A DNA stretch of 64,000 nucleotides, taken from NCBI GenBank assembly GCA_020634015.1, contig JACKCN010000003.1, forward strand, positions 173,429 to 237,428. Reading direction: 5' to 3'. Shown piece by piece: positions 1 to 64,000 of this stretch. Positions within the stretch are counted from its first letter, which is position 1. Each line of letters starts with the position of its first letter. A program made the position numbers and the translations under genes. Origin of the DNA: Candidatus Delongbacteria bacterium (lineage in GTDB: Bacteria; CAIWAD01). Below the pieces are notes generated by a model, which was given only the letters and a program-made list of their open reading frames with translations, had not been told where the DNA came from and made no database searches.

Positions 1-1
1 C

Positions 2-463
2 GTGGCTTTGCGTGACATCCGGATCGAGGATGACAGGTCTCCGGACCTGATCTGTGTGGCACGAGCCGACATGGGCAGCATGCTGGTCAAGGGACGCCGG
101 GGAGACTATCTGCCCAGATTTCCGTTGACGGGATTCAGCCTGAAAGCCAAGGACAGAATCGGAGATGGCGAAGCTCTGCATCTGTCGTACCCCCTGCACC
201 TGAAACTGCAGCTTGCACTGGCCGCACCAGGTCTGACGCCAGCCGCGGACAGTCTGGACCTGGGCGATCCGCGGGGAGCCAGCTACACGGCCCGGGTGAT
301 CTGCGCCGAGGACACCGCGCGCATGGAATGCTATCTGCGCCTTCGCGCGGGCACCCAGGAAGGCCAGGATCGTGTGTGGGTCGAAGACCTGATCCGGGCC
401 ATGAACGACGAACGCAACAATTACTTCCGCCTGAGCTCGCTGGATTCCGACAGCCAGGAATGA
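2..463 (+). CDS. hypothetical protein, 3' fragment (5' end lies outside the window)
   Basis: ORF open from the window edge in frame +2. No recognisable motif. GC-rich codon usage matches its neighbours. Confidence 0.3.
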   Translation: MALRDIRIEDDRSPDLICVARADMGSMLVKGRRGDYLPRFPLTGFSLKAKDRIGDGEALHLSYPLHLKLQLALAAPGLTPAADSLDLGDPRGASYTARVICAEDTARMECYLRLRAGTQEGQDRVWVEDLIRAMNDERNNYFRLSSLDSDSQE

Positions 464-523
464 CCCGGGTCGCACCGGTTGCCATCCCTTGACTCACATC
501 TCCATCCGAACCGAAAGGTATGA

Positions 524-2632
524 TTGATGAAACTGCTTCAATCCCTGTGTCTCGCAGTGTGTCTGGCAGGTACGGCAGCCCAGGCCAAACTTCCTGTGCT
601 GCAACCGCTGCCCGACCTTCTGACCATGGACATGCCCGCGGTCAACGCCGATTCACTGGCTCGCGAGTTCCCCGATGCCCCCATGGTGATTCTGGACTGG
701 AGACGCCGGATCGTGAGCAGTTCCAGCCTTGGCATGATGCAGAACCTGAACCAGATGGTGGAACTCGGAGTCGTGCTGGATCCATCCCGAAGCGAGGTCC
801 TGGAGTACACGTTCACCTCGCTGCCAACGGATTTCAGACTGAGGGTGAAGTCGCCCGGTGAAGAGATCCGCGAGTACGGACCGGATCAGTTGCAGCAGGT
901 GGATGAATCCGTCAGTGTCGAGTCCCGGGGGGCGAACGCGGTCGCGGATGCGTTGGCGGCGATTCATCCGGTCTCGATCCTTGTGTCCGGACTGAACCAG
1001 ATCGCCGACAAGGATCTGGGAACCTGGCGGATCACCGTTCCGGGAGCGGTGCGCGGAACCCTCGTGGAATGCACCTTCGGGTCGTCGCGGACCGCCGACT
1101 ACTGCGCCTGGGATCCCGCCAGCAAGTTTGGGTACTACGGATTCTCCATGAAACGGGGCCTGCCCGTTCTCGGCGGCAAGGTCGAATACATTCTTCCCCG
1201 CAAGAAGGACACGGTCCAACGTTTTCATCCGCAGTGGCTTGAATCCAGTTGCCGTGAGCTGGACAAAGACTTCGAATGCCACACCTGGATCACGGGTTTC
1301 GAGCCCGCCATCGTCCAGGAACATGACTCCCCCTCCGGGGAAGAGAACCGGCAGGCGGTGTATCCCGTCGATGGCCGCAGTGGGCCGTCGGTGTGGGGAA
1401 GTCGCACGAACATGGTGGACATCTATCTGCGCAAGAACATGACCCGCAAACAGACCCGCAAGGTCGGCAAGTACCTCAAGCGCATTCCCTTCGAGAGTAC
1501 GACCCGGGAGGACTCCCTGAGAACCATCGTCAAGTGGGTCCAGCAGGAGGTCAAGACCGTCGAGACGGCCAACGTGCAGCACAAGCTTTCGCAGATGCTG
1601 AGCATGCACAAGGCACTGTCCTTCCAGAAAGTCGCCATTGCCGTGCATCTCTGCCGGGCCGCCGGGTATCAGGCGGACCTGTCCGTGCTCTCGGATTGTC
1701 CACCCGCGATGTACGCTCCAGGATCGTACCGGCCGTCCTCCGAGAGACTGTTCGCGCTGCTGGTTCGCTGCGAAGGGGAGAGCTTCGTCGCTCTGCCGCA
1801 GATCAGCACGGCGGGGCTGTCGGCCATCCCCTCGGACATGGCCGGAAAGGTCGCGTGGAACTTCGGGACTCCCGACACGCTGACGATGGGCTGTGAGGCG
1901 GCCGATGATGCGCTCTTCGAGCGCCGCATCGACGTGGATCTGCGCCTGGACGGCCGCCTTGACATCGTCGAGACCCATGTGCTCCACGGGCTGGCCGCCT
2001 GGTCGCTCAGAGAGAGCATCAAGACTCTTGTCCCCAAGGAACGGATCAAGACGATCTGGGTCTCCAGGGACGCCCATGACGCCGAGCGCAATGAAGATCT
2101 GGCCGGGGTGGAAGAGCAGATCCAGGACCTGCTGCGTGACATGGTGCGCTTCGATGTCTCCCGCATCCGGGATTTCACGGGATACGTGGATGGGCGTGAA
2201 GACTGGTACGAGCCTCTGGAGCTGCGCATGGAGTACACGGTGGACGGCATGGTCGAGATCCTGCCCGATGAAGCCCTGTTCACCGTCAAGGGACTGTTCG
2301 CTCCCGACCGGAAATCCGTGGTCTATCTGGACACCAATGATCGGAAGCTGCCCCTGCACGTGGACGAGGACCAGTGGAACAAGCTGGACGTGACGATCCG
2401 CTATCCGGTGTCCTGGCAGCCGGACATGGAGCCCTTTGCCGACTTCACCCTTGAGAACGACTTCGGCAGACTTTCCGCGCAGTACACCAACGTGCCCGGA
2501 CGTTTCGAGCTGCATCAGGAGCAGCGACTGAATCACATCTCGCGGCCGGCGACGGAGTACGGGGAGTTTCTCAAGGTCAAGTTGCGCGGGTCCGATCTGA
2601 AGGTGCCCGCCATGACCTTCCTGATCGACTGA
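524..2632 (+). CDS. secreted hypothetical protein (702 aa, N-terminal signal peptide); weak transglutaminase-like stretch
   Basis: The ORF has a clear signal peptide (MMKLLQSLCLAVCLAGTAAQA). A stretch 'KVAIAVHLCRAAGYQADL' weakly resembles the transglutaminase-core region but the Cys spacing is atypical. No other motif recognised. A long antisense shadow ORF (653..2536) is regarded as spurious. Confidence 0.5.
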   Translation: MMKLLQSLCLAVCLAGTAAQAKLPVLQPLPDLLTMDMPAVNADSLAREFPDAPMVILDWRRRIVSSSSLGMMQNLNQMVELGVVLDPSRSEVLEYTFTSLPTDFRLRVKSPGEEIREYGPDQLQQVDESVSVESRGANAVADALAAIHPVSILVSGLNQIADKDLGTWRITVPGAVRGTLVECTFGSSRTADYCAWDPASKFGYYGFSMKRGLPVLGGKVEYILPRKKDTVQRFHPQWLESSCRELDKDFECHTWITGFEPAIVQEHDSPSGEENRQAVYPVDGRSGPSVWGSRTNMVDIYLRKNMTRKQTRKVGKYLKRIPFESTTREDSLRTIVKWVQQEVKTVETANVQHKLSQMLSMHKALSFQKVAIAVHLCRAAGYQADLSVLSDCPPAMYAPGSYRPSSERLFALLVRCEGESFVALPQISTAGLSAIPSDMAGKVAWNFGTPDTLTMGCEAADDALFERRIDVDLRLDGRLDIVETHVLHGLAAWSLRESIKTLVPKERIKTIWVSRDAHDAERNEDLAGVEEQIQDLLRDMVRFDVSRIRDFTGYVDGREDWYEPLELRMEYTVDGMVEILPDEALFTVKGLFAPDRKSVVYLDTNDRKLPLHVDEDQWNKLDVTIRYPVSWQPDMEPFADFTLENDFGRLSAQYTNVPGRFELHQEQRLNHISRPATEYGEFLKVKLRGSDLKVPAMTFLID

Positions 2633-2928
2633 TCACGTTCTTCAATGTGTGGCATCCGCTGCACGGGCATCGCCGTCGGGTCCAGTCCGGATCCGGCGGC
2701 GATGCCGCTCAGGGACGGACACCCACGATCGGCAGTCCAATCGACCCAGCCCATTCGGATGGCTGGCGGGGGAGGCGAAGACTGCGGCATGTGAGCGTTC
2801 GCTCGACACATCTGCGTCCCGGGCCGTCGCGAAACGAAGGCTTGCATCGCGCGGGCTGGTTCGCCAGCTTCGGTCCCGGCGATACCACCCCACTGCACAC
2901 AGTCATTGATAATTGTCCAGGAGAATCC

Positions 2929-3753
2929 ATGATCAAGCCAATCGCGCTGATGGTGTTCTGCGCCCTGCCTCTGCTGTCCGCCAGAGCCATGGTCGGCAGC
3001 GGAGTCGACATGCCCACCTCGACCCTGGTTCGAAGCGAAACCGTGACCTACGTCTGCGACGGCGACACTCTTGAAGGCACTCTGGCCTGGAACCCAACGC
3101 TGGACACGAAGCTGCCCGTGGTGCTGGTGGTTCACGAATGGTGGGGCAACAACGCCTACAGCCAGCGCCGGGCCGAAATGCTGGCCGAGGCGGGCTACAT
3201 GGCTCTGGCCGTGGACATGTACGGCAAGGGCCGACGGGCCGAAGAGCCGGGTGGCGCCATGGCCCTGGCCAGCGATGCCTACTCCGATCCGGCGCGCCTG
3301 CAAGCCCGATTCGAAGCGGCGCGCAGGCTCACCTTCTCGCGCCCTGAGGCGGATACCACCCGGGTTGCGGCCATTGGATACTGCTTCGGCGGAGGAGTCC
3401 TGCTGGGGCTGGCCCGCGCGGGCGTGGAGCTGGATGCCCTGGCCAGTTTCCATGGCTCACTGGGCACGAAGACCCCCGCGAGCAAGGGCAGCATCAAGCC
3501 CGCCTTGCTGGTGCTGAATGGCGAGGCCGATCCCTTCGTACCTGCCGAGGAAGTGGCGGCATTCCGGGCGGAAATGGACGCGGCGGATGCCCGCTTGACC
3601 TATGTGGGCTACCCCGGCGCGACTCACGCATTCACCAATCCTGCGTCCACGGAAACGGGCAAGCGCTTCGAGATGCCCGTTGAATACAACGAAGCCGCCG
3701 ACTCGGACAGCTGGACGAAACTGCTGGACTTCCTGGCGACCGAGCTGAAGTAA
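2929..3753 (+). CDS. dienelactone hydrolase family protein (secreted)
   Basis: The ATG at 2929 is preceded by GGAGAA. A signal peptide is followed by 'VVLVVHEWWGNNAYSQRRAEMLAEAGYMALAVDMYGKG' and an 'IGYCFGG' nucleophile-elbow-like motif, both typical of DLH alpha/beta hydrolases. The upstream part of track ORF 2647..3753 is taken as a non-coding extension. Confidence 0.8.
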   Translation: MIKPIALMVFCALPLLSARAMVGSGVDMPTSTLVRSETVTYVCDGDTLEGTLAWNPTLDTKLPVVLVVHEWWGNNAYSQRRAEMLAEAGYMALAVDMYGKGRRAEEPGGAMALASDAYSDPARLQARFEAARRLTFSRPEADTTRVAAIGYCFGGGVLLGLARAGVELDALASFHGSLGTKTPASKGSIKPALLVLNGEADPFVPAEEVAAFRAEMDAADARLTYVGYPGATHAFTNPASTETGKRFEMPVEYNEAADSDSWTKLLDFLATELK

Positions 3754-3781
3754 GGGCTTTGCTGGAACTGGACTCAACAGG

Positions 3782-3811
3782 AAACCCCCGGCTCTCGCGA
3801 ACCGGGGGTTT
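3782..3811. terminator. bidirectional rho-independent terminator between convergent DLH gene and sdhB
   Basis: A 10-bp perfect stem AAACCCCCGG / CCGGGGGTTT with a 10-nt loop. It is flanked by an A-run and a T-run, and sits between two convergent stop codons (3753 on +, 3836 on -). Confidence 0.55.
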
Positions 3812-3835
3812 CTGCGTTCGGATCGGATGCGAGCG

Positions 3836-4587
3836 TCACACGCCCTTGCGGCTGCAGAGGCTGGCTTTCAGGAAATCGCGATTGAGCAGCGCGATGTTGG
3901 AGATCTTGATCTCCTTGGGGCAGGCCGCTTCGCAGTCGTAGGTGTTGGTGCAGTTGCCAAAGCCCAGCTTGTCCATGGTGGACACCATCGACAGCGCGCG
4001 GCGGTCGCGTTCCGCCTGACCCTGGGGCAGGTGGGCCAGATGGCTGATCTTGGCGCTCACGAAAAGCATCGCGCTGGCGTTCTTGCAGCTGGCCACGCAG
4101 GCGCCGCAGCCGATGCAGGCCGCCGCGTCCATGGCCGCGTCGGCATTCTCCTTGGGCACCGGAATCGCGTTGCCGTCGGGAGCACCGCCCGTGTTCACGC
4201 TCACGAAACCACCGGCCTCGATGATGCGGTCGAATGCGGCACGATCCACAATGAGGTCGCGCACGATCGGAAAGGCCCGGGCGCGCCAGGGTTCGATCAC
4301 GATCGTGTCACCGTCCTTGAAATGGCGCATGTGCAGTTGGCACACGGTCGTGCCCTCTTCGGGGCCATGGGCCTCGCCATTGATCATCAGCGAGCACATG
4401 CCGCAGATGCCTTCGCGGCAGTCGTGGTCAAAGGCCACCGGCTCGCGGCCTTCCAGTTCCAGCTTGTCGTTCAGCACATCCAGCATCTCAAGGAAGGACA
4501 TGTGCGTACTGACGCCGTCCAGTTCGTAGGTCTCCAGACTGCCCCGGACCGAAGGTCCCGCCTGGCGCCAGATCTTCAGTGTCAGTT

Positions 4588-4591
<4 letters not shown>
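3836..4591 (-). CDS. sdhB: succinate dehydrogenase/fumarate reductase iron-sulfur subunit
   Basis: It carries the Cys clusters of the 2Fe-2S, 4Fe-4S and 3Fe-4S centres ([30 protein letters not shown]). A GTG start at 4591 follows AAAGGAG. The start overlaps the sdhA stop in a GTGA arrangement. Confidence 0.9.
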
Positions 4592-6501
<1,910 letters not shown>

Positions 6502-6517
6502 TGGGAAGGCTCCCGAT

Positions 6518-7189
6518 TTAGTACCAGGCCAGCAGGACGGCCAGGGGAATTGAAATGAAACCCGCGCAGATCAGGAACACCAGTCCCAGCAGGAGTCCGC
6601 GGACCATGGGGGTGTACTTCGGATGGTTGAAGCCCAGGGTCTGCAGGGCGCTCTGTGCTCCGTGAGACAGGTGAAAGAACAGCACCACCATGCTCAGAAT
6701 GTAGAGGCCCGCAATCAGTGGGTTGCTGAATCCGGCCACCACGTTGGCATAGGCGTCGGGCACATGGCTTCCCACCTGCAGCCGGTGTTCGGGGCCGACC
6801 ACGCCCACGGTGAGGTGGGCCAGATGGAACACGATGTAACCCAGCACCACCAGCCCGCTGAGGAACATGGTCCTGGAGGCGAAAGTGGATTGCAGGGGTT
6901 TCTGCACCGCGTAGGGCTCGGGACGTGCCGCCCGGTTGGCCAGAGTCAGCTGGATCGCGCTGATCACGTGGACCAGGAAGATCAGCAGCAGTGTGCCGCG
7001 AATGCCCCAGAGCAGGTAGATGTTGTGCCTCAGGGCCGCCGCATAGGCGTTGAGCGTGTCCGCCCCGGCGAAGAACTGCAGGTTGCCGGCCATGTGTCCC
7101 AGCAGGAACAGCAGCAGGGCCAGCCCGGTGAGCGCCATCAGCAGTTTTCGGCCGATGGAGGAGCTGCGGAATGTGGTGAACCATGCCAT
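6518..7189 (-). CDS. sdhC: succinate dehydrogenase cytochrome b558 subunit (type-B single membrane anchor)
   Basis: A five-helix hydrophobic protein with conserved His residues, encoded immediately upstream of sdhA. AAGGAGG RBS. No sdhD is present, consistent with the Bacillus/Chlorobi-type SQR. Confidence 0.85.
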
Positions 7190-7501
7190 AGGGGGATTCC
7201 ATCCTCCTTTAGAGTGGATTGCGTGCTCGGGCGAAGGGGTGGGACCTGACGCGTCCCGCGAACCGTTGAACTTCCGAACGGCTCCGCGACGCCCCGGGTT
7301 GGACTTGTCCGGTCCGGTGGTGCGGATTCACAGGGTTGCGCTGACCGGCGTGCGAGGCTTGGTGCTTGTACTATCTTGGCAGCCGTCTGCCCCGGGCCTG
7401 AGTTGCCAATGCTGAATTCGCCCTGCCGGAGTCAACGGGCCATTCTATGCAGGATGGTGGCGCTTTATTTTGATCTGGATCAAGAACAATGAGGAGTCTG
7501 G

Positions 7502-8080
7502 ATGTACGAACTCCCCGATCGTGTCCGTGCGTGGGAGCTGCTCTGCCTGCACACCCAGAGCGAAAGCCTTCGCAAGCACGCTCTGGCGGTGGAAGCCCTC
7601 ATGGGTGCCCACGCTCGCGAAGCCGGTGAGGATGCGGATCTCTGGGAGCGCTGCGGCCTTCTGCACGATTTTGACTACGAGCGCTGGCCCGATCCGGCGG
7701 AGCATACGGTCCAGGGCGGAAAAATCCTGGAAGAAGCAGGCTATCCGCCGGAACTGATCCGTGCCATCCACAGTCATAATCCGGGCAACGGGCTGGGTGT
7801 CCCGCTGGATACGGCAATGGCGCGCACCCTGTTCGCCGTGGATGAACTGGCCGGATTCCTGGTGGGCGTGGCATTGGTTCGACCCAGCCGCAGCCTGCAC
7901 GATCTGGAACCGCGCAGCGTGATCAAGAAGTTCAAGGACCGCGCCTTCTGCGCTGCGGTCAGTCGTGAGGACATGACACAGGGGGCCGAGCTGCTGGGAC
8001 GCACGATGGACGTGCACCTGGCCTTCTGCATTTCGGCGCTCAGGCCGATCGCCGATGAGCTGGGGCTGGCTGGCCACTGA
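7502..8080 (+). CDS. HD domain-containing phosphohydrolase
   Basis: H...HD metal-binding signature ('LHTQSESLRKHA', 'GLLHDFDYE') and a distal His ('IHSHN'). Confidence 0.8.
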   Translation: MYELPDRVRAWELLCLHTQSESLRKHALAVEALMGAHAREAGEDADLWERCGLLHDFDYERWPDPAEHTVQGGKILEEAGYPPELIRAIHSHNPGNGLGVPLDTAMARTLFAVDELAGFLVGVALVRPSRSLHDLEPRSVIKKFKDRAFCAAVSREDMTQGAELLGRTMDVHLAFCISALRPIADELGLAGH

Positions 8081-8124
8081 GCCCTGCGGGCACGACGGGG
8101 TACCAATGGAAGAGGGGAGTCGGG

Positions 8125-8343
8125 ATGGGAGTCTATCGCTACAGGATTGAGGGCATGTCCTGCGGAGGCTGCGTCGGGTCGGTGACCCGGCTGCTGCAAC
8201 AGAGCGAACCGGATGCGGACGTGACGGTCAGTCTGGAGAGTGCCAGCGCCCAGCTGACGAGTGAGCGGGTTCCTTCCTTCGATCGGATGAAGGAGGCCCT
8301 CGCCAAGGCGGGGTTCACGCTCCAGGAAGCGCAGGCCCGCTGA
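8125..8343 (+). CDS. heavy-metal-associated (HMA) domain protein, CopZ-like metallochaperone
   Basis: A 72-aa protein with 'GMSCGGCVGSV' (the GMxCxxC metal-binding loop). Its stop overlaps the next start in a TGATG arrangement. Confidence 0.8.
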   Translation: MGVYRYRIEGMSCGGCVGSVTRLLQQSEPDADVTVSLESASAQLTSERVPSFDRMKEALAKAGFTLQEAQAR

Positions 8344-8960
8344 TGGACGTACTGAACACTTTCACCAGGAGCCGGCTTTGGCTGCTGGGCTTTTTTCTGG
8401 TTGCCGGCGCTGCGCTGGCCGGAAGCGACTCAGGGGTTCCGCTGACTCGCGGGGATCTGGACGGATCCGCGCTGTACGGGCAGGTTCCGGCGGCCGGCTC
8501 GCCCGAACGGCAGTTGATGTGGCGCGGCCGCGATTGCCGCTATCCCACTGATCATTGCCTGATCTGCGACCGCATCCTGCCCGGCAAGGACCACCGGGGA
8601 GTGGACTTCGTGATCGATGGCGTGACCGTGCGACTTTGCGGCCCCGCCTGCCAGAAGCAAGCCCAGGAGCTGGATCAGACCGGCAAGCAGGAGCTGGTGC
8701 AGCGCCTGAATCTGGCGGTGGTCCAGCGGGACCTGCCCGAATACCCGTTGACCTCCAGCCCCGTGAGCGGGCAGAAACTGAGCAGCCCCATCGATGGGGT
8801 CAATCAGGTCTTCGACAACACGCTGGTCCGACTGGCCAACGAGGCCGAGGTGGCCGAGTTTCTCAAGGACCCCTGCGGCTATGTGCTGGCGGTTCGCCTG
8901 GCGCGCACCCTGGCCGCCCAGCGTTGCCGTCCTGTCCCCGGCGAAAGCGTGCATCCATGA
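8343..8960 (+). CDS. membrane-anchored hypothetical protein with Cys-rich zinc-ribbon (TRASH/YHS-like) motif
   Basis: An N-terminal TM/signal segment is followed by 'CLICDR...(21 aa)...CGPAC', a CxxC...CxxC spacing. It is translationally coupled to the HMA gene upstream and the flavin reductase downstream (ATGA overlap). Confidence 0.5.
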   Translation: MDVLNTFTRSRLWLLGFFLVAGAALAGSDSGVPLTRGDLDGSALYGQVPAAGSPERQLMWRGRDCRYPTDHCLICDRILPGKDHRGVDFVIDGVTVRLCGPACQKQAQELDQTGKQELVQRLNLAVVQRDLPEYPLTSSPVSGQKLSSPIDGVNQVFDNTLVRLANEAEVAEFLKDPCGYVLAVRLARTLAAQRCRPVPGESVHP

Positions 8961-9637
8961 GAGTCATCGAGCACCCACGCGTGGCACCGGAACGACGCTG
9001 GGGGGCGGAACAGTACCGCACCCTGGAGCTGGCAGGGCAGTCCGCGGGAGCGATCTATCACCTGATGACCGCGATGATCGTGCCCCGGCCGATCGCATTG
9101 ATTTCCACCGTGGGTGAACAGGGCCAGTTGAATGTGGCCCCGTTTTCCTTTTTCAACGGGGTCTGCTCCGATCCTCCGATCCTGAGCGTGGCCATCATCC
9201 GGCACCCGGTGTCGGCCGAGCGACCGGATCCGGAGTCCCGCCTCAAGGACACGGCGCGCAATATCCGGCGCACGGGCGAGTTCGTGGTGAACATCGCGCC
9301 AGTCAGTCTGGCCGCGGCCGTCGAGACCGCGGGCAAGTCCTGGCCGACCGAGCAGAGCGAAGCCGAGATCTGCGGGCTGGAGGCGCTGCCTTCGTTGAAG
9401 GTGGCCGTTCCTCGCCTGGGCAATTGCCCGATCCAGCTGGAATGCCGCCTCGAGCGGATCGTTGAAGTGGGCCAGGGCCCCACCGACCTGGTGCTGGGAC
9501 GCATTGTCGAAGCCCACGCGGCGCTCGAGGTCTTTGGCGACAAGGGCAGGCTGGATGTGGACCGCATCCTGCCGCTTTCCCGTCTGTCGGCGGGGTCCTA
9601 TGCCGGACTCCAGGAAAGCTTCCGTTTCGTTTTCTGA
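8957..9637 (+). CDS. flavin reductase-like (FMN-binding split-barrel) domain protein
   Basis: 'IALISTVGEQGQLNVAPFSFFNGVCSDPPILSVAI' is typical of the flavin reductase / HpaC family. The start was reassigned from track ORF 8555..9637 to the in-frame ATG 8957, which overlaps the upstream stop. Confidence 0.75.
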   Translation: MRVIEHPRVAPERRWGAEQYRTLELAGQSAGAIYHLMTAMIVPRPIALISTVGEQGQLNVAPFSFFNGVCSDPPILSVAIIRHPVSAERPDPESRLKDTARNIRRTGEFVVNIAPVSLAAAVETAGKSWPTEQSEAEICGLEALPSLKVAVPRLGNCPIQLECRLERIVEVGQGPTDLVLGRIVEAHAALEVFGDKGRLDVDRILPLSRLSAGSYAGLQESFRFVF

Positions 9638-9739
9638 GCCTGCGACAGCAACGGGCCAGCGCACACAGATCACAGCACAGCCAACAAGTCAATCGGGCAG
9701 CGCTTCGTGCGCCAGCCCGCCATATTCCGGAGGTTCCCC

Positions 9740-10348
9740 ATGCATCGTCTTCCCGATCTGCCCTATGATTTCAACGCCCTCGAGCCCAGCATTGACGCGC
9801 GTACCATGGAAATCCATCATGGCAAGCATCACAACGCCTACGTGACCAATCTGAACAACGCTCTGGAAGCCGCGGGCGGAGACCTGGGCGACAAGGACAT
9901 CATCAGCCTGTGCGCCAACCTGAACCTGGTGCCCGAGGCCCAGCGCACGGCCGTGCGCAACAATGGCGGCGGCCACTACAATCACAGCCTGTTCTGGAGC
10001 GTGATGTGTTCCGGCGGCAGCGCCGACGTCTCCCTGGAACTTGCCCGCGCAATCGATGATTTCGGTGGCATGGATGCCCTGCGCGAGAAGTTCGCCGCAG
10101 CCGCCGCCACCCGCTTCGGCAGCGGCTGGGCCTGGATCACGGCCTCCGGCGGCAAGATTCAGGTGAGCAGCACCCCCAACCAGGACAACCCGCTGATGGA
10201 CAACAGTGGCACGCCCATCCTGGGTCTGGATGTCTGGGAGCACGCCTACTACCTGCACTACCAGAATCGCCGCCCCGATTACATCAAGGCCTGGTGGGAA
10301 GTGGTCAACTGGGCCGAAGTGTCCAAGCGCTTCTCCGCAGCCCGTTGA
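9740..10348 (+). CDS. sod: superoxide dismutase [Fe/Mn]
   Basis: '[32 protein letters not shown]' and 'DVWEHAYYL' are canonical Fe/Mn-SOD metal ligands. GGAGG RBS at 9729. Confidence 0.9.
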
Positions 10349-10367
10349 GCTCCGGATGGTCCTTCAG

Positions 10368-10393
10368 GAAACGCCCCCTCGTGGGGCGTTTCT
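10368..10393 (+). terminator. rho-independent terminator downstream of sod
   Basis: Hairpin AAACGCCCC-ctcgt-GGGGCGTTT, followed by TCTCTT. Confidence 0.5.
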
Positions 10394-10522
10394 CTTGCTC
10401 CACTGCCGGTTGATTGACATTCTGGAACGCATCCCGAAACTCCTGCATGCCCGACAGGCGTCGCGCGTGTACGCACCCGGTCTGGAGTCCGGACAGTGGC
10501 CAGCATCACGTTGGAGTGAGCC

Positions 10523-10894
10523 ATGAATCTCGGTGCATTTTCGATCAGCCTCGCGGTCAAGGACATCGTGGCCTCGCGGGACTTCTACCAGAAGTTCGGC
10601 TTCACGGTCTGGGGTGGAAACGTGGAACAGAACTGGCTGATCATGAAGAACGGCGCGCACATCATCGGCCTGTTCCAGGGCATGTTCGAGCGCAATCTGA
10701 TGACCTTCAACCCCGGTTGGGATCAGGACGCGAACACGCTGCCCGAGTTCACTGACATCCGTGAACTGCAGCGCCAGGTGAAGGCCCAGGGTGTCGAGCT
10801 GCTGCCCGAAGCCGACGAGCACGGCACGGGTCCCGCCAGTTTCATGGCGATTGATCCCGACGGCAATCCGATTCTGGTGGACCAGCACGTCTGA
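10523..10894 (+). CDS. VOC (glyoxalase/bleomycin-resistance) family protein
   Basis: 123 aa starting 'FSISLAVKDIVASRDFYQKFGF', with a beta-alpha-beta(3) module pattern. Confidence 0.75.
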   Translation: MNLGAFSISLAVKDIVASRDFYQKFGFTVWGGNVEQNWLIMKNGAHIIGLFQGMFERNLMTFNPGWDQDANTLPEFTDIRELQRQVKAQGVELLPEADEHGTGPASFMAIDPDGNPILVDQHV

Positions 10895-11003
10895 CGTACC
10901 GGATTGCCCGGATTGGGTGTGAGGCGAGCGCAGGTCAAGGCACGCGTGGTCCTGCTGTTGCCCAAGCCAGTGAACGCTGGATCATCAACGCGAGGACTTT
11001 TCC

Positions 11004-11207
11004 ATGGAAGCAGGACAGGTTCTGGTGATCGTGGGCCTGATCGTCTCCGTCGTGGCGTTTCTGTTCTTCAGGCTCCCCGGGGTGCCATTCTTCTTCATGG
11101 GTCCCATCTGGAGGGCCAGACGCTATCTGACATCCGCGGGTGTGTCGCTGTGGGCAAGCGGAGCCGTGTTGAGTCTGGTGGGCATCGCGCTGCATCTGTC
11201 AAGCTGA
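11004..11207 (+). CDS. small membrane protein (hypothetical)
   Basis: 67 aa with two hydrophobic helices. No homology recognised. Confidence 0.3.
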   Translation: MEAGQVLVIVGLIVSVVAFLFFRLPGVPFFFMGPIWRARRYLTSAGVSLWASGAVLSLVGIALHLSS

Positions 11208-11275
11208 AGGACATTCCACCGCATGCCCGAGCACCGATTCCTCAGGCTCAAGCCCCATCACCGTGCTGATCCACC

Positions 11276-12334
11276 ATGCCCGTGAATGCCGCCGAACAGC
11301 CACCATCAGAGCAGGGAACCGAGCTGGCCTGGCTTGACACGGCGCGCATCCTGGCGATTCTGGCGGTGGTCTTGCTGCATGTGTCCGCCGCGGTCGTGAT
11401 CCAGTGCCCACCCGGTACGGTGCACTGGTGGATCGGAAACCTGGTGGACTCGACCACCCGCTGGTGCGTACCGGTCTTCGTGATGATCAGCGGCGCCCTG
11501 CTGCTGGATCCCGGCAGGCAGGAAACCGCGGCCACATTCTATCGCAAACGCGCCGCCCGCATTGCAATTCCCCTGCTGTTCTGGACCGTATTCTACCTGC
11601 TCTGGGCCATGCTCAAGGGAATCCGCAGCGGACATCCGCCTCTGCCCGGAGAGCTGGCGGAGCGCGTGCTGGCGGGAGTGCCGCATTACCACATGTGGTT
11701 TCTCTACATGATTCTGCCGCTGTACCTGGTCACGCCTTTCCTGCGCCGGCTCGTACGGGCGACCGATCGCCGCGTGTTCGGTACTGCAACGGTCTCGCTG
11801 CTGGCGCTGGCGGCTGGAGTCACCGCGATCGGCTATCCGGAACCTGTGGGTCGTGGATCGTTTCTGAGCCTGTTTCTGTATTACATCCCCTGGTTCCTGC
11901 TTGGATACATGCTGCGCACCATGCAGGGAGATGTCAGCCGCACGCGGACGGTTCCCTTTGCTCTGCTGACGATGGCGACCACTGCCGCGGGGGTCCACCT
12001 GCTGACACTGCGACTGGGACTGGACAGCGGCCTGTACTTCTATGACTACCTGAGTATCACGGTCATTCTCATGTCGCTCGCCATGGCGCTGTTCTTCAGG
12101 TCACTTGCCTGGGTGCCGGGCACTCCAGCGCTCTCGAGGCGGCTGGCCCGGCTGACGCTCGGTGTGTATCTGGTTCATCCCGTGCCGCTGGAACTGCTGC
12201 AGCATGCGGGTCTGGACCCGCTGAACGTGCACCCCGGGATCTACATTCCCACGGCGTTTCTGCTGGCGACCGGTCTGTCCGCGGTGGGGGTGCTGGTCCT
12301 GCAACGGATTCCGATTCTTGCCCGCGTCGTTTGA
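11276..12334 (+). CDS. acyltransferase family 3 (integral membrane O-acyltransferase)
   Basis: About 10 TM segments. The N-terminal 'LDTARILAILAVVLLHVS' with conserved His is typical of Acyl_transf_3 (OatA/OpgC-like). Confidence 0.8.
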   Translation: MPVNAAEQPPSEQGTELAWLDTARILAILAVVLLHVSAAVVIQCPPGTVHWWIGNLVDSTTRWCVPVFVMISGALLLDPGRQETAATFYRKRAARIAIPLLFWTVFYLLWAMLKGIRSGHPPLPGELAERVLAGVPHYHMWFLYMILPLYLVTPFLRRLVRATDRRVFGTATVSLLALAAGVTAIGYPEPVGRGSFLSLFLYYIPWFLLGYMLRTMQGDVSRTRTVPFALLTMATTAAGVHLLTLRLGLDSGLYFYDYLSITVILMSLAMALFFRSLAWVPGTPALSRRLARLTLGVYLVHPVPLELLQHAGLDPLNVHPGIYIPTAFLLATGLSAVGVLVLQRIPILARVV

Positions 12335-12517
12335 CTTCCGCCCGGCCGGGGGAGCGGGCAAAGCCACCACACCGAGCGAACTGCTTCCTGAACGACGGAA
12401 TTCCGCCCATGATGTGCTCCGTTTTCTGCAGATTCGGGAAGTCTTCGCGTGATGGATGGGACTGAACCGCGGAGACACGTGGTTCCAAAGCCGAACTCAC
12501 ACTCAAGGAGTCTCCCG

Positions 12518-12994
12518 ATGCGACATCCTCTCCCCCTGCTGCTGCTGACCCTGTTGGCGGTCTCCTGTTCCGGCCCTGCCCCGGCACCGACCCAGGACAA
12601 CGCGACGATCGAAGCGGCCCATCAGGCGCACGACGCCTACGTGAACGCCATCAATTCCAACGACCTGGCGACTCTGCTGGGCATGCTCACGGACGATGTG
12701 GTGTACATGGCACCGCACGAAACCCCGATGCTTGGCAAGAGCGAGGTTGCCCCCTGGCTGGAGAGTTATCTGGGCGGCTGGCGTACCAACTGGGACAAAC
12801 CCGTGCAGGAATTCGTGGTCAGCGGGGAGTGGGCCTTCGAGCGATACAGCTACACCTCCACGAACATCAGCCTGGCCGATGGCTCGGTCGTGGTGGACAC
12901 GGGCTGGGGGCTGGCGATCTATCACCACGACGCGGACGGCACCTGGCGCGTGGCCCGCGATGCCTGGGGCTCCGACCTGCCCATGCCCGAGTGA
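12518..12994 (+). CDS. NTF2-like (SnoaL/DUF4440-type) lipoprotein
   Basis: Lipobox LAVSC. 'ATIEAAHQAHDAYVNAINSNDLATLLGMLTDDVVYMAP' is the NTF2-like fold signature. AAGGAG RBS at 12505. Confidence 0.6.
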   Translation: MRHPLPLLLLTLLAVSCSGPAPAPTQDNATIEAAHQAHDAYVNAINSNDLATLLGMLTDDVVYMAPHETPMLGKSEVAPWLESYLGGWRTNWDKPVQEFVVSGEWAFERYSYTSTNISLADGSVVVDTGWGLAIYHHDADGTWRVARDAWGSDLPMPE

Positions 12995-13046
12995 GTGGCA
13001 TCCACGGTGACTGGGTGGCGGGCCAGCATTGGGTCAAGGAGGATAG

Positions 13047-13517
13047 GTGACGCAGGATTTCGTGATCCAACTGGATGATCTGAGCGACGCGCGCGTTCGG
13101 GATCTGATCGGAATGCATCTTGCGGCGGTGCGGGAATTCTCCCCGCCCGAAAGCATCCATGCCCTGCCCATTGAGGCCCTGCTGGCTCCGGGGATGAGTG
13201 TCTGGAGCGTCTGGCTGGGTGACTCGCTGGCCGGTTGTGGCGCATTGCGGGAGCTGGATCGCACCCACGGTGAAATCAAATCGATGCGCACCGCTCCGGA
13301 ATTCCTGAGGCGGGGCGTGGCCCGGGCGCTGATGGATCACATCATGGCGGTCGCCCGGGGGCGGGGCTACCAACGGTTGAGTCTGGAAACAGGCGCGATG
13401 GCCGCCTTCGAGCCTGCGCGGGCACTCTATCGCCGCCTGGGCTTCGTGGACTGCGCGCCTTTCGGCGAGTATCACGAAGACCGCAACAGCGTGTTCATGA
13501 CTCGGGAAATTGACTGA
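13047..13517 (+). CDS. GNAT family N-acetyltransferase
   Basis: Acetyl-CoA binding motif A 'RRGVARALMDHIMAVARGRGYQRLSLET'. GTG start follows AAGGAGG. Confidence 0.85.
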   Translation: MTQDFVIQLDDLSDARVRDLIGMHLAAVREFSPPESIHALPIEALLAPGMSVWSVWLGDSLAGCGALRELDRTHGEIKSMRTAPEFLRRGVARALMDHIMAVARGRGYQRLSLETGAMAAFEPARALYRRLGFVDCAPFGEYHEDRNSVFMTREID

Positions 13518-13616
13518 GTGCAGGCATCTTTCAGGCCTGACCGGCCATGGCGCAGGACGGGACCATTCCACGGCGAGCCATGGCAGACCTGAGTGGAACT
13601 GGAAGCTGGTGACAAG

Positions 13617-14102
13617 ATGAGTGCACGGTCCATACGATCGCGAGGGCCGCGGATCCTTGCCGCACTGGGCGTCACGGTGCTGGGTCTTGTGAGCTGTCAG
13701 GGCAGGACTGCTGAACGGGCCCTGTCAACACAAGCCCTGCGAGCTCGGCTTGAGGCACAGGCCGAGGCCTGGGACGAGGCCATCATCCGCAAGGACCGGA
13801 CCGCCATCGAGGCCAACATGGCAGCGGATTTCCTCTTCATTGACGCGCGCGGGCTGATCACGGACCGTGCGAACTTCATCGAGACCATGATGGATTCGGC
13901 GTTTGTCATCGATCCGTATGCCGTCGAGGACTTCGACCTGCGCCTGTACGGGGACGTGGCCCTGCTCTGCGGCCGCACGCAGATGACCGGAAGCTGGGCG
14001 GGCGAGCCCTTCACCAGCCACTATCGTTACATCGATGTCTACGCCCGCCAGGGTGAGGACTGGAAGGTCGTCAGCGTGCAGATCACGGCCATGGCCGACT
14101 GA
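13617..14102 (+). CDS. NTF2-like (DUF4440-type) lipoprotein
   Basis: Lipobox LVSC. 'EAWDEAIIRKDRTAIEANMAADFLFIDARGLI' matches the DUF4440/SnoaL pattern. It is a functional paralog of 12518..12994. Confidence 0.6.
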   Translation: MSARSIRSRGPRILAALGVTVLGLVSCQGRTAERALSTQALRARLEAQAEAWDEAIIRKDRTAIEANMAADFLFIDARGLITDRANFIETMMDSAFVIDPYAVEDFDLRLYGDVALLCGRTQMTGSWAGEPFTSHYRYIDVYARQGEDWKVVSVQITAMAD

Positions 14103-14155
14103 GGCGATTCCCGCGGTTCATGCGGCGTTCGACCATCAAACTGGAGCGACCATTC

Positions 14156-14557
14156 ATGTCCATGCCTTCCACACCAGTATCCCAGGCGCTTGTCATTTTC
14201 GCCAAGAACAAGAAACGCGTGTCCACCTTCTACCAGCAGGCTCTTGGGCTTGATGTGGTCGAGAATGAGTCGTCTCACGATCTCCTGCGCGGCAACGGCA
14301 TCGAACTGGTCATTCACAGCATTCCGCAGCGCATCGCGCGCGAGATCCAGATCAGCAAGCCGCCACAATTGCGCGAGAACACGCCACTGAAACCCGCGTT
14401 TCTGGTGAACGACCTCGACGCCTTGCGCGAGGCGGTGACCCGCACGGGAGGCTGGCTGAAGGCGCGTGATCAGGCCTGGACGATCCGCGGAGCCACCGTA
14501 CTGGATGGCTGTGATCCGGAAGGAAACATCGTGCAGTTCCGTCGTCTGAACCAATGA
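14156..14557 (+). CDS. VOC (glyoxalase) family protein
   Basis: 'ALVIFAKNKKRVSTFYQQALGLDVVE' with a single VOC module. Start chosen at MSMPSTP. ATGA overlap with the next ORF. Confidence 0.65.
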   Translation: MSMPSTPVSQALVIFAKNKKRVSTFYQQALGLDVVENESSHDLLRGNGIELVIHSIPQRIAREIQISKPPQLRENTPLKPAFLVNDLDALREAVTRTGGWLKARDQAWTIRGATVLDGCDPEGNIVQFRRLNQ

Positions 14558-14799
14558 ACGACTCCGGCTCATCGCTTCCCGACGGCTTCGAGTATCGTGT
14601 TCACAAGAATGGCGACGTGCACATTCTGCACCATGGCCGGCCCGCCGCGACCCTGCGTGGCAAGGCAGCCGGCGAGTTCATTGGCAAGGTCGCCAGCCTG
14701 GATCCGCCGGGTGCCCAGCAACTGATGGCCCGTGTGACGGGAAACTACCGCCGCGGCAACGAGAAGACCGCGCGCAACCATCCCCGCAATCGCGGGTGA
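14554..14799 (+). CDS. hypothetical protein (81 aa)
   Basis: ORF translationally coupled to the VOC gene. No motif recognised. Confidence 0.35.
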   Translation: MNDSGSSLPDGFEYRVHKNGDVHILHHGRPAATLRGKAAGEFIGKVASLDPPGAQQLMARVTGNYRRGNEKTARNHPRNRG

Positions 14800-14860
14800 C
14801 GGAGGTTCCAGTGGCCACTGTCGGCATTGAAGAGGTAACTGTGTGCCAGGGGCGATGTGA

Positions 14861-15148
14861 GTGGCAACATCACGGTGCCTTCAGCTTTCGCGCGCCGCAG
14901 GTGGACCTGCTCGTCACTCGGGGCATTGCCCGGGAATGGCGGTCGGCGGGGCGGCCGGTCTGCTTGCCGGGGTGGGAATACTCATGACGCATGGCAGTGT
15001 CCACGATGTACTCCCGGGAGCATCTTTGCTCATCCTTGGGTTGACGACACTTCTTGGATTGGAAGCTGGTGCGATCGGGGGATTCATCATTGGCCATCCG
15101 GAGGTGTACCGGCCGGTCACAGGTCATCAAGAGGGGGCCGGTGAATGA
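14861..15148 (+). CDS. small membrane protein (hypothetical)
   Basis: Gly/Ala-rich TM helices. The stop overlaps the start of the next gene (ATGA). Confidence 0.3.
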   Translation: MATSRCLQLSRAAGGPARHSGHCPGMAVGGAAGLLAGVGILMTHGSVHDVLPGASLLILGLTTLLGLEAGAIGGFIIGHPEVYRPVTGHQEGAGE

Positions 15149-15720
15149 ATCGTCGTCCGCTGATGCTTCTGGCACTTGCGGGAACAGGTCTTTGCCTGCT
15201 TTCCTGTGTCCACTCCCGCAACATGAGCACCCCGGATGACCTGCTGGAGCTCAATCGCATGGCCGCGGATCAAGCGGCCTACTTCAGACTGACAGACGGG
15301 GATCGTCGTTTCGCCTCACGGGTGAGCGTTCACGATGACAGCCTGTTCGCGACCAGCATGCACTTTCCAGAACCCGTTGCCTTTCCGCTGGAACGGGTGG
15401 AGTACATCCAGTTCTCCAACACTCTGGAAGGGGCTCGATCGGGTGCCATGGTCGGGGCCGTGATGGGTCTTCTGGGGGGATTGGTCTACAGTCAGTCAAT
15501 CGGTGGGGGTGAATACTCCGGCATCCTGAGACTGGTCGTACTGGGCGTCGTGACTTCCACAGGCAGTCTTGGCGGTCTGTGGGCAGGAGCCATCGCCGGA
15601 AAACCCGAGCGCTTCATGATTGCGTGTGACGACGATTCGACACACACGAATATGCGGGGGCCTCTGTACGACAGTGGCGAGTCCCCGGGGCAGGATCCCG
15701 TCTCGGACAGCGAACCCTGA
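15145..15720 (+). CDS. lipoprotein (hypothetical)
   Basis: Signal peptide with lipobox LLSCV, plus a C-terminal Gly-rich TM-like segment. Confidence 0.5.
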   Translation: MNRRPLMLLALAGTGLCLLSCVHSRNMSTPDDLLELNRMAADQAAYFRLTDGDRRFASRVSVHDDSLFATSMHFPEPVAFPLERVEYIQFSNTLEGARSGAMVGAVMGLLGGLVYSQSIGGGEYSGILRLVVLGVVTSTGSLGGLWAGAIAGKPERFMIACDDDSTHTNMRGPLYDSGESPGQDPVSDSEP

Positions 15721-15765
15721 CGATGCTGACCATGGCCCAGTCCTGTCGACGTGGCTGCAACAGGC

Positions 15766-16827
15766 TCAGTCCCCAAGCCGTTCCAGCAATTGAGCGGCCG
15801 CATCGCGGGGCAGATCGCGGTGGCAGACCAGGCGGATGTCGGTGGGACTGACATCATAGGCCAGCACGCCGACGGCAGCCAGCCCGGCAACCTGATCCAG
15901 GCAGTCCGCGGGGGTGTGACAGCGCAGCAGCACCATGTTGCTCTCGGGAGTCCGCACGGTCCAGGGGCGCGCGTCCAGGCTCGCCAATGCCTTGGCGACA
16001 TCACGGGCCAGGGCATGGTCTTCACCCAGGCGTGGGTACTCGTGATCCAGCGCGTACAGCCCGGCCGCCGCGATGATCCCCGCCTGGCGCATGCCACCGC
16101 CGAACATCTTGCGATACCAACGGGCTTCGTCGAGGGTGGCCGCGTCGCCCACCAGCATGGCTCCCACCGGACAGCCCATTCCCTTGGAAAGGCAACAGGC
16201 CAGCGTATCGCAGCGCTGGCCGAACTCGGAGAGTGGCACACCCAGGGCCGTGGCGGCGTTCCAGATCCGTGCGCCATCCAGGTGCAGGGCCAGGTCCAGC
16301 TCGCGACAGGTGGTGAACAGCTCATCGATCTCGGCCACGCTGCGCACCAGGCCGCCCGCCAGATTCACTGTGTTCTCGGTGATCACCAGGCGGCTCTTCG
16401 GATGGTGCACATCGGGCTGGCGCAGAGCCTGGCGCACATCGGCGGCGCTCAGTCGGCCATCCTCGCAATCCACGGGCCAGAAGCCCGCACCCAGCAGGGC
16501 GGATGCTCCCGCGACCTCGTGCTGCACACTGTGCGTGCGGCGTTCGAGGATGATCTCGCTGCCCCGCGTGCAGTGCACCGCGATGCCGGCCAGGTTGGCC
16601 ATGGTGCTGCTGGGCAGGTACAGTGACGCCTTGCGCCCGAACAGCGCGGCTACGCGTTCTTCAAGGGCGCGCACGGTGGGATCTTCGCCCATCACGTCGT
16701 CGCCCACCTCGGCCGCGGCCATGGCCTGCCGCATGGCGTTTGATGGGCGTGTGACCGTGTCCGACCGGAAATCGAGTACCGGGCGTCCATCCGCGAGGCG
16801 CTCAGCAGTGCCTTTGTGGAATTCCAT
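15766..16827 (-). CDS. ltaE: low-specificity L-threonine aldolase
   Basis: 'DFRSDTVTRPS', 'GDDVMGEDPTVRALE' and the PLP-lysine region 'LSKGMGCPVGAMLVG' are typical of LtaE/GLY1. Confidence 0.85.
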   Translation of the reverse strand: MEFHKGTAERLADGRPVLDFRSDTVTRPSNAMRQAMAAAEVGDDVMGEDPTVRALEERVAALFGRKASLYLPSSTMANLAGIAVHCTRGSEIILERRTHSVQHEVAGASALLGAGFWPVDCEDGRLSAADVRQALRQPDVHHPKSRLVITENTVNLAGGLVRSVAEIDELFTTCRELDLALHLDGARIWNAATALGVPLSEFGQRCDTLACCLSKGMGCPVGAMLVGDAATLDEARWYRKMFGGGMRQAGIIAAAGLYALDHEYPRLGEDHALARDVAKALASLDARPWTVRTPESNMVLLRCHTPADCLDQVAGLAAVGVLAYDVSPTDIRLVCHRDLPRDAAAQLLERLGD

Positions 16828-16850
16828 GGGTCATCCTCTCTGGGTCCGCC

Positions 16851-17657
16851 TCAGCGGACCGGCTGGCAGTGCGGGCACCACCAGGTTCCCCGTTGCTGCA
16901 TGATGATGCGTTCGATGGGCGTGGCGCACACGCCGCAGTATTCACCCGTGCGACCGTAGACCTTCAGGTAGCGCTGGTAGCTGCCTTCCACGCCGCGGGC
17001 ATCCTGGAAGCTGTCGAAGGTCGTGCCGCAGGCCTTGATCGCCCGGCGCAGCACGCGGCGGGTACTTGTGTGCAGGCGCTTGATTTCATCGGGTTCCAGC
17101 GAACCTGCGGCACGAAAGGGGTGCAGTCCGCTCTCGAACAGGATCTCGCAGGCGTAGATGTTGCCGATGCCCGTGATGCGGTCCTGGCGCAGCAGCCAGG
17201 TCTTCAGCGGGCTGCGACTGCCGTTCAGCAGTGCCGCGAGGCGGGTCGTGGTGAATGCTGAACCGGTGGGATCCACTCCCGGGGCTGCCAGGTCGTCGCG
17301 ACTTCCCGCAAGAATCAGGGTGCCGAAGCGTCGTGTATCACTGAATTGCAGACGGTCGCTGCCCAGACTGAATTCGGCCCGCAGGAAGCGTTGCGAATTC
17401 TCGCTGGCGAAGCTCGCCAGTTGCAGGCGTCCGGTCATGCGCAGGTGCACGGCCAGCCAGTGCGGCCCCTTGCGGCCTTTCAGGCAAAGCAGGATCTGCT
17501 TGCCCTCGCGCTGCACGTCCTCGATGAGCGCGCCGGTGATCGGCCGGTAGTCGCCAAACAGTTTCGCATCAAGGATGCGCACTCCCTGGATCCGCTGCCC
17601 CACCAGCATCGGTCGCAATTGCCGGACCACGGTTTCCACTTCGGGCAGTTCGGGCAT
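16851..17657 (-). CDS. mutM: formamidopyrimidine-DNA glycosylase (Fpg/MutM)
   Basis: N-terminal 'MPELPEVETV' catalytic Pro2/Glu3, the H2TH region, and the C-terminal zinc finger 'CGVCATP...CPHCQ'. Confidence 0.85.
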   Translation of the reverse strand: MPELPEVETVVRQLRPMLVGQRIQGVRILDAKLFGDYRPITGALIEDVQREGKQILLCLKGRKGPHWLAVHLRMTGRLQLASFASENSQRFLRAEFSLGSDRLQFSDTRRFGTLILAGSRDDLAAPGVDPTGSAFTTTRLAALLNGSRSPLKTWLLRQDRITGIGNIYACEILFESGLHPFRAAGSLEPDEIKRLHTSTRRVLRRAIKACGTTFDSFQDARGVEGSYQRYLKVYGRTGEYCGVCATPIERIIMQQRGTWWCPHCQPVR

Positions 17658-17660
17658 GGC

Positions 17661-18125
17661 TCAGGCCAGTTCCTTCAACCTGTCGAGCACGGCCTGGGCG
17701 TGTCCGGCCACCGAGACGGGGCTCCAGACCTCGGCCACCTTGCCTTCCGGGTTGATCAGCAGAGTGCTGCGCAGCACGCCCATGTACTCGCGACCCATGA
17801 ACTTCTTCAGTCCCCAGAACCCCAGAGCTTCCAGCAGGCTGTGCTCGGTGTCCGAGAGCAGAATCAGCTGCAGGTCCTTCTTTTCAATGAAGGAGCAGTG
17901 CTTCTTCGGCGTGTCCGGGCTGATCCCGACGACCTGGGCTCCCAGTTTCGCGAAGGACTTCTTCAAGGCCGTGAAATCGATGGCCTCGGTGGTGCATCCA
18001 GGAGTCAGATCCTTGGGGTACGCATACAGAACCCACCAAGCGCCCAGAAAATCCTTGGCGGTGCGCGTGGTTCCGTCCTGATCGGGCAGGCTGAAGGCGG
18101 GCAGTTTCTTGCCGGCTTGAATCAT
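17661..18125 (-). CDS. bcp: thioredoxin-dependent thiol peroxidase (Bcp-type peroxiredoxin)
   Basis: 'YPKDLTPGCTTEA' peroxidatic Cys motif. Start reassigned within track ORF 17661..18737 to MIQAGKK with an AAGGAG RBS. The gene lies 3 nt upstream of mutM, so the two are probably an operon. Confidence 0.85.
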   Translation of the reverse strand: MIQAGKKLPAFSLPDQDGTTRTAKDFLGAWWVLYAYPKDLTPGCTTEAIDFTALKKSFAKLGAQVVGISPDTPKKHCSFIEKKDLQLILLSDTEHSLLEALGFWGLKKFMGREYMGVLRSTLLINPEGKVAEVWSPVSVAGHAQAVLDRLKELA

Positions 18126-18364
18126 GGAATTCTCCTTGGTGACTGGTCCGCGTGCCCCATGCACGCGCATGGAAGGTCCCGAAAGTAGCGTCTTGGCGCG
18201 AAACCGGTCAGCAAACAACCCGCACCATCCCGGACCCGGGCACGGCCCTGTCCCCGAAACCCTATCTTCCGCCCCGTGGAACTCCCGCCATGTCCACAGG
18301 GTTGATGCAACCACCCCGGCACACTCCCGGCCGGGGCAAGGAGTGACGAAGCACGGAGCCTCAA

Positions 18365-19768
18365 GTGAAACGAATCCTCTTCCTGCTGCTTGGCCTGGGA
18401 GCATTGCTGCCCATGGCCTGCGACGACAGCACCATCGACGACAACAACCCCCTGTCCGGAATCCAACTGGTGTCACCCATCGACGGCGACACCCTGCGGC
18501 AGGAAACCCGGATCCAGATCGCTTCTTCAGATTTCGGCCGTCTCGTGGTGGTCGGGCTGCGCGTGGATGGGGAAGAGGTGGCCATTTCGACCAACTCCCC
18601 CTATGACAACGATCTGGATGTCCGTTCCTGGGCCGACGACCAGGAGCATGAACTGGAGGTCTGGGGTGCGGCCAGCAACAGCTCGATCGTGGTCTCCGAC
18701 CCCGTGACCGTGACCGTCTCCGCCAGCGCCTCCGCACCTGCCCAACCCAGATACTTCTACCGGACGCACAACCTCAGCGGAAATGACTGGATCCAGACAC
18801 TGGCCCCGGTCGGCAACGGTTGGCTTGCTGGAGGCAGTGCTGGCGACCAGGCCTGGCTGATGCGCCTGGATCGCGAGGGTGACATGGTCTGGTCCTGGCG
18901 CTTCGGTACGGGAAATGGCCAGATCAATGCCGTGCTGCCCGTGGATGGCGGCAGTATGGTGGCCGGCAAGCTGGACGGATATCCCTGGGTCGCCAAGCTG
19001 AATCACCGAGGTTACATCGTGTCCAGTCGTGGCATCGACCAGTACGGCGAGGGCTCGATCAGCGACTTGATCGCCACCTCCGACGGCCAGGGCTGGCTGG
19101 CCATCGCCAACACCCAGGCGGGGGCCCGCCTGATGGAACTGGATGGCACCGGAGCCATCGTCTGGGATCGCAGCCCGCTGGGCGGGCAGACCGGCACCGT
19201 CGAGCGCCTGCTGAACACACAGTCCGGCGACCTCTGGATCTGCGGCGCCTGGACACCGGACACGAACCGCGAAGCCCTGCTGGTGAGCACCGATCAGACC
19301 GGTACCGTGCGCTGGACCCGGTCCCTGGGAGCCGGCTATGCCTGGGATCTGAAAGAGGACGGGGCCGGACTGGTGGTATGCGGAGAAACAGGCTCGGATC
19401 CCGCCGCGGTACAGGCCACCCTCTGGCGCACTGACAACACGGGCGTGCTGGTGGAAAGCCGTGTGATGCAGCAGAATGCACCACACAGCGCACACCGGCT
19501 GCTGAAGTCCACCGGAGGTGACTGGTGGTTGGCGGGCTGGAGCGCGGGCGCGCAGTCCAACGGCCTGGATGGCCTGCTGGCCGAAGTTTCCTTCGGCTCG
19601 GGCACCCTCTGGCAACACTCACACGGAGATGGACTGGGGCAGGAACTGCGGGCCTTGCTGCCTGCGGCCGATGGCGGTCTGGTGGCCGCCGGCATGTCCG
19701 GCACGTCCACGGGCAACGGAATGGATGTCTGGGTGATCCACACCAACACCCAGGGGCTCATCCCCTGA
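18365..19768 (+). CDS. lipoprotein with Ig-like N-domain and beta-propeller-like repeats (hypothetical)
   Basis: Lipobox LPMAC, then repeated 'G..W..R.G.G' style segments (WSWRFGTGNG, GWLAIANT, DLWICGAW, GDWWLAGWSAG). GTG start. Confidence 0.5.
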   Translation: MKRILFLLLGLGALLPMACDDSTIDDNNPLSGIQLVSPIDGDTLRQETRIQIASSDFGRLVVVGLRVDGEEVAISTNSPYDNDLDVRSWADDQEHELEVWGAASNSSIVVSDPVTVTVSASASAPAQPRYFYRTHNLSGNDWIQTLAPVGNGWLAGGSAGDQAWLMRLDREGDMVWSWRFGTGNGQINAVLPVDGGSMVAGKLDGYPWVAKLNHRGYIVSSRGIDQYGEGSISDLIATSDGQGWLAIANTQAGARLMELDGTGAIVWDRSPLGGQTGTVERLLNTQSGDLWICGAWTPDTNREALLVSTDQTGTVRWTRSLGAGYAWDLKEDGAGLVVCGETGSDPAAVQATLWRTDNTGVLVESRVMQQNAPHSAHRLLKSTGGDWWLAGWSAGAQSNGLDGLLAEVSFGSGTLWQHSHGDGLGQELRALLPAADGGLVAAGMSGTSTGNGMDVWVIHTNTQGLIP

Positions 19769-19785
19769 ACGGATCACGTGGTTGG

Positions 19786-20889
19786 TCAGCGACCCAGAAT
19801 GCCCACGCGCAATGCCACACGGGCCACATCGGTCCACTCGATGTCCTTCAGCTCGGGAAGATGCACCAGCGCCTGCAGCATGCGACGCTGGAATCCCGGG
19901 CGATGGAACAGGGGCCTGAAGAGCAGCGAGAATCTGATCTGGCGCATCACGAAGGCCATGCTGTGCGTATACGTGGCGGCCACCCGCGCTTCCGGGCGTG
20001 GCTCCTGGCCCAGGCCATCCGCGAGCAGGGCGCTCGCCGCCCGCTCACCTGAACGCAGAGCGTAGTAGATGCCCTCTCCGCTGATCGGCTCGCAGAGACC
20101 GCCCGCATCTCCCACGAAGAGTACACGACCGCGCGCCAGCCTGCGGATCGGGCGATCGGGCAGGGGCCAACCGTCGACCTTGGCCCGGGGCAGACCCAGA
20201 CGCAGGCGGTAGGCTTCCAGCAGCGCTTTCTGCTCCCCGGTCCGCTGGGGAGGCCCGCAGACACCCACCATGCGCATGCCGCGTTTGGGAAAGTCCCAGG
20301 CATAGCCCCAGGGAAAGAGACCGAAGTCCAGTCGGGCCGGGTCCGTGCGTTCGGAAGGAATCGAGAGCTCCAGCGCGGTCTGGTGTCCGCCCTCACCGGG
20401 TGCCAGACAGCGTCTCAGTCTTGACAGGGCACCATCCGCGGCGATCACCCAGTCGGCACGATGTACGGTGCCATCCTTGGCCCGCACTTCCACCGCCCCA
20501 CCCACGGCGGTGATGCTCTCCACCTCGCAGCGTTCCTGCAGCACGGCTCCGGCGGAGACTGCCTGGCGGACGAGGAAATGATCCAGTTCCCGGCGTTGGA
20601 CGAAGGCCATCCGGCCCCCCAGCTCGCGCTGGACGATGGCTTCTCCGGCATGATGGATCGCGAACGCATCACGCGTGTCATGGTACAGTCCGGCAGGAAG
20701 GGCACTCCCGTGCAGTTCCTCAAGCAGCCCGATGGTGCGGGCGGCAAGATATCCGCCGCAGAGCTTGTCTCGAGGAAAAGTGCGCTTCTCGAGCAGCAGC
20801 ACCTCGATGCCGGCCCGTGCCAGCAGGCAGGCTGCCGTTGCACCCGAAGGACCGGCACCCACCACGATCACCCGCGCATTCGCTCGCAT
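19786..20889 (-). CDS. geranylgeranyl reductase family FAD-dependent oxidoreductase
   Basis: 'RVIVVGAGPSGATAACLLARAGIEVLLLEKR' Rossmann FAD site followed by 'DKLCGG'. Confidence 0.75.
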   Translation of the reverse strand: MRANARVIVVGAGPSGATAACLLARAGIEVLLLEKRTFPRDKLCGGYLAARTIGLLEELHGSALPAGLYHDTRDAFAIHHAGEAIVQRELGGRMAFVQRRELDHFLVRQAVSAGAVLQERCEVESITAVGGAVEVRAKDGTVHRADWVIAADGALSRLRRCLAPGEGGHQTALELSIPSERTDPARLDFGLFPWGYAWDFPKRGMRMVGVCGPPQRTGEQKALLEAYRLRLGLPRAKVDGWPLPDRPIRRLARGRVLFVGDAGGLCEPISGEGIYYALRSGERAASALLADGLGQEPRPEARVAATYTHSMAFVMRQIRFSLLFRPLFHRPGFQRRMLQALVHLPELKDIEWTDVARVALRVGILGR

Positions 20890-21140
20890 GCACTCTCCGG
20901 GTTGTCTGACTCAATCGCTGGCCACATGATTCGGGGAGGCACGGCTCCAGGCCGCGCAAACCCAGCGCGCGCGGGAGCATAGGATTCCGCACCAGCATCC
21001 ACTACCACCCCCCCCAGAAGCTCCTGGATGCAGCTTGGAATCCAGTGGGTTCGAAGCGCTTTTGCGGTAAATCCGCCAGCCGTGTCAGCCGATAGCAGTT
21101 CAGTCACCCTGCAGGACCCATACGTCCGGGAGACCGACAC

Positions 21141-21452
21141 ATGAGTTGGTTGCGCAGTGCTCACCTGAAGGCGGGCATGATTCTCAGCGAAGAACTGTTG
21201 GACAATCACGGCCGTCTGCTGCTGCATTCCGGCACCCGGTTGACCGACGCCCAGATCGATTGGGTGCATTCCCTGGATCTGCGGGGAGCCGATGTGCGCG
21301 ATGTGCCCGATGGGGAACCCTGGCCCGTACCGGTGGACCGCCACCGATTCCTGGACCCGGCGGACCCCTACAGTCGGTACCTGATGCAGGCGAGCAAGGA
21401 AATGACAACCCACAGAAACGAGGGAGCCGGCGATGGTGTCAAGCGCGGCTGA
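21141..21452 (+). CDS. DUF3391-like small protein (stand-alone N-terminal module of HD-GYP-type regulators)
   Basis: 'LKAGMILSEELLDNHGRLLLHSGTRLTDAQIDWVHSL' follows the L.pGM.l.edL....G.lLl..G..Lt...I..L pattern of DUF3391. It overlaps the next gene by 20 nt. Confidence 0.45.
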   Translation: MSWLRSAHLKAGMILSEELLDNHGRLLLHSGTRLTDAQIDWVHSLDLRGADVRDVPDGEPWPVPVDRHRFLDPADPYSRYLMQASKEMTTHRNEGAGDGVKRG

Positions 21453-22284
21453 GCTGGTGGCAAGACAACAGCAGTTGTGCTCGCTGCCCGATGTGTACTA
21501 TCGGCTGCTGGATGTGATCCAACAGCCGGTCAGCTCCGCCGCGGCCATTTCCGAGGTTATCCAGACCGACCCCGGCCTGAGTGCGCGCCTGCTGAAACTG
21601 GTCAACAGCGCGTTCTACGGATTTCCTCGCAAGATCGACACGGTGTCCCGTGCGGTGACCCTGGTAGGCACACGCCAGCTCTCGGATCTGGCCCTGGCCA
21701 CCTCGGTGATCCGGGTCTTCGATGGAGTGCCCCAGAACCTGATCACCATGGAAAGTTTCTGGAAACACAGCCTGGCCACCGGGATCTGTGCCCGCATCAT
21801 TGCCGAGAACGGACTGGATGTGGACTCCGAGCGTCTGTTCGTCGCCGGCCTGCTGCACGATGTGGGCCGACTGGTGATGTGTCTCGCCGAACCCGCGGAC
21901 ATGACCCGTGCACTGGAGCAGAGCCGCTCGCGCGAAGAATTGCTGTTTCAGAGCGAGAAGGACATTTTCGGTTTCACGCACGCCGATGTGGGTGCCTGCC
22001 TGATGGAACAGTGGCACTTGCCTCCGGCCCTGGTCGAAGCCGTGCGCTGGCATCATCGGCCCTCCGCGGCCGACGAGCATCAGGAGCTGGCGGCTGTGGT
22101 ACACCTGGCCGATGTGATCATCAACAGCCTGCGCATCGGCAGCAGCGGGTCGGGCTTCGTGCCCCCCGTCTGGACTCGTGCCTGGCAGATCGCCGAGCTG
22201 GAACTGACCGACATCGACTCGCTCATCGAGCAGACCCGGCGAATCTTCAGCGACGTGCAGCCCGTGTTTCTGCAGGCCGCCTGA
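21433..22284 (+). CDS. HDOD domain-containing signalling protein
   Basis: 'LPDVYYRLLDVIQQPVSSAAAISEVIQTDPGLSARLLKLVNSAFYGFPRKIDTVSRAVTLVG' is the canonical HDOD signature. There is a later degenerate HD-like region. Confidence 0.8.
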   Translation: MVSSAAELVARQQQLCSLPDVYYRLLDVIQQPVSSAAAISEVIQTDPGLSARLLKLVNSAFYGFPRKIDTVSRAVTLVGTRQLSDLALATSVIRVFDGVPQNLITMESFWKHSLATGICARIIAENGLDVDSERLFVAGLLHDVGRLVMCLAEPADMTRALEQSRSREELLFQSEKDIFGFTHADVGACLMEQWHLPPALVEAVRWHHRPSAADEHQELAAVVHLADVIINSLRIGSSGSGFVPPVWTRAWQIAELELTDIDSLIEQTRRIFSDVQPVFLQAA

Positions 22285-22319
22285 CACCTTGCCCCCCACG
22301 AATCCCTCCCCATTGCCGG

Positions 22320-22343
22320 CCGGCCGCTTCATGAAGCGGCCGG
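22320..22343. terminator. perfect 24-bp palindrome, candidate terminator or operator
   Basis: CCGGCCGCTTCA|TGAAGCGGCCGG, 36 nt downstream of the HDOD stop and 124 nt upstream of the transporter start. No U-tract. Confidence 0.35.
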
Positions 22344-22466
22344 TCCCGTCAGATGGGGCTTGGTCACTTTCCTGCTTAAACTGCTGTCCGCACACTTTAT
22401 CTTGAGCTCCTTGTCGCCCGTTCCGGTTCGCATCCGCATCCCACCAACCCAGCCCATGGAGAGCTC

Positions 22467-24143
22467 ATGAGCGATTCACAGTCCGCACAGGGGACCGCCG
22501 TTCCAGGCGGACAACAAGCATCCGACAATCACGACCCCCTCGATCCGGAGAAAGCCCGCGGACTCAGGGCCCTGAAACGGGTATTCGCTCTCGAGTACGT
22601 GCTGCAGGGCCTGGCCAATCCCTTTCAGGGCATCACCTATCAGCCCTTCTTCCGGCACTTCACGGTGGACTATGGATTGAGTCCGGCGGCCACCCAGCTG
22701 TATTTCTCCCAGTCCTACCTGGCCTGGAGCTTCAAGCCGATCATTGGTTTCCTGATTGACGCCTGGGGTCGCACACGCGTGATCCTGCTCAGCCTGCTGA
22801 CCATGGCCGTGGCCGGTTATCTGCTGACTCCCCTGGTGGACCTGAGCGCCCAGCTCTTCTTCTATTTCATGTTCCTGCTCTCTGTGGTGCTGGCCGCCAC
22901 CGATGTGGCCGTGGACCGTGCCACCGTGGTGGCCGGCGAGGAAGAAGCCCAGGCCACCGGCCGCAGCCGCGCCTCGACCGTGGGTCTCAACCAGGCCATC
23001 TGCTGGACCGCGATCTACGGCACCGGGATTCTGGCCGCCGTGTCCGGTGGCTGGATCGCCGACCACGTGCAGTTCCACTGGCTGATGCTCGGGCTGGCGA
23101 TCGTGCCCCTGGCCGTGCTCGCCGCGGTGTGGTTCCTGCCCAGAGACAAGGCGGTGCCGATTCCCCTGGGCCATTCGATCAACAACTTCTGGGAAGGGCT
23201 GAACACAGGGCCCGTGCTGTGGATCATCGTGTTCTATTTTCTCTTCCACTTCCAGCCGGCCATGGGTGCGCTCTGGACCAATTACCTGCTGGACTCCCTG
23301 CACTTCACGCAGACCGAAGCGGGCATCGGCGACGGGGCCAGCAATCTGGGGCTGTTCCTGGGTGTCATCATCTTCGCCTGGCTGGGTGTGCGCTGGCAGG
23401 ACCGGATGGGGCTCAAGAACCTGTTCAAGATCTACATCCTGCTCAGCATCGTGATCAACCTGACCCAGTATCTGGTGGTGGACCCCTGGTTCAGCCGGAT
23501 CACGGGCGGCCTGCATACCATGCTGCCCTTCCTGCCGGAAAGCAGCGTGCGCCTGGGCTACATGTGTGTCTACAATTTCGTGCTGGCCACGGTGACCGGC
23601 CTGATCCGGATGAGTACCTTCAGCCTGGTGGGTGCGGTGATCCCGGTTGCCGCGGCGGGCAGTCTTTTCGCCGGATTCATGAGCGTGGCCAATCTGGCCT
23701 ATTCCTTCTCCTATTCCAGCGGCGCCTGGCTGTACGACAACGGGTTGGCGCTGGGTTTCATGCGTGTGATCCAGGAAAGTGTCTTTGACCTTCCGGCCCG
23801 ATCAGGAGCCCCCCTGTCGATCCAGATGCTGATTCTGATCGGCTCGCTGGCCTACCTGCTCAGTTTCTTCGCGGCGCACATGTTGCCCGACCTGAAACGC
23901 ACGGTCAGCGGACACGTGGAGGACGCCGGGGACATCGGAGCCGCACAGCACCGCCAGCTCGATGCCAACCTGCGCACCGTGGTGAATTCGCTGTCGCTGC
24001 TGTCCGGGCTGGCCGGCTTCCTCTGGGGCTGGAAACTGCTTGGTCTCAATCCCATTTCCGCAGCCCTGATGAGTTTCTTCCTGATCACCTTCCTGCGCAA
24101 GCTGGTGCTCGACTCGGCCTGGAAACGCGCCCGGAACGCCTGA
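22467..24143 (+). CDS. MFS-type transporter, folate-biopterin (BT1)-like family
   Basis: 12 or more TM helices. N-terminal 'FALEYVLQGLANPFQGITYQPFF...YLAWSFKPIIGFLIDAWG' resembles BT1/PucC-type permeases. Confidence 0.55.
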   Translation: MSDSQSAQGTAVPGGQQASDNHDPLDPEKARGLRALKRVFALEYVLQGLANPFQGITYQPFFRHFTVDYGLSPAATQLYFSQSYLAWSFKPIIGFLIDAWGRTRVILLSLLTMAVAGYLLTPLVDLSAQLFFYFMFLLSVVLAATDVAVDRATVVAGEEEAQATGRSRASTVGLNQAICWTAIYGTGILAAVSGGWIADHVQFHWLMLGLAIVPLAVLAAVWFLPRDKAVPIPLGHSINNFWEGLNTGPVLWIIVFYFLFHFQPAMGALWTNYLLDSLHFTQTEAGIGDGASNLGLFLGVIIFAWLGVRWQDRMGLKNLFKIYILLSIVINLTQYLVVDPWFSRITGGLHTMLPFLPESSVRLGYMCVYNFVLATVTGLIRMSTFSLVGAVIPVAAAGSLFAGFMSVANLAYSFSYSSGAWLYDNGLALGFMRVIQESVFDLPARSGAPLSIQMLILIGSLAYLLSFFAAHMLPDLKRTVSGHVEDAGDIGAAQHRQLDANLRTVVNSLSLLSGLAGFLWGWKLLGLNPISAALMSFFLITFLRKLVLDSAWKRARNA

Positions 24144-24362
24144 AACGACTCGACGGACATGCGATGATCACAAGGCGCGGGGCTTGCCCCGCGCCTTCGC
24201 TTTTTCGGTCAATCCGGGGAGATTCCTCGCCCGCAGCCGCCAACCTTCTTCCTGGAGATGCTGCGGCGTCCCGCGGCATGATCATTGTCATGATTGTCCG
24301 CTCCCGATTGCCATTCCTTGGGCCTTCGTTCTTCAGTCCAACCCCACAACAATGGAACGGCC

Positions 24363-25577
24363 ATGAGCATCAGTCAACTGGCGCGGAGCATTTCAGCTCC
24401 CCCGACCCTGGTCATGAATGAGAAAGCGCGCGTGCTGCGGGAAGCCGGCCAGCCCCTGATCAACCTCAGTTCGGGCGAACCCATGAGCAAGACGCCCATC
24501 GACGCCGTGCGCGCGGCGTCGGCCCAGCTGGTGTCCGCCGACATCCGCTACACCCCCACCGACGGGACTCCCGCGCTCAAGCGTGCGATCCTGCGCTACA
24601 CCGAGGACAACTACGGCCTGGTGCTGGCCCCCGAGAACGTGGTGGTCAGCGCGGGTGCCAAGCAGAGTCTGGCCGGGATCCTGGCCACCCTGCTGGATCC
24701 CCAGGACGAAGTGGTGATTCTGGCCCCCTACTGGGTCAGCTATCCCGAGCTGGTGAAGATGTATTACGCCAAGCCGGTGATCGTGCATCCCGAGGACGGG
24801 CGCTTTCACCCGCGCATGCAGGAAATCATGGCCAGCGTCACGGGTTACACCAAGGCGCTGATCGTGAACAGCCCCAACAATCCCTCGGGGGCCGTCTACT
24901 CGGCGGAATTCATTCAGGAGCTGGTGGAGTTCTGCGAGAAGATGGGCATCTGGCTGATCGTGGACGACATCTACCACAAGCTGGTCTTCGACGGACATCC
25001 CTGGACGCCCGCCAACCGTTTCGCGAAGAAGAGCTTCGACGACGGTCGCATGATCATCGTGAACGGTGTGTCCAAGCTCTACGGCATGACCGGTTTCCGC
25101 ATCGGCTGGAGCCTGCTGCCGCGCAAGGTCCAGGACGTGATGGTGAACGTGCAGGCCCAGACCGCGAGCTGCGCCTCGGCCCTCTCGCAGGCGGGAGCCG
25201 TGGGAGCTCTCAACGGTCTGCAGGGGTCCATCGAGAACCTGCGTCTCAGCCTGCAGAACACCTCGCGTGTGATGAACCGCGAGCTGCAGGCCTTCAAGAA
25301 TGTGATCCTGCAGGAACCGGAAGGCACGTTCTATTGCCTGGCGGACTTCAGCGCCTACGAGAAGGATTCGGTGAAACTGGCCGAACTCCTGCTGGACAAG
25401 GTGATGGTGGTCACGGTCCCCGGCGTGAGCTTCGGTGCCGAAGGGCATCTGCGGCTTTCGACCTGTGGCACGGTGAAACAGATCATGGAAGGAATCGCAC
25501 GCATCAAGTGGGTGCTGGATCCCGATTCCCCCAACGAGATCTTCATCGGCGACCGCAAGCTCGTGCGCAACTGGTAA
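24363..25577 (+). CDS. pyridoxal-phosphate-dependent aminotransferase (class I, aspartate aminotransferase-like)
   Basis: 'INLSSGEP', 'IVNSPNNPSGAVY' and the PLP-lysine context 'NGVSKLYGMTGFRIGW'. Start reassigned to MSISQLA inside track ORF 24294..25577. Confidence 0.85.
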   Translation: MSISQLARSISAPPTLVMNEKARVLREAGQPLINLSSGEPMSKTPIDAVRAASAQLVSADIRYTPTDGTPALKRAILRYTEDNYGLVLAPENVVVSAGAKQSLAGILATLLDPQDEVVILAPYWVSYPELVKMYYAKPVIVHPEDGRFHPRMQEIMASVTGYTKALIVNSPNNPSGAVYSAEFIQELVEFCEKMGIWLIVDDIYHKLVFDGHPWTPANRFAKKSFDDGRMIIVNGVSKLYGMTGFRIGWSLLPRKVQDVMVNVQAQTASCASALSQAGAVGALNGLQGSIENLRLSLQNTSRVMNRELQAFKNVILQEPEGTFYCLADFSAYEKDSVKLAELLLDKVMVVTVPGVSFGAEGHLRLSTCGTVKQIMEGIARIKWVLDPDSPNEIFIGDRKLVRNW

Positions 25578-25591
25578 CCAGGAACACTCCC

Positions 25592-27241
<1,650 letters not shown>

Positions 27242-27278
27242 GGACACTGCAGAACCTTACCTGGCACACTGATCATGA

Positions 27279-27306
27279 CACGCGCGGCTTCGGCCGCGCG
27301 TTCTCT
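27279..27306 (+). terminator. rho-independent terminator after pckA
   Basis: ACGCGCGGC-ttcg-GCCGCGCGT hairpin followed by TCTCTT. Confidence 0.5.
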
Positions 27307-27552
27307 TGGGCGGTACCGGTCATGCCGTGTGGGATAGGTTTCGCATTGGCACGCCCCGAGACGCGCATCCAGGCCCGATCACATCCATCTGCCCGGCCGC
27401 CCCATGTCGGGCAGCTTTGGGGACTGCCGTCATCAATGCCCCTGCATTGCCATCTTGAACGCCACTTGCACGGGCCCATTCAAACCCCTCGTCCCAGTCT
27501 GGCGTGACCGCTGTCAGGGCCGTTCTGACATTGCGAACCGGGAGACCGCAGC

Positions 27553-30500
27553 ATGATCCAGCAACTTCTCCGACATGGACTCTGGCTCAGTTGTCTGGTG
27601 TGGGTGACGAGTGCGTTCGGCCAGTCACCGGCCGATGCATCGGCCCCGGCGGAGTCCCTGGCGCACTCGGGACCGGCGGACGTGGTCGTCAGTCCGGCGG
27701 ACAGCAGTGCCATGCGTGTCTTCGTGGACACGACGGATGTCCAGATCCTCCATGCCACCTCGCAGCGGATCCGTGATCTGCTGGGGGATACGCTGCAGGC
27801 CGAAGTCATTCCGGCCGACCTGTTCGACCTGCCGCTGGACGACGACGCGGCGATCCGGGTGGAAGTCGAGCGTCTCGGTGCCGTGCTCGGGGAACAAGGG
27901 CCTGTGCCGGGCGGGCGTCCGGCGACACACGCGCGCGATGGCGAAACCCATTCTCAACAAGGTGACACGTCGGACTCCCTGCAGGCCGGGGCCGATTCTC
28001 TGCTGCTTGCGGCGCGCCTGGGTCTGGATCGCGCCCGTCTGGATTTCTATTCGCTGCCCAAAGCACGGCGCGACAGCCTGGTGCAGAAGCAGACCCAGCG
28101 CTGGCGTGAGACGGCGGGAGCCCGCCAGGCAGCCGAACTGGATCAGGCCGAAAAGCGCCAGCGTGATGCATTGGCCGAGCGCCAGCGCAGCATCGAAGAA
28201 GCGGCCCACGCCCGCACCGAGGCCGAGCGCCTGATCAATGAAGAACAGGCGCGCCTGCTGGGCATCCAGGCCGAACAGGCAAGCGTGAGCGCCGACATGC
28301 TGCGGGCTCGCCAGGCACTGGCTCTGGGCGGCGAACTCAGCCTCTCGTATCACCGGCGGATCCGTGAGTTGCAGGATGCGGGCCAGATTGCCGATTCGGC
28401 CGATGGTCTGTACGACGAACTGCGCCAGCACCTGCGGACGTCGCGTGACCAGTTGGCCCGTGCCATTTCCATGGTCGCAGCGCCCAGTGTGGTTCCCACC
28501 GCTGGCGAGGATCCACTGGGCAGCCTGATGTCCGGCGTGGATCGCACGGCCATTGATCGCATCCGTCTGGAAATCGACGCCACCAGCGTGCAGTTGCGCC
28601 TGCGTGAGCGGCGCCTGCGTCTGGATCAGGCCGGCCAACTGTACGATGACGTGCGCGCCCTGAATGCCGACCGCCTGAAACTGCTGGGCTTCCTCAGTTC
28701 CGAGCGCCGGGGCCGGATCATCCACTTCGGCGCGGACGGCCTGGACCAGGCTCTCGCCGAAGTTCGCCAGGTCAGCCTGGTGCTGAGCTACCATCTGATG
28801 GTCAGCCGCAACTGGATCACGACTCTGGGCAGTTCCAGCTCGACTCTGGGTTGGTCGGCGGTCACTTTCGGCATGGTGTTGCTGAAGTGGATCTTCACCC
28901 TTGGGCTGTTTCTCTGGTGGCGCAAGCGCGGGGATGAGTTGCTGCAGCAGTGGCGCGAGCGGATCCGCGAGGAGGATCGGCGCCAGCGGGCGGTGTTGCC
29001 CAGCCGCCTGATCATCGTGCTGGACTCGCTGCGCCAGATCCGTGGACCGCTGGACTGGTTGTTGCTGGTGATCCTGCTGGTCTGGGCCCTGCCCACCGAG
29101 ACGGCGGCGCAACTTGAAGTGCGTCTGTTGGCCACGGTTCTCTTCTGGGCCTTCGGCGGAGCTCTGGCCGTGGATGTGATCAACACCATCGCCAGTCATC
29201 AGGAACAGACCCGTCCGCTGGGCGCGCTTTCGCCCCATGGAACACTGCGCCTGCGTTCGCTGCGTCTGGTGGGACGCACGGTGGTGGTCTTCGGACTGAT
29301 CCTGGTGCTCAGCATCCAGCTGGTGGGACGTGGGACCATTTACAACTGGGTCTTCTCGATCTGCTGGTTCGCGGCGATTCCCGTGGCGCTGGTGATCCTG
29401 CGCTGGTGGCGCGTGGTGATTCTGGAACGCATCGACGCCAACCGCAAGAAACGCCCGCTCGAGCGCTGGGTGTTGCAGAACCGCAGCGGCTGGAAAAGTT
29501 TCCCCGCCGTGGCCGCGGGAGGTGTCTACCTGTTCACGCGCGGTGCGCTGCGCATCCTGCGCAACCGGGTCAGTCGCTTCAATCTGACTCGCCGCACCCT
29601 GGCCTGGCTTTTCCGGCGCGGCATGGATCGTCTGGCCGACGAGAAGTCCGGACTGCAATTCGCCGAGCTGCCGGCGAGCGTCTTCAGCATCATGGGGCCC
29701 GAGCATCAGTCCGCGAACGATGTCAGTGGCGAAGGGGATGCCCAGGTCCAGCGTGTGCTGGAACGGATCCGGCGCACGGGCGGGGGAGTCTTCGCCGTGG
29801 TGGGCGAACGCGGTGGTGGCAAGTCCGCCGTGTTGCACCGGGTGCAGGAGCTGCATCCCGACACACTCCTGCTGGATTGTCCCGTGACCGGTCCCGAAGG
29901 GCTGCGCCAGGCCTTTGCGTCTCGCCTGGCCCTGGACGCGAACAGCACGCTGGAAACCTGTGCGGCCGCCCTGAACCAACCGGAACGGGATCCGGCTCTG
30001 CTGATCGACAACGCGCACCTGCTGATCCAGCCCATGATGGGCGGTCTGACCCAGTTCGATCACATCGTGGACGTGGCCCGCCACAACAGCACCCAGTGCG
30101 CCTGGTTCTTTGCCATGGACGAAGTGATCTGGCGCTTTCTGGTGCGTGCGCGTGGCTCCCGTCCGCTCTTCGATGATGTGATCATGCTCGGTTCCTGGCG
30201 CGAAGAGGACATTTCCAATCTGCTTGTCACACGCAGCAGGGAGGCGGGCATCGAGCCGGACTTCGAGCACATGCTGGAGCCGCTGCCCACCGATGCCGAC
30301 GAGTACGATCGTGAAGAAGCCCTCGCCCGTGCATCCGCGGGCTACTATCGCCTGCTCTGGGATTACTCCTCGGGCAACCCGGGAGTCGCCCTGCACATGT
30401 GGCGGCGTTCGCTGGGCGTTGGCGAGGATGGCCGGGTGTTCGTGAAACTCTTCCAGGCCCCGGACACCCGGGAACTGGAACAGCTGCCCGATCCGGCGGT

Positions 30501-30717
30501 CTTCGTGCTGCGGGCCGTGATCCAGATGGAACCCGTGCGCGTCGAGGATGTGGTGCGCGCGACGATGCTTGGGCTGTCCCAGGTCGAGAATGCGTTGCGT
30601 TACGGGCTGGCGCGCGGGTACTTCCTGCGGGAAGGCGAGCGCTACCGGGTGTCCTGGGCCTGGTTCCGGGCGATCACCCGATTCCTCCAGCGACGTCACC
30701 TGCTGGCCAGTCATTGA
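27553..30717 (+). CDS. large MscK-like membrane protein with C-terminal cytoplasmic P-loop NTPase domain
   Basis: From the N-terminus: signal peptide; ~400 aa of periplasmic Arg/Glu/Gln-rich coiled coil; ~8-10 TM helices (aa ~420-640); then a cytoplasmic domain with Walker A 'VVGERGGGKSAV' and Walker B-like 'ALLIDNAHLL'. A stand-alone MscS gene follows 22 nt downstream. Confidence 0.7.
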   Translation: MIQQLLRHGLWLSCLVWVTSAFGQSPADASAPAESLAHSGPADVVVSPADSSAMRVFVDTTDVQILHATSQRIRDLLGDTLQAEVIPADLFDLPLDDDAAIRVEVERLGAVLGEQGPVPGGRPATHARDGETHSQQGDTSDSLQAGADSLLLAARLGLDRARLDFYSLPKARRDSLVQKQTQRWRETAGARQAAELDQAEKRQRDALAERQRSIEEAAHARTEAERLINEEQARLLGIQAEQASVSADMLRARQALALGGELSLSYHRRIRELQDAGQIADSADGLYDELRQHLRTSRDQLARAISMVAAPSVVPTAGEDPLGSLMSGVDRTAIDRIRLEIDATSVQLRLRERRLRLDQAGQLYDDVRALNADRLKLLGFLSSERRGRIIHFGADGLDQALAEVRQVSLVLSYHLMVSRNWITTLGSSSSTLGWSAVTFGMVLLKWIFTLGLFLWWRKRGDELLQQWRERIREEDRRQRAVLPSRLIIVLDSLRQIRGPLDWLLLVILLVWALPTETAAQLEVRLLATVLFWAFGGALAVDVINTIASHQEQTRPLGALSPHGTLRLRSLRLVGRTVVVFGLILVLSIQLVGRGTIYNWVFSICWFAAIPVALVILRWWRVVILERIDANRKKRPLERWVLQNRSGWKSFPAVAAGGVYLFTRGALRILRNRVSRFNLTRRTLAWLFRRGMDRLADEKSGLQFAELPASVFSIMGPEHQSANDVSGEGDAQVQRVLERIRRTGGGVFAVVGERGGGKSAVLHRVQELHPDTLLLDCPVTGPEGLRQAFASRLALDANSTLETCAAALNQPERDPALLIDNAHLLIQPMMGGLTQFDHIVDVARHNSTQCAWFFAMDEVIWRFLVRARGSRPLFDDVIMLGSWREEDISNLLVTRSREAGIEPDFEHMLEPLPTDADEYDREEALARASAGYYRLLWDYSSGNPGVALHMWRRSLGVGEDGRVFVKLFQAPDTRELEQLPDPAVFVLRAVIQMEPVRVEDVVRATMLGLSQVENALRYGLARGYFLREGERYRVSWAWFRAITRFLQRRHLLASH

Positions 30718-30739
30718 AGCTCCGGGAGGAGACCCCCTC

Positions 30740-31639
30740 ATGAACCGTCGTTGGCCCACACGCATCGGTATCACACTGCTGATCGCCCTGCCGCTGGTTG
30801 CCACCGCCCAGACGCAGGATGCACCGGATCTGGGGCAGCTGGCGAACTTCATCCGCTGGGGCGGCGTGACCCTGTCCATTCTGGTGCTGATGGGAGCAGC
30901 CATCCTGCGCCGCATCGTGGGCGACCTGGCCGAGCGGCTCAGCCGCAGCTTCACCAACCGGCGTCCCACGATCCAGAAAGTGGAGTCGGCCACCAGTTTC
31001 CTGATCTACATCGTGGCGGCCGCGCTCTGTGTGAGTCTGAGCATCAGGCTGGACAAGACGGCCATGACCGTGATCGGAGGCGCGCTGGCCTTTGCCGTGG
31101 GCTTCGCGATGCGCGATCTGGTGGCGGCCTTCATCGCGGGCATCACCATCATGTTCGACCGGCCCTTCCAGGTGGGTGACCGCATTTCCTATGCCGGCGA
31201 GTATGGCGATGTGGTCAAGATCGGCCTGCGCAGCGTGCAGATGAATACGCTGGATCACAACATCGTGACCATTCCCAACAACAAGATCCTGACCGATGTC
31301 ACGGCCAGCGGCAACTATGGCGCGCTGGAGATGCAGGTGCCCATGAACTTCTGGATCGGCATCGGCCAGGACAACGAGCGCGCCTGCGAGATCATCCGCG
31401 AGGCCTGTCTCACCAGTTCCTATGTGCATCTGGACAAGGATGTGCCCGTGATGGCGCGCCAGGTCATCCTGGACAGTTATGTGGCCCTGCAGCTGACGGC
31501 GCGGCCCTATGTCTTCGACTGCCGCTACGAGAAGGCTTTCGAGACCGATGTGCAGTTCCGCGTGATGAAGGCTTTCGCCGAGCAGGGCATTCAGCCTCCG
31601 GCGATCCTGCACCGCACGCTGGGCCAGACCCGGACCTGA
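30740..31639 (+). CDS. mscS: small-conductance mechanosensitive channel MscS
   Basis: Three TM helices and the conserved pore/beta-domain 'ITIMFDRPFQVGDRISYAGEYGDVVKIGLRSVQMNTLDHNIVTIPN'. GGGAGGA RBS. The start is the in-frame ATG inside track ORF 30548..31639. Confidence 0.85.
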   Translation: MNRRWPTRIGITLLIALPLVATAQTQDAPDLGQLANFIRWGGVTLSILVLMGAAILRRIVGDLAERLSRSFTNRRPTIQKVESATSFLIYIVAAALCVSLSIRLDKTAMTVIGGALAFAVGFAMRDLVAAFIAGITIMFDRPFQVGDRISYAGEYGDVVKIGLRSVQMNTLDHNIVTIPNNKILTDVTASGNYGALEMQVPMNFWIGIGQDNERACEIIREACLTSSYVHLDKDVPVMARQVILDSYVALQLTARPYVFDCRYEKAFETDVQFRVMKAFAEQGIQPPAILHRTLGQTRT

Positions 31640-31741
31640 GTCACAGTTCCCGGGCTCTGAGTACATTTCTGCCGGCACTGACTCACACCAGCAACCTTCC
31701 GATGCCAACGATGGGACCTGGGCCACCGCCGTGATTTCTGC

Positions 31742-32143
31742 GTGGAGGAGACGCACCTGGTACGCAATCCACTCATTCGCGGGCTGCTGATCGCAGCCGG
31801 TATCCTGTCCGTGGCCCTGGGCCTGATCGGAGTGGTGGTGCCCGTGCTGCCCACCACGCCCTTTCTGCTGCTGGCGGCCGCCTGTTTCGTGCGCAGCAGT
31901 CCGCGCCTGCATCACTGGTTGCTGCACAACCGCTTCTTCGGCGAAGTGCTGCGGCGTTACCGGGCGGGAGAAGGACTCTCGCTGGCGCACAAGGTGGTCT
32001 CGCTCTCGCTGTTGTGGGTCATGCTGGCTGTGTCCATCGTCCGGCACATTCCACCCCACATGTTCTGGGTGAAGCTCCTGCTGCTGGGCATCGGTGTGGC
32101 GGTCACTCAGCATCTGCTGCGTCTGCCCACGCGCAAGTCCTGA
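31742..32143 (+). CDS. ybaN: DUF454 inner-membrane protein (YbaN family)
   Basis: 'GVVVPVLPTTPFLLLAAACFVRSSPRLHHWLL' closely matches the E. coli YbaN pattern. Confidence 0.7.
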   Translation: MEETHLVRNPLIRGLLIAAGILSVALGLIGVVVPVLPTTPFLLLAAACFVRSSPRLHHWLLHNRFFGEVLRRYRAGEGLSLAHKVVSLSLLWVMLAVSIVRHIPPHMFWVKLLLLGIGVAVTQHLLRLPTRKS

Positions 32144-32465
32144 GGCTGGGCACCGCAGTACGCCAGCCCGCACTCTCCATCCCCCGGATATCTTTGCCCG
32201 CCGAGGCTCGCCCCTGGGATCCCGCTGCCCGCCCACAGCTTGGAAATCCGGCCTCTCCTCGTGTCCCGCAACTGGAACGGCGCCCTGAGATGATCCTGCC
32301 GGCAGCAGGCAGTGCTTGCGGCGCTGACGCGGGAGCGGGAGCTTGTGTGTCACCCACGGCCTGCAGCCGATTCCCCTTCCCGGGACCTCGTGGCGTGGAC
32401 CACCGGTCGGGCCATCCGATCCGCCGCGAACCGTTCGCGGCAGGAGTGGCCCCGGGAGAGCCGCC

Positions 32466-33965
32466 ATGCGTTGTCTGCTGATCAATCCGGAATTTCCCGA
32501 CACCTTCTGGAGCTTCCGTCACGCCATTTCCTTCACCCGACGCAAGACGGCCCTGCCGCCCCTCGGTCTGCTGACCATGGCGGCGCTGCTGCCTGCCCAG
32601 TGGCCCATGCGATTGGTGGACCTGAACATCCGACCTCTCTCGGAGGCCGATCTGGCCTGGGCCGAGCTCGTGTTCATCGGTGCCATGAGCGTACAGCGTG
32701 ATTCAGCCCTGCATGCCATCGAGCGCTGCAAGACGGCCGGACTGCGAGTGGTGGGCGGCGGACCGCTCTTCACCATGGAGCCGGAACTCTTTCCCGCGGT
32801 GGATCATCTGGTGCTGGGAGAAGCCGAGCTGAGTCTGGCTCCCTTCCTGGCGGACCTGGAGGCCGGAACCGCCCGGCGCATGTATCACCCGACGGGCTTC
32901 GCCGATCTGGAGCACTCACCGCTTCCGCTCTGGGAACTGGCCGAGCTGGATGGCTACATGACCGCCTCGATCCAGAGTTCGCGCGGCTGTCCCTTCGACT
33001 GTGATTTCTGCAACGTGACCAGCCTGCTGGGGCGCAAGCCGCGCCAGAAGACCACGGCCCAGGTGCTGGCCGAACTGGACCGGCTCTGGGACCTGGGCTG
33101 GCGCAAGGGTGTGTTCTTCGTGGATGACAACTTCATCGGCAACCGGCCGCGCATCCTGCGGGACCTGCTGCCCGCGCTGGTCGACTGGCGGATGAACGGG
33201 CCTTCAGGACAACCACGCAAGGGCATGCCCTTCAATACCCAGGTCTCGATCAATCTGGCCGATGACGCCACGCTGATGGCCCTGATGGCCGCCGCGGGCT
33301 TCGACACGGTGTTCATCGGGCTGGAAACACCCGAGGACGACGCCCTTGCCGAATGCGGCAAGCGCCAGAACACGGGCCGCGACATGGTGGCCGACACCCA
33401 GCGCATCCAGCGGGCGGGCATGCAGGTTCAGGGCGGATTCATCGTGGGCTTCGACAACGACAGTCCCGGTGTGTTCCAGCGCCAGATCGACCTGATCCAG
33501 CGCTCGGGCATCGTCACGGCCATGGTCGGGCTGCTGCAGGCCCCTCCGGGCACAAGGCTGCACGCGCGCATGCGGGCGGCTGGGCGCATCCTCAGCGAGG
33601 ACTACGGCAACAATGTGGACGGGCGCACCAACATCCTGCCGCTGACGGCATCGGACTCCCTGCGCGACAACTACCGCGCGCTGATGCTGCACCTGTACAA
33701 ACCGAAAGTGTATTACGCGCGCGTGCGTACCTTCCTCAGGGAAATGAAACGCCCCAGCGTGCGCGCCCCGCTGGATCTGGATCGCGGCACCGCCTTCCTG
33801 CGCAGCCTCTGGCGACTGGGCGTGCTGGGACGCGAACGCTTCCACTTCTGGCGGCTGCTGCGCTGGACCCTCTTCCACCGCCCGCGCTCGATGCAGCTGG
33901 CCGTGACGCTGGCGATCTACGGCCATCACTTCCGCCGGGTCTGCGACACCCATCTCCGGGCCTGA
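32466..33965 (+). CDS. B12-binding domain radical SAM protein with C-terminal DUF4070
   Basis: The N-terminal cobalamin-binding fold is followed by 'SRGCPFDCDFCNV' (the CxxxCxxC radical-SAM cluster) and a DUF4070-like C-terminus. Start reassigned to MRCLLINPE. Confidence 0.8.
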   Translation: MRCLLINPEFPDTFWSFRHAISFTRRKTALPPLGLLTMAALLPAQWPMRLVDLNIRPLSEADLAWAELVFIGAMSVQRDSALHAIERCKTAGLRVVGGGPLFTMEPELFPAVDHLVLGEAELSLAPFLADLEAGTARRMYHPTGFADLEHSPLPLWELAELDGYMTASIQSSRGCPFDCDFCNVTSLLGRKPRQKTTAQVLAELDRLWDLGWRKGVFFVDDNFIGNRPRILRDLLPALVDWRMNGPSGQPRKGMPFNTQVSINLADDATLMALMAAAGFDTVFIGLETPEDDALAECGKRQNTGRDMVADTQRIQRAGMQVQGGFIVGFDNDSPGVFQRQIDLIQRSGIVTAMVGLLQAPPGTRLHARMRAAGRILSEDYGNNVDGRTNILPLTASDSLRDNYRALMLHLYKPKVYYARVRTFLREMKRPSVRAPLDLDRGTAFLRSLWRLGVLGRERFHFWRLLRWTLFHRPRSMQLAVTLAIYGHHFRRVCDTHLRA

Positions 33966-34070
33966 GCAACGTGAGCCTTGCGATTCCCGCATCCATTTCC
34001 TGATGAGTCGCCCGGGGACGCGGCACTTCCTATGTTGGGGCTGTCCCGCACATTCAGCTCCGGAGTCCTC

Positions 34071-35861
34071 ATGCCTGTCTTCCTGCGCACCCTGCTGGCC
34101 CTCCTGCTTCTGGCGGGAAGTGCACCAGCCCAGTTCCTCAGTGACCATCTGGCCCATCCCGAGCGCAACATCTCCTATGTGGACAGTTGCGCGCGTTTCT
34201 GGATGCCCACCTGGGACCCGGTCCAGGGCGGCTTCTACACCAACATCGATCGTACGGGACAGGTGATCAGTGCCTGGGGGCGCAACAAGAACCTGCTGAC
34301 CCAGACCCGCAACGCCTACGGACTGGTGCGGGCCTTCCAGCTCACGGGTGAACAGAGCTACCTGGATCGCGCTCACGAGGCGCTGGTCTGGATGCTGGCA
34401 CACGCCTGGGACACCGCCAACGGCGGAGGCTGGGTCAGTTCGCTGGGCGAGAACGGCCTGCCCACCTCGCCCAACGACAGCCGCAGCGCCTTTGACGCGC
34501 ACTACGCCTTGCTGGGGCTGGCGGCCTATGTGGAGGCGACGGGAGACCCCGAGATGCTGGCGGCCCTGCTGGCGGGCATCGAGCACCTGGAAGCGCATTT
34601 CTGGGACGATCGACCCGGACTGGAAGGCTACTGGGATCACACCAACAGCAGCAACGGCAATCCGGGCGGCAAGAGCTTCAACGCCACCGTGGACGCGGTG
34701 ACGACCCATGTGCTGCTGATGGACCTGATGACCGGCGAGCCCCAGTACCGCCAGCGCCTGCAGACCCTTGCCGGGCAGATGGTGTCACATCTGGTGGCGT
34801 CGATGCCCGCGCAGGCCATCGGCTTCGTCGAGGAATACAACCCCGACTGGCAGCCCGACAACGGCGAGACCATGACCATCATGGGCCATGTGCTGAAGAC
34901 CGCCTGGTGTCTGGGCCGCACCTACCGGCTGGATGGCAATCCGCAATGGCTTGATGCGTCCCATACTCTCTTCGATAACGTCTGGGATCTGGGCTACGAC
35001 CATGAATATGGTGGCCCGTACAAGGACTTCAACCGTGTCACGGGCCAGATGCTGATGTGGAGCAATCCGGACACGGCCAAGGCCTGGTGGCAGATGGAGC
35101 AGGCCGTGGTGGCCGGACTGATGCTGAATGGCCTGTCCGAGGACGAACGCCAGCTGCAGATGGCCGACGAGACCCTGGTGTTCTTCATGGACCATTTCGT
35201 CGACCCCGTCTACGGCGAGATCTACGAGAACCGCACCATCCGGGGCAATGAGACATGGGGCCTGAACAAGGGCGGCGGCGGCAAGGCGGGTTATCATTCC
35301 ATCGAGACGGGCTACTACGCCTACCTCTACGGCAAGCTGCTGCTGCACGGCGACCCGGCCACGCTGCGCTACCGCTTCGTGTCGGCGGAACTGGAGCGCA
35401 ACATCCGGCTGACACCGATCGCCATCGAAGAGGGAGAGCTGCAGATCGCCCAGATCCTGCACGAAGGCGAGCCGTGGACGGACTTCGATCCGCTGGAACG
35501 CACCCTGCACATTCCCGCGGGCAATGGGGGCGAGTTCGAGGTCGTCTTCCAGCGCGCGGGAACCGGACTGCCGGCCCCCGACGGCCGCGGACTTCCCGGC
35601 GCGATCACGCTCTCGGCGGGCCAGCCCAATCCCTTCAACCCGAGCACGCGCCTGAGTTTCACCCTGGCCCATGCAGGCCAGGCTCGCCTGTGCGTCTACA
35701 ACCTGGCGGGCCAGCGGGTGGCAACCCTGCTCGAGGGCCCCACCGCCGCGGGATCCCACGAGCTGCGCTTCGACGCGGGCCATCTGCCCTCGGGACTCTA
35801 CTTCGTCAGTCTGGAAGCCCTGGGCCAGTGCCGCACGCGCAAGCTCAGCCTGGTGCGCTGA
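34071..35861 (+). CDS. secreted N-acylglucosamine 2-epimerase (AGE) superfamily / six-hairpin glycosidase-like protein with T9SS C-terminal sorting domain
   Basis: Signal peptide followed by (alpha/alpha)6-like repeats with Trp-rich motifs. The final ~80 aa, 'GQPNPFNPSTRLSFTLAHAGQARLCVYNLAGQRVATLLEG...LPSGLYFVSLEALGQCRTRKLSLVR', match the T9SS type-A CTD pattern. Confidence 0.65.
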   Translation: MPVFLRTLLALLLLAGSAPAQFLSDHLAHPERNISYVDSCARFWMPTWDPVQGGFYTNIDRTGQVISAWGRNKNLLTQTRNAYGLVRAFQLTGEQSYLDRAHEALVWMLAHAWDTANGGGWVSSLGENGLPTSPNDSRSAFDAHYALLGLAAYVEATGDPEMLAALLAGIEHLEAHFWDDRPGLEGYWDHTNSSNGNPGGKSFNATVDAVTTHVLLMDLMTGEPQYRQRLQTLAGQMVSHLVASMPAQAIGFVEEYNPDWQPDNGETMTIMGHVLKTAWCLGRTYRLDGNPQWLDASHTLFDNVWDLGYDHEYGGPYKDFNRVTGQMLMWSNPDTAKAWWQMEQAVVAGLMLNGLSEDERQLQMADETLVFFMDHFVDPVYGEIYENRTIRGNETWGLNKGGGGKAGYHSIETGYYAYLYGKLLLHGDPATLRYRFVSAELERNIRLTPIAIEEGELQIAQILHEGEPWTDFDPLERTLHIPAGNGGEFEVVFQRAGTGLPAPDGRGLPGAITLSAGQPNPFNPSTRLSFTLAHAGQARLCVYNLAGQRVATLLEGPTAAGSHELRFDAGHLPSGLYFVSLEALGQCRTRKLSLVR

Positions 35862-36040
35862 GCGGGGCCATCGCGCCTGCCCGGATCCTTGTTCGCAGTG
35901 TTCAATTCTGGGCGAGCATCCGCGAACTCACCATCGACATGTTGACGAATCCTTCACGGACGTGACGGGATTCTCGACCCGGGCCGCTTCGGGCGGGCGG
36001 CCCGGATTTTGCTTTGGCGAGGTGTTTTCCCCCATCATCC

Positions 36041-38059
36041 ATGAGGACATCCATGCGCACACTGCTTGCCCCATCGCTGGTCACCCTGCTGCTTGCCGGA
36101 GCGGGACGGACCGCGGATCTGCCCATGTCGACCGATTCTGCCATGCACCAGCCGAGACCGAACCAGACACTCAATGGCGATGCGGACCAGCGTCCCGCCA
36201 ACGACAGCCCGCGCGACAACCGCACTCTGTGCGACAACGCGGTGGTGCTGTCCTGCAACGAGGTGTTCAATGGCTCGTCGGCCCTGTCCCAGAACGGCGA
36301 CACCTGGTCCAACTACTGTTTCAGCGGCGACACGGGCCCCGAGGTCATCCACGTCCTCGAGCACGGTGGCGGCCCGCTGACCCTGACATTGAACAGCGGC
36401 GACTCCAGCCAGCTGGACCTGATCCTGCTGGGCGGCTGTGATGAGGCCGATTGTCTGGCCATGCCCTGGCTGGTGGGCAGCAGCGAGAGCATTTCCGGCA
36501 GTTACCCTGCGGGCACGTATCACGTGGTCGTTGACGCCTATGGCTGGGATGGCCAGCCCTTCACCTACACCCTGGAAACCAGCTGCCTGGGCAATGTGGA
36601 CCTCTGCGCCAACGCCATTCCCCTGCTCTGCGGCAGCACGGTGGTGGGCTCCAGCGACGATTCGCAGAACGGCAATGCCTGGAGCAGCTACTGTTTCAGC
36701 GGCGACAGCGGCCCCGAAGTGATCTACTCGCTGGAGCACCCGGGCGGACCGCTGAATCTGCAGCTCAGTTCCACCGACAGCGAACAGCTGGACCTGATTC
36801 TGCTGGGCAGCTGCGACAGCCAGGACTGCCTGGCCATGCCCTGGCTGGTGGGCAGCGACGAGACCATTTCCGGCGACTATCCCGCGGGCACGTATCACGT
36901 GGTCGTGGATGCCTACGGCTGGAATGGGCAGCCCTTCACCTTCGAGCTGAGCGCCATCTGCCCGGGCGAGGCCGACTACTGCGCCAGCGCGATTCCCCTG
37001 GGCTGCGATGAGCTGGCTTTCGGCAACTCGGAGCAATCGCAGAACGGCAATCTCTGGGGCGAGTACTGCTTCAGCGGCGAGAGCGCTCCGGAAGTGATTT
37101 ACGTGCTCAATCACCCGGGCGGCCTGCTGGACCTCAGTCTCAGTTCCGAGGACAGCAACCAGCTGGACCTGATCCTGCTGGGCAGCTGCGACCCGGCCGA
37201 CTGTCTGGCCATGCCCTGGCTGATCGGCAGCAGCGAGAGCATTTCGGGCGTCTATCCGGCGGGCGAGTACTACGTGGTCGTGGACGCCTTCAACTGGAAC
37301 GGGCTGCCCTTCAGCTTCGCCCTGCGCTCCGGCCCTTGCATCGATGGGCTGGAGTGTCACCACGGCAGCAGTTCGCTGCTGCTGAGCCTGCCCGACATCA
37401 ATGGCATCGCGCTGGAGTATTACCAGCTCTTCGTGCCTGCGACCGCCGGTGTGCTGGGCCAGGTGACCCTCAACCTGAACACCAGTGCATTTCCGGATCA
37501 CGCGGGCGTGCTGAGCCTGAGCGTGCTGCACGCCGACGGTCTGGGGCAACCCACCCTGCTGCAGGGGCAACTGGACGTGGACACCGATCTGCTGCTTGAC
37601 GGCTACAACGATTTTGACATGAGCGGTCTCGGGTACGCCGTGACGCCCGGCCAGGATTTCAGCATCGGGCTGAGCTTCACCGGAGATGGCCCCGCCGACC
37701 GGATCGGCTTTTATGCCGGCGAACCCGGTGGCTACGACGGATTCAGTTCGTTCTACGATGGCGTGAGCTACGATTCCTGGTGGGCCAATGGCGGTGAGCT
37801 GTACGACGAGCTGAATCTGTGCATGCTCGTGTTCACCGCGCCCTGTCCGCCCAGGCCCATGTCGGTGGAGCCCAGTGGCAGCGACATCATGCTCAGCTGG
37901 ACGCCCGACAGTGGCCAGATCCGCATCGAAGCCTCCCTGGATGCCTATGCGGGCTTCCTGCCCCTGGCCACCGTGGACGCCAGCCTGGGCAGCTGGACCG
38001 ACGCCAACGCTTTGGGAGCGCCTCATCGTTTCTACCGGATCGTGCATATCTGCAACTGA
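36041..38059 (+). CDS. secreted protein with three tandem pre-peptidase C-terminal (PPC) domains
   Basis: Signal peptide, then three ~122-aa repeats fitting the PPC pattern (D.D.Y.F....G.L...L......DLDL.L.......S......I......G.YY..V..Y.G..Y.L). Other in-frame ATGs lie at 36014 and 36053. Confidence 0.65.
   Translation: MRTSMRTLLAPSLVTLLLAGAGRTADLPMSTDSAMHQPRPNQTLNGDADQRPANDSPRDNRTLCDNAVVLSCNEVFNGSSALSQNGDTWSNYCFSGDTGPEVIHVLEHGGGPLTLTLNSGDSSQLDLILLGGCDEADCLAMPWLVGSSESISGSYPAGTYHVVVDAYGWDGQPFTYTLETSCLGNVDLCANAIPLLCGSTVVGSSDDSQNGNAWSSYCFSGDSGPEVIYSLEHPGGPLNLQLSSTDSEQLDLILLGSCDSQDCLAMPWLVGSDETISGDYPAGTYHVVVDAYGWNGQPFTFELSAICPGEADYCASAIPLGCDELAFGNSEQSQNGNLWGEYCFSGESAPEVIYVLNHPGGLLDLSLSSEDSNQLDLILLGSCDPADCLAMPWLIGSSESISGVYPAGEYYVVVDAFNWNGLPFSFALRSGPCIDGLECHHGSSSLLLSLPDINGIALEYYQLFVPATAGVLGQVTLNLNTSAFPDHAGVLSLSVLHADGLGQPTLLQGQLDVDTDLLLDGYNDFDMSGLGYAVTPGQDFSIGLSFTGDGPADRIGFYAGEPGGYDGFSSFYDGVSYDSWWANGGELYDELNLCMLVFTAPCPPRPMSVEPSGSDIMLSWTPDSGQIRIEASLDAYAGFLPLATVDASLGSWTDANALGAPHRFYRIVHICN
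36230..37327 (+). repeat. three tandem ~366-bp intragenic repeats (PPC-domain units)
   Basis: The units at 36230-36595, 36596-36961 and 36962-37327 encode near-identical motifs (SQNG..WS.YCFSGD.GPEVI, QLDLILLGSCD..DCLAMPWLVGS, YPAGTYHVVVDAYGWNGQPFT). Confidence 0.7.
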
Positions 38060-38228
38060 TCGCTCATGACACAGGATTCTGATGAAAGGGCACCCCGCGG
38101 GGTGCCCTTCTGTCTTTCACGGATCGCGCACTCCGGAATTTCGTTGCACCCGGCCTGACCGGGGTGTATCATGGTGCAGCTTCCGCCGCAACAGGAAGCA
38201 GGTACACGATACCAGTGCGGAGGTGAGC

Positions 38229-40049
38229 ATGCTCCCTGTCGATTTTCTGAAGAACGTGATCCGCAACGCATGTCGAGACGCGGCTGCGCCTTGCGTTCGC
38301 ACGGCCCGGCATGTCCTGGCGATTCTCCTGCTGCTGTCGATCCTTCCTGCACATGCCGCCACGCGACAGGCACATCGGATGGGCACCGGTTCGGGCTATC
38401 TGGACAATCAGGATGCCGTGGAGATCGGGCGTGAGCAGCAACTGGCGGATTCGCTGGGCGACTGGTTCCATGGAGGATGTTCGTGGCGAAAGGTGCAGAA
38501 GCATTCCCGCGGCGAGCCGATGGACTGGACGCGCACGGATGCATGGGTCGACAGTGTGCGCGCGCATGGCAGGAGCATTCTGCTGGGACTGTATGGCACA
38601 CCCTCCTGGGCGCGACCGGTTGAGTTTCAGGTGCGGGATCCGGAACAGGACAATGATCCGTCCCGATACGCCGCTGCTCCCTCCCGCTCACATCTGCAGG
38701 ACTGGGCACACTTCTGCGCACGGGCTGCGGCCCGCTATTCGGCGCGAGGCGTGCATCACTACGAGATCTGGAATGAGCCCAATGCCCAGGGCTTCTTCAC
38801 CACCAATGATTCGTCCGCGCACTATCCCGAATTGCTGCGGATCGCCGCGGACTCGATTCGCAGCGTGGATCCAGACGCCTTCATCGTGACGGGCGGAATG
38901 CAACCCATCCCCTGGAGTCGCATCGATTCGACCATGACCCTGTTGGGGGATTCCATTTACGTTCGCACCTCGTTCAAGGATTCCAGTCTGAGCTCACGGG
39001 ACTGGTTGCTGCGTCTGTACGACTGGAGCCGGGATCCCGTGCTGAATCCTGAAGGCCACGATATCCGCGAGTCCTTCGATGCGGTGGCCTACCACCCCTA
39101 CGCCTTCTTCGACTGGCGCAGTGGACCCGCCCACTGGCATGAGTATGGGCCACTGGCCGACTATCCAGTGACGGCAGATGGTTTCGGGCCTCATTCCAGA
39201 CAGTCCCTGTTTCTGTATACGAAAAACCTCCACAACATCATGCGGGCCAATCAGGACGGTGCCAAGCAGATCTGGGGCAGTGAATTCGGTCTGCCGACCG
39301 GTGCGCTGAAGTACCGGAACATTCCGGAAAACTGGCCCGACCCGGCGCTTTACGACTCGACCTTCGGTGCCACAATCTGGTTCTCCAATCCAGCCATGGA
39401 AACCTTGCAGGCCGCCTGGGTGAATGACTACATGTCACAGTGGCTGGCCTGGGATTTCACGGGTCCTTTGATCTGGTTCAGCATCCGGGACCGGGTCCCG
39501 GGAAAAGTCTGGAACAAACCCTGGATGCGCTATTCCGGGGGGTACGACTGGTACGGCTTCGCGCGCAATCTGGACTGGTCACTCAAACCGGCGTACACCG
39601 AGCTGCGCAACTGGGCCACGGGGCGGGCAAAGTATCACATCGGAGAAGGCCCGGAGTTCGATCATCAGCGCTGGTCAACCCCGCTGGCCACGCTCATTCG
39701 GGCCAGCGCCGCCCACCAGGACACGGTGCGGATCTGGTTTCATGAAAGAGATTCAGCCTGCGACACGGTGGACTTCAGCCAGCTTGATTTCAGTACGCTG
39801 GATGCGCGGTCGCCGTTCTGCTGTCTCGAGTTGAGGGGAGCGGGGCCGGAGCGCAAGGATGGGGGCAACGATGGCCAGGATTGTGTCCGCTTGCGGGTCC
39901 GGGGAAATCTGGATCTGGAGGGGCGCTTCGATCTGGTGCTGTCCGATCTGTGTGTCGAACAGGATGGCCCCGGGCGACTGTCGGCGTTCATTGCACCGCG
40001 CACGGTCGTGATCGACCGCTGCCGTTTCGTACCGCTCTCCGAGCCGTGA
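38229..40049 (+). CDS. secreted glycoside hydrolase, clan GH-A (GH5/GH39-like) with C-terminal accessory domain
   Basis: Signal peptide, then 'GVHHYEIWNEPN' (the NEP catalytic acid/base motif of clan GH-A) and a later 'WGSEFG' nucleophile-like region. GGAGGTGAG RBS. The start is the in-frame ATG in track ORF 38082..40049. Confidence 0.65.
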   Translation: MLPVDFLKNVIRNACRDAAAPCVRTARHVLAILLLLSILPAHAATRQAHRMGTGSGYLDNQDAVEIGREQQLADSLGDWFHGGCSWRKVQKHSRGEPMDWTRTDAWVDSVRAHGRSILLGLYGTPSWARPVEFQVRDPEQDNDPSRYAAAPSRSHLQDWAHFCARAAARYSARGVHHYEIWNEPNAQGFFTTNDSSAHYPELLRIAADSIRSVDPDAFIVTGGMQPIPWSRIDSTMTLLGDSIYVRTSFKDSSLSSRDWLLRLYDWSRDPVLNPEGHDIRESFDAVAYHPYAFFDWRSGPAHWHEYGPLADYPVTADGFGPHSRQSLFLYTKNLHNIMRANQDGAKQIWGSEFGLPTGALKYRNIPENWPDPALYDSTFGATIWFSNPAMETLQAAWVNDYMSQWLAWDFTGPLIWFSIRDRVPGKVWNKPWMRYSGGYDWYGFARNLDWSLKPAYTELRNWATGRAKYHIGEGPEFDHQRWSTPLATLIRASAAHQDTVRIWFHERDSACDTVDFSQLDFSTLDARSPFCCLELRGAGPERKDGGNDGQDCVRLRVRGNLDLEGRFDLVLSDLCVEQDGPGRLSAFIAPRTVVIDRCRFVPLSEP

Positions 40050-40231
40050 TCCGCAGCATGCAGAACGAACGGAACCTGCTCCTTGCCGCCATGAAGCGAA
40101 CTGTCGTGGGTGGCGCTTGACCTGCCCGGAAGGCACGATGCAGAATCCTGCCTGAACCGCTTGCCGGCTCCGGCGCGGCAAGCCGCAGCGCTCACCGGAT
40201 GGCGATCACCGCGTTGCCGACTCCCACGGGA

Positions 40232-41164
40232 TCAGAGCTGCAGGAGGCGCGGCAATCCACTGCTGGCCAGGGCATTGCGACCCCATGTCAGACTCACTCC
40301 GGGCACGCTCTGGTCCTGGCGCGTATTCCGGACCAGCACGAAAATCGACAGCTCCAGGCGGGATGCGGGAGACCAGTGACCCAGCAGGGCTCCCATCGGG
40401 CCACTCTGGAAGGCATGCTGCAGCTCACTGGCCAGATGATGATGGCGCACGACGCCCGCGCCGACTTCCAATCGCCAACCTGTGGCAGGCATCCAGTCGC
40501 CGTGAGCCAACAGGCTTGCACGGTGGAATCCGGCTCCACTCTCGCAATGCGCCGCCAGAATTCCGGCCCGGGAGCCTGCACCTTTCAGCGCAATCCAGTC
40601 CAGCCGTTGTGTGAACAGGCCGCCCCAGTGTCTGTGCGTGGGATACTCAAGATCCAGCAGGGCGTTGCCACTGAGTCCGTGGTAGCCATTCTGCAGTGAT
40701 TGGCCGCCCAGGTCGCCTCGAGCCGCGAGACCCAGCCCCATGGTCCAGGCCAGAGATTGGCTGTGCCACAGGGAGTTCTCGAGCTGAACGAATCCCAGAT
40801 CCGTGCGGGTGCCCGAGAGTCGGTCGGTGAGGCAGTGCAGCGCCAGCCCCAGTTCAAGGGAGCGCTGCGGCGGCCCCCAGGCATGCCAGGCCGCCAGGGA
40901 AAAGGTCAGATGGTCATCCTGGGCCCGCCCGTGCCCTTCGCGCAGAAAGCGCAGCAGATCCACCGTGTCCTCGCGAAAGGTCAGCCCGGTCTGAGCCCCC
41001 GCGCCGTGGCAGGGCCGTGCCGGGCCCAGCACGAGACACGCGGCAAGCAGGAGACAGCCTGCCGCCTGAAGAAAGCGCCAGAACCGTGCGGGAGCCTCAA
41101 TGGAACAGGCGTGGGGCATCGGGGGTCCGGAACTCAGTCGCTGATCCTCAGGTCCTCGCTGCAC
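40232..41164 (-). CDS. secreted/outer-membrane hypothetical protein
   Basis: A signal-like N-terminus with His/Trp-rich segments. No secure family assignment, and the start is uncertain. Confidence 0.35.
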   Translation of the reverse strand: MQRGPEDQRLSSGPPMPHACSIEAPARFWRFLQAAGCLLLAACLVLGPARPCHGAGAQTGLTFREDTVDLLRFLREGHGRAQDDHLTFSLAAWHAWGPPQRSLELGLALHCLTDRLSGTRTDLGFVQLENSLWHSQSLAWTMGLGLAARGDLGGQSLQNGYHGLSGNALLDLEYPTHRHWGGLFTQRLDWIALKGAGSRAGILAAHCESGAGFHRASLLAHGDWMPATGWRLEVGAGVVRHHHLASELQHAFQSGPMGALLGHWSPASRLELSIFVLVRNTRQDQSVPGVSLTWGRNALASSGLPRLLQL

Positions 41165-41673
41165 ACCAGGCTCACACGGGGGCCGAAACTGTCCAGGCCG
41201 GCCAGGGTGGCGTTGTGGTGAGCCACGATCTGACCCGCGCTGAGCACGCCGTTGTCCATGGTGGTGTGGGCGTCGGAGACCAGCACCACCGGGTAGCCAT
41301 GGGCCAGTGCCGCGCGCACGGTGGAATCCACACAGTATTCACTTTGCAGGCCGCAGATGATCAGCCGCTGGATGCCAGCCGCGTCCAGACCCTTCTTGAG
41401 GTCGGTCCCGTGGAACGAATCGGGGGTGGTCTTGCGCACGCGCGCGTCCCCGGGCAATGGCTGCAGGCGGCTGTCCAGCTGCCAACCCGGACTGCCCCAG
41501 CGCAGCAGCTCGTGATCCTCTTCGTGCTGGATCCAGAACACGGGCACACCAGCGGCGCGTGCCCTGACCGTCAGAGTGTTGATGCGCGATGTCAGCACTT
41601 CGGCGTCATGCACGGAATACTCTCCCGTGCAGAGTGCTTGCTGGACATCGATCACAAGGAGTGCGGTTTTCAT
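41134..41673 (-). CDS. isochorismatase-family cysteine hydrolase
   Basis: 'KTALLVIDVQQAL' (catalytic Asp), a Lys, and 'ICGLQSEYCVDSTVRAA' (catalytic Cys). GGGGAGG RBS. Start reassigned to MKTALL. Confidence 0.8.
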   Translation of the reverse strand: MKTALLVIDVQQALCTGEYSVHDAEVLTSRINTLTVRARAAGVPVFWIQHEEDHELLRWGSPGWQLDSRLQPLPGDARVRKTTPDSFHGTDLKKGLDAAGIQRLIICGLQSEYCVDSTVRAALAHGYPVVLVSDAHTTMDNGVLSAGQIVAHHNATLAGLDSFGPRVSLVCSEDLRISD

Positions 41674-41727
41674 CGGGCCTCCCCAGATTTCATTGTGTTC
41701 CAGTCTGTTGTCCATTCCGGGCCCGGG

Positions 41728-42726
41728 TCATGCCGACCTGGCGCGCCGGATCAACTCCGCCTCGCGCTCCGGGTCGAGGGCCAGCTGGATCCGGGCACCT
41801 TGCTGGATGGAGGCACGCACACGTGCGATGGTATCTGCCAGCGGTGTGATCCGCAGCCCCAGGCTCCGTGCTTTGGCGTTGGAGACATCCATCAGGCCGC
41901 TGTATGGCTGGCCATCGGCTCTGTACAGTGGCAGCAGCTGAAAGTTCAGGCCCGCTTCATCGAGCATGCCCCATGGCACCCAGACCGGATCCGGCACGCC
42001 CAGCATGGACATGAATTCCGTCCAGCGCACGCGTTCGCCCGCCAGGTTGAAGGCACCCGGTAGGTTGTGTTCCAGAACCGTGCCGACGAACCGGGCCACA
42101 TCCTCCACATCGATCAACTGCAGCCAGTCCTGCCCGGCACCGGGCGCGAGCATCGGGCCGGGCAGCAGAGCGCGCTGCACCCAGTGACCCAGTCTGGACC
42201 AAGGGTCCGCGGGCCCCGCGACCACCTGGGGACGCAGGATCGTGGCCCGCGCGCCGAATGTCTCACGCACGATGCGCTCGCAGGTGGCCTTGAGACGCCC
42301 ATAGTTGCCACCGGCCAGATCGGTCTCGGTTTCCGGGGCCTCGGGGGTCAGGGGTGTGCTCTCGTCCACCGGTCCGCTGGACAGGGGGCCATAGGCCGCC
42401 GCCGAACTGATGAACAGGTAGCGCTCGACCCTCCCGGCCAGGGCCCGGGAGGACGCTCGCACCTGGATCGCGGTGTAGCCCGACAGATCCACGCAGACAT
42501 CCCAGGTGCGTGTGCCGAGGGCCGCGATGCCGGCTGGCCCCGCATCGCGATCGCCGTGCAGGCGTTCGACTTCGGCGGGCAGGTCGCCGTCCCGTGCGCC
42601 TCGAGTCAGGATGGTGAGCGTGCAAGCCCTGGCCAGCAGCGCTTGCACCACGGCCGACCCGATGAACCCGGTGCCGCCCAGGATCAGGATCCGTTCGCCG
42701 CAGAGGCCTGTGGTGCTCGCCATCAA
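41728..42726 (-). CDS. NAD-dependent epimerase/dehydratase family (extended SDR) protein
   Basis: 'ILILGGTGFIGSAVVQALLA' Rossmann motif and a YxxxK-like 'YGRLK'. Confidence 0.8.
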   Translation of the reverse strand: MMASTTGLCGERILILGGTGFIGSAVVQALLARACTLTILTRGARDGDLPAEVERLHGDRDAGPAGIAALGTRTWDVCVDLSGYTAIQVRASSRALAGRVERYLFISSAAAYGPLSSGPVDESTPLTPEAPETETDLAGGNYGRLKATCERIVRETFGARATILRPQVVAGPADPWSRLGHWVQRALLPGPMLAPGAGQDWLQLIDVEDVARFVGTVLEHNLPGAFNLAGERVRWTEFMSMLGVPDPVWVPWGMLDEAGLNFQLLPLYRADGQPYSGLMDVSNAKARSLGLRITPLADTIARVRASIQQGARIQLALDPEREAELIRRARSA

Positions 42727-42793
42727 GATCTCCGTTCCTGCATCAGTTCCATGCCGCCTTCACATCCACCTGATGCGAAGGTTCGACCGCCGC

Positions 42794-44626
42794 TCACTTG
42801 CACAGCAGGACTTTCTGCTGCAGCAGCTCCGAGTCACCCTGGAGGCGCACGATGTATACGCCGGAGGCCAGAGTGGAGCCGTCCAGCCGAAAACTGTGCT
42901 CGCCCGTGCCCATCAGCCCCTCGTGGAGCCTGGCGACTTCCTGGCCGAGCAGATTGAAGATGCCCAGACTGGCGTGTTGTGCGTGGCTCACGACCACGCC
43001 CAGCACCGTGTCGGGATTGAACGGGTTGGGGAAGGCTGGCTGCAGGATCAGAGAACCAGGGAGTCCCGCCTGCGGAGCAAGCGAGGCGCTCGGATCGATC
43101 ACCAGAAACTGGCCCATCATGCCGGCGTCCTCGTGGATCAGCATGTGGCAGTGATACATGTATGGTACCGTGCTGCTGGCATGGTCAAGAAACTGGGTGA
43201 TGAACCGCACGGTCTGCATGGGCGGCACCAGAATCACATCCTTGCGCCCGCTCAGTGCGGGCAGGGGAGGCGCACCGTTCAGATCCAACACGTAGAACTG
43301 GACATCGTGGATATGGAATGGATGGGCGATCGGCGACTGGTTGGTGATCGACCAGATTTCGGTGGCCCCCAGCATGATCGTCTCGTTGATCATGCCCATG
43401 TCGAACTCGCTGCCATTGATCAGGAAGTGACCATTGAGCGCGTTGGGACCCGGAGTCATGGGAGTCAGCAGGAACTGCCGGAGCGTGTCGGCCTGGCTTT
43501 CTGGCAGGGGAGTCTGCGGCACCAGTTCCCCGGGAATGGTCAGCACCGGATTCTCGCTCTGCGCGCCGATGTTGAAGCGCATGACCTGAAAGTCGGTGCC
43601 GTTCATCGGATTCGGGTTGTATCCGGTCAGTACCTGCTGGGGCATCATTCCCGGCTGAAGGGCGCCGTATACGCCATTCGGCAGTTCCGAGGCATAGCTC
43701 ATCAGAGCGAGGGAACCCGTGTAGTTGGCGAAGTTCACCAGAATCTCCGCACGCTCGCCCGGGGAAAGCTGCAACCGGGTCAATGCCAGTGGCGAGCCCA
43801 GCAGGCCGCCATCGGAGGCGATCATCTGGAAGTTGCTGTTGTCTTCCAGCCCAAGGTTGAAGGTGCGCATCGAGGAGCCGTTCAGCAGGCGCAGGCGGAC
43901 CACCTGGCCCGGCACGGCAAGTTCCGCGTTGACGGTGGCATTCACCATCAGCACCGAGTCGGCATTCGAAGGCACGATGATCTGCCCGGTCTCATCGACG
44001 GTCTTGGTCTGGATCGCCAGAGGGAAGTCATCAACGCCGTAGGTGCGCGGCAGGTCCAGCGCGGCCTCTTCGGCGTCGCGCACGATCACGAAACCGGCGA
44101 TGCCCCGCGAGGCGTGCAGATTTGTGTTCTCGTGCAGGTGCGGGTGATACCAATAGGTTCCGGCCTTGTCCAGCACCGTGAACTGCGGGTTCCAGGTCGC
44201 CCCGGGCACGATCACGGTATGGGGACCGCCGTCATTCTCGGGTGACACATGCATGCCGTGCCAGTGGATGGTAGTGGTCGTGCCCAGTTGATTCTCAAGG
44301 AACAGGCTCACGTCCTCGCCCTGTTCCATGATCAGAGTCGGTCCCAGGACTGGCCCGTTCACCCCCATGGTGGCCGAATCGGTGCCCGGACGGAACTGCC
44401 AGCTGCCGGTCTGCAGGGTCAGCTGATAGGTTGGGCCTTCAAGGGTCGGCGGCAGCAGGATGGTGGCCCCGGCAGGACCTGTCCAGCCCGCCAGGGTCGC
44501 CAGGGCGATCACGCCAAGAATTCGTTGGCGCAGGAACGCGCAGGCAGGTTGAACAGGCAAGGAACAGATATCCACGCAGTCTCCAATCAGGTGATTCAAT
44601 GAGTGTGTGGGGGCGTGCTCAGGCAA
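42794..44626 (-). CDS. multicopper oxidase (CotA/CueO/bilirubin oxidase-like) with T9SS C-terminal sorting domain
   Basis: Four copper-binding His motifs ('IHWHGMHV', 'WYHPHLH', 'HPFHIHD', 'HCHMLIHEDAGMM'). The C-terminal ~80 aa, 'FPNPFNPDTVLGVVV...LGIFNLLGQEVARLHEG...LASGVYIVRLQGDSELLQQKVLLCK', fit the T9SS CTD. Confidence 0.85.
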   Translation of the reverse strand: MPEHAPTHSLNHLIGDCVDICSLPVQPACAFLRQRILGVIALATLAGWTGPAGATILLPPTLEGPTYQLTLQTGSWQFRPGTDSATMGVNGPVLGPTLIMEQGEDVSLFLENQLGTTTTIHWHGMHVSPENDGGPHTVIVPGATWNPQFTVLDKAGTYWYHPHLHENTNLHASRGIAGFVIVRDAEEAALDLPRTYGVDDFPLAIQTKTVDETGQIIVPSNADSVLMVNATVNAELAVPGQVVRLRLLNGSSMRTFNLGLEDNSNFQMIASDGGLLGSPLALTRLQLSPGERAEILVNFANYTGSLALMSYASELPNGVYGALQPGMMPQQVLTGYNPNPMNGTDFQVMRFNIGAQSENPVLTIPGELVPQTPLPESQADTLRQFLLTPMTPGPNALNGHFLINGSEFDMGMINETIMLGATEIWSITNQSPIAHPFHIHDVQFYVLDLNGAPPLPALSGRKDVILVPPMQTVRFITQFLDHASSTVPYMYHCHMLIHEDAGMMGQFLVIDPSASLAPQAGLPGSLILQPAFPNPFNPDTVLGVVVSHAQHASLGIFNLLGQEVARLHEGLMGTGEHSFRLDGSTLASGVYIVRLQGDSELLQQKVLLCK

Positions 44627-44649
44627 GAATGGGCGAGTTGTCGCCGGTT

Positions 44650-45021
44650 TCAGTCATCTCCAGGAGTCACTTTGCTCGCTGGATCAATCTCGTACAACTT
44701 GCGCTTCGCCGGAACTGTTGCCTGGGGCTCCAGCACTCGCACATTCTCCAGCACCCAGGCCCAGTAGCCCGGCTGCCAGCCGCTGGAACAGGCTGCCTGC
44801 ACCTCGTCCGGGCGCCAGGGATGCACGGCCACCACGTCCACGAGCGCCACGGCCCGTCCCTCCGGGTCTTCGGGCTGGTCCTCCGAGAGGAACAGTGAGT
44901 TCTCCACGATCAGCAGGTCGTGCAATGGCAAGACTGGAGGTTGCCACGAACGCACTTCCAGCGTCTTCTCGCCACGCGCAATCCGTGTGCCATTGGGCGC
45001 GACGATGGAAAGGGCGATCAT
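44650..45021 (-). CDS. ASCH (PUA-like) domain protein
   Basis: 'EKTLEVRSW...HDLLIVENS...VALVDVVAVHPW' matches the ASCH beta-barrel pattern. Start chosen at MIALSIV within track ORF 44650..45144, 1 nt after the upstream stop. Confidence 0.55.
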   Translation of the reverse strand: MIALSIVAPNGTRIARGEKTLEVRSWQPPVLPLHDLLIVENSLFLSEDQPEDPEGRAVALVDVVAVHPWRPDEVQAACSSGWQPGYWAWVLENVRVLEPQATVPAKRKLYEIDPASKVTPGDD

Positions 45022-45022
45022 C

Positions 45023-45412
45023 TCACGAATCCTTCGACACGTGTGCGGAATGCTCTGGCGATCCGGCAGGCGAATTCCTCCGCGCAGCCAGCGTTTTCTT
45101 GCGCTCCTCCGTGAAGTCCCACCAGGGACGCGGCTCATGGCCACTCATGAAGCGCGTGACCGAGATGAACACATCCAGCACGCAGGGATCCTGGCGGCAG
45201 GCGGTCATTTTGCACAACTGCTCATACATGACCCAGGGATCGCGCCCCACCAGATCGGTGGGTTCCTGAATGCCCAGCAGACGCAGATCAGCCGCGCTGG
45301 CCGGGCCGATGTTGGGCAGGTCGACAAGTCGTCTGGTTCTTGAGCGGATGACTTTGGTGGGGTTCATGGGGAGTGACTGCATTTTGATCCAAGCGCGTGA
45401 CCGCTCGATCAT
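45023..45412 (-). CDS. helix-hairpin-helix DNA-binding protein
   Basis: 'LVDLPNIGPASAADLRLLGIQEPTDLVGRDPWVMYEQL' is an HhH (TfoX-C/ComEA-like) motif. Start reassigned to MIERSRAW, which forms an ATGA overlap with the DUF45 stop. Confidence 0.5.
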   Translation of the reverse strand: MIERSRAWIKMQSLPMNPTKVIRSRTRRLVDLPNIGPASAADLRLLGIQEPTDLVGRDPWVMYEQLCKMTACRQDPCVLDVFISVTRFMSGHEPRPWWDFTEERKKTLAARRNSPAGSPEHSAHVSKDS

Positions 45413-45735
45413 GGGTTCGATTGACTGTGCATAACGTGCTTCAATTCTGCTTCGTACACCTCGTACTCGCCCAGATGGGCTCGCATGAAGACCTTCCAGA
45501 GCTTGCCGTGGTTGGGCGTGCGCAAATGGAGCAGCTCGTGAACAATGACATAGTCCTGCAGCTTGGAGTTCAGGTGCAGCAGATCGGTGCTGAAATTCAG
45601 ATGGCCTTTGGTCGAACACGAAGCCCACTTGGCGCGCATCGGGCGTACGGCAAGGCGGACGATTTTCACATCCAGTGCCGTTTCCCACTGGCGTACGCGG
45701 GCCTTGAAAGTGAGTACGCGGTCTGCCTGCGTCAT
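45409..45735 (-). CDS. DUF45/YgjP-like zinc metallopeptidase-fold protein (WLM/SprT-like)
   Basis: HExxH 'YVIVHELLHLRTPNHGKLW'. Proteins of this family commonly follow hsdR. The start is 4 nt after the hsdR stop. Confidence 0.7.
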   Translation of the reverse strand: MTQADRVLTFKARVRQWETALDVKIVRLAVRPMRAKWASCSTKGHLNFSTDLLHLNSKLQDYVIVHELLHLRTPNHGKLWKVFMRAHLGEYEVYEAELKHVMHSQSNP

Positions 45736-45739
45736 GGGA

Positions 45740-48661
45740 TCAAATCCGCCCGGCCTTGTCCAACAGCGAGAACAGCTCTTCCACGACATCGGCCACCTGC
45801 TGCAGGTCGTCCAGTTCGGCGGCTATCGCAAAAGTGACTTTCTGACGTAACTCTCGCAGGGTGGCTTCGCTTTTCTTCCAGTTGGGCAGGTCCACGAAGG
45901 CGGCCTTGATTCGCCCGCTGACCGATTCCGCATTGCCGACCCCTTTGTCCAGCAAGGTCCTGTAAACGAAATAGGTCAGGCCATCAAAGCCTTTGGCTGC
46001 CTGCTCCTTCTTGCGGAGTTCGTTGGCTTCCACGGCCTCAAGCAAGGTGGCCAGGGCTTCACTTGTGGAAGTCTGCCGCTCTTCGAAACTCTGCTGGACG
46101 GCCAGGGCTCGTTCCGCCATCGCGATCAGAAACGGATCGTCGCTTTCCTCTTCGGCCGTCTTCTGGATGCTGCGGATCAGGTTGATGACTTTCGTGCCTT
46201 CGCCGCCACGGGTTGACTTGATGAGTTCGATCGTATCCTCGTCGATCCGGATCCGGCCGCTGGGATCCGCGAGTCCATAGGTGCCCACCTGTTCCTGGAT
46301 CAAACTGCCCGTCTTGCGTTGGAACTCCCGGTCCACATAGACTGTCTTTGCAAAAGCCTTGCGCACCACGTGGTACATCGCTGCCAGTGATGTATAGGAA
46401 TCGATGAACGGCCGCAAGAAGGCATCCGGTGAGATGATTTCGTAAAGCATCTCGAGTTCCTTGAACTCCTTGAAGAATACCTTGCGCCGGTCGGCATCAC
46501 GAAAATGCTCGATCAGAGTTTCCACATCCTTGTCATTGAAGTTCTGTTCAATCAGGGCGAGATACGCCGGTGCCGATTGTTCCATCCTGGATTTGAACAA
46601 TTCCTTGAGCAGCTTCAGATCCTTGACGATGGCGTTCACTTCGTCGCTGTCGAAGGCCAGCGCCTTTGACAGCTTGTCAAAGATGCCCACGAAATCCAGC
46701 ACGAAACCGTGTGGCTTCACCATTTCCTGTGCTTCGTTCTCGTACGGGCGGTTCACCCGGGCAATGGCCTGCAGCAGAGTGTGGTCACGCATCGGCTTGT
46801 CCAGATACATCGCGTACAGCACGGGTGCATCGAAGCCCGTCAGCAGTTTCTCGGTGACGATGAGAATCTTCGGCTGCTGGTCCAGCTTGCCAAAGCTCTT
46901 GCGGATCTGGCGTTCACGCTTGCTCTCAAGATGGAACTCCTTCAGCAGGGCCGAATCGTTGTTGTTGTCCGTGTACACCACCTCCGAGTAATCGGGCGGC
47001 AGAAACTGGTCCAGCGCATGTTTGTACATCGCACAGGCTTCGCGGTCCACACCTACCAGAAAGCCTTTGTAACCCAGCGGCTCCACGGTTTCCCGGTAGT
47101 GACTGGCGACGAACTGTGCCACCTGCTGGATACGCTGTGCCCCTTTGAGGAAGTTTTTCAGGGTCACCGCCCGCTCAAGGATCTTGTTCAGTTCCTCAAT
47201 GTCGGCCACGCCTTCGGCTTCGGCGAGGGAGAGAAACTCCTTGTCCAGAGTTTCGTGCGGAACGAGCAGTTCGTTGGGGGCGAGCTGGTAGTACAGCGGC
47301 AGGGTGGTGCCGTCCTCGATACTGTCCGAGATGGAGTACTTGTGCAGGTAGCCCCGGTCATCTTCGCAGCCGAAGGTCTTGAAGGTACCCTTGCCGTAAA
47401 CGGTCCTGTCCACCGGCGTTCCCGTGAAGCCGATGTAGGTCGCATTCGGCAGACCGGCCATCAGGAAGTTGCCCAGATCGCCACCAGTGGTACGGTGGGC
47501 TTCGTCAATAAGCACGTAGATATTGGTGCGCGTGTTGATATCCGCAGGCATGTCGCGGAATTTGTGCACCATGGTCACGATGATACCGCGGTAGTCATCC
47601 CTCAGCAGCTGGTTGAGTCGATCGATGCTGCTGGCGTGCTCCAGATTGCCCATGCCGAGCGCGGCCAGATTCTTCAGCATCTGATCTTCCAGCTCGTTGC
47701 GGTCAATCATCAGCAGCACGGTGGGCTTGTCGGCTTCCGGTGCGCGGAAGAGCTTTTCCGCCGCCTTGATTATGGTGAAAGTCTTGCCGCTTCCCTGGGT
47801 GTGCCAGACGAGGCCCCGCCTGCGTCCGGGATCGAGGGCCCGACCGACAGTCGCTTCCACGGCGCCGGTCTGGTGCTGGCGCAGGATGTATTTGTTCAGC
47901 TCCTCGTCCTTTTCGGCGAAGACGATGTAGTCCTTCAGAAAGGCCAGCACCTGCGGAATGGCACAGAAGCTGCGAACCTTGGCCTCCAGCTTGCCGAGCT
48001 CCGTGTCCTTCCAGTTGAAGATGTTCCGCCGCACCGTATTCCAACTTGCACCGTATGAGAAGCCGATCGCGTCGGTGGCGGTGAACAGTTGTTGCGACAC
48101 GAACAGTTCGGGAGTCTCGCGGTGGTAGCGGCGGATCTGGTCCACCCCCAGGGCAATCGCCTCGTCCTTGCTGGCGTTCTTGCACTCGATCACCAGTACG
48201 GGGATGCCATTGATGAGAAAGACCACATCTTCCCGCGTTCCGTAGCGCCCGTTGTGAAAGGCCCACTCCTCGGTCACTTCGTAGACATTGTTCGTTGGCT
48301 CGTCGTAGTCGATCAGGTTCAGGTCGCGCTCGCGCTTCTCCTGGTGATCGAAGAACTTGCCGTGGTTTCGCAGGTGCTCGACGAATTCACGGTTTCCGTA
48401 AATGTCGGTGTGTAGGCGACGGAACTGTCCGGGCAGAGCACCCGCGGCCTCGGCGTAACACGGGTTGAACTCCCGCACCTTGCTGTCCAGCAGAGCCTCG
48501 AAGTAGAGCGAACGGTTCCGGGCTCGGTCGGCAACCGGCGTGTCGGGATCAAACCCGCGCCGCTGCTCAGCTGCGGCACGGGACACAACAGTCCAGCCGA
48601 TAGCCTCGGCGTAGGCGAGGATCCGGGATTGGACGGTTTTATGTTCTCCGGGTGTGAGCAT
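45740..48661 (-). CDS. hsdR: type I restriction enzyme R subunit (helicase/endonuclease)
   Basis: N-terminal nuclease region and SF2 helicase motifs ('HTQGSGKTFTIIKAAEKL' motif I, 'IYVLIDEAHRTTGG' motif II DEAH). The 973-aa length is typical of HsdR. Confidence 0.92.
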   Translation of the reverse strand: MLTPGEHKTVQSRILAYAEAIGWTVVSRAAAEQRRGFDPDTPVADRARNRSLYFEALLDSKVREFNPCYAEAAGALPGQFRRLHTDIYGNREFVEHLRNHGKFFDHQEKRERDLNLIDYDEPTNNVYEVTEEWAFHNGRYGTREDVVFLINGIPVLVIECKNASKDEAIALGVDQIRRYHRETPELFVSQQLFTATDAIGFSYGASWNTVRRNIFNWKDTELGKLEAKVRSFCAIPQVLAFLKDYIVFAEKDEELNKYILRQHQTGAVEATVGRALDPGRRRGLVWHTQGSGKTFTIIKAAEKLFRAPEADKPTVLLMIDRNELEDQMLKNLAALGMGNLEHASSIDRLNQLLRDDYRGIIVTMVHKFRDMPADINTRTNIYVLIDEAHRTTGGDLGNFLMAGLPNATYIGFTGTPVDRTVYGKGTFKTFGCEDDRGYLHKYSISDSIEDGTTLPLYYQLAPNELLVPHETLDKEFLSLAEAEGVADIEELNKILERAVTLKNFLKGAQRIQQVAQFVASHYRETVEPLGYKGFLVGVDREACAMYKHALDQFLPPDYSEVVYTDNNNDSALLKEFHLESKRERQIRKSFGKLDQQPKILIVTEKLLTGFDAPVLYAMYLDKPMRDHTLLQAIARVNRPYENEAQEMVKPHGFVLDFVGIFDKLSKALAFDSDEVNAIVKDLKLLKELFKSRMEQSAPAYLALIEQNFNDKDVETLIEHFRDADRRKVFFKEFKELEMLYEIISPDAFLRPFIDSYTSLAAMYHVVRKAFAKTVYVDREFQRKTGSLIQEQVGTYGLADPSGRIRIDEDTIELIKSTRGGEGTKVINLIRSIQKTAEEESDDPFLIAMAERALAVQQSFEERQTSTSEALATLLEAVEANELRKKEQAAKGFDGLTYFVYRTLLDKGVGNAESVSGRIKAAFVDLPNWKKSEATLRELRQKVTFAIAAELDDLQQVADVVEELFSLLDKAGRI

Positions 48662-48968
48662 GAGTTACAGATTCTCGCTCGGCGCTGGTGGAAAGCCCGA
48701 GAGTTGGGTCACATGATTCCACGAGCAAATCGGCTTGACTGAGTATTCAGAACTCTCAAAGTCAGCAGGAGGATTTGTGTGCGTCTTCATTCTCTTGGCC
48801 ATCGTTGAATTTGCGTCTCCCGATTGAAGGGGCAGCTGAAAACCGCAGGCTATCCCAACATTGAGTTTGTATGTGTATGCCCAAATGGATCGAGATATTC
48901 GTACGTCTCCTATGGGCATCAACATTCAAAGATTGGCATGATTCAGGTCGTGTCTGCTGATTCAGTGC

Positions 48969-51050
48969 TCAATTTGCGGGTAGTCCGAGTTTGTCAAAGA
49001 ACGCGCGATTCCGTTCTTTCGCCATATTTACAAGGCGGCCAAAGGAGATCACTTCCACATAGGCGTTTACGTTGTCCTTATAGCCAAAATAACCCTGTCC
49101 ATCAGAAGTGCGCTTGAGGTTGTGATGAATTCGACAGCGCTTTTCAAACGATGGTGTAAGGTCTGCGAGGATGTAGCAGAAACCTGGAACAACATTGTTT
49201 TGGAGTGATGGAATGGGCCGCCCAGTTGATGTCATCACACCTCCTTGTCGAATTCTTTCAAGATAGTCGATCGCCTGTTCGATGGGGTCATGGTCCTGAC
49301 CCGCCTTTGCATCATTCCGCATCGGTCGTTTTATCTCCACAATCTCGATGCTGGCAGGCGGAAGCTTGGTTCCTTCTGAAACCAAAATCGGTTGATCGAA
49401 GACATTCAAGACGCAGATATCGGGTTCCTTACCATCTCCAGATGCTGTAATGGGAATCGACTTGAGCGGTTTATCCGAAGCTAGGTAATCATGGAACGCG
49501 AGCCTTTCATCGACTAGCCATAAATTGCAACTGTCCATCAGGAGTTCCGAGCTATCCTTCCGCATTTGAATAATGAGGCTGTGAATTAACTCCTCCCGAA
49601 CGTAGTTCCCGTGCACATCCTTCTCGATAGCCTTTTCGAAGAGGTCAATAATCACCCGCCGGTGCGAAACGTAACTCGCAAGATCTGATTTCTTGATGTC
49701 CGCGGCTTTTGCCAAGTAAGACTCGAGCTTAGTCCTGTATTGTTCATCCAGTGGTGCGTGAGTTTGGCTGAGGATGTCGTGCCCTTCGCTTATAAGTTCC
49801 CTCTCGAAATTTGCGAACTGTTTATGAAGAGTGAGTTCCAGATCCTTGTCCGAAATGTCGGGATCGATATTTAGTTCAGTCTCAGGAATTCGAGAGAGGA
49901 TGGGGCGATAGCGGGGCGCCTTGGTTGCAACAAACGTCGAGACCTTGTCTTTCGAGCGCTGCAAGTTTTTCTCGAGATGCTCTGCCAGTTGCACTTTTGC
50001 TCGCTCTACTACCGCCTCTCGAATGTCGTTGAGGCCGATCTCTGTGTTCGCAAATAGCCCATCGACATTGTCGATAATTTCAAATCCTGTGCGCTCAGGA
50101 CGTACATTTTCATCTAAAAATGCCGAACTCACATAACAGGAATAAACGAACTCGCCGTTAGCATCTGTGAGTTTCCCGTGTAGCCCCGGCAACTTGCCGG
50201 ACAGCTTTTCTTCTGCGACCAGTCGATTGTCGGCGCAGAACGCGATGAAATGCGCCGAGAGGGAGGTATACCTGAGCCGGACATGAACGAGGTCGAATGA
50301 CTGTTCCTTGATGGAAATGGTTTCCGGAACGGCCGAAGAATGCATGTGAGCATCGTAGACATCATTTATTGAAATCAATTCTGCTTCATCAACGAGTTCG
50401 ATTAGCGGTGCACCACCCTGCCTGATGAAATACCACAGGCAGTGCTCAAAAATGCTATCAGCTATCGCGCCAGGGGTTTTACGTGCGTACTCGCGATAGC
50501 GCGTATTGAACTCATCAAGGTGGACACTGGTACTGATCGAAGAACTTACGGGTGCCGTGTAGTTTTCCTCATTAGAGACTCCGCCGTCGGCGCTAAAGGT
50601 GAAAGTGCGCTGAAAGAGGCTTTCACCCACTCGATAGGTACTTTCAACTCGGACGTTCTTGAAGGCTTTGAGCCAGAGCAAGCGTCCTATTCCACGGCAA
50701 CCCTTTTGGATTTTATGTTCTGAATCAAGTGTCCGGAACGACAGCATGTTGTCGTCTGTGAATCCGATTCCGTTATCCTCAATTTTAAATCCGACAATGT
50801 CCTCAAGTGCATCCGGCCCTCTCTTCTTGGAATCTCTCAGATTCAAGGATCCTTGTTTTGATCCCCGAAGAATAGTGACCCGGATTCGACCGTCTTCTGT
50901 GGAAACACTCGCTTCCTCAAGTGCATGAATCGAATTCACTACCGCCTCAAACAGTGGAAGAAGGCCACTTGTCAAGGGTAGGGGGGTGTTTCTGAGCCGA
51001 CCGCCTAAATTTGCCGGCATCGTGCTTGTTGATTTCGGCGATGTGCTCAT
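48969..51050 (-). CDS. GHKL (Bergerat-fold) ATPase with putative C-terminal PD-(D/E)xK nuclease-like module, embedded between hsdS and hsdR
   Basis: N-box 'FEAVVNSIHALEEA' (ExxxNxxxA) and G1-box 'IVGFKIEDNGIGFTDDN' (DxGxG). The C-terminal 'ICVLNVFDQP...(19)...IEIVEIKRP' fits D...ExK. Low GC (~50%). 4-nt overlap with the hsdS stop. Confidence 0.7.
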   Translation of the reverse strand: MSTSPKSTSTMPANLGGRLRNTPLPLTSGLLPLFEAVVNSIHALEEASVSTEDGRIRVTILRGSKQGSLNLRDSKKRGPDALEDIVGFKIEDNGIGFTDDNMLSFRTLDSEHKIQKGCRGIGRLLWLKAFKNVRVESTYRVGESLFQRTFTFSADGGVSNEENYTAPVSSSISTSVHLDEFNTRYREYARKTPGAIADSIFEHCLWYFIRQGGAPLIELVDEAELISINDVYDAHMHSSAVPETISIKEQSFDLVHVRLRYTSLSAHFIAFCADNRLVAEEKLSGKLPGLHGKLTDANGEFVYSCYVSSAFLDENVRPERTGFEIIDNVDGLFANTEIGLNDIREAVVERAKVQLAEHLEKNLQRSKDKVSTFVATKAPRYRPILSRIPETELNIDPDISDKDLELTLHKQFANFERELISEGHDILSQTHAPLDEQYRTKLESYLAKAADIKKSDLASYVSHRRVIIDLFEKAIEKDVHGNYVREELIHSLIIQMRKDSSELLMDSCNLWLVDERLAFHDYLASDKPLKSIPITASGDGKEPDICVLNVFDQPILVSEGTKLPPASIEIVEIKRPMRNDAKAGQDHDPIEQAIDYLERIRQGGVMTSTGRPIPSLQNNVVPGFCYILADLTPSFEKRCRIHHNLKRTSDGQGYFGYKDNVNAYVEVISFGRLVNMAKERNRAFFDKLGLPAN

Positions 51051-52216
51051 AAGGAAATCTCCAATCTGTGAACGCGGGACTTCGCGGTCATCAGTTCGTG
51101 AAGGAGGGTGAGGAAGAGGTCTTGGAACGAGTGTTTGCGACTCTCGTGAAAGGTGATCTTTGATTCGACCGTTTCCAGCGCTTCGCCGATCTCCACCTGT
51201 TGGCCCTTTGGGGGGACAACGATCTTCTCGCCGTGGACAATATTCCGATTCAATGTTGGGTTTGCGGCTCCCGTGTCGAATCGCTTCAGTCGCATAGTCT
51301 TAAGCAAGTAACCGACAAATCGGGGATCGTTCCCTTTGAAATCTTTCACCCAAAGAGTCGTGTCATGAGGCCAATAGTCGGTTGGAATATAGTGGACCGT
51401 TCCGAGGGTGCCCTTACGCCCGATAACGACCCCCGGGCCCTTTACTTTCGGTTCATCGTGATAGCTGCTAACGCCTCCAGATGAGACGACCGGATACTCT
51501 CCGGGTCTTTGGTCCTTTTTCGTGATGTCGAATCCTCTTTGAAGAACAGCGAATGAATCGAAGCGTTTGACCTCCCAGCTTTCGGGGACGGGGCCGATTT
51601 CGGTTTGTTTTTGGGGTTCGTTGCGAAGGCCTTCGGTGAAGAGCTTGTGCATGAGAGCCTTCTTCAGCTCTGTGGTTGTCTGAATGATCCGCTCCTGCGC
51701 TTCGATCGCCTTCTGCACCGTCGACAGGATGTGCGCCATCTTCTTCTGTTCGGCTAGTGGGGGGAGTGAAAGGCGGAATTCCTTCAGCGAAGGCCACGAT
51801 GTCCTGGGATGCTGAACCCCGCTCGTCGTTGATTTTGCGTGGTCGATGAATTCATTGCTGTGGATGACAAACTTCAAGTACTCTGACTCACAGGAAGGCG
51901 TAGCACGAAATGCGAGAATGTCCGTTGAGCATACACCATCAAAATTGGCCCGTGCGCCTTTGCGGAGATACGGACGAAGCTTTCCAAAGAGAATGTCGTC
52001 TACTTTGAAGGCCGTCTTGGCGGACTTCACGTCGCTTTCTTTTCCTCGGCCAACAAACACGGGAAATCCTTGGGCCAGGTGCTCAAGGCCTACATATGGT
52101 GTGTCGCCGCCTTCGATTGGTTTGTATGAATCCTTCACACGATTGCATATGTCACCAAACTTGTGGTTTTCCCATCCAGGAGGCAGTGGATCAAGAAGCA
52201 AGTTGGAATCGCTCAT
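51047..52216 (-). CDS. hsdS: type I restriction-modification specificity subunit
   Basis: Two target-recognition domains separated by the conserved central and C-terminal coiled-coil repeats ('SLPPLAEQKKMAHILSTVQKAIEAQERIIQTTTELKKALMHKLFTEG' and 'LLHELMTAKSRVHRLE'). Start reassigned to MSDSNLLLDP with a GGAG RBS. The upstream part of track ORF ..52348 begins with GTG and is unlikely to be coding. Confidence 0.85.
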   Translation of the reverse strand: MSDSNLLLDPLPPGWENHKFGDICNRVKDSYKPIEGGDTPYVGLEHLAQGFPVFVGRGKESDVKSAKTAFKVDDILFGKLRPYLRKGARANFDGVCSTDILAFRATPSCESEYLKFVIHSNEFIDHAKSTTSGVQHPRTSWPSLKEFRLSLPPLAEQKKMAHILSTVQKAIEAQERIIQTTTELKKALMHKLFTEGLRNEPQKQTEIGPVPESWEVKRFDSFAVLQRGFDITKKDQRPGEYPVVSSGGVSSYHDEPKVKGPGVVIGRKGTLGTVHYIPTDYWPHDTTLWVKDFKGNDPRFVGYLLKTMRLKRFDTGAANPTLNRNIVHGEKIVVPPKGQQVEIGEALETVESKITFHESRKHSFQDLFLTLLHELMTAKSRVHRLEISL

Positions 52217-52466
52217 GCTCCGTATTTCTCCTGAGATTTTTTGAAAGCCTTGTTCACCCATCGTATTGTAGCTGTCACTTTCACTCCCCGTGGAAGACCA
52301 GTGTATACGTTGACCCAGCCTATCTCCTTTTCTGCGTCTAGGCCACACAACGCATGTTGCCAGCCTGGCCTTCCACAGGCTCGGAGGCTTACGGGATGGC
52401 TTACTGGTCGAGCCCCAGCGGCTTTATGGGGTGCGACTATTATGGCTTGTTCGTGCGTTTTCACGA

Positions 52467-52796
52467 TTAGCCCTTTTCTTGGTTTGCCTGCTTGAGCAAG
52501 GTGCGGCCCTTGTCGGTAAGGCGATACTGCTGAAGGCGGCTGGTGGGCTTGTCCGGATTGGTGCGCTCCACCAGTCCCTCGGCCAGTGCCGGGTCGATGG
52601 TGGTTTCGCGCAGGCGTCGGCGATCCCTCAGGGCAAAGGCTTCCAGGATCTCGGCGTTGGTCAGGGTGCCGGGGTTCCAGACCTCCAGCCGGTCGGTGAA
52701 TAGCATGACCTGGACACTGCCGTTGCTGTTGTGATCGCGGTGGGCCACGGCGTTGACGATGGCCTCGGCCGCCACGTCCTCTCGCCAGATTGGCAT
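52467..52796 (-). pseudogene. 3' fragment of an HATPase_c_4 plus winged-helix gene (truncated paralog of 53021..54511)
   Basis: It encodes only 'AIVNAVAHRDHNSNGSVQVMLFTDRLEVWNPGTL...' (the HATPase_c_4 core) and a terminal wHTH ('YRLTDKGRTLLKQ'). There is no N-terminal domain. The upstream part of the track ORF is non-homologous filler. Confidence 0.5.
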
Positions 52797-53020
52797 GAGC
52801 AATGGCGGGATCGGTCGTTTCCGGAACGAGGTGCCGAACAGTCCTGCCATTGGTGCGCGAAGTTCTGCGGGATATCCCGGAAGTCTCCAACCCAAGCTTT
52901 TCCTCTCGCCATTTTGGCGCGAGAAATGGCGTGAGAGCTTGCTTTCCCCCAGGAAAGGGTCAGTCTCGCGCCATTCTGGCGAGAGGCTTGGCGAGACGGT
53001 GGGCCTGTGACTGAGCAATC

Positions 53021-54511
53021 TCATGGTTGGAGGATGCGGTATTTGGTCGCGTTTCCTCTGCCTTCCTTCTTCAGGAAACCGAGGTCCACGAGGTGTTTGA
53101 GGTGGTTGAGAGATGTGCGATTCGGAATCTCCATGGCCTTTTTATACTCAGCGGCGGAGACGATCTCTCTTGCGGCCAACCACTCCCAGCCCCTGCGTTC
53201 CGCGGGGCTGAGCTGGTCGAGTATTTCCGCTGGCAGGGCCTGTGTCGCCGCCTGGGCAGTGCGGTAAAGAGTCAGGTCAAGATAGGGTGCGGTATAACTG
53301 AACTTCGGAAGGGGAAGGCCTGCTTCCGTCGCTTTGCTGCGCATGGACTTGAGGCCCAGACCGCGTTCCTCGGCAAGTTCCATGGTGTTGAAAACCGCAT
53401 GCAGTCGCGGATTGCGGCTGACCATGGGCGCGGTGAACGACTGCAATTGCTCGAGAGTGATCGGGGCGACGGGGGCGCCGGGACTGCGGATGGTCACCGT
53501 GTCGCCGGTTACCACCAGTTGGATCTTGCAGCCCTCGATGTCGTAGTCACGGTGAACGAGGGCATTGGCGAGGCCTTCGCGAACCAGTTCGTAGAAGGCA
53601 TCATTGATACTCGTCCGTTGGGCATTCGAGCGATTGATGGCATCGGGCAGTTTCTCGCGCAGCCAGGCAATCACCTGACTGGGGCCCAGCACCATGGGAC
53701 CGTCAAAATCTCTGAGTTCTTCCCCTGTACCACGGGCAATCGTCGCCATGACACCTGCCTGGAGAAGAATGTCGCGGGGGTGTTCTCCGAAGAGAAGGTG
53801 GGCGAATCGTGTTGGTGCGAGAATGCCGTCTGTGGTTTTCACCAGCAGACCCTGGTGAGACAACCGGCGATGGAACTCGTCGTCGCTGCCCGTGCCTTTC
53901 TTGAACAGAAAGCGGCGGTAGTAGCTGAGCGCTTCGTTGTCGAGATCCTGCATGGACACCTGAGCAGGATTCTGGTCGTAGAGGGAAGGCGCCAGGGTTG
54001 GCCCCTCTTCCATCTGCTCGGCCTTTCGTCGCGCCTGATCGAAGAAGTCGGCATTCTCCCGCTCGATGATTTCCTGCAGGTCCCGGTCGAATGGAATGAC
54101 CTCGACGCCCATCTGTCGCAGGTAGCGAAGGCCCTCCCCGGCAACCTTGGGATGTGGGTCCTCACAACCGTAATAGACCGTCTTGATTCGTGCGTTGGTG
54201 ATACGTCGCGAACACCCGATCTTCGGCACAGTGCGGGACATGGGGCCGCAGGGTTCCAGAGTGGCAAAGAGAACACAGTCGCTGAGATCCACAGCACCAT
54301 TCTTGCGCTCGATCAGGGTGTATTCAGCATGGTCGCCCTCGCGCAGCTCACCCCGACTGGCCGTTCGAGTCGTTCCATCGGGCATCCAGAGCACAGCCCC
54401 GACTTTCGGAGGGACCGTATCGTCAGCACGCCTCTCGCGTATGGAAGCCTTCATGACTTCCACCGCTTGCTCCATCAGCTTTCTCGGATCGAATGGCGTT
54501 GACCTGGCCAA
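53021..54511 (-). CDS. fusion protein: N-terminal CDA/RibD-like zinc deaminase domain, then central domain, then HATPase_c_4 (Schlafen/'RecG-like' ATP-binding) and C-terminal winged helix
   Basis: Deaminase zinc ligands 'HAEYTLIE' and 'TLEPCGPMSRTVPKIGC' (HAE...PC..C). The HATPase_c_4 core 'NALVHRDYDIEGCKIQLVVTGDTVTIRSPGAPV...RNPRLHAVFNTMELAEERGLGLKSM' is followed by the wHTH 'SAAEYKKAMEIPNRTSLNHLKHLVDLGFLKKEGRGNATKYRI'. It lies between hsdM and hsdS. Confidence 0.7.
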   Translation of the reverse strand: MARSTPFDPRKLMEQAVEVMKASIRERRADDTVPPKVGAVLWMPDGTTRTASRGELREGDHAEYTLIERKNGAVDLSDCVLFATLEPCGPMSRTVPKIGCSRRITNARIKTVYYGCEDPHPKVAGEGLRYLRQMGVEVIPFDRDLQEIIERENADFFDQARRKAEQMEEGPTLAPSLYDQNPAQVSMQDLDNEALSYYRRFLFKKGTGSDDEFHRRLSHQGLLVKTTDGILAPTRFAHLLFGEHPRDILLQAGVMATIARGTGEELRDFDGPMVLGPSQVIAWLREKLPDAINRSNAQRTSINDAFYELVREGLANALVHRDYDIEGCKIQLVVTGDTVTIRSPGAPVAPITLEQLQSFTAPMVSRNPRLHAVFNTMELAEERGLGLKSMRSKATEAGLPLPKFSYTAPYLDLTLYRTAQAATQALPAEILDQLSPAERRGWEWLAAREIVSAAEYKKAMEIPNRTSLNHLKHLVDLGFLKKEGRGNATKYRILQP

Positions 54512-54523
54512 TGGTGGACCCTC

Positions 54524-56083
54524 CTAGACCCCGATCTGCTTCAGAATCTTCATCAAAGCCTTGTCCGTCTCACGAGCTTCGGCTTCGATGACCTTCAACT
54601 CCGCGACAATCTCCGCAATCGGGCGGTAGGTCTCCGCGTCGCTGGTGTGTATGTAGCGACTCGGTGAGATGTTGTAGTCGTTTTTCTTCAACTCGGCGTG
54701 ATCGACGATGCGGCTGAGCTTTTCCTCTTCCTTCCACCCGATGAGGGTCTCGGCGATGCGTTGGATGCCTGCGTCCGGGATGAAGTTCTTGGGCTCGCCC
54801 TTTTCGAAGATCTGACTGGCGTTGACGAGAAAGACCTTGCCCTGACGGGATTTGGGCTTGGCCCTGTTGAGAAAGAGCACAATGCCCGGGGCAGTGGTGT
54901 TGTAGAACAGATTTTCCGGCAGATAGAGTACGCTCTCGATCAGATCCTGATCCACGAACCACTGGCGTACCGTGCGTTCCTTGTTGCTGCCGGCATTGCC
55001 CGAGCCACGCGAGGCAGCACCCGTGTCGAGAACCACGGCAGCACGGCCCGTGTCGTTCAGGCAGGCGTGAATGTGCTGAACCCAGCCCCAATCGGCGGAG
55101 GACTTTCCCGGGAAGCCCGCACCGGCGGGGAAGCGGTCCAACTCGTCGGCGTCGTAGTCGGCCTCGGTGAACGAGTCCTGGTTCCACATGGGATTGGCGA
55201 CGACACGGTCGAAAGTGCGCAGCCTGCCCCGGCGGTCACGGAATTTTGGGTTCTTGAAAGTGTCACCGATTTCGATCTGACCTTCCATGTCGTGGATGAT
55301 CATGTTCATGCTGGCCATGGCCCAGGTTTCCGGTATGTACTCCTGGCCAAACAGCTTCAATGGAGCCACGCTGCGTTGCTTGCCTATGGAGCGTTCCTCC
55401 ATGGCGATCTCGCACTTCACGAGCAGCCCGCCGGAACCACAGGTAGGGTCATGGATTTCCATGCCCGGTTCGGGCTGGAGGACGCGTGACATGATCGTGC
55501 CGACTTCCGGTGGTGTGTAGAACTCGCCCGCGCTTGAGCCACTGCCCTCGGCGAACTTGCGGATGAGGTATTCATAGCTCTTGCCGATGATGTCGGCCTC
55601 GACATCATCCAGCCCAAGACGCTTGCTGCTGATGGCTTCGATCAGGTTCGAGAGCCGGTCGTCGTCGAGATCGCGCACGCCGTGAGTCGTGGCGTTGAAG
55701 TCCACGCGATCGATGATGCCCTGCAGCTGCGAGTTCTCTCTGGCAATGGCCCGCATCTGGGTGGTGACATTTTCACCGATTCTGTCGGCGAGCTTGCGGA
55801 TTACGGACCAGACAGGCAGATCGGGGTCATCAGGCACAAGGGGGAGGTAGAAACGGACCAGTTTGTGATCGGCCTTGACGAGTTGGAATGCCTTCTTGCG
55901 CGATCCGACTTCCTTGGCAATGCGGTTCACCTCGTCATCGAAGACATCACATAGACGCTTGGTGAAGATCAGCGGAAGGATGTAGTCCTTGAACTTCGGG
56001 GCATCCTTGGCCCCGCGAATTGAGCAGGCGGCGCCCCAGATCCATGATTCCAGCGACTTGCCATTGCCTTTGTTGTTTGCCAT
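54524..56083 (-). CDS. hsdM: type I restriction-modification DNA methyltransferase subunit (N6-adenine)
   Basis: HsdM N-terminal domain, an AdoMet-binding motif I 'IHDPTCGSGGLLV' and a catalytic motif IV 'VVANPMWNQ' (NPPF/W-type). GAAGGA RBS. Start reassigned to MANNKGN. Confidence 0.9.
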   Translation of the reverse strand: MANNKGNGKSLESWIWGAACSIRGAKDAPKFKDYILPLIFTKRLCDVFDDEVNRIAKEVGSRKKAFQLVKADHKLVRFYLPLVPDDPDLPVWSVIRKLADRIGENVTTQMRAIARENSQLQGIIDRVDFNATTHGVRDLDDDRLSNLIEAISSKRLGLDDVEADIIGKSYEYLIRKFAEGSGSSAGEFYTPPEVGTIMSRVLQPEPGMEIHDPTCGSGGLLVKCEIAMEERSIGKQRSVAPLKLFGQEYIPETWAMASMNMIIHDMEGQIEIGDTFKNPKFRDRRGRLRTFDRVVANPMWNQDSFTEADYDADELDRFPAGAGFPGKSSADWGWVQHIHACLNDTGRAAVVLDTGAASRGSGNAGSNKERTVRQWFVDQDLIESVLYLPENLFYNTTAPGIVLFLNRAKPKSRQGKVFLVNASQIFEKGEPKNFIPDAGIQRIAETLIGWKEEEKLSRIVDHAELKKNDYNISPSRYIHTSDAETYRPIAEIVAELKVIEAEARETDKALMKILKQIGV

Positions 56084-56149
56084 ATGCAAACGGTCCTTCG
56101 AGTTTCCTGCAATGATGCTTCTCGTTCTGTGATTCCAAATCAATCGAAG

Positions 56150-57124
56150 TCAAGCCAAAGACTCCCGATGGACAACTGCTTCACGAAGCTGATTGATTCT
56201 GGTTGCCAATTCCATCTGCAAACTGCTCAGTTTCGCGGATTGGACATCCGCTCGCTCACGAGTCTTCACCGCCCAGTCACTGCCTTTGAATCTCGACAGG
56301 TTCAAGTAGACGATGGACAATGAACCCGAAGCGGCGGCCAATGCGGAACTCAATGCAACTCCGGAATCGCCGCGCGCCGCTTTGAACCCCAGATCAAAGA
56401 CAATCAGTGCCTTCTCTGCAAGTGTCAGACATACTTCGGCGATTTCGATTGGGATATCTGTCGCCTTCCTTAGCTCTTCAAGTGCCCGCTCCGAAAGTGC
56501 GCGCCTCTTGTTCCTGTCCTCTTCGGCATCTCGCAGTCGCCTGGCCTGAATGACACGTTCGAACTGCTCTGAGTCACTCTGTAATGCGCTCACCAGTTTG
56601 GGTTCGATGCCGTTCAGGATATCCTGGTTGGCCAATGTCAACTGGGGGACGACTCCTTGATACTGATCTCGGCCATTCGTCAGAGACACAACTGTCTGCA
56701 ACAGTTTGCACGCAAGCAATCCAATCAGCGCGGCGGCACTTCCGGATCCAGGTTTGTGATTCCCGGAGCCGAATTTGTTCAGCAGCTGATCCGCCGGCAA
56801 CTTGATCAACTCTCCAGTCACAACTTGTCCTTCCAAATGGCCACCCATTGGCTGGGATGTGGTGCTTTCATTGAAATGGCCGGCTATCGGTGCTTCGGCT
56901 GACTGCCCCACAAAACCTACTGCTTGCCGATCGCACTGTGAAACAACATATCGATATGGCGAACTGCCAAGGAACGCTGCACAACCATCCGTGGCCCAGA
57001 CTTTTCTGCGGATGCGTGGTGGATTGCGATCAGACAGGGCGTTCTTGGCTGGAGAGATGTGTGGAGTGTCAGCTGGTGTGTGAGCCATGGCGGCTGGCGC
57101 TGCTGTCAACTCATTGAAAATCAT
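56150..57124 (-). CDS. cyclodeaminase/cyclohydrolase (FTCD_C-like) family protein
   Basis: 'GSGSAAALIGLLACKLLQTVVSLTNGRDQY', then 'DSEQFERVIQARRLRDAEEDRNKRRAL' and 'DSGVALSSALAAASGSLSIVYLNL', follow the FTCD_C/FchA pattern. Low GC. The true start may be the internal Met near 56848. Confidence 0.55.
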   Translation of the reverse strand: MIFNELTAAPAAMAHTPADTPHISPAKNALSDRNPPRIRRKVWATDGCAAFLGSSPYRYVVSQCDRQAVGFVGQSAEAPIAGHFNESTTSQPMGGHLEGQVVTGELIKLPADQLLNKFGSGNHKPGSGSAAALIGLLACKLLQTVVSLTNGRDQYQGVVPQLTLANQDILNGIEPKLVSALQSDSEQFERVIQARRLRDAEEDRNKRRALSERALEELRKATDIPIEIAEVCLTLAEKALIVFDLGFKAARGDSGVALSSALAAASGSLSIVYLNLSRFKGSDWAVKTRERADVQSAKLSSLQMELATRINQLREAVVHRESLA

Positions 57125-57330
57125 GATCCTCGGGGTTCTGTACTCCGGATCCGGTGGTCAAAAGCCACTCATTCCAACATGTAGTACTGCTCGTTCGGTT
57201 CAGCTGGCCGGGCGGGGTTGGAGCAGTGGGCCCGAAAGATGCCAGGGGTGCTCCCCAGTGAAGCTGGCGCTCATCCTGTCCCGCTGCCCGAGCCATCTGT
57301 GCAGAAGGTCTCCTGCAACTTTCTTGATGA

Positions 57331-58065
57331 CTACCGTACGACCCATGCGATCAGACCGATGCCCGCGAGCAGAAGCAGGAGGTCCAGCAGCGTCAGGCGG
57401 AGACTGGTCTTGCCGCGCTGGGTGGGGATCAGGTCCGCGAGGGCCACGTAGATGAACCCCGCGGCGGCGAAGGACAGCAGATAGGGGCCCGCGTGGTGCA
57501 TCTGCGAGAGGAAGAAATATCCAAGGGCAGCGCCGACAACCGCAGTCAGGCTCGTCACGGCGTTGAGGAAGAGGGCGCGTCGTCGCGTGTAGCCGCTGCT
57601 GAGGTAGACCATGAATTCGCCGACTTCCTGCGGTACTTCATGGGCGATGGTCGAGAGTGTCACGGTCAGACCCAGTGGCACGGAACTCAGGAAGGCGCCC
57701 GCGATGACCACGCCGTCAACGAAGTTGTGAAACGCGTCGCCGATGAGCAGGAGCGGCCCGGAGCTGGCGTGAACATCACAGTCGTGCTTGTGGCAATGAC
57801 GCCACACCAGCAGCTTTTCGAGCACGAAGAAGCTGACGATTCCGACCAGCATGGCTTGTGCCACTGTGGACGTGGGCAGGGAATCGGCCGCGTGGGGGAT
57901 CATGCCCAGCATGGCGGCCCCCAGCAGTGTGCCGGTGGAAAAACTGATCAGCCGCGGCAGTGCGCGTTCCAGACGGGCAGGCTTGACGGTCAGGACCGTG
58001 GCGGCCAGAAGGACGGAGACGATGCCTCCCGCCAGGGATGCGAAGAGGATCAGCAGAAGGATCAT
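57331..58065 (-). CDS. zupT: ZIP family metal (zinc) transporter
   Basis: 8 TM helices. The 'HNFVDGVVIAGAF' and 'HEVPQEVGEFMVY' metal-binding helices are typical of ZupT/ZIP. Confidence 0.85.
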   Translation of the reverse strand: MILLLILFASLAGGIVSVLLAATVLTVKPARLERALPRLISFSTGTLLGAAMLGMIPHAADSLPTSTVAQAMLVGIVSFFVLEKLLVWRHCHKHDCDVHASSGPLLLIGDAFHNFVDGVVIAGAFLSSVPLGLTVTLSTIAHEVPQEVGEFMVYLSSGYTRRRALFLNAVTSLTAVVGAALGYFFLSQMHHAGPYLLSFAAAGFIYVALADLIPTQRGKTSLRLTLLDLLLLLAGIGLIAWVVR

Positions 58066-58136
58066 CGCCTCACCTGCCTGTCACCGGTGTGCATGTCCGT
58101 CCGGCCAAGGTGCGTGTTCACCGTGGAAACCTGAGG

Positions 58137-58508
58137 TCACACATGGCCATGAGCATCGTGAGCGCAGGCCAGTGCCGGCTCCATCCTTCCCAGGCGGCCC
58201 GCCCTGAACTCGACCAGCATGTCCCTGACGGTCCCTTGCCTGGAAATGTATACCTGGAGTCTGGCGGCGGTGAGTTTGCTCAGCGCGCCATTGCCGATTC
58301 CGCCAACGACAACGCCCTCGATCCGTTCGTTCTGGAGCGCCTGGAGCGGCATGCACTTGCCGTGCTGGTGATGCTGGTTGCCGTTGACGATGGCATGGCA
58401 ACTCTGGTCCTCGGTGTCCACGATCAGAAAGGCGGGAGCCGAACCGAAATGGGCGCAGATCTCACTGTCGAGCTGGTTGTCAGCATTGATGGGAACGCAG
58501 ATCTTCAT
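58137..58508 (-). CDS. NifB/NifX-like dinitrogenase FeMo-cofactor-family (PF02579) small protein
   Basis: 'MKICVPINADNQLDSEICAHFGSAPAFLIVD...GVVVGGIGNGAL' matches the family pattern. AAGGAG RBS. Start reassigned inside track ORF 58137..58535. Confidence 0.7.
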   Translation of the reverse strand: MKICVPINADNQLDSEICAHFGSAPAFLIVDTEDQSCHAIVNGNQHHQHGKCMPLQALQNERIEGVVVGGIGNGALSKLTAARLQVYISRQGTVRDMLVEFRAGRLGRMEPALACAHDAHGHV

Positions 58509-58598
58509 GATCGAATCTCCTTGAATGTTCATCACCGTGTGAGCGGAGTTCCGTTGCCGCGGCCGGGCTGTTCGCGGTCCCTGCGGACTTCTGAGTCT

Positions 58599-58949
58599 TC
58601 AGTCCACCGAGTCATCATGGAGGCGGCAGCACCGGCGTGCCGTCATCTGGATCGGGCCCCCTTCGATGCGCAGTGCCTTTCCATGCACCAGGGCATCCGC
58701 GGTCTTGCGGTGGGCGGATTCGATGATCCGGCTGAAGGTCGCGCGGGAGATGTTCATCTGCGCGGCTGCCTGCTCCTGGTACAGGCCCTCAAGATCGGCG
58801 AGGCGGATGGCCTCGAACTCGTCGAGAGTCATGACCACTTCCTCGAGGGTACTCCTGCGGATGCCCATCGGCTTGAAGACCGGCGACGCGGGGCTCCCGG
58901 CGATCCGGCGGCAATTGAAAGGTCGCGGCACGAGTGGGCTCCTGTCCAT
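58599..58949 (-). CDS. DUF134 (UPF0251) putative DNA-binding protein
   Basis: 'PRPFNCRRIAG...FKPMG...LDEFEAIRLADLEGLYQEQAAAQMNISRATFSRIIESAHRKTADALVHGKAL' matches DUF134. It pairs with the PF02579 gene as in many anaerobes. Confidence 0.65.
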   Translation of the reverse strand: MDRSPLVPRPFNCRRIAGSPASPVFKPMGIRRSTLEEVVMTLDEFEAIRLADLEGLYQEQAAAQMNISRATFSRIIESAHRKTADALVHGKALRIEGGPIQMTARRCCRLHDDSVD

Positions 58950-59243
58950 GGATGGTGTGCATATGTTCATAACAGGACCCGAAGATAGGAGAGTCAGCGT
59001 CATCGTCAAGTGAATTGTTTCAGGAACTGGATGGCGGAGCTGGCCTGTGCTCGTCGCCGGTGGGCCGAAGAAATGCTGGCGCAGGGCTGAAGTCGGGTCG
59101 GATCCGGAGGCGCGCAGACCCAGGATGCCTGCTGGCTGGCGCACGGGTCGCGGTGTGGCTGCCTTTTCCGGCCCCACGCACAGGCCCTGCCCGCTCCAGA
59201 AGAGCGGCGCTGCGAGGGGTCGTGCCGGAAGAATTCGCTGAGC

Positions 59244-60110
59244 TCAGACGCTCTTGGCCTGGATCGAGCGTGTCCGTGCTGCCGTGCGGCGGGACAGCAG
59301 ACCGTGTTTGGGGGCGAACAGCAGGGCGAACACAAAGAACAGGGACTGGGTGAGGACGATGCACGCGCCCGTGGCACCGTTGAGGAAGTAGCTCAGCCAG
59401 GTGCCGATCACGGAACTGGAAACGGCGCTTGCTGCGGATACCAGCAGCATGCGGTCGAAGCGGTCGGTGAGCAGGTGGGCGATGCAGCCCGGCGTGATCA
59501 GCATGGCCACGGTCAGAATGATGCCCACGGCCTGCAACGCGGCGACGACCGTGGCGGCCATCAGGACAAGCAGCAGGTAGTGCATGGCGGTGGTGTTGAG
59601 TCCGGAGGCGCGCGCCTGACCGGCATCGAACAGGTACAGCAGCAGGTCCTTGCGCTTCAGCAGCAGCGTGATCAGCGCAAGACCACCGAAGACCAGTGCC
59701 TGGATCATCTCCTCCCGCTCGATGCCCAGAAGGCTGCCGAACAGGATGTGATTCAGATGCACGGATGTCTGCACCTTGGAGAACATCACCAGGCCCAGTG
59801 CGAACATGCCGGTGAAGACGACGCCCAGAACCGTGTCCTCCTTCACTCGGCTGTGTTGCTTGATCCATCCCGTGCCCCCGGCACAGACAAGACCGGCGGC
59901 AAAGGCACCCAGCGCCAGCGGCAGTCCCGCGATGTACGCCAGAACGACTCCGGGAAGCAGCGCGTGGGAGATGGCGTCGCCCATCAGCGACCAGCCCTTG
60001 AGCACGAGGTAGCAGGAAAGCAGCGCACAGGCGGCCCCGATCACAGCCGAAATCAGCATCGCTTCCACCATGAAGCCGTATCGCAGCGGTTCCAGAAGGG
60101 TCGTGAGCAT
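59244..60110 (-). CDS. metal ABC transporter permease (ABC-3 family, second copy)
   Basis: A ~9-TM protein, a paralog of the upstream permease ('[29 protein letters not shown]'). The start overlaps the upstream stop as TGATG. The N-terminal part of track ORF ..60929 is a frame artefact. Confidence 0.85.
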   Translation of the reverse strand: MLTTLLEPLRYGFMVEAMLISAVIGAACALLSCYLVLKGWSLMGDAISHALLPGVVLAYIAGLPLALGAFAAGLVCAGGTGWIKQHSRVKEDTVLGVVFTGMFALGLVMFSKVQTSVHLNHILFGSLLGIEREEMIQALVFGGLALITLLLKRKDLLLYLFDAGQARASGLNTTAMHYLLLVLMAATVVAALQAVGIILTVAMLITPGCIAHLLTDRFDRMLLVSAASAVSSSVIGTWLSYFLNGATGACIVLTQSLFFVFALLFAPKHGLLSRRTAARTRSIQAKSV

Positions 60111-61009
60111 CAGGCCCGGCCTTCCACGTTCGCCGGTTGCGGAACTCGCGTGGTTCCTGTGCGAACGGCGTGTCGCGCGGCCAGCCTGCCCGCCAGCACG
60201 CCGTGTCGTGGGGCGAGCAAGAGTGTGAGCAGAAAGACCATGACCTGAAGCACCACGATGCAACCGCCCGTCGAACCATTGAGGAAATAGCTGAGGTAGG
60301 CCCCGCCGGCGGAAGTGAGCAGACCGATTCCGGCGGCCAGCAGCATCATGGTGCCAAAGCGATTCGTGAGCAGGTAGGCCGTTGCCCCGGGCGTCACCAG
60401 CATCGCCACGACCAGACAGGCGCCCACGGCCTGCAACCCGGCCACGGATGTGGCCGCCAGCAAGGTCAGCAGGGTGTAGTGCAGCACGGTCGTGTTGAGG
60501 CCGATGGCCCGGGCCTGGTTGGGGTCGAAGGCGAAGAGCAACAGGTCCTTCCACTTGACGGCGATCACTGAAACGGTGATGGCCGAGATGACGAGCAGCT
60601 GCAGGATGTCCTCGTCCGCAATGCCGAGAATGTTGCCGAACACGATCGTCTTCAGGCTGATGTTGCTTGGAAACAGCGAGATCAGCAGCACGCCGGCGGC
60701 GAAGAACGTGGTGAAGACAATGCCGATCACGGCGTCTTCGCGGATATGGGTGCGCGACTTGATCGCGCCCATCGTCACTGCCGCCAGTATTCCGGAAAGG
60801 AATGCGCCCACCGAGAACGGGAGAGCGGCGAGATGCGCCAGGACCACGCCCGGAACCACGGCGTGCGACAGGGCGTCGCCCATCAACGACCAGCCCTTCA
60901 GCGTGACGAAGCAGGAGAGCAGCGCGCACACACCGCCCACCGCGGCGCTCACGCAGATCGCCTTGACCATGTACTGGTAGTGGAACGGTGTCAGCAGGGT
61001 CTCAAGCAT
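60110..61009 (-). CDS. metal ABC transporter permease (ABC-3 family, first copy)
   Basis: '[30 protein letters not shown]' and the EAA-like loop are typical of ZnuB/MntC/TroC-type permeases. Confidence 0.85.
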
Positions 61010-61880
61010 CGCGCGAATCCTCGCGTGTCGCGCGGCTGAGCCTTCCATCCTCACGCAGAACAAGGGCGCCTTCGTCGTCCGTGATCACCCGCAGTTCGTG
61101 AATCTTCGATCCAGGTGTGTCCGTGTGATCCACACGCAGACTGCGCAGCGCTCCGCCGAACGCGAGGCCGAGATTCTCCGCGGTGAAGGTTTCCTGCGTG
61201 GGGCCAGCGGCCAGCACGGTGCGGTTGATGATCACCACCTGATCGCAGAATCCGGGCACGGCGCCCAGATCGTGGGTGGAGACGAGAATGATGTGTCCGT
61301 CGGCGCGCAGCTGCCGCAGCAGGTCGATGATCGCGGTTTCGGTGCTGACGTCCACGCCGGTGAAGGGTTCGTCCAGCAACATGATGCGTCCCTCCTGAGC
61401 CAGTGCGCGGGCGAGAAAGACGCGCTTCTTCTGCCCACCGGAGAGTTCGCCGATCTGGCGTTCGCGAAACTCGGCCATGCCGACCCTCTCCAGGCTCTCG
61501 AGGGCGATCCGTCTGTCATGCGCCCTGGGCATGCGGAGGAAGTTCATGTGCCCGTAGCGGCCCATCAGCACGACATCCCAGACACTGACGGGAAAGGCCC
61601 AGTCCACATCCTCGGATTGGGGAACGTAGGCCACCCAGTTGTTGCGGAGCGCTTCCTTCACGGGGCGCCCGGCAATGAGCACACTGCCCGTGACCGGTTT
61701 CACGAACCCCATGATCGACTTGAACAGGGTGGACTTTCCACTCCCGTTGACCCCCACCAGCCCGCAGATCGTGCCGGACCTCAACTCGAATCCGGCATCG
61801 TGGAGCGCCACGTGGCCATTGGTGTAGGCCACGGTCAGATCACGCACGGTCAGCTGCATGTCCCGCACTTCATCGGGCAT
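61002..61880 (-). CDS. metal ABC transporter ATP-binding protein
   Basis: Walker A '[13 protein letters not shown]', signature '[12 protein letters not shown]' and Walker B '[12 protein letters not shown]'. Confidence 0.88.
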
Positions 61881-61901
61881 CCGTCTTCCTTCCGAATGGG
61901 T

Positions 61902-62843
61902 TCAGCGTGCCTGGTCGAAACCGGACACGATGACTCCGGCGTTGTAGGTGAGCATTCTGAGGTAGGTGGGCGCGGGCCCGCTCTCGTCCGTGAGCGAATC
62001 CACGTACAGCACCCCGCCGTAACGCGCGCCTGTCTCCTGACACACTTCGCGCTGAGCCTTGTCGCTGATCGTGCTCTCGGAGAACACCACGGGAATGCGG
62101 AAGCGGCGAATGGTGTCCACCACCTTGCGAATCTGTTGCGGAGTGCCCTCCGCATCGGCGTTGACCGGCCACAGGAAAAGCTCCTGCATGTCGTAGTCCC
62201 GCGCCAGATAGGAGAAGGCACCCTCGCAGGTCACCAGCCAGCGTTGATCGGTGGGTATTCCGGACAGTGTCGCGCGCAGCGGTGCGTCAATCGCCAGGAT
62301 CCTGGCACTGTATGCGTCGGCGTTGGTCGCATAGGCGACGGCATTTTCAGGATCGATCTCCGTCAGTGCCTTGCGAATGTTCTCCACATAGATCAGCGCA
62401 TTGGCCGGGGACATCCAGGCGTGCGGATTGGGTTTGCCGTTGTAAGGCCCTTCCCCGATTCCGATCGGTTCGACGCCCTGGCTGCAATCCATGCTCTTCA
62501 CATCGCGAAGGGAGCCCATGAACTTCTCGAACCAGCGTTCCAGCCCCATGCCATTGCGCAGCACCAGATCCGCGGATTGAGCCTTCACGATATCCAGCGG
62601 CGTGGGCTCGTACTCGTGGATTTCGGCTCCGGGTTTCGTGATCGATTCCACCACCGCCTTGTCGCCCGCGACATTGCTCGCGATGTCCGCCAGAATGGTG
62701 AAGGTGGTCACGACACGCTTCTTTCCGTCGGTCTTGCGTTCGGCGGGGCGCTGGCATCCAGCTGCTCCGATCAGACAGACGCCGAGCAGGAACCCCAGCA
62801 GACACAGCCTTTTCGGCCACTTTCGTGACTGTGTGAATCGCAT
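61902..62843 (-). CDS. metal ABC transporter substrate-binding lipoprotein (cluster A-I, ZnuA/MntC/TroA-like)
   Basis: Lipobox IGAAGC. The 'HEYEPTP' and 'NPHAWMSP' metal-coordinating His motifs are typical of TroA-like SBPs. Another start lies at 62855. Confidence 0.85.
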   Translation of the reverse strand: MRFTQSRKWPKRLCLLGFLLGVCLIGAAGCQRPAERKTDGKKRVVTTFTILADIASNVAGDKAVVESITKPGAEIHEYEPTPLDIVKAQSADLVLRNGMGLERWFEKFMGSLRDVKSMDCSQGVEPIGIGEGPYNGKPNPHAWMSPANALIYVENIRKALTEIDPENAVAYATNADAYSARILAIDAPLRATLSGIPTDQRWLVTCEGAFSYLARDYDMQELFLWPVNADAEGTPQQIRKVVDTIRRFRIPVVFSESTISDKAQREVCQETGARYGGVLYVDSLTDESGPAPTYLRMLTYNAGVIVSGFDQAR

Positions 62844-62853
62844 CTCGGTCCTC

Positions 62854-62901
62854 ATGCTTGATAATTAGCCAAGCATAACAATAAAATTAGCCTGAGCAAA
62901 T
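62854..62901. promoter_or_regulatory. tandem DtxR/MntR-type operator-like palindromes in divergent promoter
   Basis: The palindrome ATGCTTGATAATTAGCCAAGCAT (62854-62876) and a second half-site repeat AAATTAGCCTGAGCAAAT (62884-62901) both contain the TTAGCC core of DtxR/IdeR boxes. They lie between the divergent SBP and regulator genes in an AT-rich island. Confidence 0.5.
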
Positions 62902-62990
62902 CATGCGTGCGAACGCCGACAATGCGATCCTGATGCAGGCATCCGATGGAACAGGGTCCGGGAATGGGCGGGCAAGGAAGGGCATACCTG

Positions 62991-63647
62991 ATGAGCGAAT
63001 CGACCGAGAATTACATCAAGGCCATCCAGACGCTCGAGTTGCGCTACGGGCAGGCCTCCACCAACGAGATCGCGCGGGCACTCTCCGTGACCATGCCTTC
63101 GGTCACACGCATGGTGAAACGGCTTGCCGCCGAAGGCCTGATCGAGCACGAGCCCTACAGGGGAGCCGTCCTGTCGGAGAAGGGCAGACGATTCGCGAAT
63201 GCCGTGCTGCGGCGTCATCGACTGATCGAGCTCTTCCTGCATCAGGTGCTCTCTGTCCCCTGGGACGAGGTCCATGAGTACGCGGATCGCCTGGAGCACG
63301 CCATCGGTGACGATCTCACCGGGAAGATTGACGCCTTCCTCGGCTACCCCGACCACGACCCACACGGCTCGAGGATTCCCCGGGCGGACGCGTCTGCGCT
63401 CACGATCCAGGGAATCGCCCTGGACCAGGTGGAATCGGGATCACGGGTCCGGTTGCTGGAGGTTCCGGATGAGGATTCCGAACTGCTGCGCCTGCTGGAC
63501 AGCTGGAAGCTGGGCATCGGCAGCGTGGTGCTGGTGGAGGACAATTCGCGCTTGCTGGACGCCGTCACATTGCGGACTGAATTCGCGCAGGTCGCACTGG
63601 GCAGGCGTGTGGCGAGCTTGATTCGTGTGGAGAGGGTGGAAAGCTGA
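62991..63647 (+). CDS. DtxR/MntR family metal-dependent transcriptional repressor with C-terminal FeoA/SH3-like domain
   Basis: The wHTH 'STNEIARALSVTMPSVTRMVKRLAAEGLIE', the metal-site helix 'RRHRLIELFL...EVHEYADRLEH', and a C-terminal FeoA-like 'SRVRLLEV...LGIGSVVLVE'. The start is the in-frame ATG in track ORF 62946..63647. Confidence 0.85.
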   Translation: MSESTENYIKAIQTLELRYGQASTNEIARALSVTMPSVTRMVKRLAAEGLIEHEPYRGAVLSEKGRRFANAVLRRHRLIELFLHQVLSVPWDEVHEYADRLEHAIGDDLTGKIDAFLGYPDHDPHGSRIPRADASALTIQGIALDQVESGSRVRLLEVPDEDSELLRLLDSWKLGIGSVVLVEDNSRLLDAVTLRTEFAQVALGRRVASLIRVERVES

Positions 63648-63826
63648 GAGAGCCGCTGCGACGCTCATGGGATCACTCGCTTCCCAGCCAGTGAGGGAGC
63701 GACGTACGGCAGTCTCACAGCCGGCAAGCGCAACGCATCGTTGGGTGCAGTCGGCTCGGCGGTGGCACGCTTGGCCCCGGACAGGAGAGAAAAAGTCCGC
63801 ATCGCTGCGAACTTTTGAGACTCAAG

Positions 63827-63898
63827 CTCCTGAGGAGGGATTTGAACCCCCAACCTAGTGGTTAACAGCCACCCGCTCTACCATTGAGCTACTCAGGA
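63827..63898 (-). tRNA. tRNA-Asn (anticodon GTT)
   Basis: The reverse complement folds as a cloverleaf: acceptor TCCTGAG/CTCAGGA, D-arm GCTC-AATGGTA-GAGC, anticodon stem-loop GGTGG-CTGTTAA-CCACT, T-arm GGGGG-TTCAAAT-CCCTC. The discriminator is G, and no CCA is encoded. Confidence 0.8.
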
Positions 63899-64000
63899 AA
63901 AAACGCCGTTCTGGCGCAAGGGCCGGAGTATAATGCCGGAGAGTGGCAAAGTCAAGCCTGCGCCTGCGGGTCGGCGCAAGTGTCTGTCCGCTTCCTGGCG

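Follow-up and report, generated by a model that had tools for sequence, protein, structure and literature searches.

The locus analyzed here raises the question of what a large membrane protein with a C-terminal P-loop NTPase domain (gene A) might do for the MscS-family channel encoded directly downstream of it (gene B). A preliminary description had interpreted the former as a 'split MscK', that is, as the regulatory part of an MscK-type channel detached from its pore and equipped with an NTPase. All coordinates given below refer to the forward (+) strand of the window, the whole stretch of 64,000 nucleotides that was analyzed.

Gene A encodes a member of a large protein family

Gene A (27553..30717, stop codon included) starts with ATG and encodes a membrane-anchored AAA+ protein of 1054 aa. 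Because the DNA has a GC content of 65% and an antisense ORF of 1122 aa lies opposite the gene, ORF length alone is no proof of its reality. A profile of the protein retrieves 1191 representatives of 50% identity clusters at E<=1e-30, and both alignment and profile search reveal homologues conserved over the whole length, which bears out the ORF as first described and establishes that gene A is real and not a chance ORF. The family is large, its clusters come predominantly from the Myxococcota and the Gammaproteobacteria, and annotation of the members goes no further than "hypothetical" or "AAA family ATPase". All domains are under about equal conservation (0.47-0.55), and the AF2 model of the protein has a mean pLDDT of 82.4.

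The hydrophobic N-terminus (aa 1-23, 27553..27621) is predicted from sequence and hydropathy to be a signal peptide or signal anchor, and the aligned homologues carry equivalent hydrophobic N-termini with Ala-rich sites at their ends. The following region had been taken for a single periplasmic coiled coil of ~400 aa; helical bundles are predicted instead, along with a small subdomain at the N-terminus and a linker that is disordered, the periplasmic helical part spanning ~370 aa overall. The subdomain (aa 59-114, 27727..27894), delimited by AF2 and alignment, reaches a pLDDT of 83-90 at aa 61-110 and contains L90 and F91, both invariant in the alignment, while the linker (aa 115-147) is defined by a pLDDT below 50 at aa 115-146. 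The helical-bundle domain (aa 148-426, 27994..28830) comprises long helices at aa 170-218, 223-276, 280-308, 332-380 and 394-426, and includes a conserved ARTEAERL motif together with the conserved residues N371, R374, Q399 and E403.

The multi-helix membrane domain noted earlier is upheld by hydropathy, AF2, conservation and loop charges. It covers aa 432-629 (28846..29439) and contains five TM helices, placed by hydropathy at aa 436-454, 503-521, 525-543, 573-591 and 598-616. The short periplasmic turn between TM4 and TM5 (G592-x-G594-T595) is invariant, and in 142 relatives the loop charges are distributed as the positive-inside rule predicts for a protein with its N-terminus outside and its C-terminus inside. 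This domain is connected to the ATPase by basic juxtamembrane helices on the cytoplasmic side (aa 635-697, 29455..29643), recognized by AF2, by charge and by a conserved LAYLFRR sequence; AF2 places them at aa 635-642, 649-674 and 677-697, and aa 617-700 carry a net charge of +9.2 on average.

The cytoplasmic part resembles initiator-type AAA+ proteins

The cytoplasmic part of gene A models confidently as an Orc1/Cdc6-type AAA+ module composed of base, lid and winged helix. The NTPase domain, estimated at first as ~400 aa, is thus present, albeit as a folded module of about 330 aa (aa 728-1054). Its alpha/beta base (aa 728-880, 29734..30192) is identified by Pfam AAA_22 (aa 742-853, 40.6 bits against a cut-off of 27), by AF2, with strands at aa 745-751, 771-775, 815-819, 850-856 and 875-878, and by Foldseek matches to Orc1/Cdc6, TnsC and RuvB. 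Both nucleotide-binding motifs recognized initially are found in it. The Walker A motif GERGGGKS (aa 751-758, 29803..29826) is nearly invariant, with G754 and G756 present in all 142 relatives and K757 in 140. The Walker B motif LLIDN (aa 816-820, 29998..30012), which opens the sequence LLIDNAH (aa 816-822), retains D819 in 139 of the 142 relatives, whereas its second acidic position, Asn in the window protein, is Asp in 115/142 and Asn in 15/142. Conserved Arg residues occur in two places, behind the next strand after Walker B and where the lid begins.

The lid (aa 881-955, 30193..30417; AF2 helices 884-897, 917-939 and 943-952) opens with the motif W882-x-E884-x-x-I-x-x-L-L-x-x-R894, in which W882 and R894 are shared by 138 and 133 of the 142 relatives, respectively. 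We take this motif to resemble that found at the lid start of Cdc6/Orc1. The last segment (aa 956-1054, 30418..30714), assigned from AF2 and Foldseek, combines a winged-helix domain with a conserved basic C-terminal helix (W1037...RFLQRRHLL); the AF2 model shows helices at aa 980-992, 997-1004, 1008-1021 and 1035-1047, and a hairpin at aa 1024-1033. The winged-helix core is net acidic (mean -2.4), as are base and lid, and the tail is basic.

In Foldseek searches, the C-terminal third of the AF2 model finds as its top structural matches Orc1/Cdc6 (1w5t, E 5e-8, as well as 1fnn and 2v1u), the alignments running over ~400 columns and whole Orc1/Cdc6 chains, and also the heptameric TnsC ring ATPase 7ufi, as well as 7plh. 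The model of the P-loop region is that of a true AAA+ core, complete with lid and winged helix, and KAP, one of the NTPase classes initially proposed, can be set aside. Gene A has the base, lid and C-terminal winged helix, the Walker A and B motifs and the conserved Arg residues in common with initiator-type AAA+ proteins of the Pfam AAA_22 neighbourhood, such as the Orc1/Cdc6 initiators and the TnsC/TniB transposition ATPases. These are soluble and DNA-bound, whereas gene A has a periplasmic domain followed by five TM helices as its membrane anchor, has an acidic winged helix and is linked with a channel gene, not with genes of replication or transposition.

Gene A shows no detectable sequence relationship to MscK

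In its literal sense, a split MscK would imply fission of an MscK/MscM-type gene, the N-terminal fragment of which later gained an ATPase, and the N-terminal half of gene A would be homologous to the periplasmic and outer-TM regions of MscK. Neither Pfam nor NCBIfam models of the MscK/MscM N-terminal region appear among the matches of the window protein at E<=1, nor are they among the 25 of 46 families listed for 21 members at E<=5. Alignment with hhalign of the gene A family profile against EcMscK or EcMscK plus EcMscM returned probabilities of 0.8% and 2.9%, and the scores that the family HMMs give to authentic MscK and MscM do not exceed those of shuffled versions. MscK has eight TM helices in front of its pore module, against five in gene A. 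E. coli MscK (KefA) and MscM (YjeP) (PDB 7UW5, 7UX1) are large MscS-like channels made of a single polypeptide, with eight extra TM helices, the MscS core in the same chain and no NTPase, whereas gene A bears a C-terminal AAA+ module and its MscS core is a separate gene. The resemblance to MscK is statistically insignificant, and we regard descent from MscK as quite unlikely.

Gene B encodes an MscS-family channel of a dedicated subtype

Gene B (30740..31639, stop codon included) encodes an MscS-family channel, as judged by Pfam, NCBIfam and tblastn. Its ORF was listed from 30548, but the start consistent with homologues is the ATG at 30740 (MNRRW...), which yields the 299 aa reported initially. 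Pfam MS_channel_2nd is matched with 67 bits, and NCBIfam returns sub-threshold matches to MscS, MscK and MscM. Partner proteins of the gene B type are 42-74% identical by tblastn, against ~20% identity with the remaining MscS genes of these loci; identity to the gene B of the window is 57-69% in seven full-length loci and 42% for a distant, truncated copy. These partners constitute a dedicated MscS clade, and they have in common a signal peptide, a periplasmic N-terminal segment and a long TM1-TM2 loop.

Alignments place the signal peptide at aa 1-24 and the conserved periplasmic segment (QDxPDxGxLxxxxRWGG) at aa 25-41 (together 30740..30862). Among 83 aligned partners, the mean conservation of this segment is 0.70, versus 0.54-0.57 for TM1 and TM2, and R39 and G41 are conserved in at least 95%. 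Hydropathy and the conservation profile locate TM1-TM3 at aa 42-140 (30863..31159), TM3 being the pore helix, with a long conserved cytoplasmic TM1-TM2 loop at aa 63-83 (F71, R75, Q79, K80). The periplasmic segment and this loop are candidate contact sites on both membrane faces. The cytoplasmic vestibule (31115..31636) is formed by a beta domain (aa 126-186, PF00924) and a C-terminal alpha/beta domain, weakly matched by PF21082 at aa 210-285.

Genes A and B form a conserved unit

In the window, the TGA of gene A (30715-30717) is followed by a 22-nt spacer (30718..30739) that holds a ribosome-binding site (GGGAGGAG, 30724-30731) 8 nt before the gene B ATG, so that the spacing reported earlier holds, and no terminator-like site, which would have spoken against a joint unit, lies between the genes. 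The pair recurs almost without exception, as a partner-type MscS gene lies directly downstream of the ATPase gene in 89/90 evaluable loci (92 in total, two of the other three being interrupted by a contig end). Seen from the MscS side, an AAA_22 gene lies immediately upstream in all five loci looked up (a gammaproteobacterial MAG, Archangium, Syntrophotaleaceae, Rhodospirillaceae and an uncultured deltaproteobacterial MAG). The gene A family is not strictly bound to MscS, since one locus (L028) has a Castor/Pollux-type channel gene after the ATPase gene and no MscS there. Adjacency spans the Myxococcota, the Gammaproteobacteria and other MAG lineages with varying flanks, and the pair is present in 151 species-level genomes, chiefly of Polyangiaceae and other Myxococcota.

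The two genes overlap (ATGA or ATGATG type) in 39 of 85 junctions, by -4 nt (ATGA type) in 35 and by -1 nt in four, and the distance is at most 22 nt in about 88% (75/85). No third gene is conserved beside the pair in the loci compared, and the unit hence consists of genes A and B alone. Pairwise identity among the A proteins is correlated with that among their B partners (r = 0.66), in 57/76 loci the closest neighbour by A ranks among the three closest by B, and in a MAG with two copies of the pair both genes have diverged; such correlated divergence is also expected from simple co-inheritance. Fused A-B forms were found neither among the longer gene A relatives nor among the 120 best MscS matches, all of 276-350 aa. 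That both genes might be co-transcribed and yet functionally independent is the least probable of the readings considered, given adjacency across lineages despite variable flanks, start/stop codon overlap in many loci and an MscS drawn from a dedicated clade.

Genes with ion and osmotic functions recur next to the pair, namely Na+/H+ exchangers, Usp, Castor/Pollux-RCK channels, other MscS genes, OtsA/B-like genes and CitMHS-TrkA_C. The pair in the window is flanked by housekeeping genes (PEP carboxykinase, an aminotransferase and an MFS transporter).

A putative accessory subunit for an MscS channel

We give about even chances to the reading that A and B are two subunits of one inner-membrane channel complex, in which A is an accessory and regulatory subunit and gating is set by nucleotide. 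Physical association of the two proteins, the stoichiometry, the sense in which regulation acts and the signal to which it responds are inferred, as is nucleotide-dependent control of the gene B channel. B has the three TM helices, pore helix and cytoplasmic vestibule of MscS-type channels and is presumably heptameric by homology; A would be its dedicated subunit, synthesized in step with it through translational coupling. The five TM helices of A might pack on the outside of the TM1/TM2 paddles of B, and its periplasmic helical bundles would sit above the channel, able to contact the conserved periplasmic segment of B, an arrangement that MscK and MscM achieve within one polypeptide. Binding of ATP by the Orc1/Cdc6-type module may alter its self-association or conformation, and this change could be relayed by the basic juxtamembrane helices to the TM domain of A, determining whether, or at what tension, B opens. 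In this manner, A would make gating depend on nucleotide state and on the state of the periplasm or membrane. Since the catalytic Walker B position is Asp or Asn and not Glu, the module is more likely a slow nucleotide switch or timer than a motor.

Known systems offer partial parallels for this subunit arrangement. In TrkA-TrkH, KtrA-KtrB and the eukaryotic SUR-Kir6 (KATP), a separate nucleotide-binding subunit gates the channel; they share the proposed principle of an adenine-nucleotide-binding regulatory subunit, co-encoded with a pore subunit or joined to it on assembly, that couples ion flux to energy state, but their folds (RCK rings, ABC transporter modules) and pore families are unrelated to those of A and B. 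In the bCNG channels, which are MscS homologues with a fused cyclic-nucleotide-binding domain, an MscS-family pore likewise stands under the control of a cytoplasmic nucleotide-binding module, yet theirs is a cNMP-binding domain within the channel, whereas A carries a P-loop AAA+ on a separate, membrane-spanning subunit. A third parallel, the ExeA/GspA-ExeB/GspB system of type II secretion, which acts on a large multimeric membrane assembly, suggests a different role. ExeA/GspA is an ATPase of the inner membrane that also has a periplasmic domain; its gene shares a two-gene operon with that of a membrane partner, and Pfam AAA_22, to which gene A belongs, covers it as well. By analogy with its action on the secretin, A might assemble, position, disassemble or quality-control the multimeric MscS without gating the finished channel, a view that also draws on the Orc1/Cdc6 and TnsC relatives being loaders or assembly factors and not motors, and on translational coupling, which suits co-assembly. 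ExeA is arranged the other way round, with its cytoplasmic ATPase at the N-terminus, a single TM helix and a peptidoglycan-binding domain at the C-terminus, and has no link to MscS. Against an assembly factor, which we consider unlikely, the periplasmic and TM domains of A, large and well conserved, resemble lasting structural components and not a transient chaperone, synthesis in equimolar, coupled fashion would be wasteful for a catalytic factor, and E. coli MscS and its relatives are well established to self-assemble (review PMC13591265).

A membrane-tethered signalling switch, with periplasmic input, an Orc/STAND-like NTPase and a winged-helix output binding DNA or another target, and with MscS as tension co-sensor, as LysP is for CadC, seems to us somewhat less likely again. 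The Orc1/Cdc6-type winged helix, and weak matches to MarR_2 and TrmB in 2/21 members and to nSTAND_NTPase5 in 9/21, are in line with it, and a Walker B Asp-Asp or Asp-Asn is compatible; however, the acidic winged-helix core, base and lid are unlike DNA-binding modules, five TM helices on an oligomerizing AAA+ make an awkward DNA-binding design, and no conserved target genes adjoin the pair. Defence systems often combine an NTPase sensor with a membrane effector, and the same nSTAND_NTPase5 matches could fit an anti-phage or abortive infection role, in which a STAND/Orc-like sensor would respond to infection by opening the MscS-type pore and depolarizing the membrane. This we deem very improbable, because neither protein has a PADLOC match, the window flanks are housekeeping and the recurrent neighbours ion or osmotic rather than defence or mobile genes, the pair is distributed over 151 species-level genomes, mostly of Myxococcota, and a large periplasmic sensor domain is atypical of intracellular phage sensors.

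For the accessory subunit reading, the pair would probably serve to control the release of solutes and ions under osmotic or ionic stress, linked to energy state and/or a periplasmic cue. The MscS-like channels studied to date gate without accessory proteins (review PMC13591265), and we found no published description of an ATPase partner for such a channel in the literature, in agreement with the novelty claimed at the outset. The conserved, often start/stop-overlapping A-B unit thus suggests an undescribed, nucleotide-controlled accessory subunit for MscS, in a channel family thought to need none.

Gene organization of the A/B locus

Gene A (27553..30717, forward strand) is an ORF for a 1054-aa membrane-anchored AAA+ protein and is followed, 22 nt downstream and in the same direction, by gene B, whose ATG at 30740 was chosen by homology and which encodes, up to position 31639, a 299-aa channel of the MscS family. 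The window sequence presents GGGAGGAG 8 nt ahead of the B ATG. The separate downstream MscS gene of the preliminary description is therefore present, and a scan of the window sequence revealed no terminator-like site between the two genes, a feature that the same description had named as contrary to its interpretation. Upstream of the pair, a GC-rich hairpin (GCGCGGC-TTCG-GCCGCGC, 27282-27299), followed by GTTCTCTT, lies 40 nt 3' of the stop codon of a PEP carboxykinase gene. This hairpin, which is not among the results of a consensus terminator scan, is likely to be the terminator separating the PEP carboxykinase gene from the A/B pair and, since it would close the upstream gene, transcription of the pair probably starts from a separate promoter within the region spanning ~27300 to 27550. 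A sigma-70 promoter scan upstream of the pair returned no match, a result that is uninformative for this organism. Antisense ORFs of 1122 aa (27625-30993, reverse strand) and 609 aa lie opposite A and B, respectively, and were discarded as high-GC artefacts without homology support; given that long antisense ORFs are usual at the 65% GC of this DNA, the coding strand of A was set by homology and not by ORF length.

Downstream of the pair (31742-35861) lie genes for a small membrane protein of the DUF454 (YbaN-like) type, for a B12-binding radical SAM protein that carries DUF4070 and for a GlcNAc-2-epimerase-like protein. In the last of these, a weak, sub-threshold match to the T9SS C-terminal sorting domain (23 bits, with a cut-off of 27) would agree with the Calditrichaeota label of the MAG that harbors the closest relative of A (a partial sequence of 99% identity, located in a first, word-filtered search). 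Further along the window, between 46000 and 58000, GC content drops from ~0.64 to 0.51-0.58 and AT skew becomes strongly negative, and this region may constitute a foreign or otherwise distinct segment.

Gene B encodes a distinct MscS subtype

The product of gene B harbors the MscS beta-domain PF00924 at aa 126-186 (Pfam, 67.1 bits; cut-off 20.2), which places it in the MscS family, and the C-terminal MscS domain is matched as well, though weakly. Its best NCBIfam scores (41-63 bits, for MscS, MscK and MscM) lie below cut-offs of 321-500 and thus below the thresholds for orthology with E. coli MscS. Judged by its sequence, B is a member of the MscS family but belongs to a separate subtype. The protein is predicted to comprise a signal peptide, as read from its sequence, three TM helices (hydropathy peaks after the signal peptide at aa 42-60, 84-102 and 115-145) and vestibule domains. 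Among 83 partner MscS proteins, here defined as those of the same subtype at other loci, conservation reaches 0.87 in the TM3 region and 0.70 in the periplasmic segment that follows the signal peptide (QDxPDxGxLxxxxRWGG), as opposed to 0.54-0.57 in TM1 and TM2, and residues F71, R75, Q79 and K80 of the 21-residue cytoplasmic TM1-TM2 loop are conserved in at least 95% of them. By-eye alignment places Phe in TM3 (31055-31120) at both pore-constriction positions, equivalent to L105 and L109 of E. coli MscS, and Asp at the position of the G113 kink of the latter. Partner MscS proteins are 57-69% identical to B in seven full-length loci and 42% identical in a distant, truncated copy (locus L006), while the remaining MscS genes at these loci share just ~20% identity with B.

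Protein A combines a membrane domain with a putative initiator-type AAA+ module

Hydropathy analysis of protein A predicts a hydrophobic N-terminal signal sequence (aa 1-23, as read from the sequence) and five TM helices (aa 436-454, 503-521, 525-543, 573-591 and 598-616). Across 142 full-length relatives, the predicted cytoplasmic loops are basic (+6.0 for TM1-TM2, +2.5 for TM3-TM4 and +9.2 after TM5), whereas the two short predicted periplasmic loops are not (-1.4 and +0.3), and because of this charge distribution the protein fits an N-out/C-in topology. In an AlphaFold2 model built from 21 sequences, which is confident overall (mean pLDDT 82.4), aa 59-114 form a small periplasmic subdomain near the N-terminus, and a disordered linker (aa 115-147) leads from it to bundles of long helices (aa 148-426). 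The TM helices are followed by juxtamembrane helices of basic character (aa 635-697), an alpha/beta domain of five strands (aa 728-880), a lid made of helices (aa 881-955) and, at aa 956-1054, a winged helix to which a conserved basic helix is added at the C-terminus. All domains are nearly equal in conservation (0.47-0.55 among the 142 relatives).

The C-terminal region is modelled with pLDDT values of 85-95 and shows the three-part build of such AAA+ proteins, an alpha/beta base followed by a lid of helices and a winged helix at the C-terminus, in agreement with the initial proposal that the P-loop region is an NTPase, and it contains both Walker A (GxxxxGK[ST]) and Walker B (hhhhD[DE]) motifs. 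In Pfam, A matches AAA_22 above threshold and AAA_16 below it, and AAA_22 is matched by all 21 family members. Foldseek comparison of the whole A model with the PDB returned archaeal and eukaryotic Orc1/Cdc6 proteins as the best matches (1w5t, E 5e-8; 1fnn and 2v1u), with whole chains aligned over ~400 columns, all three domains covered and E-values of 5e-8 to 1e-5, followed by RuvB, TnsC ring ATPases, Apaf-1 and plant NLRs. Given this ranking, the modelled NTPase of A is best described as an initiator-type (Orc1/Cdc6-like) AAA+ module near the AAA+/STAND border. Matches to nSTAND_NTPase5 occur in 9 of the 21 members (best E 1.6e-5) and weak NACHT and NB-ARC matches in two to three of them; on the Foldseek results and the family scans, the Orc1/Cdc6-like assignment was preferred to a classical STAND one. 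The KAP NTPases, which the preliminary description had listed among its candidates, gave way to the same Orc1/Cdc6-like assignment: all TM helices of A lie N-terminal to the P-loop domain, with none inserted in it, and no KAP-type family appears in the match list of A or among the 25 of 46 families listed for the 21 members.

The Walker A lysine (K757) is present in 140 of the 142 relatives, with nearly invariant glycines in the motif, and the Walker B aspartate (D819) in 139. The second Walker B position is occupied by Asp in 115 relatives and by Asn in 15, including the window protein (D819-N820, 29998-30012), and Glu is absent among its common variants. The absence of the catalytic Glu from Walker B suggests that the ATPase of A serves as a slow switch and not as a motor, and the Asn of the window protein may entail very slow hydrolysis or none. 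Residues Arg865, Arg867, Arg870 and Arg894 are also conserved in the 142 relatives and, judged by their position and by the motifs of Orc1/Cdc6 proteins, are candidates for an arginine finger and a sensor 2 residue that would act across an oligomer interface.

The A family is large and consistently paired with MscS

When 1.84 billion cluster representatives were searched exhaustively with the A profile in HMMER, 3204 matched at E<=1e-3, and 1191 of them also at E<=1e-30. The best 150 of these span, nearly without exception, most of the profile, the shorter ones being truncated proteins. The apparent rarity of the family in the first search (22 relatives) was an artefact of a word pre-filter and disagrees with the exhaustive search, with the genome scan and with look-ups from the MscS side. 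A query with B returned at least 3592 matches at E<=1e-30, the best 120 of which are all 64-75% identical. In their source databases, matches are named only as hypothetical protein, AAA family ATPase or mechanosensitive ion channel.

The preliminary description had anticipated that the two genes would co-occur across genomes, and this is borne out by the comparative analysis. In eight A homologues of 27-56% identity, the partner MscS lies directly downstream in every case, with differing flanks. A scan using one genome per species located A relatives in 151 genomes, most of them from the Polyangiaceae and other Myxococcota, with some from the Steroidobacteraceae and other Gammaproteobacteria. 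The partner MscS starts no more than ~250 nt downstream of A in 89 of 92 loci; two of the remaining three lie at a contig edge, which leaves 90 evaluable loci, and the third is L028. The two genes overlap by 4 nt in 35 of 85 loci and by 1 nt in four. Conversely, an AAA_22 gene is found directly upstream of partner-type MscS genes in all five cases inspected, from diverse taxa. In one of these five, from a Rhodospirillaceae MAG (L095, 2539-4925), A is called as two ORFs (631 aa and 178 aa) with a reduced total length, which could be due to a frameshift, an assembly error or decay of the copy.

Two MAGs carry two A copies each (L042 and L049 in one, L060 and L090 in the other). L049 stops at a contig edge, so that the downstream partner position falls outside the contig. 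At L060 and L090, each A copy has its own partner MscS, with 39% identity between the A copies and 52% between the MscS copies; the pair was therefore duplicated or acquired as a unit. The only evaluable locus without a partner MscS after A (1 of 90) is L028 (4614-9982), where a gene for a 656-aa Castor/Pollux-RCK-type channel begins 50 nt downstream of A. Because it replaces MscS at this position, A may be able to serve another channel family. The same channel type occurs just after MscS in L023, and it recurs in four loci overall.

Neighbourhood comparison of the loci identified no conserved third gene beside the pair. Recurrent neighbours include genes for Usp proteins, Na+/H+ exchangers, Castor/Pollux-type channels, other MscS proteins, an OtsA/B-like protein and CitMHS-TrkA_C transporters. 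MscS genes of other subtypes (~20% identity to the partner type) are often located a few kb from the pair (L004:3991-4899, L007:2591-4436, L009:4200-5132, L010:1316-2422 and L012:9095-10021), alongside Na+/H+ exchangers, Usp proteins and TrkA-domain proteins, and such loci look like small neighbourhoods devoted to ion and osmotic homeostasis.

A two-subunit channel and its alternatives

We give about an even chance to the possibility that A and B form a two-subunit channel, with B as the pore and A as a surrounding regulatory subunit whose nucleotide switch sets gating. B would form an MscS-type pore encircled by A, each A subunit contributing five TM helices and the periplasmic part forming a crown of helices; the AAA+ module of A would act as the nucleotide switch, and its nucleotide state would be relayed through the juxtamembrane helices to the TM domain, where gating would be set. 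Heptameric TnsC rings are among the structural neighbours of A in Foldseek, and hence this AAA+ branch is able to form seven-fold rings that match the MscS heptamer; a seven-fold A:B stoichiometry may be put forward as speculation.

The preliminary description had termed this arrangement a split MscK, and a true fission product of MscK is one of the alternatives. The sequence tests speak against it. No Pfam or NCBIfam model of the MscK or MscM N-terminal regions appears in the match lists of the window protein (E<=1) or among the 25 of 46 families listed for the 21 members (E<=5). The hhalign probability is 0.8% for the 21-sequence A family profile against E. coli MscK and 2.9% for a 142-sequence profile against E. 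coli MscK and MscM, and family HMMs score real MscK and MscM sequences no higher than shuffled copies. Against PDB sequences, the whole-A family profile matches P-loop proteins only and the profile of the N-terminal half yields no match (E<=10). Sequence homology of A to MscK or MscM is accordingly unsupported, with only background scores in the Pfam, NCBIfam, PDB-profile, hhalign and shuffled-control tests. Moreover, in MscK a single polypeptide carries eight extra TM helices ahead of the pore and vestibule of MscS type, whereas A has five TM helices and lacks PF00924, the MscS module being encoded by a separate gene; none of the longer A relatives fuses the N-terminal module to MscS, their extra length being N-terminal and their architecture unchanged. 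At the level of sequence, the resemblance of A to MscK is one of layout, and may reflect a similar way to surround an MscS core.

Among the remaining alternatives, A might be an assembly factor of the ExeA type, or a membrane-tethered signalling switch with the winged helix as output, although the acidic nature of the winged helix of A weakens the latter. A defence module is also conceivable, but PADLOC returned no families for either A or B at E<=1 and the neighbouring genes provide no defence context. Finally, A and B might be merely co-transcribed. Their divergence is correlated (r = 0.66), with nearest neighbours in agreement in 57 of 76 loci, a pattern that fits co-inheritance as a unit and that in itself does not prove contact.

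Implications for the MscS family

According to a recent review (2026, PMC13591265), MscS-like channels, the standard example of direct gating by membrane tension, need no accessory proteins, and ATPases are not mentioned in it. No account of an ATPase that partners MscS, or of the A-B pair, was returned by a full-text literature search, and we rate the candidate MscS-family channel system with an AAA+ accessory subunit as unprecedented. In its broadest form, which we advance tentatively and regard as somewhat doubtful, the proposal is that of a new channel class in which an MscS-type pore does not work alone: membrane-spanning AAA+ proteins of the Orc1/Cdc6-like kind would form a ring and join it in a hetero-oligomer, possibly in a 7:7 arrangement like that of the heptameric TnsC rings, and the channel would be opened, locked or reset when ATP is bound or hydrolysed, perhaps in combination with a periplasmic cue at the helical crown. 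If true, not all gating in the MscS family would be purely force-from-lipid, and this class would provide the first membrane-integral initiator-type AAA+ protein acting on a channel.

If A does partner B, some bacteria would place solute release under nucleotide control and possibly also under that of a periplasmic signal. The pair would also reveal Orc1/Cdc6-type AAA+ modules, known from DNA transactions, inside an integral membrane protein and in use on a channel, and it would provide a function-linked handle on more than 1000 sequence clusters now annotated as hypothetical or AAA family ATPase.

Follow-up and report, generated by a model that had tools for sequence, protein, structure and literature searches.

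The multicopper oxidase CueO of E. coli carries a Tat export signal and works in the periplasm; structures available for comparison with it are those of the laccase-like CueO from Ochrobactrum (6evg) and of the CueO from Hafnia alvei (8r4f). In the AGE superfamily, represented here by cellobiose 2-epimerase (CE; 5zig, 3wkg), GlcNAc 2-epimerase (8bry, 2gz6), glucose 2-epimerase (8h1k), mannose isomerase (5x32) and YihS, an (alpha/alpha)6 barrel holds an arginine and three histidines, and the glutamate of an HxxE motif is general. To our knowledge, the characterised members of this superfamily are all intracellular. Type IX secretion system (T9SS) cargo, such as P. gingivalis RgpB and the F. johnsoniae proteins whose C-terminal sorting domains (CTDs) were solved with the SprA translocon (8glk, 8glj), ends in a type A CTD, which is a seven-strand Ig-like sandwich with a conserved C-terminal strand and, at the start of strand 4, a conserved glycine that is functionally required (motif L-beta3-beta4; PMC11285876). 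Here we analyse a window of 64 kb (the whole stretch of DNA under study) from a metagenome-assembled genome (MAG) labelled Candidatus Delongbacteria, the candidate phylum RIF26, in which an AGE-fold protein and a CueO-like multicopper oxidase (MCO) both carry such a tail. Our preferred explanation, which we regard as probable, is that two unrelated genes, placed independently of one another, each encode a Sec-exported enzyme whose end is a T9SS sorting domain of type A: a CueO-type oxidase acting in copper tolerance and an AGE-fold enzyme acting on glycans.

The two C-terminal tails

A preliminary description of this DNA had proposed that both enzymes end in a T9SS CTD and that TIGR04183 and PF18962 would recognise it. 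Searches of both C-termini bore this out, with matches at the extreme ends that finish no more than 4 residues from the stop codon: residues 519-592 of the AGE-like protein scored 26.3 bits with TIGR04183 (cutoff 23) and 23.1 bits with PF18962, just under its cutoff of 27, and residues 532-607 of the MCO (in ORF numbering) scored 35.0 bits and 30.1 bits, respectively, above both cutoffs. The sequence motif that had been quoted is likewise essentially present, as PNPFNP followed by (V/I)(Y/F)NL.GQ.VA.L, then SG.Y.V.L and a basic last residue. The tail of the AGE-like protein occupies positions 35604..35858 of the forward strand (residues 512-596), that of the MCO positions 42797..43051 of the reverse strand (residues 509-593), and the two are 40% identical over 85 aa. 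In both AlphaFold models a seven-strand beta-sandwich comes after a low-confidence linker, which spans 35562..35600 in the AGE-like gene (residues 498-510, pLDDT <50) and residues 500-506 in the MCO. Family-invariant residues are P519, N520, P521, N523 and G547 in the AGE-like CTD and P516, N517, P518, G544 and G572 in the MCO CTD; from their place in the sequence, G547 and G544 are taken to be the glycine of motif L-beta3-beta4.

A profile built from the two tails retrieved 166 database proteins at E <= 0.001. PF18962 is present in 119 of the best 120 of these (E <= 2e-15), which are all short fragments (<=150 aa), none of them labelled Delongbacteria; these matches support the CTD identity of the tails but have no bearing on lineage. 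Against the PDB, the top five matches of the profile are all T9SS CTDs (the F. johnsoniae cargo 8glk_D and 8glj_D, gingipain CTDs and mirolase), albeit at low sequence identity to the solved domains (best E = 0.0018). Both proteins thus resemble type A cargo in their end domain of 80-85 aa, the HMM matches, the seven-strand Ig-like sandwich, the glycine before strand 4, the C-terminal strand and the flexible linker, and also in an N-terminal Sec signal, as read from the sequence and the modelled N-terminal helices. Judged by sequence and modelled fold, each tail is a genuine T9SS sorting domain of type A. By analogy with the P. gingivalis work cited in PMC11285876, the linker at residues 498-510 of the AGE-like protein is likely to be the site at which the CTD would be removed. 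When the window was scanned in all six frames with an ad-hoc HMM built from both tails, no third copy turned up.

The AGE-like protein

The AGE-fold gene lies at 34071..35861 on the forward strand and encodes a protein of 596 aa (MCB9473655.1, annotated by NCBI as 'AGE family epimerase/isomerase'). Its ATG start has GGAG 6 nt upstream, and the AlphaFold model of its product has a mean pLDDT of 89.8. The first 20 residues (34071..34130; MPVFLRTLLALLLLAGSAPA, followed by Q) constitute a putative Sec-type signal peptide, whose cleavage site after residue 20 we read off the sequence; residues 2-14 are a hydrophobic helix in the model, Q21 is kept in at least 90% of the family, and the homologues shown have short signal peptides throughout and no twin-arginine motif. 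There follow the (alpha/alpha)6 barrel (34143..35345, residues 25-425) and a small beta-sandwich domain (35358..35555, residues 430-495, with its strands seen in the AlphaFold model), which accompanies the barrel in every family member. In an exhaustive homologue search, many matches stop at residue 494-495 whatever comes next.

The barrel is that of the AGE superfamily. PF07221 matches with 101 bits (gathering score 23.4) over model positions 1-344 of 347, Foldseek places cellobiose, glucose and GlcNAc 2-epimerases on top (E about 1e-21), and the TM-score on target is 0.8-0.9 for CE, AGE, mannose isomerase and YihS. Six residues of the barrel are invariant (R80, H213, H273, K276, E343 and H409). 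In alignments with 5zig and 8bry, four of them, R80, H213, H273 and H409, fall on catalytic residues of those enzymes: the arginine and the three histidines are common to the superfamily and to this protein. Unlike the superfamily, the AGE-like protein has a signal peptide, an extra beta-sandwich and a T9SS CTD, and it is only 15-24% identical to the characterised enzymes. It also departs from them in its catalytic signature, H273-V-L-K276, in which K276 stands where 5zig and 8bry have the glutamate of HxxE; this lysine is found in 40/40 homologues and in 73/75 distant cluster representatives. Distant family members are fused to CBM4_9, CBM60, malectin, BACON, PKD or GH115_C domains.

These features raise the question of whether the protein is an epimerase or isomerase at all. 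The same barrel could instead underlie a glycan binder with no catalytic role, or a glycoside hydrolase or lyase. We hold such a departure from epimerase chemistry to be a serious possibility, though short of an even chance. It would account for the invariant lysine in place of the glutamate of the characterised AGE and CE enzymes, for the presence in distant relatives of CBMs typical of polysaccharide-degrading enzymes, for weak secondary Pfam matches to GH76, GH127 and C5-epimerase models, and for scores far under the cutoffs of the NCBIfam equivalogs for GlcNAc and cellobiose 2-epimerase (NF052547, 45 bits against 600; NF041848, 35 bits against 800). It sits poorly with the invariance of the arginine and histidines that transfer protons in AGE and CE enzymes, and with the Foldseek ranking, in which AGE-superfamily epimerases and isomerases come about 11 orders of magnitude before GH76. 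Taken together, the HxxK signature, the retained arginine and histidines and the CBM4_9, CBM60 and malectin fusions of relatives suggest that the AGE-like protein is an uncharacterised extracellular carbohydrate-active enzyme. It would belong to an extracellular subfamily that joins the barrel to the small beta-sandwich, has HxxK for HxxE and sometimes acquires CBMs, and it most likely works on extracellular glycans or on oligosaccharides derived from them.

The CTD-bearing form of this family is conserved in Ignavibacteria, Calditrichia, Marinimicrobia, Delongbacteria and Bacteroidota; among GTDB species representatives, the closest match to the AGE-like protein is 55% identical. We compared gene neighbourhoods at four individual loci and at 80 GTDB loci, clustering the neighbours by all-against-all BLASTP, and found no conserved neighbour: not one of the neighbour families recurs at more than 10 of the 80 GTDB loci, and the genes flanking the AGE-like gene in the window (PPC-repeat, GH-like, radical SAM and others) lie beside no homologue. 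Since no neighbour is conserved in 80 genomes, any substrate proposed for the AGE-like protein is a guess.

At three loci a sugar transferase (Bac_transf) is encoded near the AGE-like gene; as two of these loci (L001 and L009) have the same gene order, we dropped the association.

The multicopper oxidase

The MCO gene lies at 42794..44575 on the reverse strand and encodes 593 aa (MCB9473661.1). Its longest possible ORF reaches 44626 with a TTG start, which is the end given in the preliminary description; the NCBI model starts at a GTG at 44575, with GGAG 5 nt upstream, and we preferred this start to one at 44533, which was dropped as its codon is CTG. The AlphaFold model has a mean pLDDT of 88.1. 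The Pfam domains Cu-oxidase_3, Cu-oxidase and Cu-oxidase_2 mark three cupredoxin domains (43097..44446, residues 44-493), which contain all the copper ligands (H104, H106, H144, H146, H418, H421, H423, H475, C476, H477, H481 and M486) within the four copper motifs HxHG, HxH, HxxHxH and HCHxxxHxxxxM, each ligand being kept in at least 97% of the best 120 homologues. The three domains, the full set of T1, T2 and T3 ligands and the axial methionine are shared with the CueO type. The best PDB match is 6evg (E = 1.4e-85), and CueO-type structures in the PDB compare at TM-scores of 0.86-0.92 and about 31-35% identity. CueO structures also lead the Foldseek matches, with TM-scores on target of 0.88-0.92. 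The protein scores 338 bits with NF008205, the NCBIfam CueO equivalog, under the cutoff of 525; by its sequence, then, it is to be classed as CueO-like and not as a CueO equivalog.

The MCO also differs from CueO-type enzymes in other features. One is the signal: the twin-arginine pattern RRx[FLIVMA][LIVMAF] occurs within the first 35 residues of none of the best 120 homologues, all of which have short signal peptides. Another is the added T9SS CTD, which would imply export beyond the outer membrane. In addition, the stretch that matches the Met-rich insert of CueO counts just 7 Met among 100 residues.

The preliminary description had called a T9SS-exported laccase-like oxidase unusual. The tail proved to be the rule among its best homologues: of 7997 significant homologues of the MCO, the best 120 are all of the same length and all end in it, PF18962 being on record for 119 of these 120 and a CTD being visible in the one exception (P0002). 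A literature search on multicopper oxidases and T9SS found the two mentioned together with no link made between them, and titles and abstract openings retrieved with 'T9SS' and 'laccase' contained nothing relevant.

The laccase-like function proposed for the MCO is also doubtful. At the five homologue loci examined, metal-efflux or metal-transport genes adjoin the MCO gene in 5/5 and are of copper type in 4/5; they encode CusB/CusA-like RND pumps with HMBD domains and HMBD P-type ATPases, and the loci also hold HMA proteins, CDF transporters and Fur. On this setting, a cuprous oxidase that is secreted or sits at the cell surface is a better reading than a laccase. That the enzyme is truly a laccase, polyphenol oxidase or Mn(II) oxidase outside the cell, acting on organic matter and not in copper tolerance, is in our estimation unlikely, even though export past the outer membrane would suit bulky substrates, 6evg, the best PDB match, is on record as the laccase-like CueO of a bacterium that degrades lignin, and some homologues are named 'bilirubin oxidase' by JGI. 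All five homologue loci fall within metal efflux or homeostasis clusters, none within an aromatic or polysaccharide degradation cluster, and the methionine axial ligand and overall likeness to CueO argue in the same direction. In the window itself, the neighbours of the MCO gene encode an NAD-epimerase, an isochorismatase and an ASCH protein and include no copper gene, a circumstance that would suit a laccase and that leaves the copper role of the MCO to rest on homologues only 57-65% identical. We favour a complete cuprous oxidase of CueO type, in whose family the Tat signal of enterobacterial CueO would have given way to Sec plus T9SS; most likely it would serve copper tolerance by oxidising Cu(I) beyond the outer membrane.

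Host lineage and export

From the tails together with a type-B single-anchor SQR, the preliminary description had placed the host among T9SS-bearing lineages (Bacteroidota and FCB relatives, Gemmatimonadota or allied candidate phyla). This was right in kind: both proteins come from a Delongbacteria-labelled MAG, and their homologues come from FCB-type groups (Ignavibacteria, Calditrichia, Marinimicrobia and Bacteroidota). Near-identical copies of the proteins are labelled Cloacimonadota and Calditrichota. The candidate phylum Delongbacteria is an ally of the FCB group; NCBI places it outside that group. Unlike RgpB and the F. johnsoniae cargo, the two proteins thus belong to an uncultured candidate phylum, and their secretion is a prediction.

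Searches of all plausible ORFs with Pfam and NCBIfam models found no T9SS core gene (SprA/Sov, PorV, PorU, PorZ, GldK/L/M/N) in the 64 kb window. We found no paper describing T9SS in Delongbacteria, and a literature search on T9SS throughout the FCB candidate phyla produced nothing of use. Together with the NCBI placement, these results would fit a genome without a working T9SS, in which the tails are inherited relics and both enzymes stay periplasmic, like E. coli CueO. We consider this highly improbable, because the key residues of the CTD do not vary among orthologues sharing 46-65% identity, and because a complete chromosome with the Delongbacteria label (OY760505.1) bears an AGE-CTD gene adjoining the gene for a second PF18962 protein. 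In addition, the two tails of the window share 40% identity, more than the 25% that the MCO tail shows on average with those of its orthologues, a difference that fits continued selection by one host machinery. With export through T9SS as the preferred reading, the Sec system would carry each protein across the inner membrane; both would fold in the periplasm, where the MCO would gain its copper; the T9SS translocon would recognise the C-terminal sandwich and export the protein across the outer membrane; and the tag would be cut off at the flexible linker, the enzyme being then released or anchored to the surface.

In this respect the two tagged enzymes are mostly ordinary, since both come from large families that already bear the tag. 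They add two confirmed T9SS cargo proteins of type A, which NCBI had annotated before and which were of a kind expected in such a lineage, and they show candidate-phylum MAGs with the Delongbacteria label to carry typical T9SS cargo. The broader interest lies in the families. CueO-type oxidases of FCB-type bacteria are systematically targeted by Sec plus T9SS and not by Tat, which raises the questions of where these enzymes receive their copper and of the site of Cu(I) detoxification. The secreted AGE-fold family, widespread, altered in its catalytic signature, fused to CBMs and with no characterised member, is a reasonable target for enzyme discovery. Tentatively, and at less than even confidence, we suggest a larger reading, in which the AGE barrel with beta-sandwich and HxxK defines a new extracellular carbohydrate-active family, exported by T9SS in FCB-type bacteria and joined to CBM4_9, CBM60 or malectin elsewhere, and in which FCB-type CueO has been rerouted from Tat and the periplasm to Sec, T9SS and the surface. 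If this is true, the AGE-like protein would be the first enzyme of the AGE superfamily with demonstrated extracellular activity, and would epimerise or isomerise the reducing ends of released oligosaccharides or use a new chemistry.

Sorting domains at two C-termini

A GC-rich region of the window (0.61-0.66 GC) encodes two enzymes with a type A C-terminal sorting domain (CTD) for type IX secretion (by the system abbreviated T9SS). Gene calls based on GC3 filtering of ORFs and on translation placed the first gene at 34071-35861 on the plus strand, with an ATG start, GGAG 6 nt upstream and a product of 596 aa that matches GlcNAc_2-epim (PF07221) in Pfam over its full length (101 bits), hereafter the AGE-like protein. 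The second gene, on the minus strand, ends at 42794 and encodes a multicopper oxidase of 593 aa with Cu-oxidase_3, Cu-oxidase and Cu-oxidase_2 domains according to Pfam; the NCBI model starts it from a GTG at 44575 with GGAG 5 nt upstream, and the coordinate 44626 used in the preliminary description marks where the longest possible ORF would begin.

That description had recognized a T9SS CTD at the end of both proteins and proposed a search with TIGR04183 and PF18962. TIGR04183 scored above its cutoff of 23 bits for both the AGE-like protein (26.3 bits) and the oxidase (35.0 bits), and PF18962 exceeded its cutoff of 27 bits for the oxidase only (30.1 bits), the AGE-like protein falling just below it (23.1 bits). 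The two tails are 40% identical across 85 residues; the oxidase tail is 41% identical to that of its nearest orthologue, and across its orthologues the mean tail identity is only 25%. Searching all reading frames of the window with an HMM of both tails revealed no further copy. A profile of the two tails retrieved 166 database proteins at E <= 0.001 (with PF18962 in 119 of the 120 listed) and had as its best five PDB matches T9SS CTDs, namely Flavobacterium johnsoniae cargo (8glk_D, 8glj_D), gingipain CTDs and mirolase. AlphaFold models (mean pLDDT 89.8 for the AGE-like protein and 88.1 for the oxidase) end in a seven-strand sandwich that a disordered linker precedes, in agreement with the Ig-like 3+4 fold reported for CTDs, in which one glycine is functionally required (PMC11285876). 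Key CTD residues are conserved family-wide, and we take the invariant glycine of each family (G547 in the AGE-like protein, G544 in the oxidase) to occupy the position of this required residue. The scores, models and PDB matches thus uphold the CTD assignment for both proteins, and we infer from their sequences that both would be exported by the T9SS, to be either released or anchored at the surface. No T9SS core genes lie within the 64-kb window; a functioning T9SS in this genome gains indirect support from the conserved CTD residues, from the oxidase tail being as close to the tail of the unrelated AGE-like protein (40%) as to that of its nearest orthologue (41%), and from neighbouring CTD proteins on a chromosome labelled Delongbacteria.

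A glutamine directly follows the predicted signal peptide (AQ or SQ) in many CTD-bearing homologues of both proteins: a simple pattern found it in 67 of 119 AGE-like and 69 of 120 oxidase homologues, among others from Ignavibacteria, Marinimicrobia and Calditrichia, and in an alignment of 40 CTD-bearing AGE-like homologues, Q21 reaches at least 90% conservation. The 'Q-rule' paper (PMC5837995) describes this feature as Bacteroidetes-specific and not common to the whole FCB group.

Source and lineage

In NCBI the oxidase corresponds to MCB9473661.1 (100% identity) and the AGE-like protein to MCB9473655.1, both encoded on a 486,764 bp contig of a MAG labelled Candidatus Delongbacteria bacterium. 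This phylum label is not stable, since the 90% identity clusters of both proteins also include MAGs labelled Cloacimonadota and Calditrichota. The CTD-bearing AGE-like gene occurs as well in MAGs assigned to Lentisphaeria, Deltaproteobacteria, Syntrophomonadaceae and Acidobacteriota, and such discordant labels probably reflect labelling or binning errors. NCBI taxonomy places Delongiibacteriota, named as RIF26 (PMC5079060), under 'Bacteria candidate phyla' and not in the FCB group, and none of 21 papers in which the phylum is mentioned appears to treat the T9SS. With a Delongbacteria-labelled source and this placement, the earlier assignment to T9SS-bearing groups, 'allied candidate phyla' among them, was right in kind. 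The accompanying remark on a single-anchor succinate:quinone oxidoreductase also fits, as the operon at 3836-7189 (minus strand) encodes an iron-sulfur subunit (281 aa), a flavoprotein (637 aa) and one membrane anchor (223 aa) that matches PF01127. Elsewhere in the window, two long ORFs with high GC3 overlap on opposite strands, 27553-30717 (plus, 1054 aa) and 27625-30993 (minus, 1122 aa); a Pfam scan of the plus-strand ORF gave an AAA_22 match.

The AGE-like family

The AlphaFold model of the AGE-like protein comprises an (alpha/alpha)6 barrel (residues 25-425), a small beta-sandwich (430-495), the disordered linker (498-510) and the CTD. The top Foldseek matches were cellobiose, glucose and GlcNAc 2-epimerases, mannose isomerase and YihS, with E about 1e-21, and GH76 came next (about 1e-10). 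The residues R80, H213, H273, E343 and H409 are invariant in the family and align with the conserved arginine and histidine residues of 5zig and 8bry, whereas the glutamate of the HxxE motif in these structures is replaced by an invariant lysine, K276. Because the residues for AGE-type proton transfer are retained, the protein probably epimerises or isomerises reducing ends; it may alternatively work by a different chemistry.

Identity to the AGE-like protein ranges from 48 to 71% among its 120 best homologues, apart from one partial sequence at 98%, and nearly all measure 590-600 aa, most with PF18962 on record. When 1.84 billion cluster representatives were searched exhaustively with HMMER, 130 matched at E <= 1e-30, and many of the matches end at residue 494-495, which indicates that barrel and sandwich form the conserved unit and that the C-terminal part is variable. 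Pfam identified T9SS CTDs, CBM4_9, CBM60, malectin, BACON, PKD, fn3 and the GH115 C-terminal domain across nine long members; in those fused to CBMs the equivalent positions still hold R, H, H, K, E and H, and K276 is kept in 73 of 75 representatives. We conclude from these sequence features that the family probably consists of extracellular carbohydrate-active enzymes, with no characterised member.

Relatives are encoded at 208 loci in GTDB species representatives. The best 80 all come from MAGs, most of them Ignavibacteria, with others from Calditrichia, Neomarinimicrobiota, Bacteroidota and a complete chromosome labelled Delongbacteria (OY760505.1), where the relative is 55% identical and the next gene encodes another PF18962 protein; no neighbour family recurs at more than 10 of these 80 loci. 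In the window, a co-directional gene 153 bp downstream (36014-38059, plus strand) encodes a secreted protein of 681 aa with three tandem modules of the PPC (pre-peptidase C-terminal) type, about 125 aa each, reflected in a DNA repeat with a period of 375 bp (2.4 copies, 78% match). Its C-terminal region matches no family and lacks a T9SS CTD, and the gene is absent beside AGE homologues elsewhere. Another 23 bp downstream, the gene at 38082-40049 (plus strand) encodes a 655-aa protein (putative start) with weak GH5 and GH39 matches, an 'EIWNEPN' motif of the kind usual at acid/base sites in clan GH-A and an internal signal-like hydrophobic stretch, and has no CTD.

A CueO-like oxidase with a T9SS tail

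The preliminary description had called a T9SS-exported laccase-like oxidase unusual. While its observation of two CTD-bearing enzymes was real and its interpretation partly right, this claim of rarity was wrong: PF18962 is on record in 119 of the best 120 of 7997 significant oxidase homologues (53-65% identity, about 560-600 aa), and in the exception, homologue P0002, a CTD is plain from the sequence. As all 120 share the domain, a T9SS-tagged multicopper oxidase is the norm in this family, barely mentioned as such proteins are in the literature. Among the sources that are named are Marinimicrobia, Calditrichaeota, Chlorobi/Ignavibacteria, Melioribacteraceae, Flavobacteriaceae, Saprospiraceae and Draconibacterium.

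Each of the twelve copper ligands is conserved in at least 97% of the best 120 homologues, and the closest solved structures are CueO enzymes (6evg, E = 1.4e-85; Foldseek TM-scores 0.86-0.92). The oxidase falls short of the CueO equivalog cutoff. Our reading is that it would cross the outer membrane and serve copper tolerance as a cuprous oxidase; a genuine laccase role is possible. Tat exports CueO in E. coli, whereas none of the 120 homologues has a twin-arginine motif and all carry a short Sec signal peptide together with the CTD.

We inspected neighbours at five homologue loci. The closest relative (65% identity) is preceded by CusB-HMBD and CusA and directly followed by an HMBD P-type ATPase; a Calditrichaeota locus holds two Cus/Czc-type RND systems with HMBD domains; a Draconibacterium-like homologue on a 6.1 Mb contig lies with an HMBD ATPase, HMA proteins, an RND pump, a CDF transporter and Fur; two CDF transporters, MntP and HupE/UreJ occur at a Marinimicrobia locus; and a Melioribacteraceae locus has a P-type ATPase. 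Within the window the oxidase neighbours (an NAD-epimerase, an isochorismatase and an ASCH protein) are unrelated, and they recur at none of the homologue loci. Directly after the oxidase gene, Calditrichaeota (L003/L004, 9929-11311) and Melioribacteraceae (L091, 9911-11437) loci encode a further protein with a T9SS CTD (460-508 aa), with FlgD_ig as its sole other recognised domain, that may be an oxidase partner; this gene is absent from the window.

The oxidase gene adjoins a stretch of lower GC (about 45740-56143; 0.51-0.59, where most of the window has 0.61-0.66) with a type I restriction-modification system (hsdR 45740-48661, hsdS 51047-52348, hsdM 54524-56143), among whose genes are inserted an unknown ORF of 693 aa (48969-51050), a Fic-like_C protein (52467-53024) and a fusion of cytidine deaminase and HATPase_c_4 (53021-54511). 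This block looks like a horizontally acquired defence island. A metal-homeostasis cluster at 57331-63647 encodes a ZIP transporter, a ZnuA/ZnuB/ZnuC-type ABC transporter, an MntR/DtxR-type regulator, a Nitro_FeMo-Co domain protein and a DUF134 protein; if the island is an insertion, one may speculate that no more than about 2-3 kb once separated this cluster from the oxidase gene.

NCBI already has annotations for both genes, which belong to large T9SS cargo families, and the only points of note are the uncharacterised HxxK family of AGE fold and the probable rerouting of CueO from Tat to the T9SS.

Follow-up and report, generated by a model that had tools for sequence, protein, structure and literature searches.

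A 64,000-nt stretch of the genome of a Candidatus Delongbacteria bacterium (hereafter the window) encodes a type I restriction-modification (RM) operon that is interrupted by two different Bergerat-fold ATPase genes, one between hsdM and hsdS and the other between hsdS and hsdR. The question that this locus raises is whether the two inserts form a specific module coupled to the RM system and lying outside named defence systems, as a sequence-only reading had proposed, or whether they are independent defence genes lodged in the same operon.

Composition and gene content of the island

The region between 44,650 bp and 57,124 bp had a GC content of 0.558 compared to 0.638 for the remainder of the window. 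Between ~45.4 kb and 57.1 kb it formed a low-GC island in which every gene was on the minus strand and the hsdM-hsdS-hsdR operon was intact, the RM core being recognised by both Pfam and PADLOC (Table 1). This bore out the sequence-only reading of a foreign defence island organised around an intact type I RM system; its gene order and strand, from the FTCD_C-like gene to ASCH, also agreed with the Pfam assignments, to which orf86 was an addition. Of the extent proposed (44,650 bp–57,124 bp), the low GC overall was upheld and the left edge was not: as the ASCH and Cdd1 ORFs had a host-like GC content (0.62–0.64), the low-GC stretch truly begins near 45.4 kb and the membership of these two ORFs in the island is doubtful. 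Neither was present in related loci. GC3 was 0.52–0.57 in hsdS, the 693-aa gene and orf86 and 0.76–0.77 in hsdM and hsdR; the island is therefore a compositional mosaic, which indicates separate acquisitions. Searches around the island recovered neither flanking repeats nor an integrase or adjacent tRNA, and its long plus-strand ORFs had no Pfam matches.

Table 1. Features of the island and its left edge, in window coordinates.
Feature	Position (bp)	Strand	Evidence or remark
ASCH ORF	44,650–45,144	-	Pfam ASCH 1e-8
Cdd1/HhH ORF, domain at residues 116–198	45,023–45,688	-	Pfam Cdd1 3.1e-32
YgjP-like (DUF45) metallopeptidase-fold protein, C-terminal half with HExxH	45,409–45,789	-	Pfam YgjP-like 9.6e-26
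hsdR, type I restriction subunit	45,740–48,661	-	Pfam SWI2_SNF2 1.3e-57, HSDR_N 1.7e-24, T1R_D3-like 1.5e-17; PADLOC REase_I 2.6e-91
orf86, 86-aa small ORF between VcSduA-like gene and hsdR	48,665–48,925	-	absent from the sequence-only reading
VcSduA-like single-protein defence nuclease (Shedu type I-D / paraMORC3), 693 aa	48,969–51,050	-	homology to VcSduA
hsdS specificity subunit, two target-recognition domains	51,047–52,348	-	Pfam Methylase_S, two stretches, 1.7e-29; PADLOC Specificity_I 2e-58
Decayed remnant of a second PF13749 gene, DUF4062-PF13749-Fic-like_C type	52,467–53,024	-	Pfam Fic-like_C 8.3e-16, partial HATPase_c_4 1.6e-4
RibD-like CDA-fold deaminase + PF13749 GHKL fusion, TTG start	53,021–54,511	-	Pfam HATPase_c_4 2.6e-16, dCMP_cyt_deam_1 1.3e-9
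hsdM, type I RM methyltransferase	54,524–56,143	-	Pfam N6_Mtase 1.4e-86, HsdM_N 1.5e-18; PADLOC MTase_I 5.5e-160
FTCD_C-like (cyclodeaminase-fold) small protein	56,150–57,124	-	Pfam FTCD_C 4.6e-32

The true start of hsdM is likely to be an internal Met near 56,083 bp and that of hsdS is likely to lie near 52,212 bp–52,260 bp. A DUF45 gene was also found after hsdR in four related loci (L001, L002, L004 and L008), making it a recurrent companion. At the other end, homologues of the FTCD_C-like protein were ~223 aa, so its real start is probably near 56,818 bp; some were fused to Peptidase_M78. This gene was inside the low-GC island, yet it was present in none of 80 related RM loci and its contexts elsewhere differed (DUF3800, DUF4365 and transposases).

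The start of the 693-aa gene overlapped the hsdS stop by 4 nt, as originally read, and the gap between the hsdM stop and the TTG start of the fusion was corrected from 13 nt to 12 nt. Given this spacing, the shared strand and the lack of internal terminator signals above chance in the operon, the inserts are likely co-transcribed with the RM genes. As predicted, PADLOC (v2.0.0) called only the RM genes and left the inserts unassigned. The inserts also had no matches to the PDC/HEC models of PADLOC-DB v2.0.0, a single marginal match (PDC-M23B) being confined to a relative.

The insert between hsdS and hsdR is a VcSduA homologue

As proposed, each insert proved to combine a Bergerat-fold ATPase with an effector domain in one gene. 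Homology and motifs revealed in the 693-aa protein a GHKL ATPase followed by an S5-like middle domain, then a helical linker and lastly a PD-(D/E)xK nuclease; no catalytic residue was missing from this full-length protein. Comparison with Vibrio cholerae VcSduA (A1552VC_00276; Iyer et al. 2008, Gu et al. 2023, Adams et al. 2025), using the sequence in the VcSduA authors' own hit table, showed 46% identity (E 1.4e-127) over the first ~400 VcSduA residues, which is the part that the comparison covers. Further matches of the authors' VcSduA model were 51–52% identical to the 693-aa protein, nuclease part included. The two proteins are of the same length class (~670–690 aa) and share GHKL motifs I–IV, an Hsp90/MORC-like middle domain and the C-terminal PD-(D/E)xK nuclease. 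A Vibrio homologue of the 693-aa protein had E27 and K556 at positions matching E27 and K557 of VcSduA, and the E27A or K557A change in VcSduA abolishes defence (PMC12137116).

VcSduA, also named Shedu type I-D or paraMORC3, is an experimentally validated autonomous single-gene anti-phage system that protects both E. coli and V. cholerae on its own and works independently of its neighbour GrwAB (PMC12137116). Judged by its sequence, the 693-aa gene is a clear VcSduA homologue and belongs to an already named family, which contradicts the earlier claim that the inserts lie outside named systems. The distribution of the VcSduA family is patchy and horizontally spread, often standalone and sometimes within RM loci. 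Unlike VcSduA, which is beside a GmrSD-like system in VSP-II, the window copy lies in an RM operon, between hsdS and hsdR, and its translation is coupled to that of hsdS. This putative defence nuclease had no match to the Pfam SduA_C or PADLOC v2.0.0 SduA models. SduA_C gave weak matches in 3 of 65 relatives, and when the 693-aa protein was compared by hhalign with one canonical Shedu sequence, no significant match resulted.

The insert between hsdM and hsdS fuses a deaminase to a PF13749 ATPase

The fusion protein was full length and comprised a deaminase (residues ~10–160), a middle region, a PF13749 GHKL ATPase (327–415) and a C-terminal winged-helix tail. It matched RibD deaminase domains (2.7e-9) and 3lmm (7e-6) in the PDB. 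Its HxE/PC...C zinc site and ExxxN ATP site were intact, and H61-A-E63, P87-C88...C100, E312 and N316 were invariant across 36 homologues. This architecture was common to at least 120 clusters; no description of it was found in the literature searched.

This organisation resembles that of the "Schlatpase", SLFN(AlbA_2)-PF13749 GHKL-wHTH, which includes the SLFN-pAgo RzAgo, the pSlfn-HisKinase-HTH class and FAM_00002 of RM/BREX-embedded genes. The two share the PF13749 ExxxN ATP site, a preceding middle region, a C-terminal winged helix, an N-terminal enzymatic effector and a strong tendency to be embedded in type I RM/BREX operons. In RzAgo, ATP-driven tetramerisation through PF13749 activates the SLFN effector. 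Unlike the Schlatpase, the fusion has a RibD-like CDA-fold zinc deaminase in place of the Schlafen RNase, so its effector chemistry would be deamination and not tRNA cleavage; a 526-aa protein of the related locus L001 (DUF4062+HATPase_c_4+Fic-like_C) has DUF4062 at this position. As would be the case for the fusion, the deaminases of AvcD/dCTP deaminase, RADAR RdrB and CRISPR-associated Cad1 serve as immune effectors and are gated by a fused or partner regulatory or ATPase module. The RdrB and Cad1 deaminases belong to another superfamily (adenosine-deaminase fold), AvcD is of another clade (dCMP-deaminase with a kinase-like domain), and the fusion differs from all three in having the PF13749 GHKL domain as its putative gating module. 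It had no PADLOC matches to their models.

Gene remnants beside the inserts

All that the 52,467 bp–53,024 bp region retained was a portion of the GHKL N-box plus the C-terminal winged helix, with an internal deletion between them. Its tblastn matches to the L001 526-aa protein were limited to residues 305–331 and 458–524. In L171, a deaminase fusion and a DUF4062/PF13749 pair were both kept between hsdM and hsdS. The second short ORF, orf86, had no Pfam or PADLOC matches, and its GC3 (0.52) resembled that of the VcSduA-like gene. It weakly matched 12,109–12,709 of L003 and L004, where the L004 protein has a Zn_ribbon_8 match; orf86 is possibly a truncated copy of the 199-aa Zn-ribbon protein downstream of the VcSduA-like gene in these two loci.

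Association of the insert families with RM operons

Both families were inside type I RM operons far above chance expectation. The VcSduA-like gene had hsd genes nearby in 29 of 80 loci, and the deaminase fusion in 43 of 80 (13 of the 20 with both flanks ≥3 kb). Outside this window the two inserts were never found together (0/80 and 0/80 loci). RM genes were absent, within the flanks examined, from 43 of 80 VcSduA-like loci, and from 7 of the 20 well-flanked deaminase loci; in L169 the fusion was surrounded by Mrr-type enzymes and not by type I RM. In a tree of the VcSduA-like family, RM-embedded and free copies interleaved even at 85% identity: L003 and L004, both 85% identical to the 693-aa protein, differ in RM embedding. 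Its only conserved neighbours were hsd and PF13749 genes. The same slots of sister operons held Hachiman (L171), canonical Shedu (L168), GmrSD, SLFN-PF13749 and RhuM.

That defence genes nest within type I RM operons has been published before. A preprint by Gu et al. (2023) placed 602 of 5,499 Shedu genes inside RM systems, and one by Payne et al. (2024) catalogued 17,432 embedded genes, FAM_00002 being AlbA_2+HATPase_c_4+HTH. Among prokaryotic Schlafens associated with defence, more than 50% have a link to RM or other nucleases. Published cases in which unrelated defence genes, often found solo elsewhere, are nested in multi-gene RM operons represent the same phenomenon overall. From the lack of co-occurrence, the RM-free copies, the interleaving tree, the swapped slots and this published embedding, we therefore conclude that the locus is a cassette hotspot following a well-documented pattern, and not the conserved two-insert RM-coupled module that had been proposed.

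Proposed explanation and alternatives

We consider it probable that independent, interchangeable single-gene defence cassettes use a horizontally acquired type I RM operon (hsdM, hsdS, hsdR and the usual DUF45 companion) as their landing pad. In the cassette between hsdS and hsdR, the N-terminal MORC/MutL-like GHKL ATPase, paired with its middle domain, would dimerise on ATP and gate the C-terminal PD-(D/E)xK nuclease, leading to cutting of phage DNA; by analogy with VcSduA and other GHKL proteins it would act alone and spare the host. In the cassette between hsdM and hsdS, the deaminase would act on nucleotides or on tRNA/nucleic acid upon infection, replacing the Schlafen tRNase, and a third PF13749 gene adjoining it has decayed to a fragment. 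Co-transcription would give the inserts shared expression and mobility, not obligatory mechanistic coupling to RM.

Such coupling is what a PrrC-like guard would require, with one or both inserts silenced by HsdMS(R) contact and firing when a phage anti-restriction protein disables RM. The analogy with E. coli prr (EcoprrI hsdM-hsdS-prrC-hsdR), drawn in the sequence-only reading, holds for position, the VcSduA-like gene occupying the exact PrrC slot. In 22 loci of divergent type I families (hsdM identity 26–89%) this gene directly followed hsdS, with stop/start overlaps of 4 to 28 nt that suggest translational coupling, and in L170 and L171 the fusion followed hsdM after an 11-nt gap, close to that in the window. 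A placement this strict after hsdS exceeds the regularity expected of a random landing pad, and functional coupling may play a part in it. The RM enrichment of both families also favours a guard, and authors working on Schlafens speculate that RM-linked homologues sense DNA-cleavage products. PrrC itself, however, combines an ABC-type ATPase with an anticodon nuclease; the RM complex masks it, T4 Stp activates it, and neither insert is related to it. Dependence on the RM complex is unsupported: the VcSduA family, unlike PrrC, acts without RM, RM-free loci exist for both inserts, and the slots are also occupied by systems that act autonomously, among them Hachiman and GmrSD. We regard a guard as unlikely.

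Somewhat less likely still, the deaminase fusion would be an operon rider and no immune effector, acting either as a regulator that binds DNA or as an enzyme of nucleotide metabolism (e.g. in hsd control or base/cofactor modification). The winged-helix tail, the annotation of the family by some sources as "RecG" or transcriptional-regulator-like, the biosynthetic RibD as its nearest deaminase and the absence of PADLOC matches to known dCTP-deaminase defence models are consistent with this. Against it, the fusion scored well under the cut-off for RibD equivalogs (48.8 vs 156 bits) and had no reductase domain, the catalytic residues of both enzymatic domains were invariant, the family adjoined defence genes (hsd, RadC, Abi_C, AAA_13, GmrSD, TIR, HerA, Mrr and Hachiman), and the same PF13749-wHTH chassis bears toxic effectors (SLFN tRNase) with demonstrated anti-phage function. 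It is very improbable that the inserts are functionless, decaying leftovers of recombination in a mobile RM operon: the neighbouring gene remnant and orf86, which may be a truncated gene, favour this reading, but both large inserts were full length with intact catalytic residues and were 91–93% identical to intact homologues in other phyla.

Under the landing-pad explanation, the deaminase fusion is the sole part of the locus that merits follow-up. It apparently represents an undescribed variant of a known ATPase-switch family, a Schlatpase chassis in which the Schlafen RNase has given way to a deaminase, whose substrate, activation signal and defence role itself we infer solely from context and analogy.

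Organisation and composition of the island

The island was confirmed as a low-GC region, with GC contents of 0.49–0.59 within about 45.4–57.1 kb of the window and of about 0.64 on average outside it. Every credible gene in it is encoded on the minus strand, and the long plus-strand ORFs of the island gave no family matches. The gene order proposed in a sequence-only reading of this DNA proved exact apart from one extra small ORF, orf86 (86 aa). The 4-nt stop/start overlap which that reading placed between hsdS and the gene for a 693-aa protein was also present; the distance between hsdM and the deaminase fusion, read as 13 nt, measured 12 nt. A promoter and terminator scan within the operon gave no signal above the shuffled expectation; given the shared strand, the tight spacing and this lack of a terminator signal above chance, co-transcription with the RM genes is likely. 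Neither an integrase or adjacent tRNA nor att-like repeats, direct or inverted, turned up in a search of the island borders. The T9SS-sorted multicopper oxidase on the left flank was consistent with a host of the FCB-group/Delongbacteria lineage.

Genes of the island, in order of transcription, and the two flanking genes
Feature	Position in window	Strand	Matches or remarks
ZIP transporter	57331–58065		right flank gene
FTCD_C-like	56150–57124	−	324-aa ORF
hsdM	54524–56143	−	N6_Mtase 1.4e-86; HsdM_N 1.5e-18; PADLOC MTase_I 5.5e-160
Deaminase-HATPase_c_4 fusion	53021–54511	−	496 aa
HATPase_c_4/Fic-like_C fragment	52467–53024	−	185 aa
hsdS		−	two target-recognition domains; Methylase_S, two stretches, 1.7e-29; PADLOC Specificity_I 2e-58
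693-aa gene	48969–51050	−	VcSduA-like
orf86	48665–48925	−	86 aa
hsdR	45740–48661	−	HSDR_N nuclease 1.7e-24; SWI2_SNF2 1.3e-57 (SF2 translocase); T1R_D3-like 1.5e-17
YgjP/DUF45	45409–45789	−	metallopeptidase fold
Cdd1 (HhH)		−	
ASCH		−	
Multicopper oxidase with Por_Secre_tail (T9SS sorting) domain	42794–44626		left flank gene

The island is a compositional mosaic. The GC3 of hsdM, hsdR and the fragment was 0.74–0.77 (0.76–0.77 for hsdM and hsdR alone) and that of the host about 0.80; the block of hsdS, the 693-aa gene and orf86 (48665–52348) had a GC3 of 0.52–0.57 and the deaminase fusion one of 0.69. As the composition of ASCH and Cdd1 was host-like, these two genes may lie outside the island. 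Alignment with L001, one of the related loci fetched for comparison, showed 93% identity for the 693-aa protein, 89% for hsdM, 79% for hsdR and 57% for hsdS. Together with the GC3 mosaic, these identities suggest that the block from hsdS to the 693-aa gene was swapped more recently than the remaining operon.

HsdM, HsdS and HsdR were each recognised by their own family models, which places the operon among the type I RM systems, and the three subunits look intact. The YgjP/DUF45 gene is short, encodes only the C-terminal HExxH half and overlaps the end of hsdR; it follows hsdR in the window as in L001, L002, L004 and L008, and is a conserved companion of this type I family. orf86 weakly matched the N-terminal end of a Zn-ribbon protein of 199 aa, encoded directly 3′ of the VcSduA-like gene in the close relatives L003 (12109–12708) and L004 (12110–12709), one of them without RM genes; in the window it could represent a truncated form of a small accessory partner. 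The FTCD_C-like gene was considered as part of the RM module and rejected, being absent from 80 related loci and found elsewhere in unrelated, variable contexts. Its ORF is probably over-extended, since members of the family are about 223 aa long. The family occurs in variable regions beside DUF3800, DUF4365 or transposases, with some members fused to Peptidase_M78 (ImmA/IrrE-like), and may comprise uncharacterised cyclodeaminase-fold proteins with an accessory or defence-island role.

The 693-aa gene encodes a putative VcSduA-type Shedu protein

The 693-aa protein, which is 100% identical to MCB9473666.1, contains GHKL ATPase motifs I–IV followed by an S5/Hsp90-like middle domain. Comparison with VcSduA of V. 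cholerae C6709 (GTF73_RS11690), of which the first 400 aa were available from a preprint supplementary table, gave 46% identity over 408 aa (E 1.4e-127). Burkholderia and Bordetella hits of the VcSduA authors' own model shared 51–52% identity with the window protein, the Bordetella alignment taking in the nuclease segment. Alignments covering 38 close relatives and 65 more distant ones showed that the GHKL motifs were kept (E35, N39, D92xGxG96 and G120xG122) and that the C-terminal third carried a conserved RecB-like PD-(D/E)xK set (E486/H490, P543-D544, E572xK574 and Q592xxxY596). In a Vibrio fluvialis homologue the catalytic Glu is at position 27 and the Lys at position 556.

This architecture was defined as paraMORC3 by Iyer, Abhiman and Aravind (2008), with many standalone members; Gu et al. 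placed GHKL-bearing Shedu proteins among the Shedus with enzymatic domains (type 1D), and Adams et al. (Nat Microbiol 2025; PMC12137116) described the GHKL ATPase and PD-(D/E)xK nuclease architecture for VcSduA. On these sequence grounds the 693-aa gene is identified as a VcSduA-type Shedu (Shedu type I-D/paraMORC3). VcSduA on its own defends E. coli from T1-like phages and V. cholerae from phage X29, and this protection is lost in both the E27A and the K557A mutants; autonomous activity dependent on ATPase and nuclease has been shown only for VcSduA (PMC12137116). By analogy with VcSduA and other GHKL enzymes, the module of GHKL and middle domains would dimerise in an ATP-dependent manner and so control the C-terminal nuclease, which would restrict phage DNA while the host survives.

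The identity was invisible to current models. The window protein had no match in Pfam, NCBIfam or PADLOC v2.0.0, and its C-terminal half had none in Pfam even at E ≤ 10. Weak Pfam SduA_C matches appeared in 3 of the 65 relatives (best 6.7e-4) and a PADLOC SduA match in one. An hhalign comparison of the family profile with one canonical Shedu sequence (from L168) was not significant, and sequence and profile searches of the PDB returned only noise. The locus thus shows that Pfam, NCBIfam and PADLOC v2.0.0 miss VcSduA-like Shedu proteins. The family numbers 4,043 representatives at 50% identity (E ≤ 1e-3) and was found in 379 GTDB species genomes; these roughly 4,000 clusters of a '693-aa ATP-binding protein' can be labelled VcSduA-like Shedu.

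Architecture of the deaminase fusion and the adjacent fragment

The fusion comprises a CDA-fold deaminase, a middle region, a complete PF13749 GHKL domain and a C-terminal tail. Residues 13–160 matched the dCMP_cyt_deam_1, Inv-AAD, MafB19-deam and RibD deaminase domains, and the best PDB matches were RibD deaminase domains (2.7e-9); scores were well under the RibD family cut-offs and the reductase domain was absent. The zinc and catalytic motifs H61-A-E63 (HAE) and P87-C88-x11-C100 were invariant, in agreement with the helix-4, RibD/TadA/dCMP-deaminase-like division of the CDA fold. HATPase_c_4 matched across its full profile (2.6e-16; PDB 3lmm, 7e-6), with the GHKL catalytic E312 and the Mg-binding N316 invariant in 36 sequences of the family. 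The tail of about 65 residues is conserved and winged-helix-like; it had no Pfam match in the window protein and matched PF13545 in two homologues, P0205 and P0208.

The fusion shares its PF13749 GHKL domain, with the catalytic E and Mg-binding N, with Schlatpase, but carries a deaminase in place of the N-terminal Schlafen/AlbA_2 nuclease, and SLFN_AlbA_2 gave no match. Nor did it match the known defence deaminase models, including those of the AvcD-type dCTP/dCMP deaminases. PADLOC v2.0.0 has no model of its own for the protein and gave only partial Aga/pAgo matches through the PF13749 region. The architecture recurs, at 53–91% identity, in at least 120 protein clusters from several phyla; members come from Verrucomicrobiota, Kiritimatiellia, Bacteroidota, Marinimicrobia and Delongbacteria, and at least 318 metagenome loci were recovered with deaminase-specific peptide patterns. 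No description of a deaminase on a PF13749 chassis was found in the literature searched.

The fragment matched the DUF4062-PF13749-Fic-like_C protein of L001 only at residues 305–331 and 458–524, which marks it as the remnant of a decayed gene that has lost its N-terminus and an internal stretch. The corresponding gene is intact in L001 (5956–7536) and split in L171 (12086–13553). The fragment was at first read as a sign that the deaminase cassette had replaced a DUF4062-PF13749 gene. L171 weakens this reading; as it carries the fusion and DUF4062-PF13749 side by side, simple decay of a second gene is at least as likely. At least three alternative N-terminal effectors, namely SLFN, DUF4062 and the deaminase, are therefore found on the PF13749-wHTH chassis.

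Genomic context and the question of coupling

Within the fetched flanks of 80 genome loci of the VcSduA-like family, type I RM genes were nearby in 29, and RM genes were absent from 43. The gene directly followed hsdS on the same strand, with stop and start overlapping or abutting, in 22 loci. Clustering of neighbours recovered hsdS (25 loci), hsdR (18), hsdM (16) and PF13749-type proteins (12); a conserved partner gene was sought and none was found besides these hsd and PF13749 genes. Further immediate neighbours were typical defence-island genes: UvrD, AbiEii, DarT-associated NADAR, Eco57I, SduA_C, GmrSD, AAA_21 and RhuM. In a distance tree the embedded and free copies interleaved, even at about 85% identity to the window protein, where the copy in L004 is embedded and those in L003 and L005 are not.

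A second survey covered 80 fetched loci of the fusion family, many on short contigs. Here hsd genes were present in 43 loci, and in 13 of the 20 with at least 3 kb on both flanks, most commonly in the order hsdM-hsdS-deaminase-hsdR. The closest relatives on long contigs, L170 and L171 (68–70% identical), share the window arrangement, with the fusion 11 nt after hsdM. L171 (ENA ERZ22147072 ctg24574l, 7418–19494) encodes hsdM, the fusion, small ORFs, DUF4062 and PF13749, hsdS, HamA and a helicase (Hachiman), and hsdR, with Hachiman in the slot of the window's VcSduA-like gene. This operon holds three embedded systems, of which Hachiman is complete (HamA and helicase). The fusion locus L169 has no type I RM system and lies among Mrr-type enzymes. 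Other neighbours of the family were RadC, Abi_C, AAA_13, GmrSD, TIR and HerA.

Equivalent slots in sister operons held RhuM and DUF4062-PF13749-Fic-like_C genes (L001), SLFN-PF13749 (L010) and GmrSD (L054, L066). A RhuM-family gene recurred in L001 (7661–8725), L002, L012, L038 and L042, lying either in the hsdM–hsdS interval or downstream of the VcSduA-like gene. L168, on a mobilisable Vibrio fluvialis IncC plasmid from a diarrhoea patient (NZ_AP028130.1, 1–10007), encodes hsdR, an ABC/AAA ATPase, hsdM, hsdS, a canonical 'Shedu immune nuclease family protein' and a VcSduA-like gene; its type I RM operon thus closes with a tandem of two different Shedu-type genes.

The sequence-only reading had taken the inserts to be defence genes wired into one RM-coupled module. 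Their being defence genes rather than random passengers was borne out, but the specific two-insert module was not: the VcSduA-like gene occurred at none of the 80 deaminase loci, and the deaminase domain at none of the 80 VcSduA-like loci. For the GHKL-nuclease, a VcSduA homologue, there is the evidence that the reading itself had named as contrary to coupling. A likeness to PrrC, an ABC-type ATPase with an anticodon nuclease domain that is silenced by EcoprrI, is confined to gene position between hsdS and hsdR, and neither insert gave a PrrC or ABC match in Pfam or PADLOC. A minority, guard-type model is unlikely; it is kept alive by one regularity, in that the VcSduA-like gene of divergent type I families is placed strictly behind hsdS and is translationally coupled to it.

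That type I RM, BREX, DISARM and Hma operons can harbour unrelated defence genes has already been published. Payne et al. (2024) counted 17,432 embedded genes, with AlbA_2+HATPase_c_4+HTH as FAM_00002 and PrrC as an extreme case, and Gu et al. located 602 of 5,499 Shedu genes within RM systems. Among prokaryotic Schlafens associated with defence, more than 50% have links to RM or other nucleases, and SLFN-minimal histidine kinase-wHTH proteins adjoin BREX-type loci in more than 1,000 taxa. The organisation of the island and the GHKL-nuclease are, then, already known.

Proposed role of the fusion and implications

In RzAgo, cryo-EM and biochemistry have shown that ATP binding by the PF13749 domain drives the tetramerisation that builds an active Schlafen nuclease. 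By analogy, the PF13749 switch of the fusion would assemble active deaminase oligomers upon infection. Its RibD-/dCMP-deaminase-like ancestry points to nucleotides as substrate, whereas its resemblance to TadA and the tRNase that it replaces point to tRNA. We propose, tentatively and with more doubt than confidence, that the deaminase-PF13749 GHKL-wHTH proteins form an undescribed class of single-protein anti-phage effectors, in which a GHKL switch that oligomerises under the drive of ATP controls a RibD-like deaminase directed at nucleotides or tRNA. On this proposal, the protein of the hsdM-adjacent subclade, with its conserved 11–12-nt spacing, may also be functionally tied to the methyltransferase and serve as a PrrC-like back-up.

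The locus illustrates cleanly how defence cassettes are exchanged at type I RM operons, with Hachiman, GmrSD, RhuM, Shedu and PF13749 proteins sharing the same slots across sister operons. The fusion is the part that could add knowledge, pointing to PF13749-wHTH as a general switch for different toxic enzymes. As a compact candidate ATP-gated deaminase, it may be of interest for both phage defence and base-editing enzymology.

Follow-up and report, generated by a model that had tools for sequence, protein, structure and literature searches.

A GHKL ATPase-nuclease gene directly downstream of hsdS represents a large, mostly stand-alone family of candidate defence proteins

Introduction

Does a gene nested between hsdS and hsdR in a type I restriction-modification (R-M) operon serve the R-M enzyme, or does it encode an activity of its own? 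The question is raised by a 64,000-nucleotide stretch of Candidatus Delongbacteria DNA, called the window here in its full length, in which Pfam and PADLOC matches delineate the following operon:

45740-56143, minus strand: type I R-M operon
54524-56143, minus strand: hsdM
53021-54511, minus strand: deaminase-HATPase_c_4 gene, further cargo inside the operon
51047-52348, minus strand: hsdS (Methylase_S, 1.7e-29)
48969-51050, minus strand: ATPase-nuclease gene, 693 codons, stop codon at 48969-48971 (ORF list, translation)
45740-48661, minus strand: hsdR (HSDR_N, SWI2_SNF2, T1R_D3)

The first-pass annotation of this DNA had read the 693-residue product as a GHKL ATPase with a probable PD-(D/E)xK nuclease tail in a PrrC-like slot; under the control of HsdR translocation, or in cooperation with it, such a fusion would be a distinct effector. 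Part of its reasoning was that MORC and paraMORC genes occur in R-M loci beside SF2 helicases, a premise that holds (PMC2292703), the published paraMORC contexts being type III-like or SWI2/SNF2 helicases, cytosine methylases and Vsr rather than hsdS junctions in type I operons (PMC2292703). Here we consider the protein, its family and its genomic neighbourhoods.

Results

An intact gene coupled to hsdS

The open reading frame at 48969-51050 is genuine and intact. Its extent and length had been given correctly, and the peptide strings quoted from it are all present: EAVVNSIHALEEA at residue 35, IEDNGIGF at residue 90, ICVLNVFD at residue 545 and IEIVEIKRP at residue 568. The possibility of a frameshifted remnant, raised at the same time, is countered by the number of homologs, 2,177 in one search and, when grouped at 50% identity, at least 4,022 clusters in another; the best 150 representatives are nearly all full length (~660-700 aa). 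A 100% identical protein (P0002), annotated as 'ATP-binding protein', is found in a Candidatus Delongbacteria metagenome-assembled genome. On the minus strand, the hsdS stop codon and the start codon of the ATPase-nuclease gene overlap as ATGA (51047-51050), and GGAG lies 8 nt upstream of that start codon. This overlap couples translation of the gene to that of hsdS, directly after which it lies, so that it is expressed together with the methyltransferase genes. The overlap had been noted correctly in the first pass, but the gene does not lie directly upstream of hsdR, as had been claimed: a spacer of 307 bp, containing the remnant of a decayed gene, separates the two, and no promoter or terminator dividing them was found in it on the minus strand. 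An 86-aa reading frame in this spacer (48665-48925) was rejected as a gene; it has no family match, and the spacer represents what is left of a zinc-ribbon gene that is present at locus L009, the site of a close homolog described below.

A GHKL ATPase with a transducer-type middle domain

The domain order of the protein is GHKL ATPase, middle domain, helical linker and PD-(D/E)xK nuclease. Its N-terminal half comprises the following features:

50496-51017, minus strand: GHKL (Bergerat-fold) ATP-binding domain, residues ~12-185
50934-50948, minus strand: GHKL motif I (N-box), E35-A-V-V-N39, ExxxN
50763-50777, minus strand: GHKL motif II (G1 box), D92-N-G94-I-G96, DxGxG
50685-50702, minus strand: GHKL motif III (G2 box, ATP lid), G117-C-R-G120-I-G122 followed by R123, GxxGxG
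50076-50483, minus strand: middle, transducer-type domain, residues ~190-325
50091-50093, minus strand: invariant R320, in the loop that ends the middle domain

Conservation was counted over 138 family representatives with identities as low as 33%. Among them, E35 is kept in 136 and N39 in all 138; D92, G94 and G96 are each found in 138/138; in motif III, G120 and G122 are likewise kept in every sequence, while G117 and R123 are each retained in 137; and position 174, in motif IV, is Thr or Ser in 137/138. Thus the ATP-site residues E35, N39, D92, G94, G96, G120, G122, T/S174 and R320 are all invariant or nearly so. By analogy with GHKL enzymology, E35 is predicted to act as the general base and N39 to bind Mg2+.

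The N-terminal region adopts the Bergerat fold that characterizes the GHKL superfamily, and it is followed by a second domain, as in the GHKL-plus-transducer class, where this domain points a basic residue at the gamma-phosphate of ATP; R320 is the candidate for this sensor. The earlier statement that MutL, GyrB or HSP90 transducer domains are lacking is therefore to be corrected, since a transducer-like middle domain is present. The expected match to HATPase_c_3 also failed to appear: the window protein matched nothing in Pfam at E <= 0.01, its best score being to HATPase_c (E = 0.083, 13.8 bits against a cut-off of 26.4). Among 60 relatives, 18 match HATPase_c and 10 match HATPase_c_3 at E <= 0.01, the best at 5e-5. 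It is the fold and the motifs that carry the GHKL assignment, because sequences of this family have diverged too far for the curated models. The ATPase modules of Hsp90/TRAP1/GRP94 and SMCHD1 resemble that of the window protein in fold only, with sequence identities of 12-14%; these are chaperones and a chromatin protein, respectively, and, unlike the protein described here, they have no nuclease domain.

A helical linker and a PD-(D/E)xK nuclease domain

The C-terminal half consists of the following features:

49626-50066, minus strand: all-helical linker or arm region, residues ~329-475, with the motif SDLAxYVxHR (R464)
48972-49625, minus strand: PD-(D/E)xK (restriction-endonuclease fold) nuclease domain, residues ~476-693
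49593-49595, minus strand: nuclease motif I, E486 in the helix EELIH490
49419-49424, minus strand: nuclease motif II, P543-D544, at the start of strand 545-550
49329-49337, minus strand: nuclease motif III, E572-I-K574, at the end of strand 566-573
49263-49277, minus strand: nuclease motif IV, Q592-A-I-D-Y596 (QxxxY, RecB/HsdR-type)

In the AF2 model, the linker is built of three long helices (residues 340-376, 401-428 and 436-474). It has no family match; R464, in the conserved SDLAxYVxHR motif, is kept in 137 of the 138 representatives, and the region may act as a dimer arm or clamp. The domain that follows has the restriction-endonuclease core fold, with the D544 strand directly preceding the strand that carries E572-x-K574, so that the Asp and the (D/E)xK motif of the PD-(D/E)xK superfamily sit on consecutive strands, and with an acidic residue, E486, in an upstream helix. 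E486, E572 and K574 are present in 138/138 sequences, H490, D544 and Q592 in 137, Y596 in 132 and P543 in 129. Both active sites of the protein, for ATP and for nucleic acid cleavage, are strictly conserved. The conserved motifs and folds of the two halves thus uphold the original call of a GHKL ATPase joined to a PD-(D/E)xK nuclease domain. As for the D...(D/E)xK spacing that had been proposed, the E572-x-K574 half was identified correctly, but the Asp is D544 and not D552, a position occupied by Asp in 75 and by Asn in 50 of the 138 sequences.

Profile comparisons with hhalign used the 138-sequence alignment and included HsdR_N and reversed-profile controls. In these alignments D544 falls on the catalytic-motif Asp of HsdR_N and Shedu, E572-x-K574 on the ExK of HsdR_N and the EIK of Shedu, and Q592-Y596 on the QxxxY of HsdR_N. 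The match of the nuclease profile to Shedu (P = 0.0056, probability 6.5%) is weaker than that to HsdR_N, and a narrower C-terminal alignment (Neff 2.1) gave a match of only 23 columns to Shedu. A Foldseek comparison of the C-terminal model with the PDB returned nothing significant. One might suppose that the C-terminal domain is non-catalytic or does not act on DNA, being a degenerate-fold sensor or an RNase, and that the protein works mainly as an ATP-dependent chaperone or clamp. We consider this very unlikely: the four motif positions (E, D, ExK and QxxxY) are kept in 132-138 of 138 sequences, which would be unexpected for a degenerate site, and in the profile alignments they match up with the active sites of HsdR_N and Shedu.

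A large and unnamed family

Members of the family occur in at least 581 genomes of a one-genome-per-species set, sporadically across many phyla, and include proteins from Vibrio (V. alginolyticus/parahaemolyticus among them), Citrobacter (such as C. portucalensis), Acinetobacter, Pandoraea and Rhodococcus; 60 plasmid records carry a family gene, 30 of them conjugative. The family is unnamed. NCBI labels its members 'ATP-binding protein', 'hypothetical protein' or, wrongly, 'sensor histidine kinase'. Neither NCBIfam nor PADLOC gave a significant match to the window protein, and sequence searches of the PDB with the single sequence and two profiles picked up nothing beyond fortuitous similarity to antibody light chains and apolipoprotein A-I. 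When 60 relatives were compared with PADLOC, no Shedu or other defence model was matched.

Relation to known GHKL-nuclease proteins

The fusion of a GHKL domain to a nuclease is not new, contrary to the suggestion of a distinct effector. A family called paraMORC3, predicted in 2008, combines a GHKL domain, a second (S5-type) domain and a C-terminal RecB-like nuclease with E-D-ExK motifs (PMC2292703). Its distribution is wide but sporadic, some genes standing alone without conserved neighbours and others lying in R-M contexts (PMC2292703). The architecture, motifs and distribution of the present family fit this closely, as far as the published description goes. GHKL-type (type I-D) Shedu (PMC12137116; Gu et al. 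10.1101/2023.08.10.552793) is also among the closest systems, and the closest tested protein with the GHKL-nuclease architecture is VcSduA, from the Vibrio cholerae WASA lineage, which combines GHKL and PD-(D/E)xK domains and protects against T1-like phages; variants with mutations intended to disable its ATPase and nuclease sites were assayed in 2025 (PMC12137116). VcSduA is predicted to form an entwined dimer around a central cavity. VcSduA-like DUF4263 proteins have been called paraMORC3 (PMC12137116). Yet the proteins so labelled are DUF4263 proteins, whereas the family described here has no DUF4263 HMM match: the window protein does not match SduA_C/DUF4263 (PF14082), and SduA_C was matched by only 1 of 60 relatives (E = 0.004). 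The QxxxY motif and the helical arm region of ~150 residues further set the window protein apart from VcSduA and Shedu. For comparison, R-M systems enclose 602 of 5,499 Shedu genes.

The other GHKL-endonuclease that comes to mind is MutL. Its endonuclease domain has a different fold, with the motif DQHA(x)2E(x)4E and not PD-(D/E)xK. MutL partners with MutS and is distributed as a conserved housekeeping protein; in Pfam, neither MutL_C nor DNA_mis_repair matches the window protein. A role outside defence, in DNA repair, recombination or mobile-element maintenance, might still be imagined, for instance as a MutL-like GHKL endonuclease that plasmids or islands use for replication, stability or competitor exclusion. 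The sporadic, accessory-gene-like distribution of the family, the lack of a conserved MutS or UvrD partner, the repeated embedding in R-M operons and the known defence genes that adjoin its members all speak against such a role, as does the anti-phage activity of VcSduA, the closest tested protein of the same architecture (PMC12137116), and we think it quite unlikely.

Mostly stand-alone, with a constant hsdS junction when embedded

The genomic neighbourhoods bear directly on whether the gene serves the R-M enzyme. Type I R-M genes were detected in the flanks by BLAST clustering and by Pfam on the -1 and +1 genes only. They are absent within 4-9 kb in 41 of the 57 loci with full flanks, and in ~28% of this set the gene lies inside type I R-M; the stand-alone share of 72% is an upper estimate, because divergent or more distant R-M genes could escape detection. 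BLAST clustering of 83 loci, five genes on each side, revealed no conserved partner gene besides HsdS, HsdM and HsdR in a minority of loci. HsdS is the upstream neighbour in only 18 of 66 cases, the remainder being unrelated, and the downstream neighbours are also heterogeneous. Genes near family members, among them known defence genes, include Shedu, DarT1-NADAR, GmrSD_N, RhuM, SLFN_AlbA_2/HATPase_c_4, ABC-type ATPases, an integrase and a resolvase.

These data allow us to weigh the possibility that the type I enzyme has in this protein an accessory subunit or a guard, which would dock on HsdM/HsdS or HsdR and would either add a second, ATP-dependent cutting activity during translocation or fire, like PrrC, when a phage anti-restriction protein disables R-M. 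Type I R-M is the sole recurrent neighbourhood of the family. Moreover, the junction between hsdS and the family gene is constant (-4 to +12 nt) in 18/18 loci with hsdS directly upstream, with an ATGA overlap in nine and gaps of 1-12 nt in the other nine. TgvAB, likewise located inside a type I R-M operon, confers 10- to 100-fold less protection against several phages alone than from the whole R-M cluster (PMC11411939). The tight junction and the frequency of embedding could mean that the protein truly cooperates in function with the HsdM/HsdS complex, beyond finding there a convenient place to insert. Against this stand the 41 loci without type I R-M genes and the scatter of the embedded and stand-alone states over the family tree, where a Fitch count over 57 tips requires at least 11 gains or losses of the embedded state, near the 14.2 expected from shuffled states. 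In addition, the homolog at L009, 85% identical to the window protein, stands alone; the position relative to hsdR varies, hsdR being upstream and the family gene last in the operon in five embedded loci (L046, L050, L053, L073 and L086); and the embedding operons carry many unrelated cargo genes, as is typical of a hotspot. On balance, an accessory or guard function appears rather unlikely, and the proposal of an effector that is controlled by HsdR or cooperates with it does not agree with the stand-alone majority, the scattered embedding or the state of L009.

Discussion

Since the family usually stands alone and only sometimes lies inside type I R-M, the window gene most likely encodes an anti-phage nuclease that is independent of the R-M enzyme rather than a component of it. 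More precisely, we propose, with a probability of roughly 60%, that it is a self-contained ATP-gated DNA nuclease, most likely a defence module made of one protein and directed at phages and other mobile DNA. It would need neither HsdR nor the R-M system for its activity. Hsp90, MutL, GyrB and MORC proteins dimerise on ATP binding. Similarly, the GHKL and middle domains of the window protein may dimerise when ATP is bound and serve as a clamp or switch; the conformational change would travel through the helical arms to the C-terminal domain, and the nuclease, through E486, D544, E572-x-K574 and the QxxxY motif, would then cut DNA. We infer dimerisation, ATP gating of the nuclease, the DNA substrate and the anti-phage role by analogy with VcSduA. 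The R-M operon would in this case be a recurrent landing site and an expression platform, which would give layered defence.

Other cargo of type I operons offers parallels for such a module. TgvAB protects without the rest of its cluster (PMC11411939), and TgvAB and other cargo nested between hsd genes are independent, protect without HsdR and provide complementary protection (PMC11411939; 10.1101/2024.01.29.577857). TgvAB proteins are, however, two-gene GmrSD-like type IV enzymes that lack a GHKL domain, unlike the window protein.

A narrower form of cooperation would concern only the copies next to hsdS. These might be wired to HsdM2S1, serving as an alternative, HsdR-free restriction subunit at unmethylated sites or as a guard that fires when anti-restriction proteins of the Ocr/ArdA type bind, an idea that we find doubtful. 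If it were true, such docking would constitute a PrrC-like backup built from entirely different domains, and the stand-alone copies would sense something else. In PrrC, an ABC-type ATPase is joined to an anticodon RNase, and the R-M complex keeps the protein in check. With PrrC/RloC the analogy is positional only, an ATPase-nuclease gene within a type I R-M operon: the window protein lacks a P-loop and shows the GHKL fold instead, and whereas PrrC is almost exclusively embedded in type I R-M (Payne et al. 10.1101/2024.01.29.577857), the present family has other folds and is mostly found by itself.

Should the proposed self-contained nuclease be borne out, a very large family of ATP-gated defence nucleases would have been missed by current defence-annotation resources. 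It would also extend the GHKL-nuclease theme of paraMORC3, VcSduA and MutL by providing a second, divergent system in which to study how a clamp gates a restriction-fold nuclease. Current views would not be overturned, the architecture having been predicted in 2008 and a relative validated in 2025, and we regard the family as a moderately interesting defence candidate whose architecture matches paraMORC3 and VcSduA. The constant hsdS junction, in turn, offers a clean way to ask whether cargo of type I R-M operons shares expression only or also cooperates physically. In the window itself, the GC content of the R-M operon is below that of its surroundings.

The gene and its host operon

The GHKL-nuclease gene lies inside a type I restriction-modification (R-M) operon, the features of which are listed here in window coordinates.

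54524-56143 (-): hsdM, first of the listed genes
53021-54511 (-): deaminase-HATPase_c_4 gene, between hsdM and hsdS
52467-53024 (-): gene fragment, 185 aa
51047-52348 (-): hsdS, immediately before the GHKL-nuclease gene
48969-51050 (-): GHKL-nuclease gene, ORF with translation, 693 aa
48662-48968: spacer, 307 bp, between the GHKL-nuclease gene and hsdR
45740-48661 (-): hsdR, after the spacer

The ATG start codon overlaps the hsdS stop codon (ATGA), with GGAG 8 nt upstream of the start, and the window copy is nested in, and co-expressed with, the R-M operon. The first-pass annotation had placed the gene between hsdS and hsdR, directly upstream of the latter; it does adjoin hsdS and lies near hsdR, but the spacer keeps it from directly abutting hsdR. 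The spacer is itself a gene remnant, with tblastx matches to a zinc-ribbon gene that follows an 85%-identical homolog at another genome locus (L009), and it includes an 86-aa ORF (48665-48925) with no family match; at locus L008 the homolog (93% identical) abuts hsdR with zero spacer. The GC content of the R-M island (window ~45700-57100) is 0.51-0.59, lower than the 0.61-0.66 of the flanking DNA, which suggests horizontal acquisition.

The ORF is no remnant: a Candidatus Delongbacteria MAG has an annotated protein identical to its product, 2,177 homologs came up in one search, and the top 150 representatives, with few exceptions, match end to end and measure ~660-700 aa. An exhaustive profile search gave 4,022 clusters at 50% identity, 1,461 of them at E <= 1e-30. 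The four sequence strings quoted in the earlier annotation are present, at residues 35, 90, 545 and 568.

Library searches with the 693-aa protein were uninformative: Pfam gave nothing at E <= 0.01 (top match HATPase_c, E = 0.083), and NCBIfam, PADLOC and the PDB (by sequence and by profile) gave no match. A GHKL HMM match had been expected, and its absence named as grounds for rejecting the assignment; we nevertheless retain the assignment because the fold and motif evidence overrides that absence. Among 60 diverse relatives (33-55% identical) scanned against Pfam and PADLOC, HATPase_c matched 18 and HATPase_c_3 matched 10 (best E-value 5e-5), and single relatives matched the PD-(D/E)xK families Cap4_nuclease (1.1e-4), HSDR_N (5.9e-4) and SduA_C (0.004); none had a meaningful match to the PADLOC defence models.

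The ATP site and the middle domain

Structural comparison of the N-terminal half gave the following matches.

Structural matches of the N-terminal half (protein, score, residues aligned)
TRAP1, 15.7, 295
GRP94, 15.5, 299
GyrB N-terminal domain, 14.0, 165
SMCHD1, 13.9, 277
ParE 43K, 13.5, 242
MutL N-terminal domain, 13.4, 252
MORC2, 12.0, 272

A bare GHKL domain comprises ~165 residues. Since alignments here span 250-299 residues, a middle, transducer-type domain is present at residues ~190-325, contrary to the initial statement that the protein has no transducer domain. The Bergerat ATP site recognized at first reading is borne out by the 138 family representatives (homologs down to 33% identity): E35 is kept in 136, G117 and T/S174 in 137 each, and N39, D92, G94, G96, G120 and G122 in all. 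R320, on the loop that follows the middle domain, is equally invariant (138/138). Hsp90, MutL and GyrB sense the gamma-phosphate through R380, K307 and K337, respectively, and R320 is a candidate counterpart of these residues.

The probable C-terminal nuclease domain

Because the C-terminal region was uncertain in the full-length model (pLDDT ~30 at residues 519-564), residues 430-693 were modelled separately from 42 sequences (pLDDT 70, pTM 0.71). The order of elements in this model is that of the restriction-endonuclease core: a helix with E486 and H490; a strand (545-550) with P543-D544 just before it; a strand (566-573) with E572-x-K574 at its end; and a helix with Q592xxxY596, followed by more strands and helices.

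Structural matches of the C-terminal model (protein, score)
Bacillus cereus Shedu SduA nuclease (8ti9), 6.6
N.BspD6I, 6.5
B. cereus SduA (8ti8), 6.3
R.BspD6I, 5.7
FokI, 5.5
CdiA-CT, 5.4
Upx, 5.2
E. coli SduA, 5.2

The best Foldseek matches of the same model were likewise nucleases (MspJI, McrC and FokI), all non-significant (E = 0.18-0.47). Profile-profile comparison with HsdR N-terminal nuclease domains (18 sequences) gave a probability of 52% (P 1.4e-4), with D, ExK and QxxxY in register; comparison with bona fide Shedu (117 sequences, all PF14082) gave 6.5% (P 0.0056), again with the motifs in register, and reversed-profile controls gave 0.1-0.2% (P 0.37-0.49). Across the 138 representatives E486, E572 and K574 are invariant, D544 and Q592 are kept in 137 and Y596 in 132. 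The first-pass annotation had taken D552 as the catalytic Asp, yet this position is Asp in only 75 of the 138 (Asn in 50). On this evidence the call of a probable PD-(D/E)xK nuclease stands, with D544 as the predicted catalytic Asp; its subfamily may be either Shedu-like or HsdR/RecB-like.

Genomic context across the family

Three loci with close homologs share the order hsdM ... hsdS, GHKL-nuclease gene, 0-2 variable genes, hsdR and a YgjP-like gene; at a fourth (57% identity) R-M genes are entirely absent. A one-genome-per-species scan yielded at least 581 matches in many phyla, of which the best 80 were analysed: five genes on each side were clustered, and the neighbours at -1 and +1 were scanned against Pfam. 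HsdS, HsdM and HsdR are the only recurrent neighbours. Of the 57 loci flanked by 4 kb or more on each side, 16 (28%) contain type I R-M genes and 41 lack them, so that the family-wide context lends no support to the dependence on HsdR proposed earlier. HsdS is the upstream neighbour in only 18/66 cases; others include SRP54, sigma-70, GreA, Shedu, DarT1-NADAR, caspase, integrase and resolvase. Embedded and stand-alone members are intermingled in a neighbour-joining tree, with 11 Fitch changes where 1,000 shuffles gave 14.2 on average and never fewer than 9; the L008 homolog is embedded and the L009 homolog stands alone. Plasmids carry homologs as well: there are 60 such records, of which 30 are conjugative, and the proteins have no annotation beyond "ATP-binding protein" or "hypothetical protein".

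At every locus where hsdS immediately precedes the gene, the two are separated by -4 to +12 nt, and nine of these loci show the ATGA overlap. Since hsdR may lie downstream or, at five loci, upstream with the GHKL-nuclease gene last in the operon, the fixed position of embedded copies is "right after hsdS" rather than "between hsdS and hsdR". This tight, invariant junction keeps alive the main rival explanation, in which the protein genuinely works together with the HsdM/HsdS core or acts as a guard in the manner of PrrC, though we regard this as unlikely; the family is unlike PrrC in fold and in distribution.

Further cargo in such operons includes SLFN_AlbA_2/HATPase_c_4 proteins, RhuM, ABC-type ATPases and DUF3800. 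A gammaproteobacterial group (L046, L050, L053, L073 and L086, ~2100-11000 each) has a second, distinct cargo layout: hsdR, a ~600-aa ABC/SMC-type ATPase (AAA_21, AAA_15 and DUF2813 matches), hsdM, hsdS (not clustered as HsdS in L086) and the GHKL-nuclease gene last. A bona fide Shedu gene (L056:2789-4165 and L063:7607-8998; SduA_C 5.9e-26, family identity confirmed) lies directly upstream of a family member in two genomes; the two families stand side by side rather than replacing each other. The HsdS of L001 (8673-9971) has a faint MutL_C (dimerisation domain) Pfam match (1e-5; 25.7 bits, cut-off 25), curious beside a GHKL protein and probably a coiled-coil artefact.

Function and relation to known systems

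The most likely role of the GHKL-nuclease is autonomous, ATP-gated nucleolytic defence against phages or other mobile DNA, because strict purifying selection acts on both active sites and the gene is mostly stand-alone, sporadic and often beside defence or mobility genes. By analogy with GHKL enzymology and VcSduA, ATP binding would drive dimerisation, the helical arms would gate the nuclease domain, and the substrate would be DNA. VcSduA, a GHKL-Shedu protein with the same domain order, protects E. coli from T1-like phages, and variants designed against ATP hydrolysis or nuclease activity have been tested (PMC12137116). The architecture also agrees with GHKL-type Shedu (type I-D) and, as compared by published description, with the predicted paraMORC3 family, which combines GHKL, a second domain and a RecB-like nuclease with E-D-ExK motifs, some members being stand-alone (Iyer et al. 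2008, PMC2292703). The protein nevertheless falls outside both operational definitions of Shedu (PF14082 and the PADLOC models), and no MORC signature motif was seen in it by eye. Among GHKL-nuclease fusion proteins the family thus forms a branch that is large, divergent and unannotated; as a defence candidate it is good and testable, it reveals an annotation gap, and it would not surprise the specialist. TgvAB is an independent system nested in a type I R-M operon (PMC11411939), 602 of 5,499 Shedu genes lie inside R-M, and such nesting has been described more generally (Payne et al., 10.1101/2024.01.29.577857).

Other features of the R-M island

The 496-aa protein encoded at 53021-54511 begins with a zinc deaminase of the CMP/dCMP type (PF00383, 1.3e-9; Inv-AAD and MafB19-deam match more weakly), continues with HATPase_c_4 (2.6e-16) and ends in an ArsR-like HTH; its PADLOC matches, to Aga_SIR2 and pAgo models, are weak. 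The equivalent embedded gene of related R-M loci encodes SLFN_AlbA_2 and HATPase_c_4; the deaminase seems to take the place of the Schlafen/AlbA_2 domain, and this protein may therefore be a separate, unusual defence effector. For the adjoining 52467-53024 ORF, similarity is confined to the C-terminal portion of a HATPase_c_4/Fic-like_C protein (Fic-like_C, 8.3e-16), and the ORF looks like a decayed duplicate of this cargo gene. Next to hsdM, on its upstream side and in the same orientation, lies an FTCD_C (cyclodeaminase-like) gene (56150-57124). Downstream of hsdR, ~190 bp (~45459-45647) match the YgjP-like gene of L001; such genes are called after hsdR in L001 and L003, and the window copy is truncated. 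The C-terminal half of the overlapping 221-aa ORF, 45023-45688 (-), contains a Cdd1 ("pathogenicity locus") domain.
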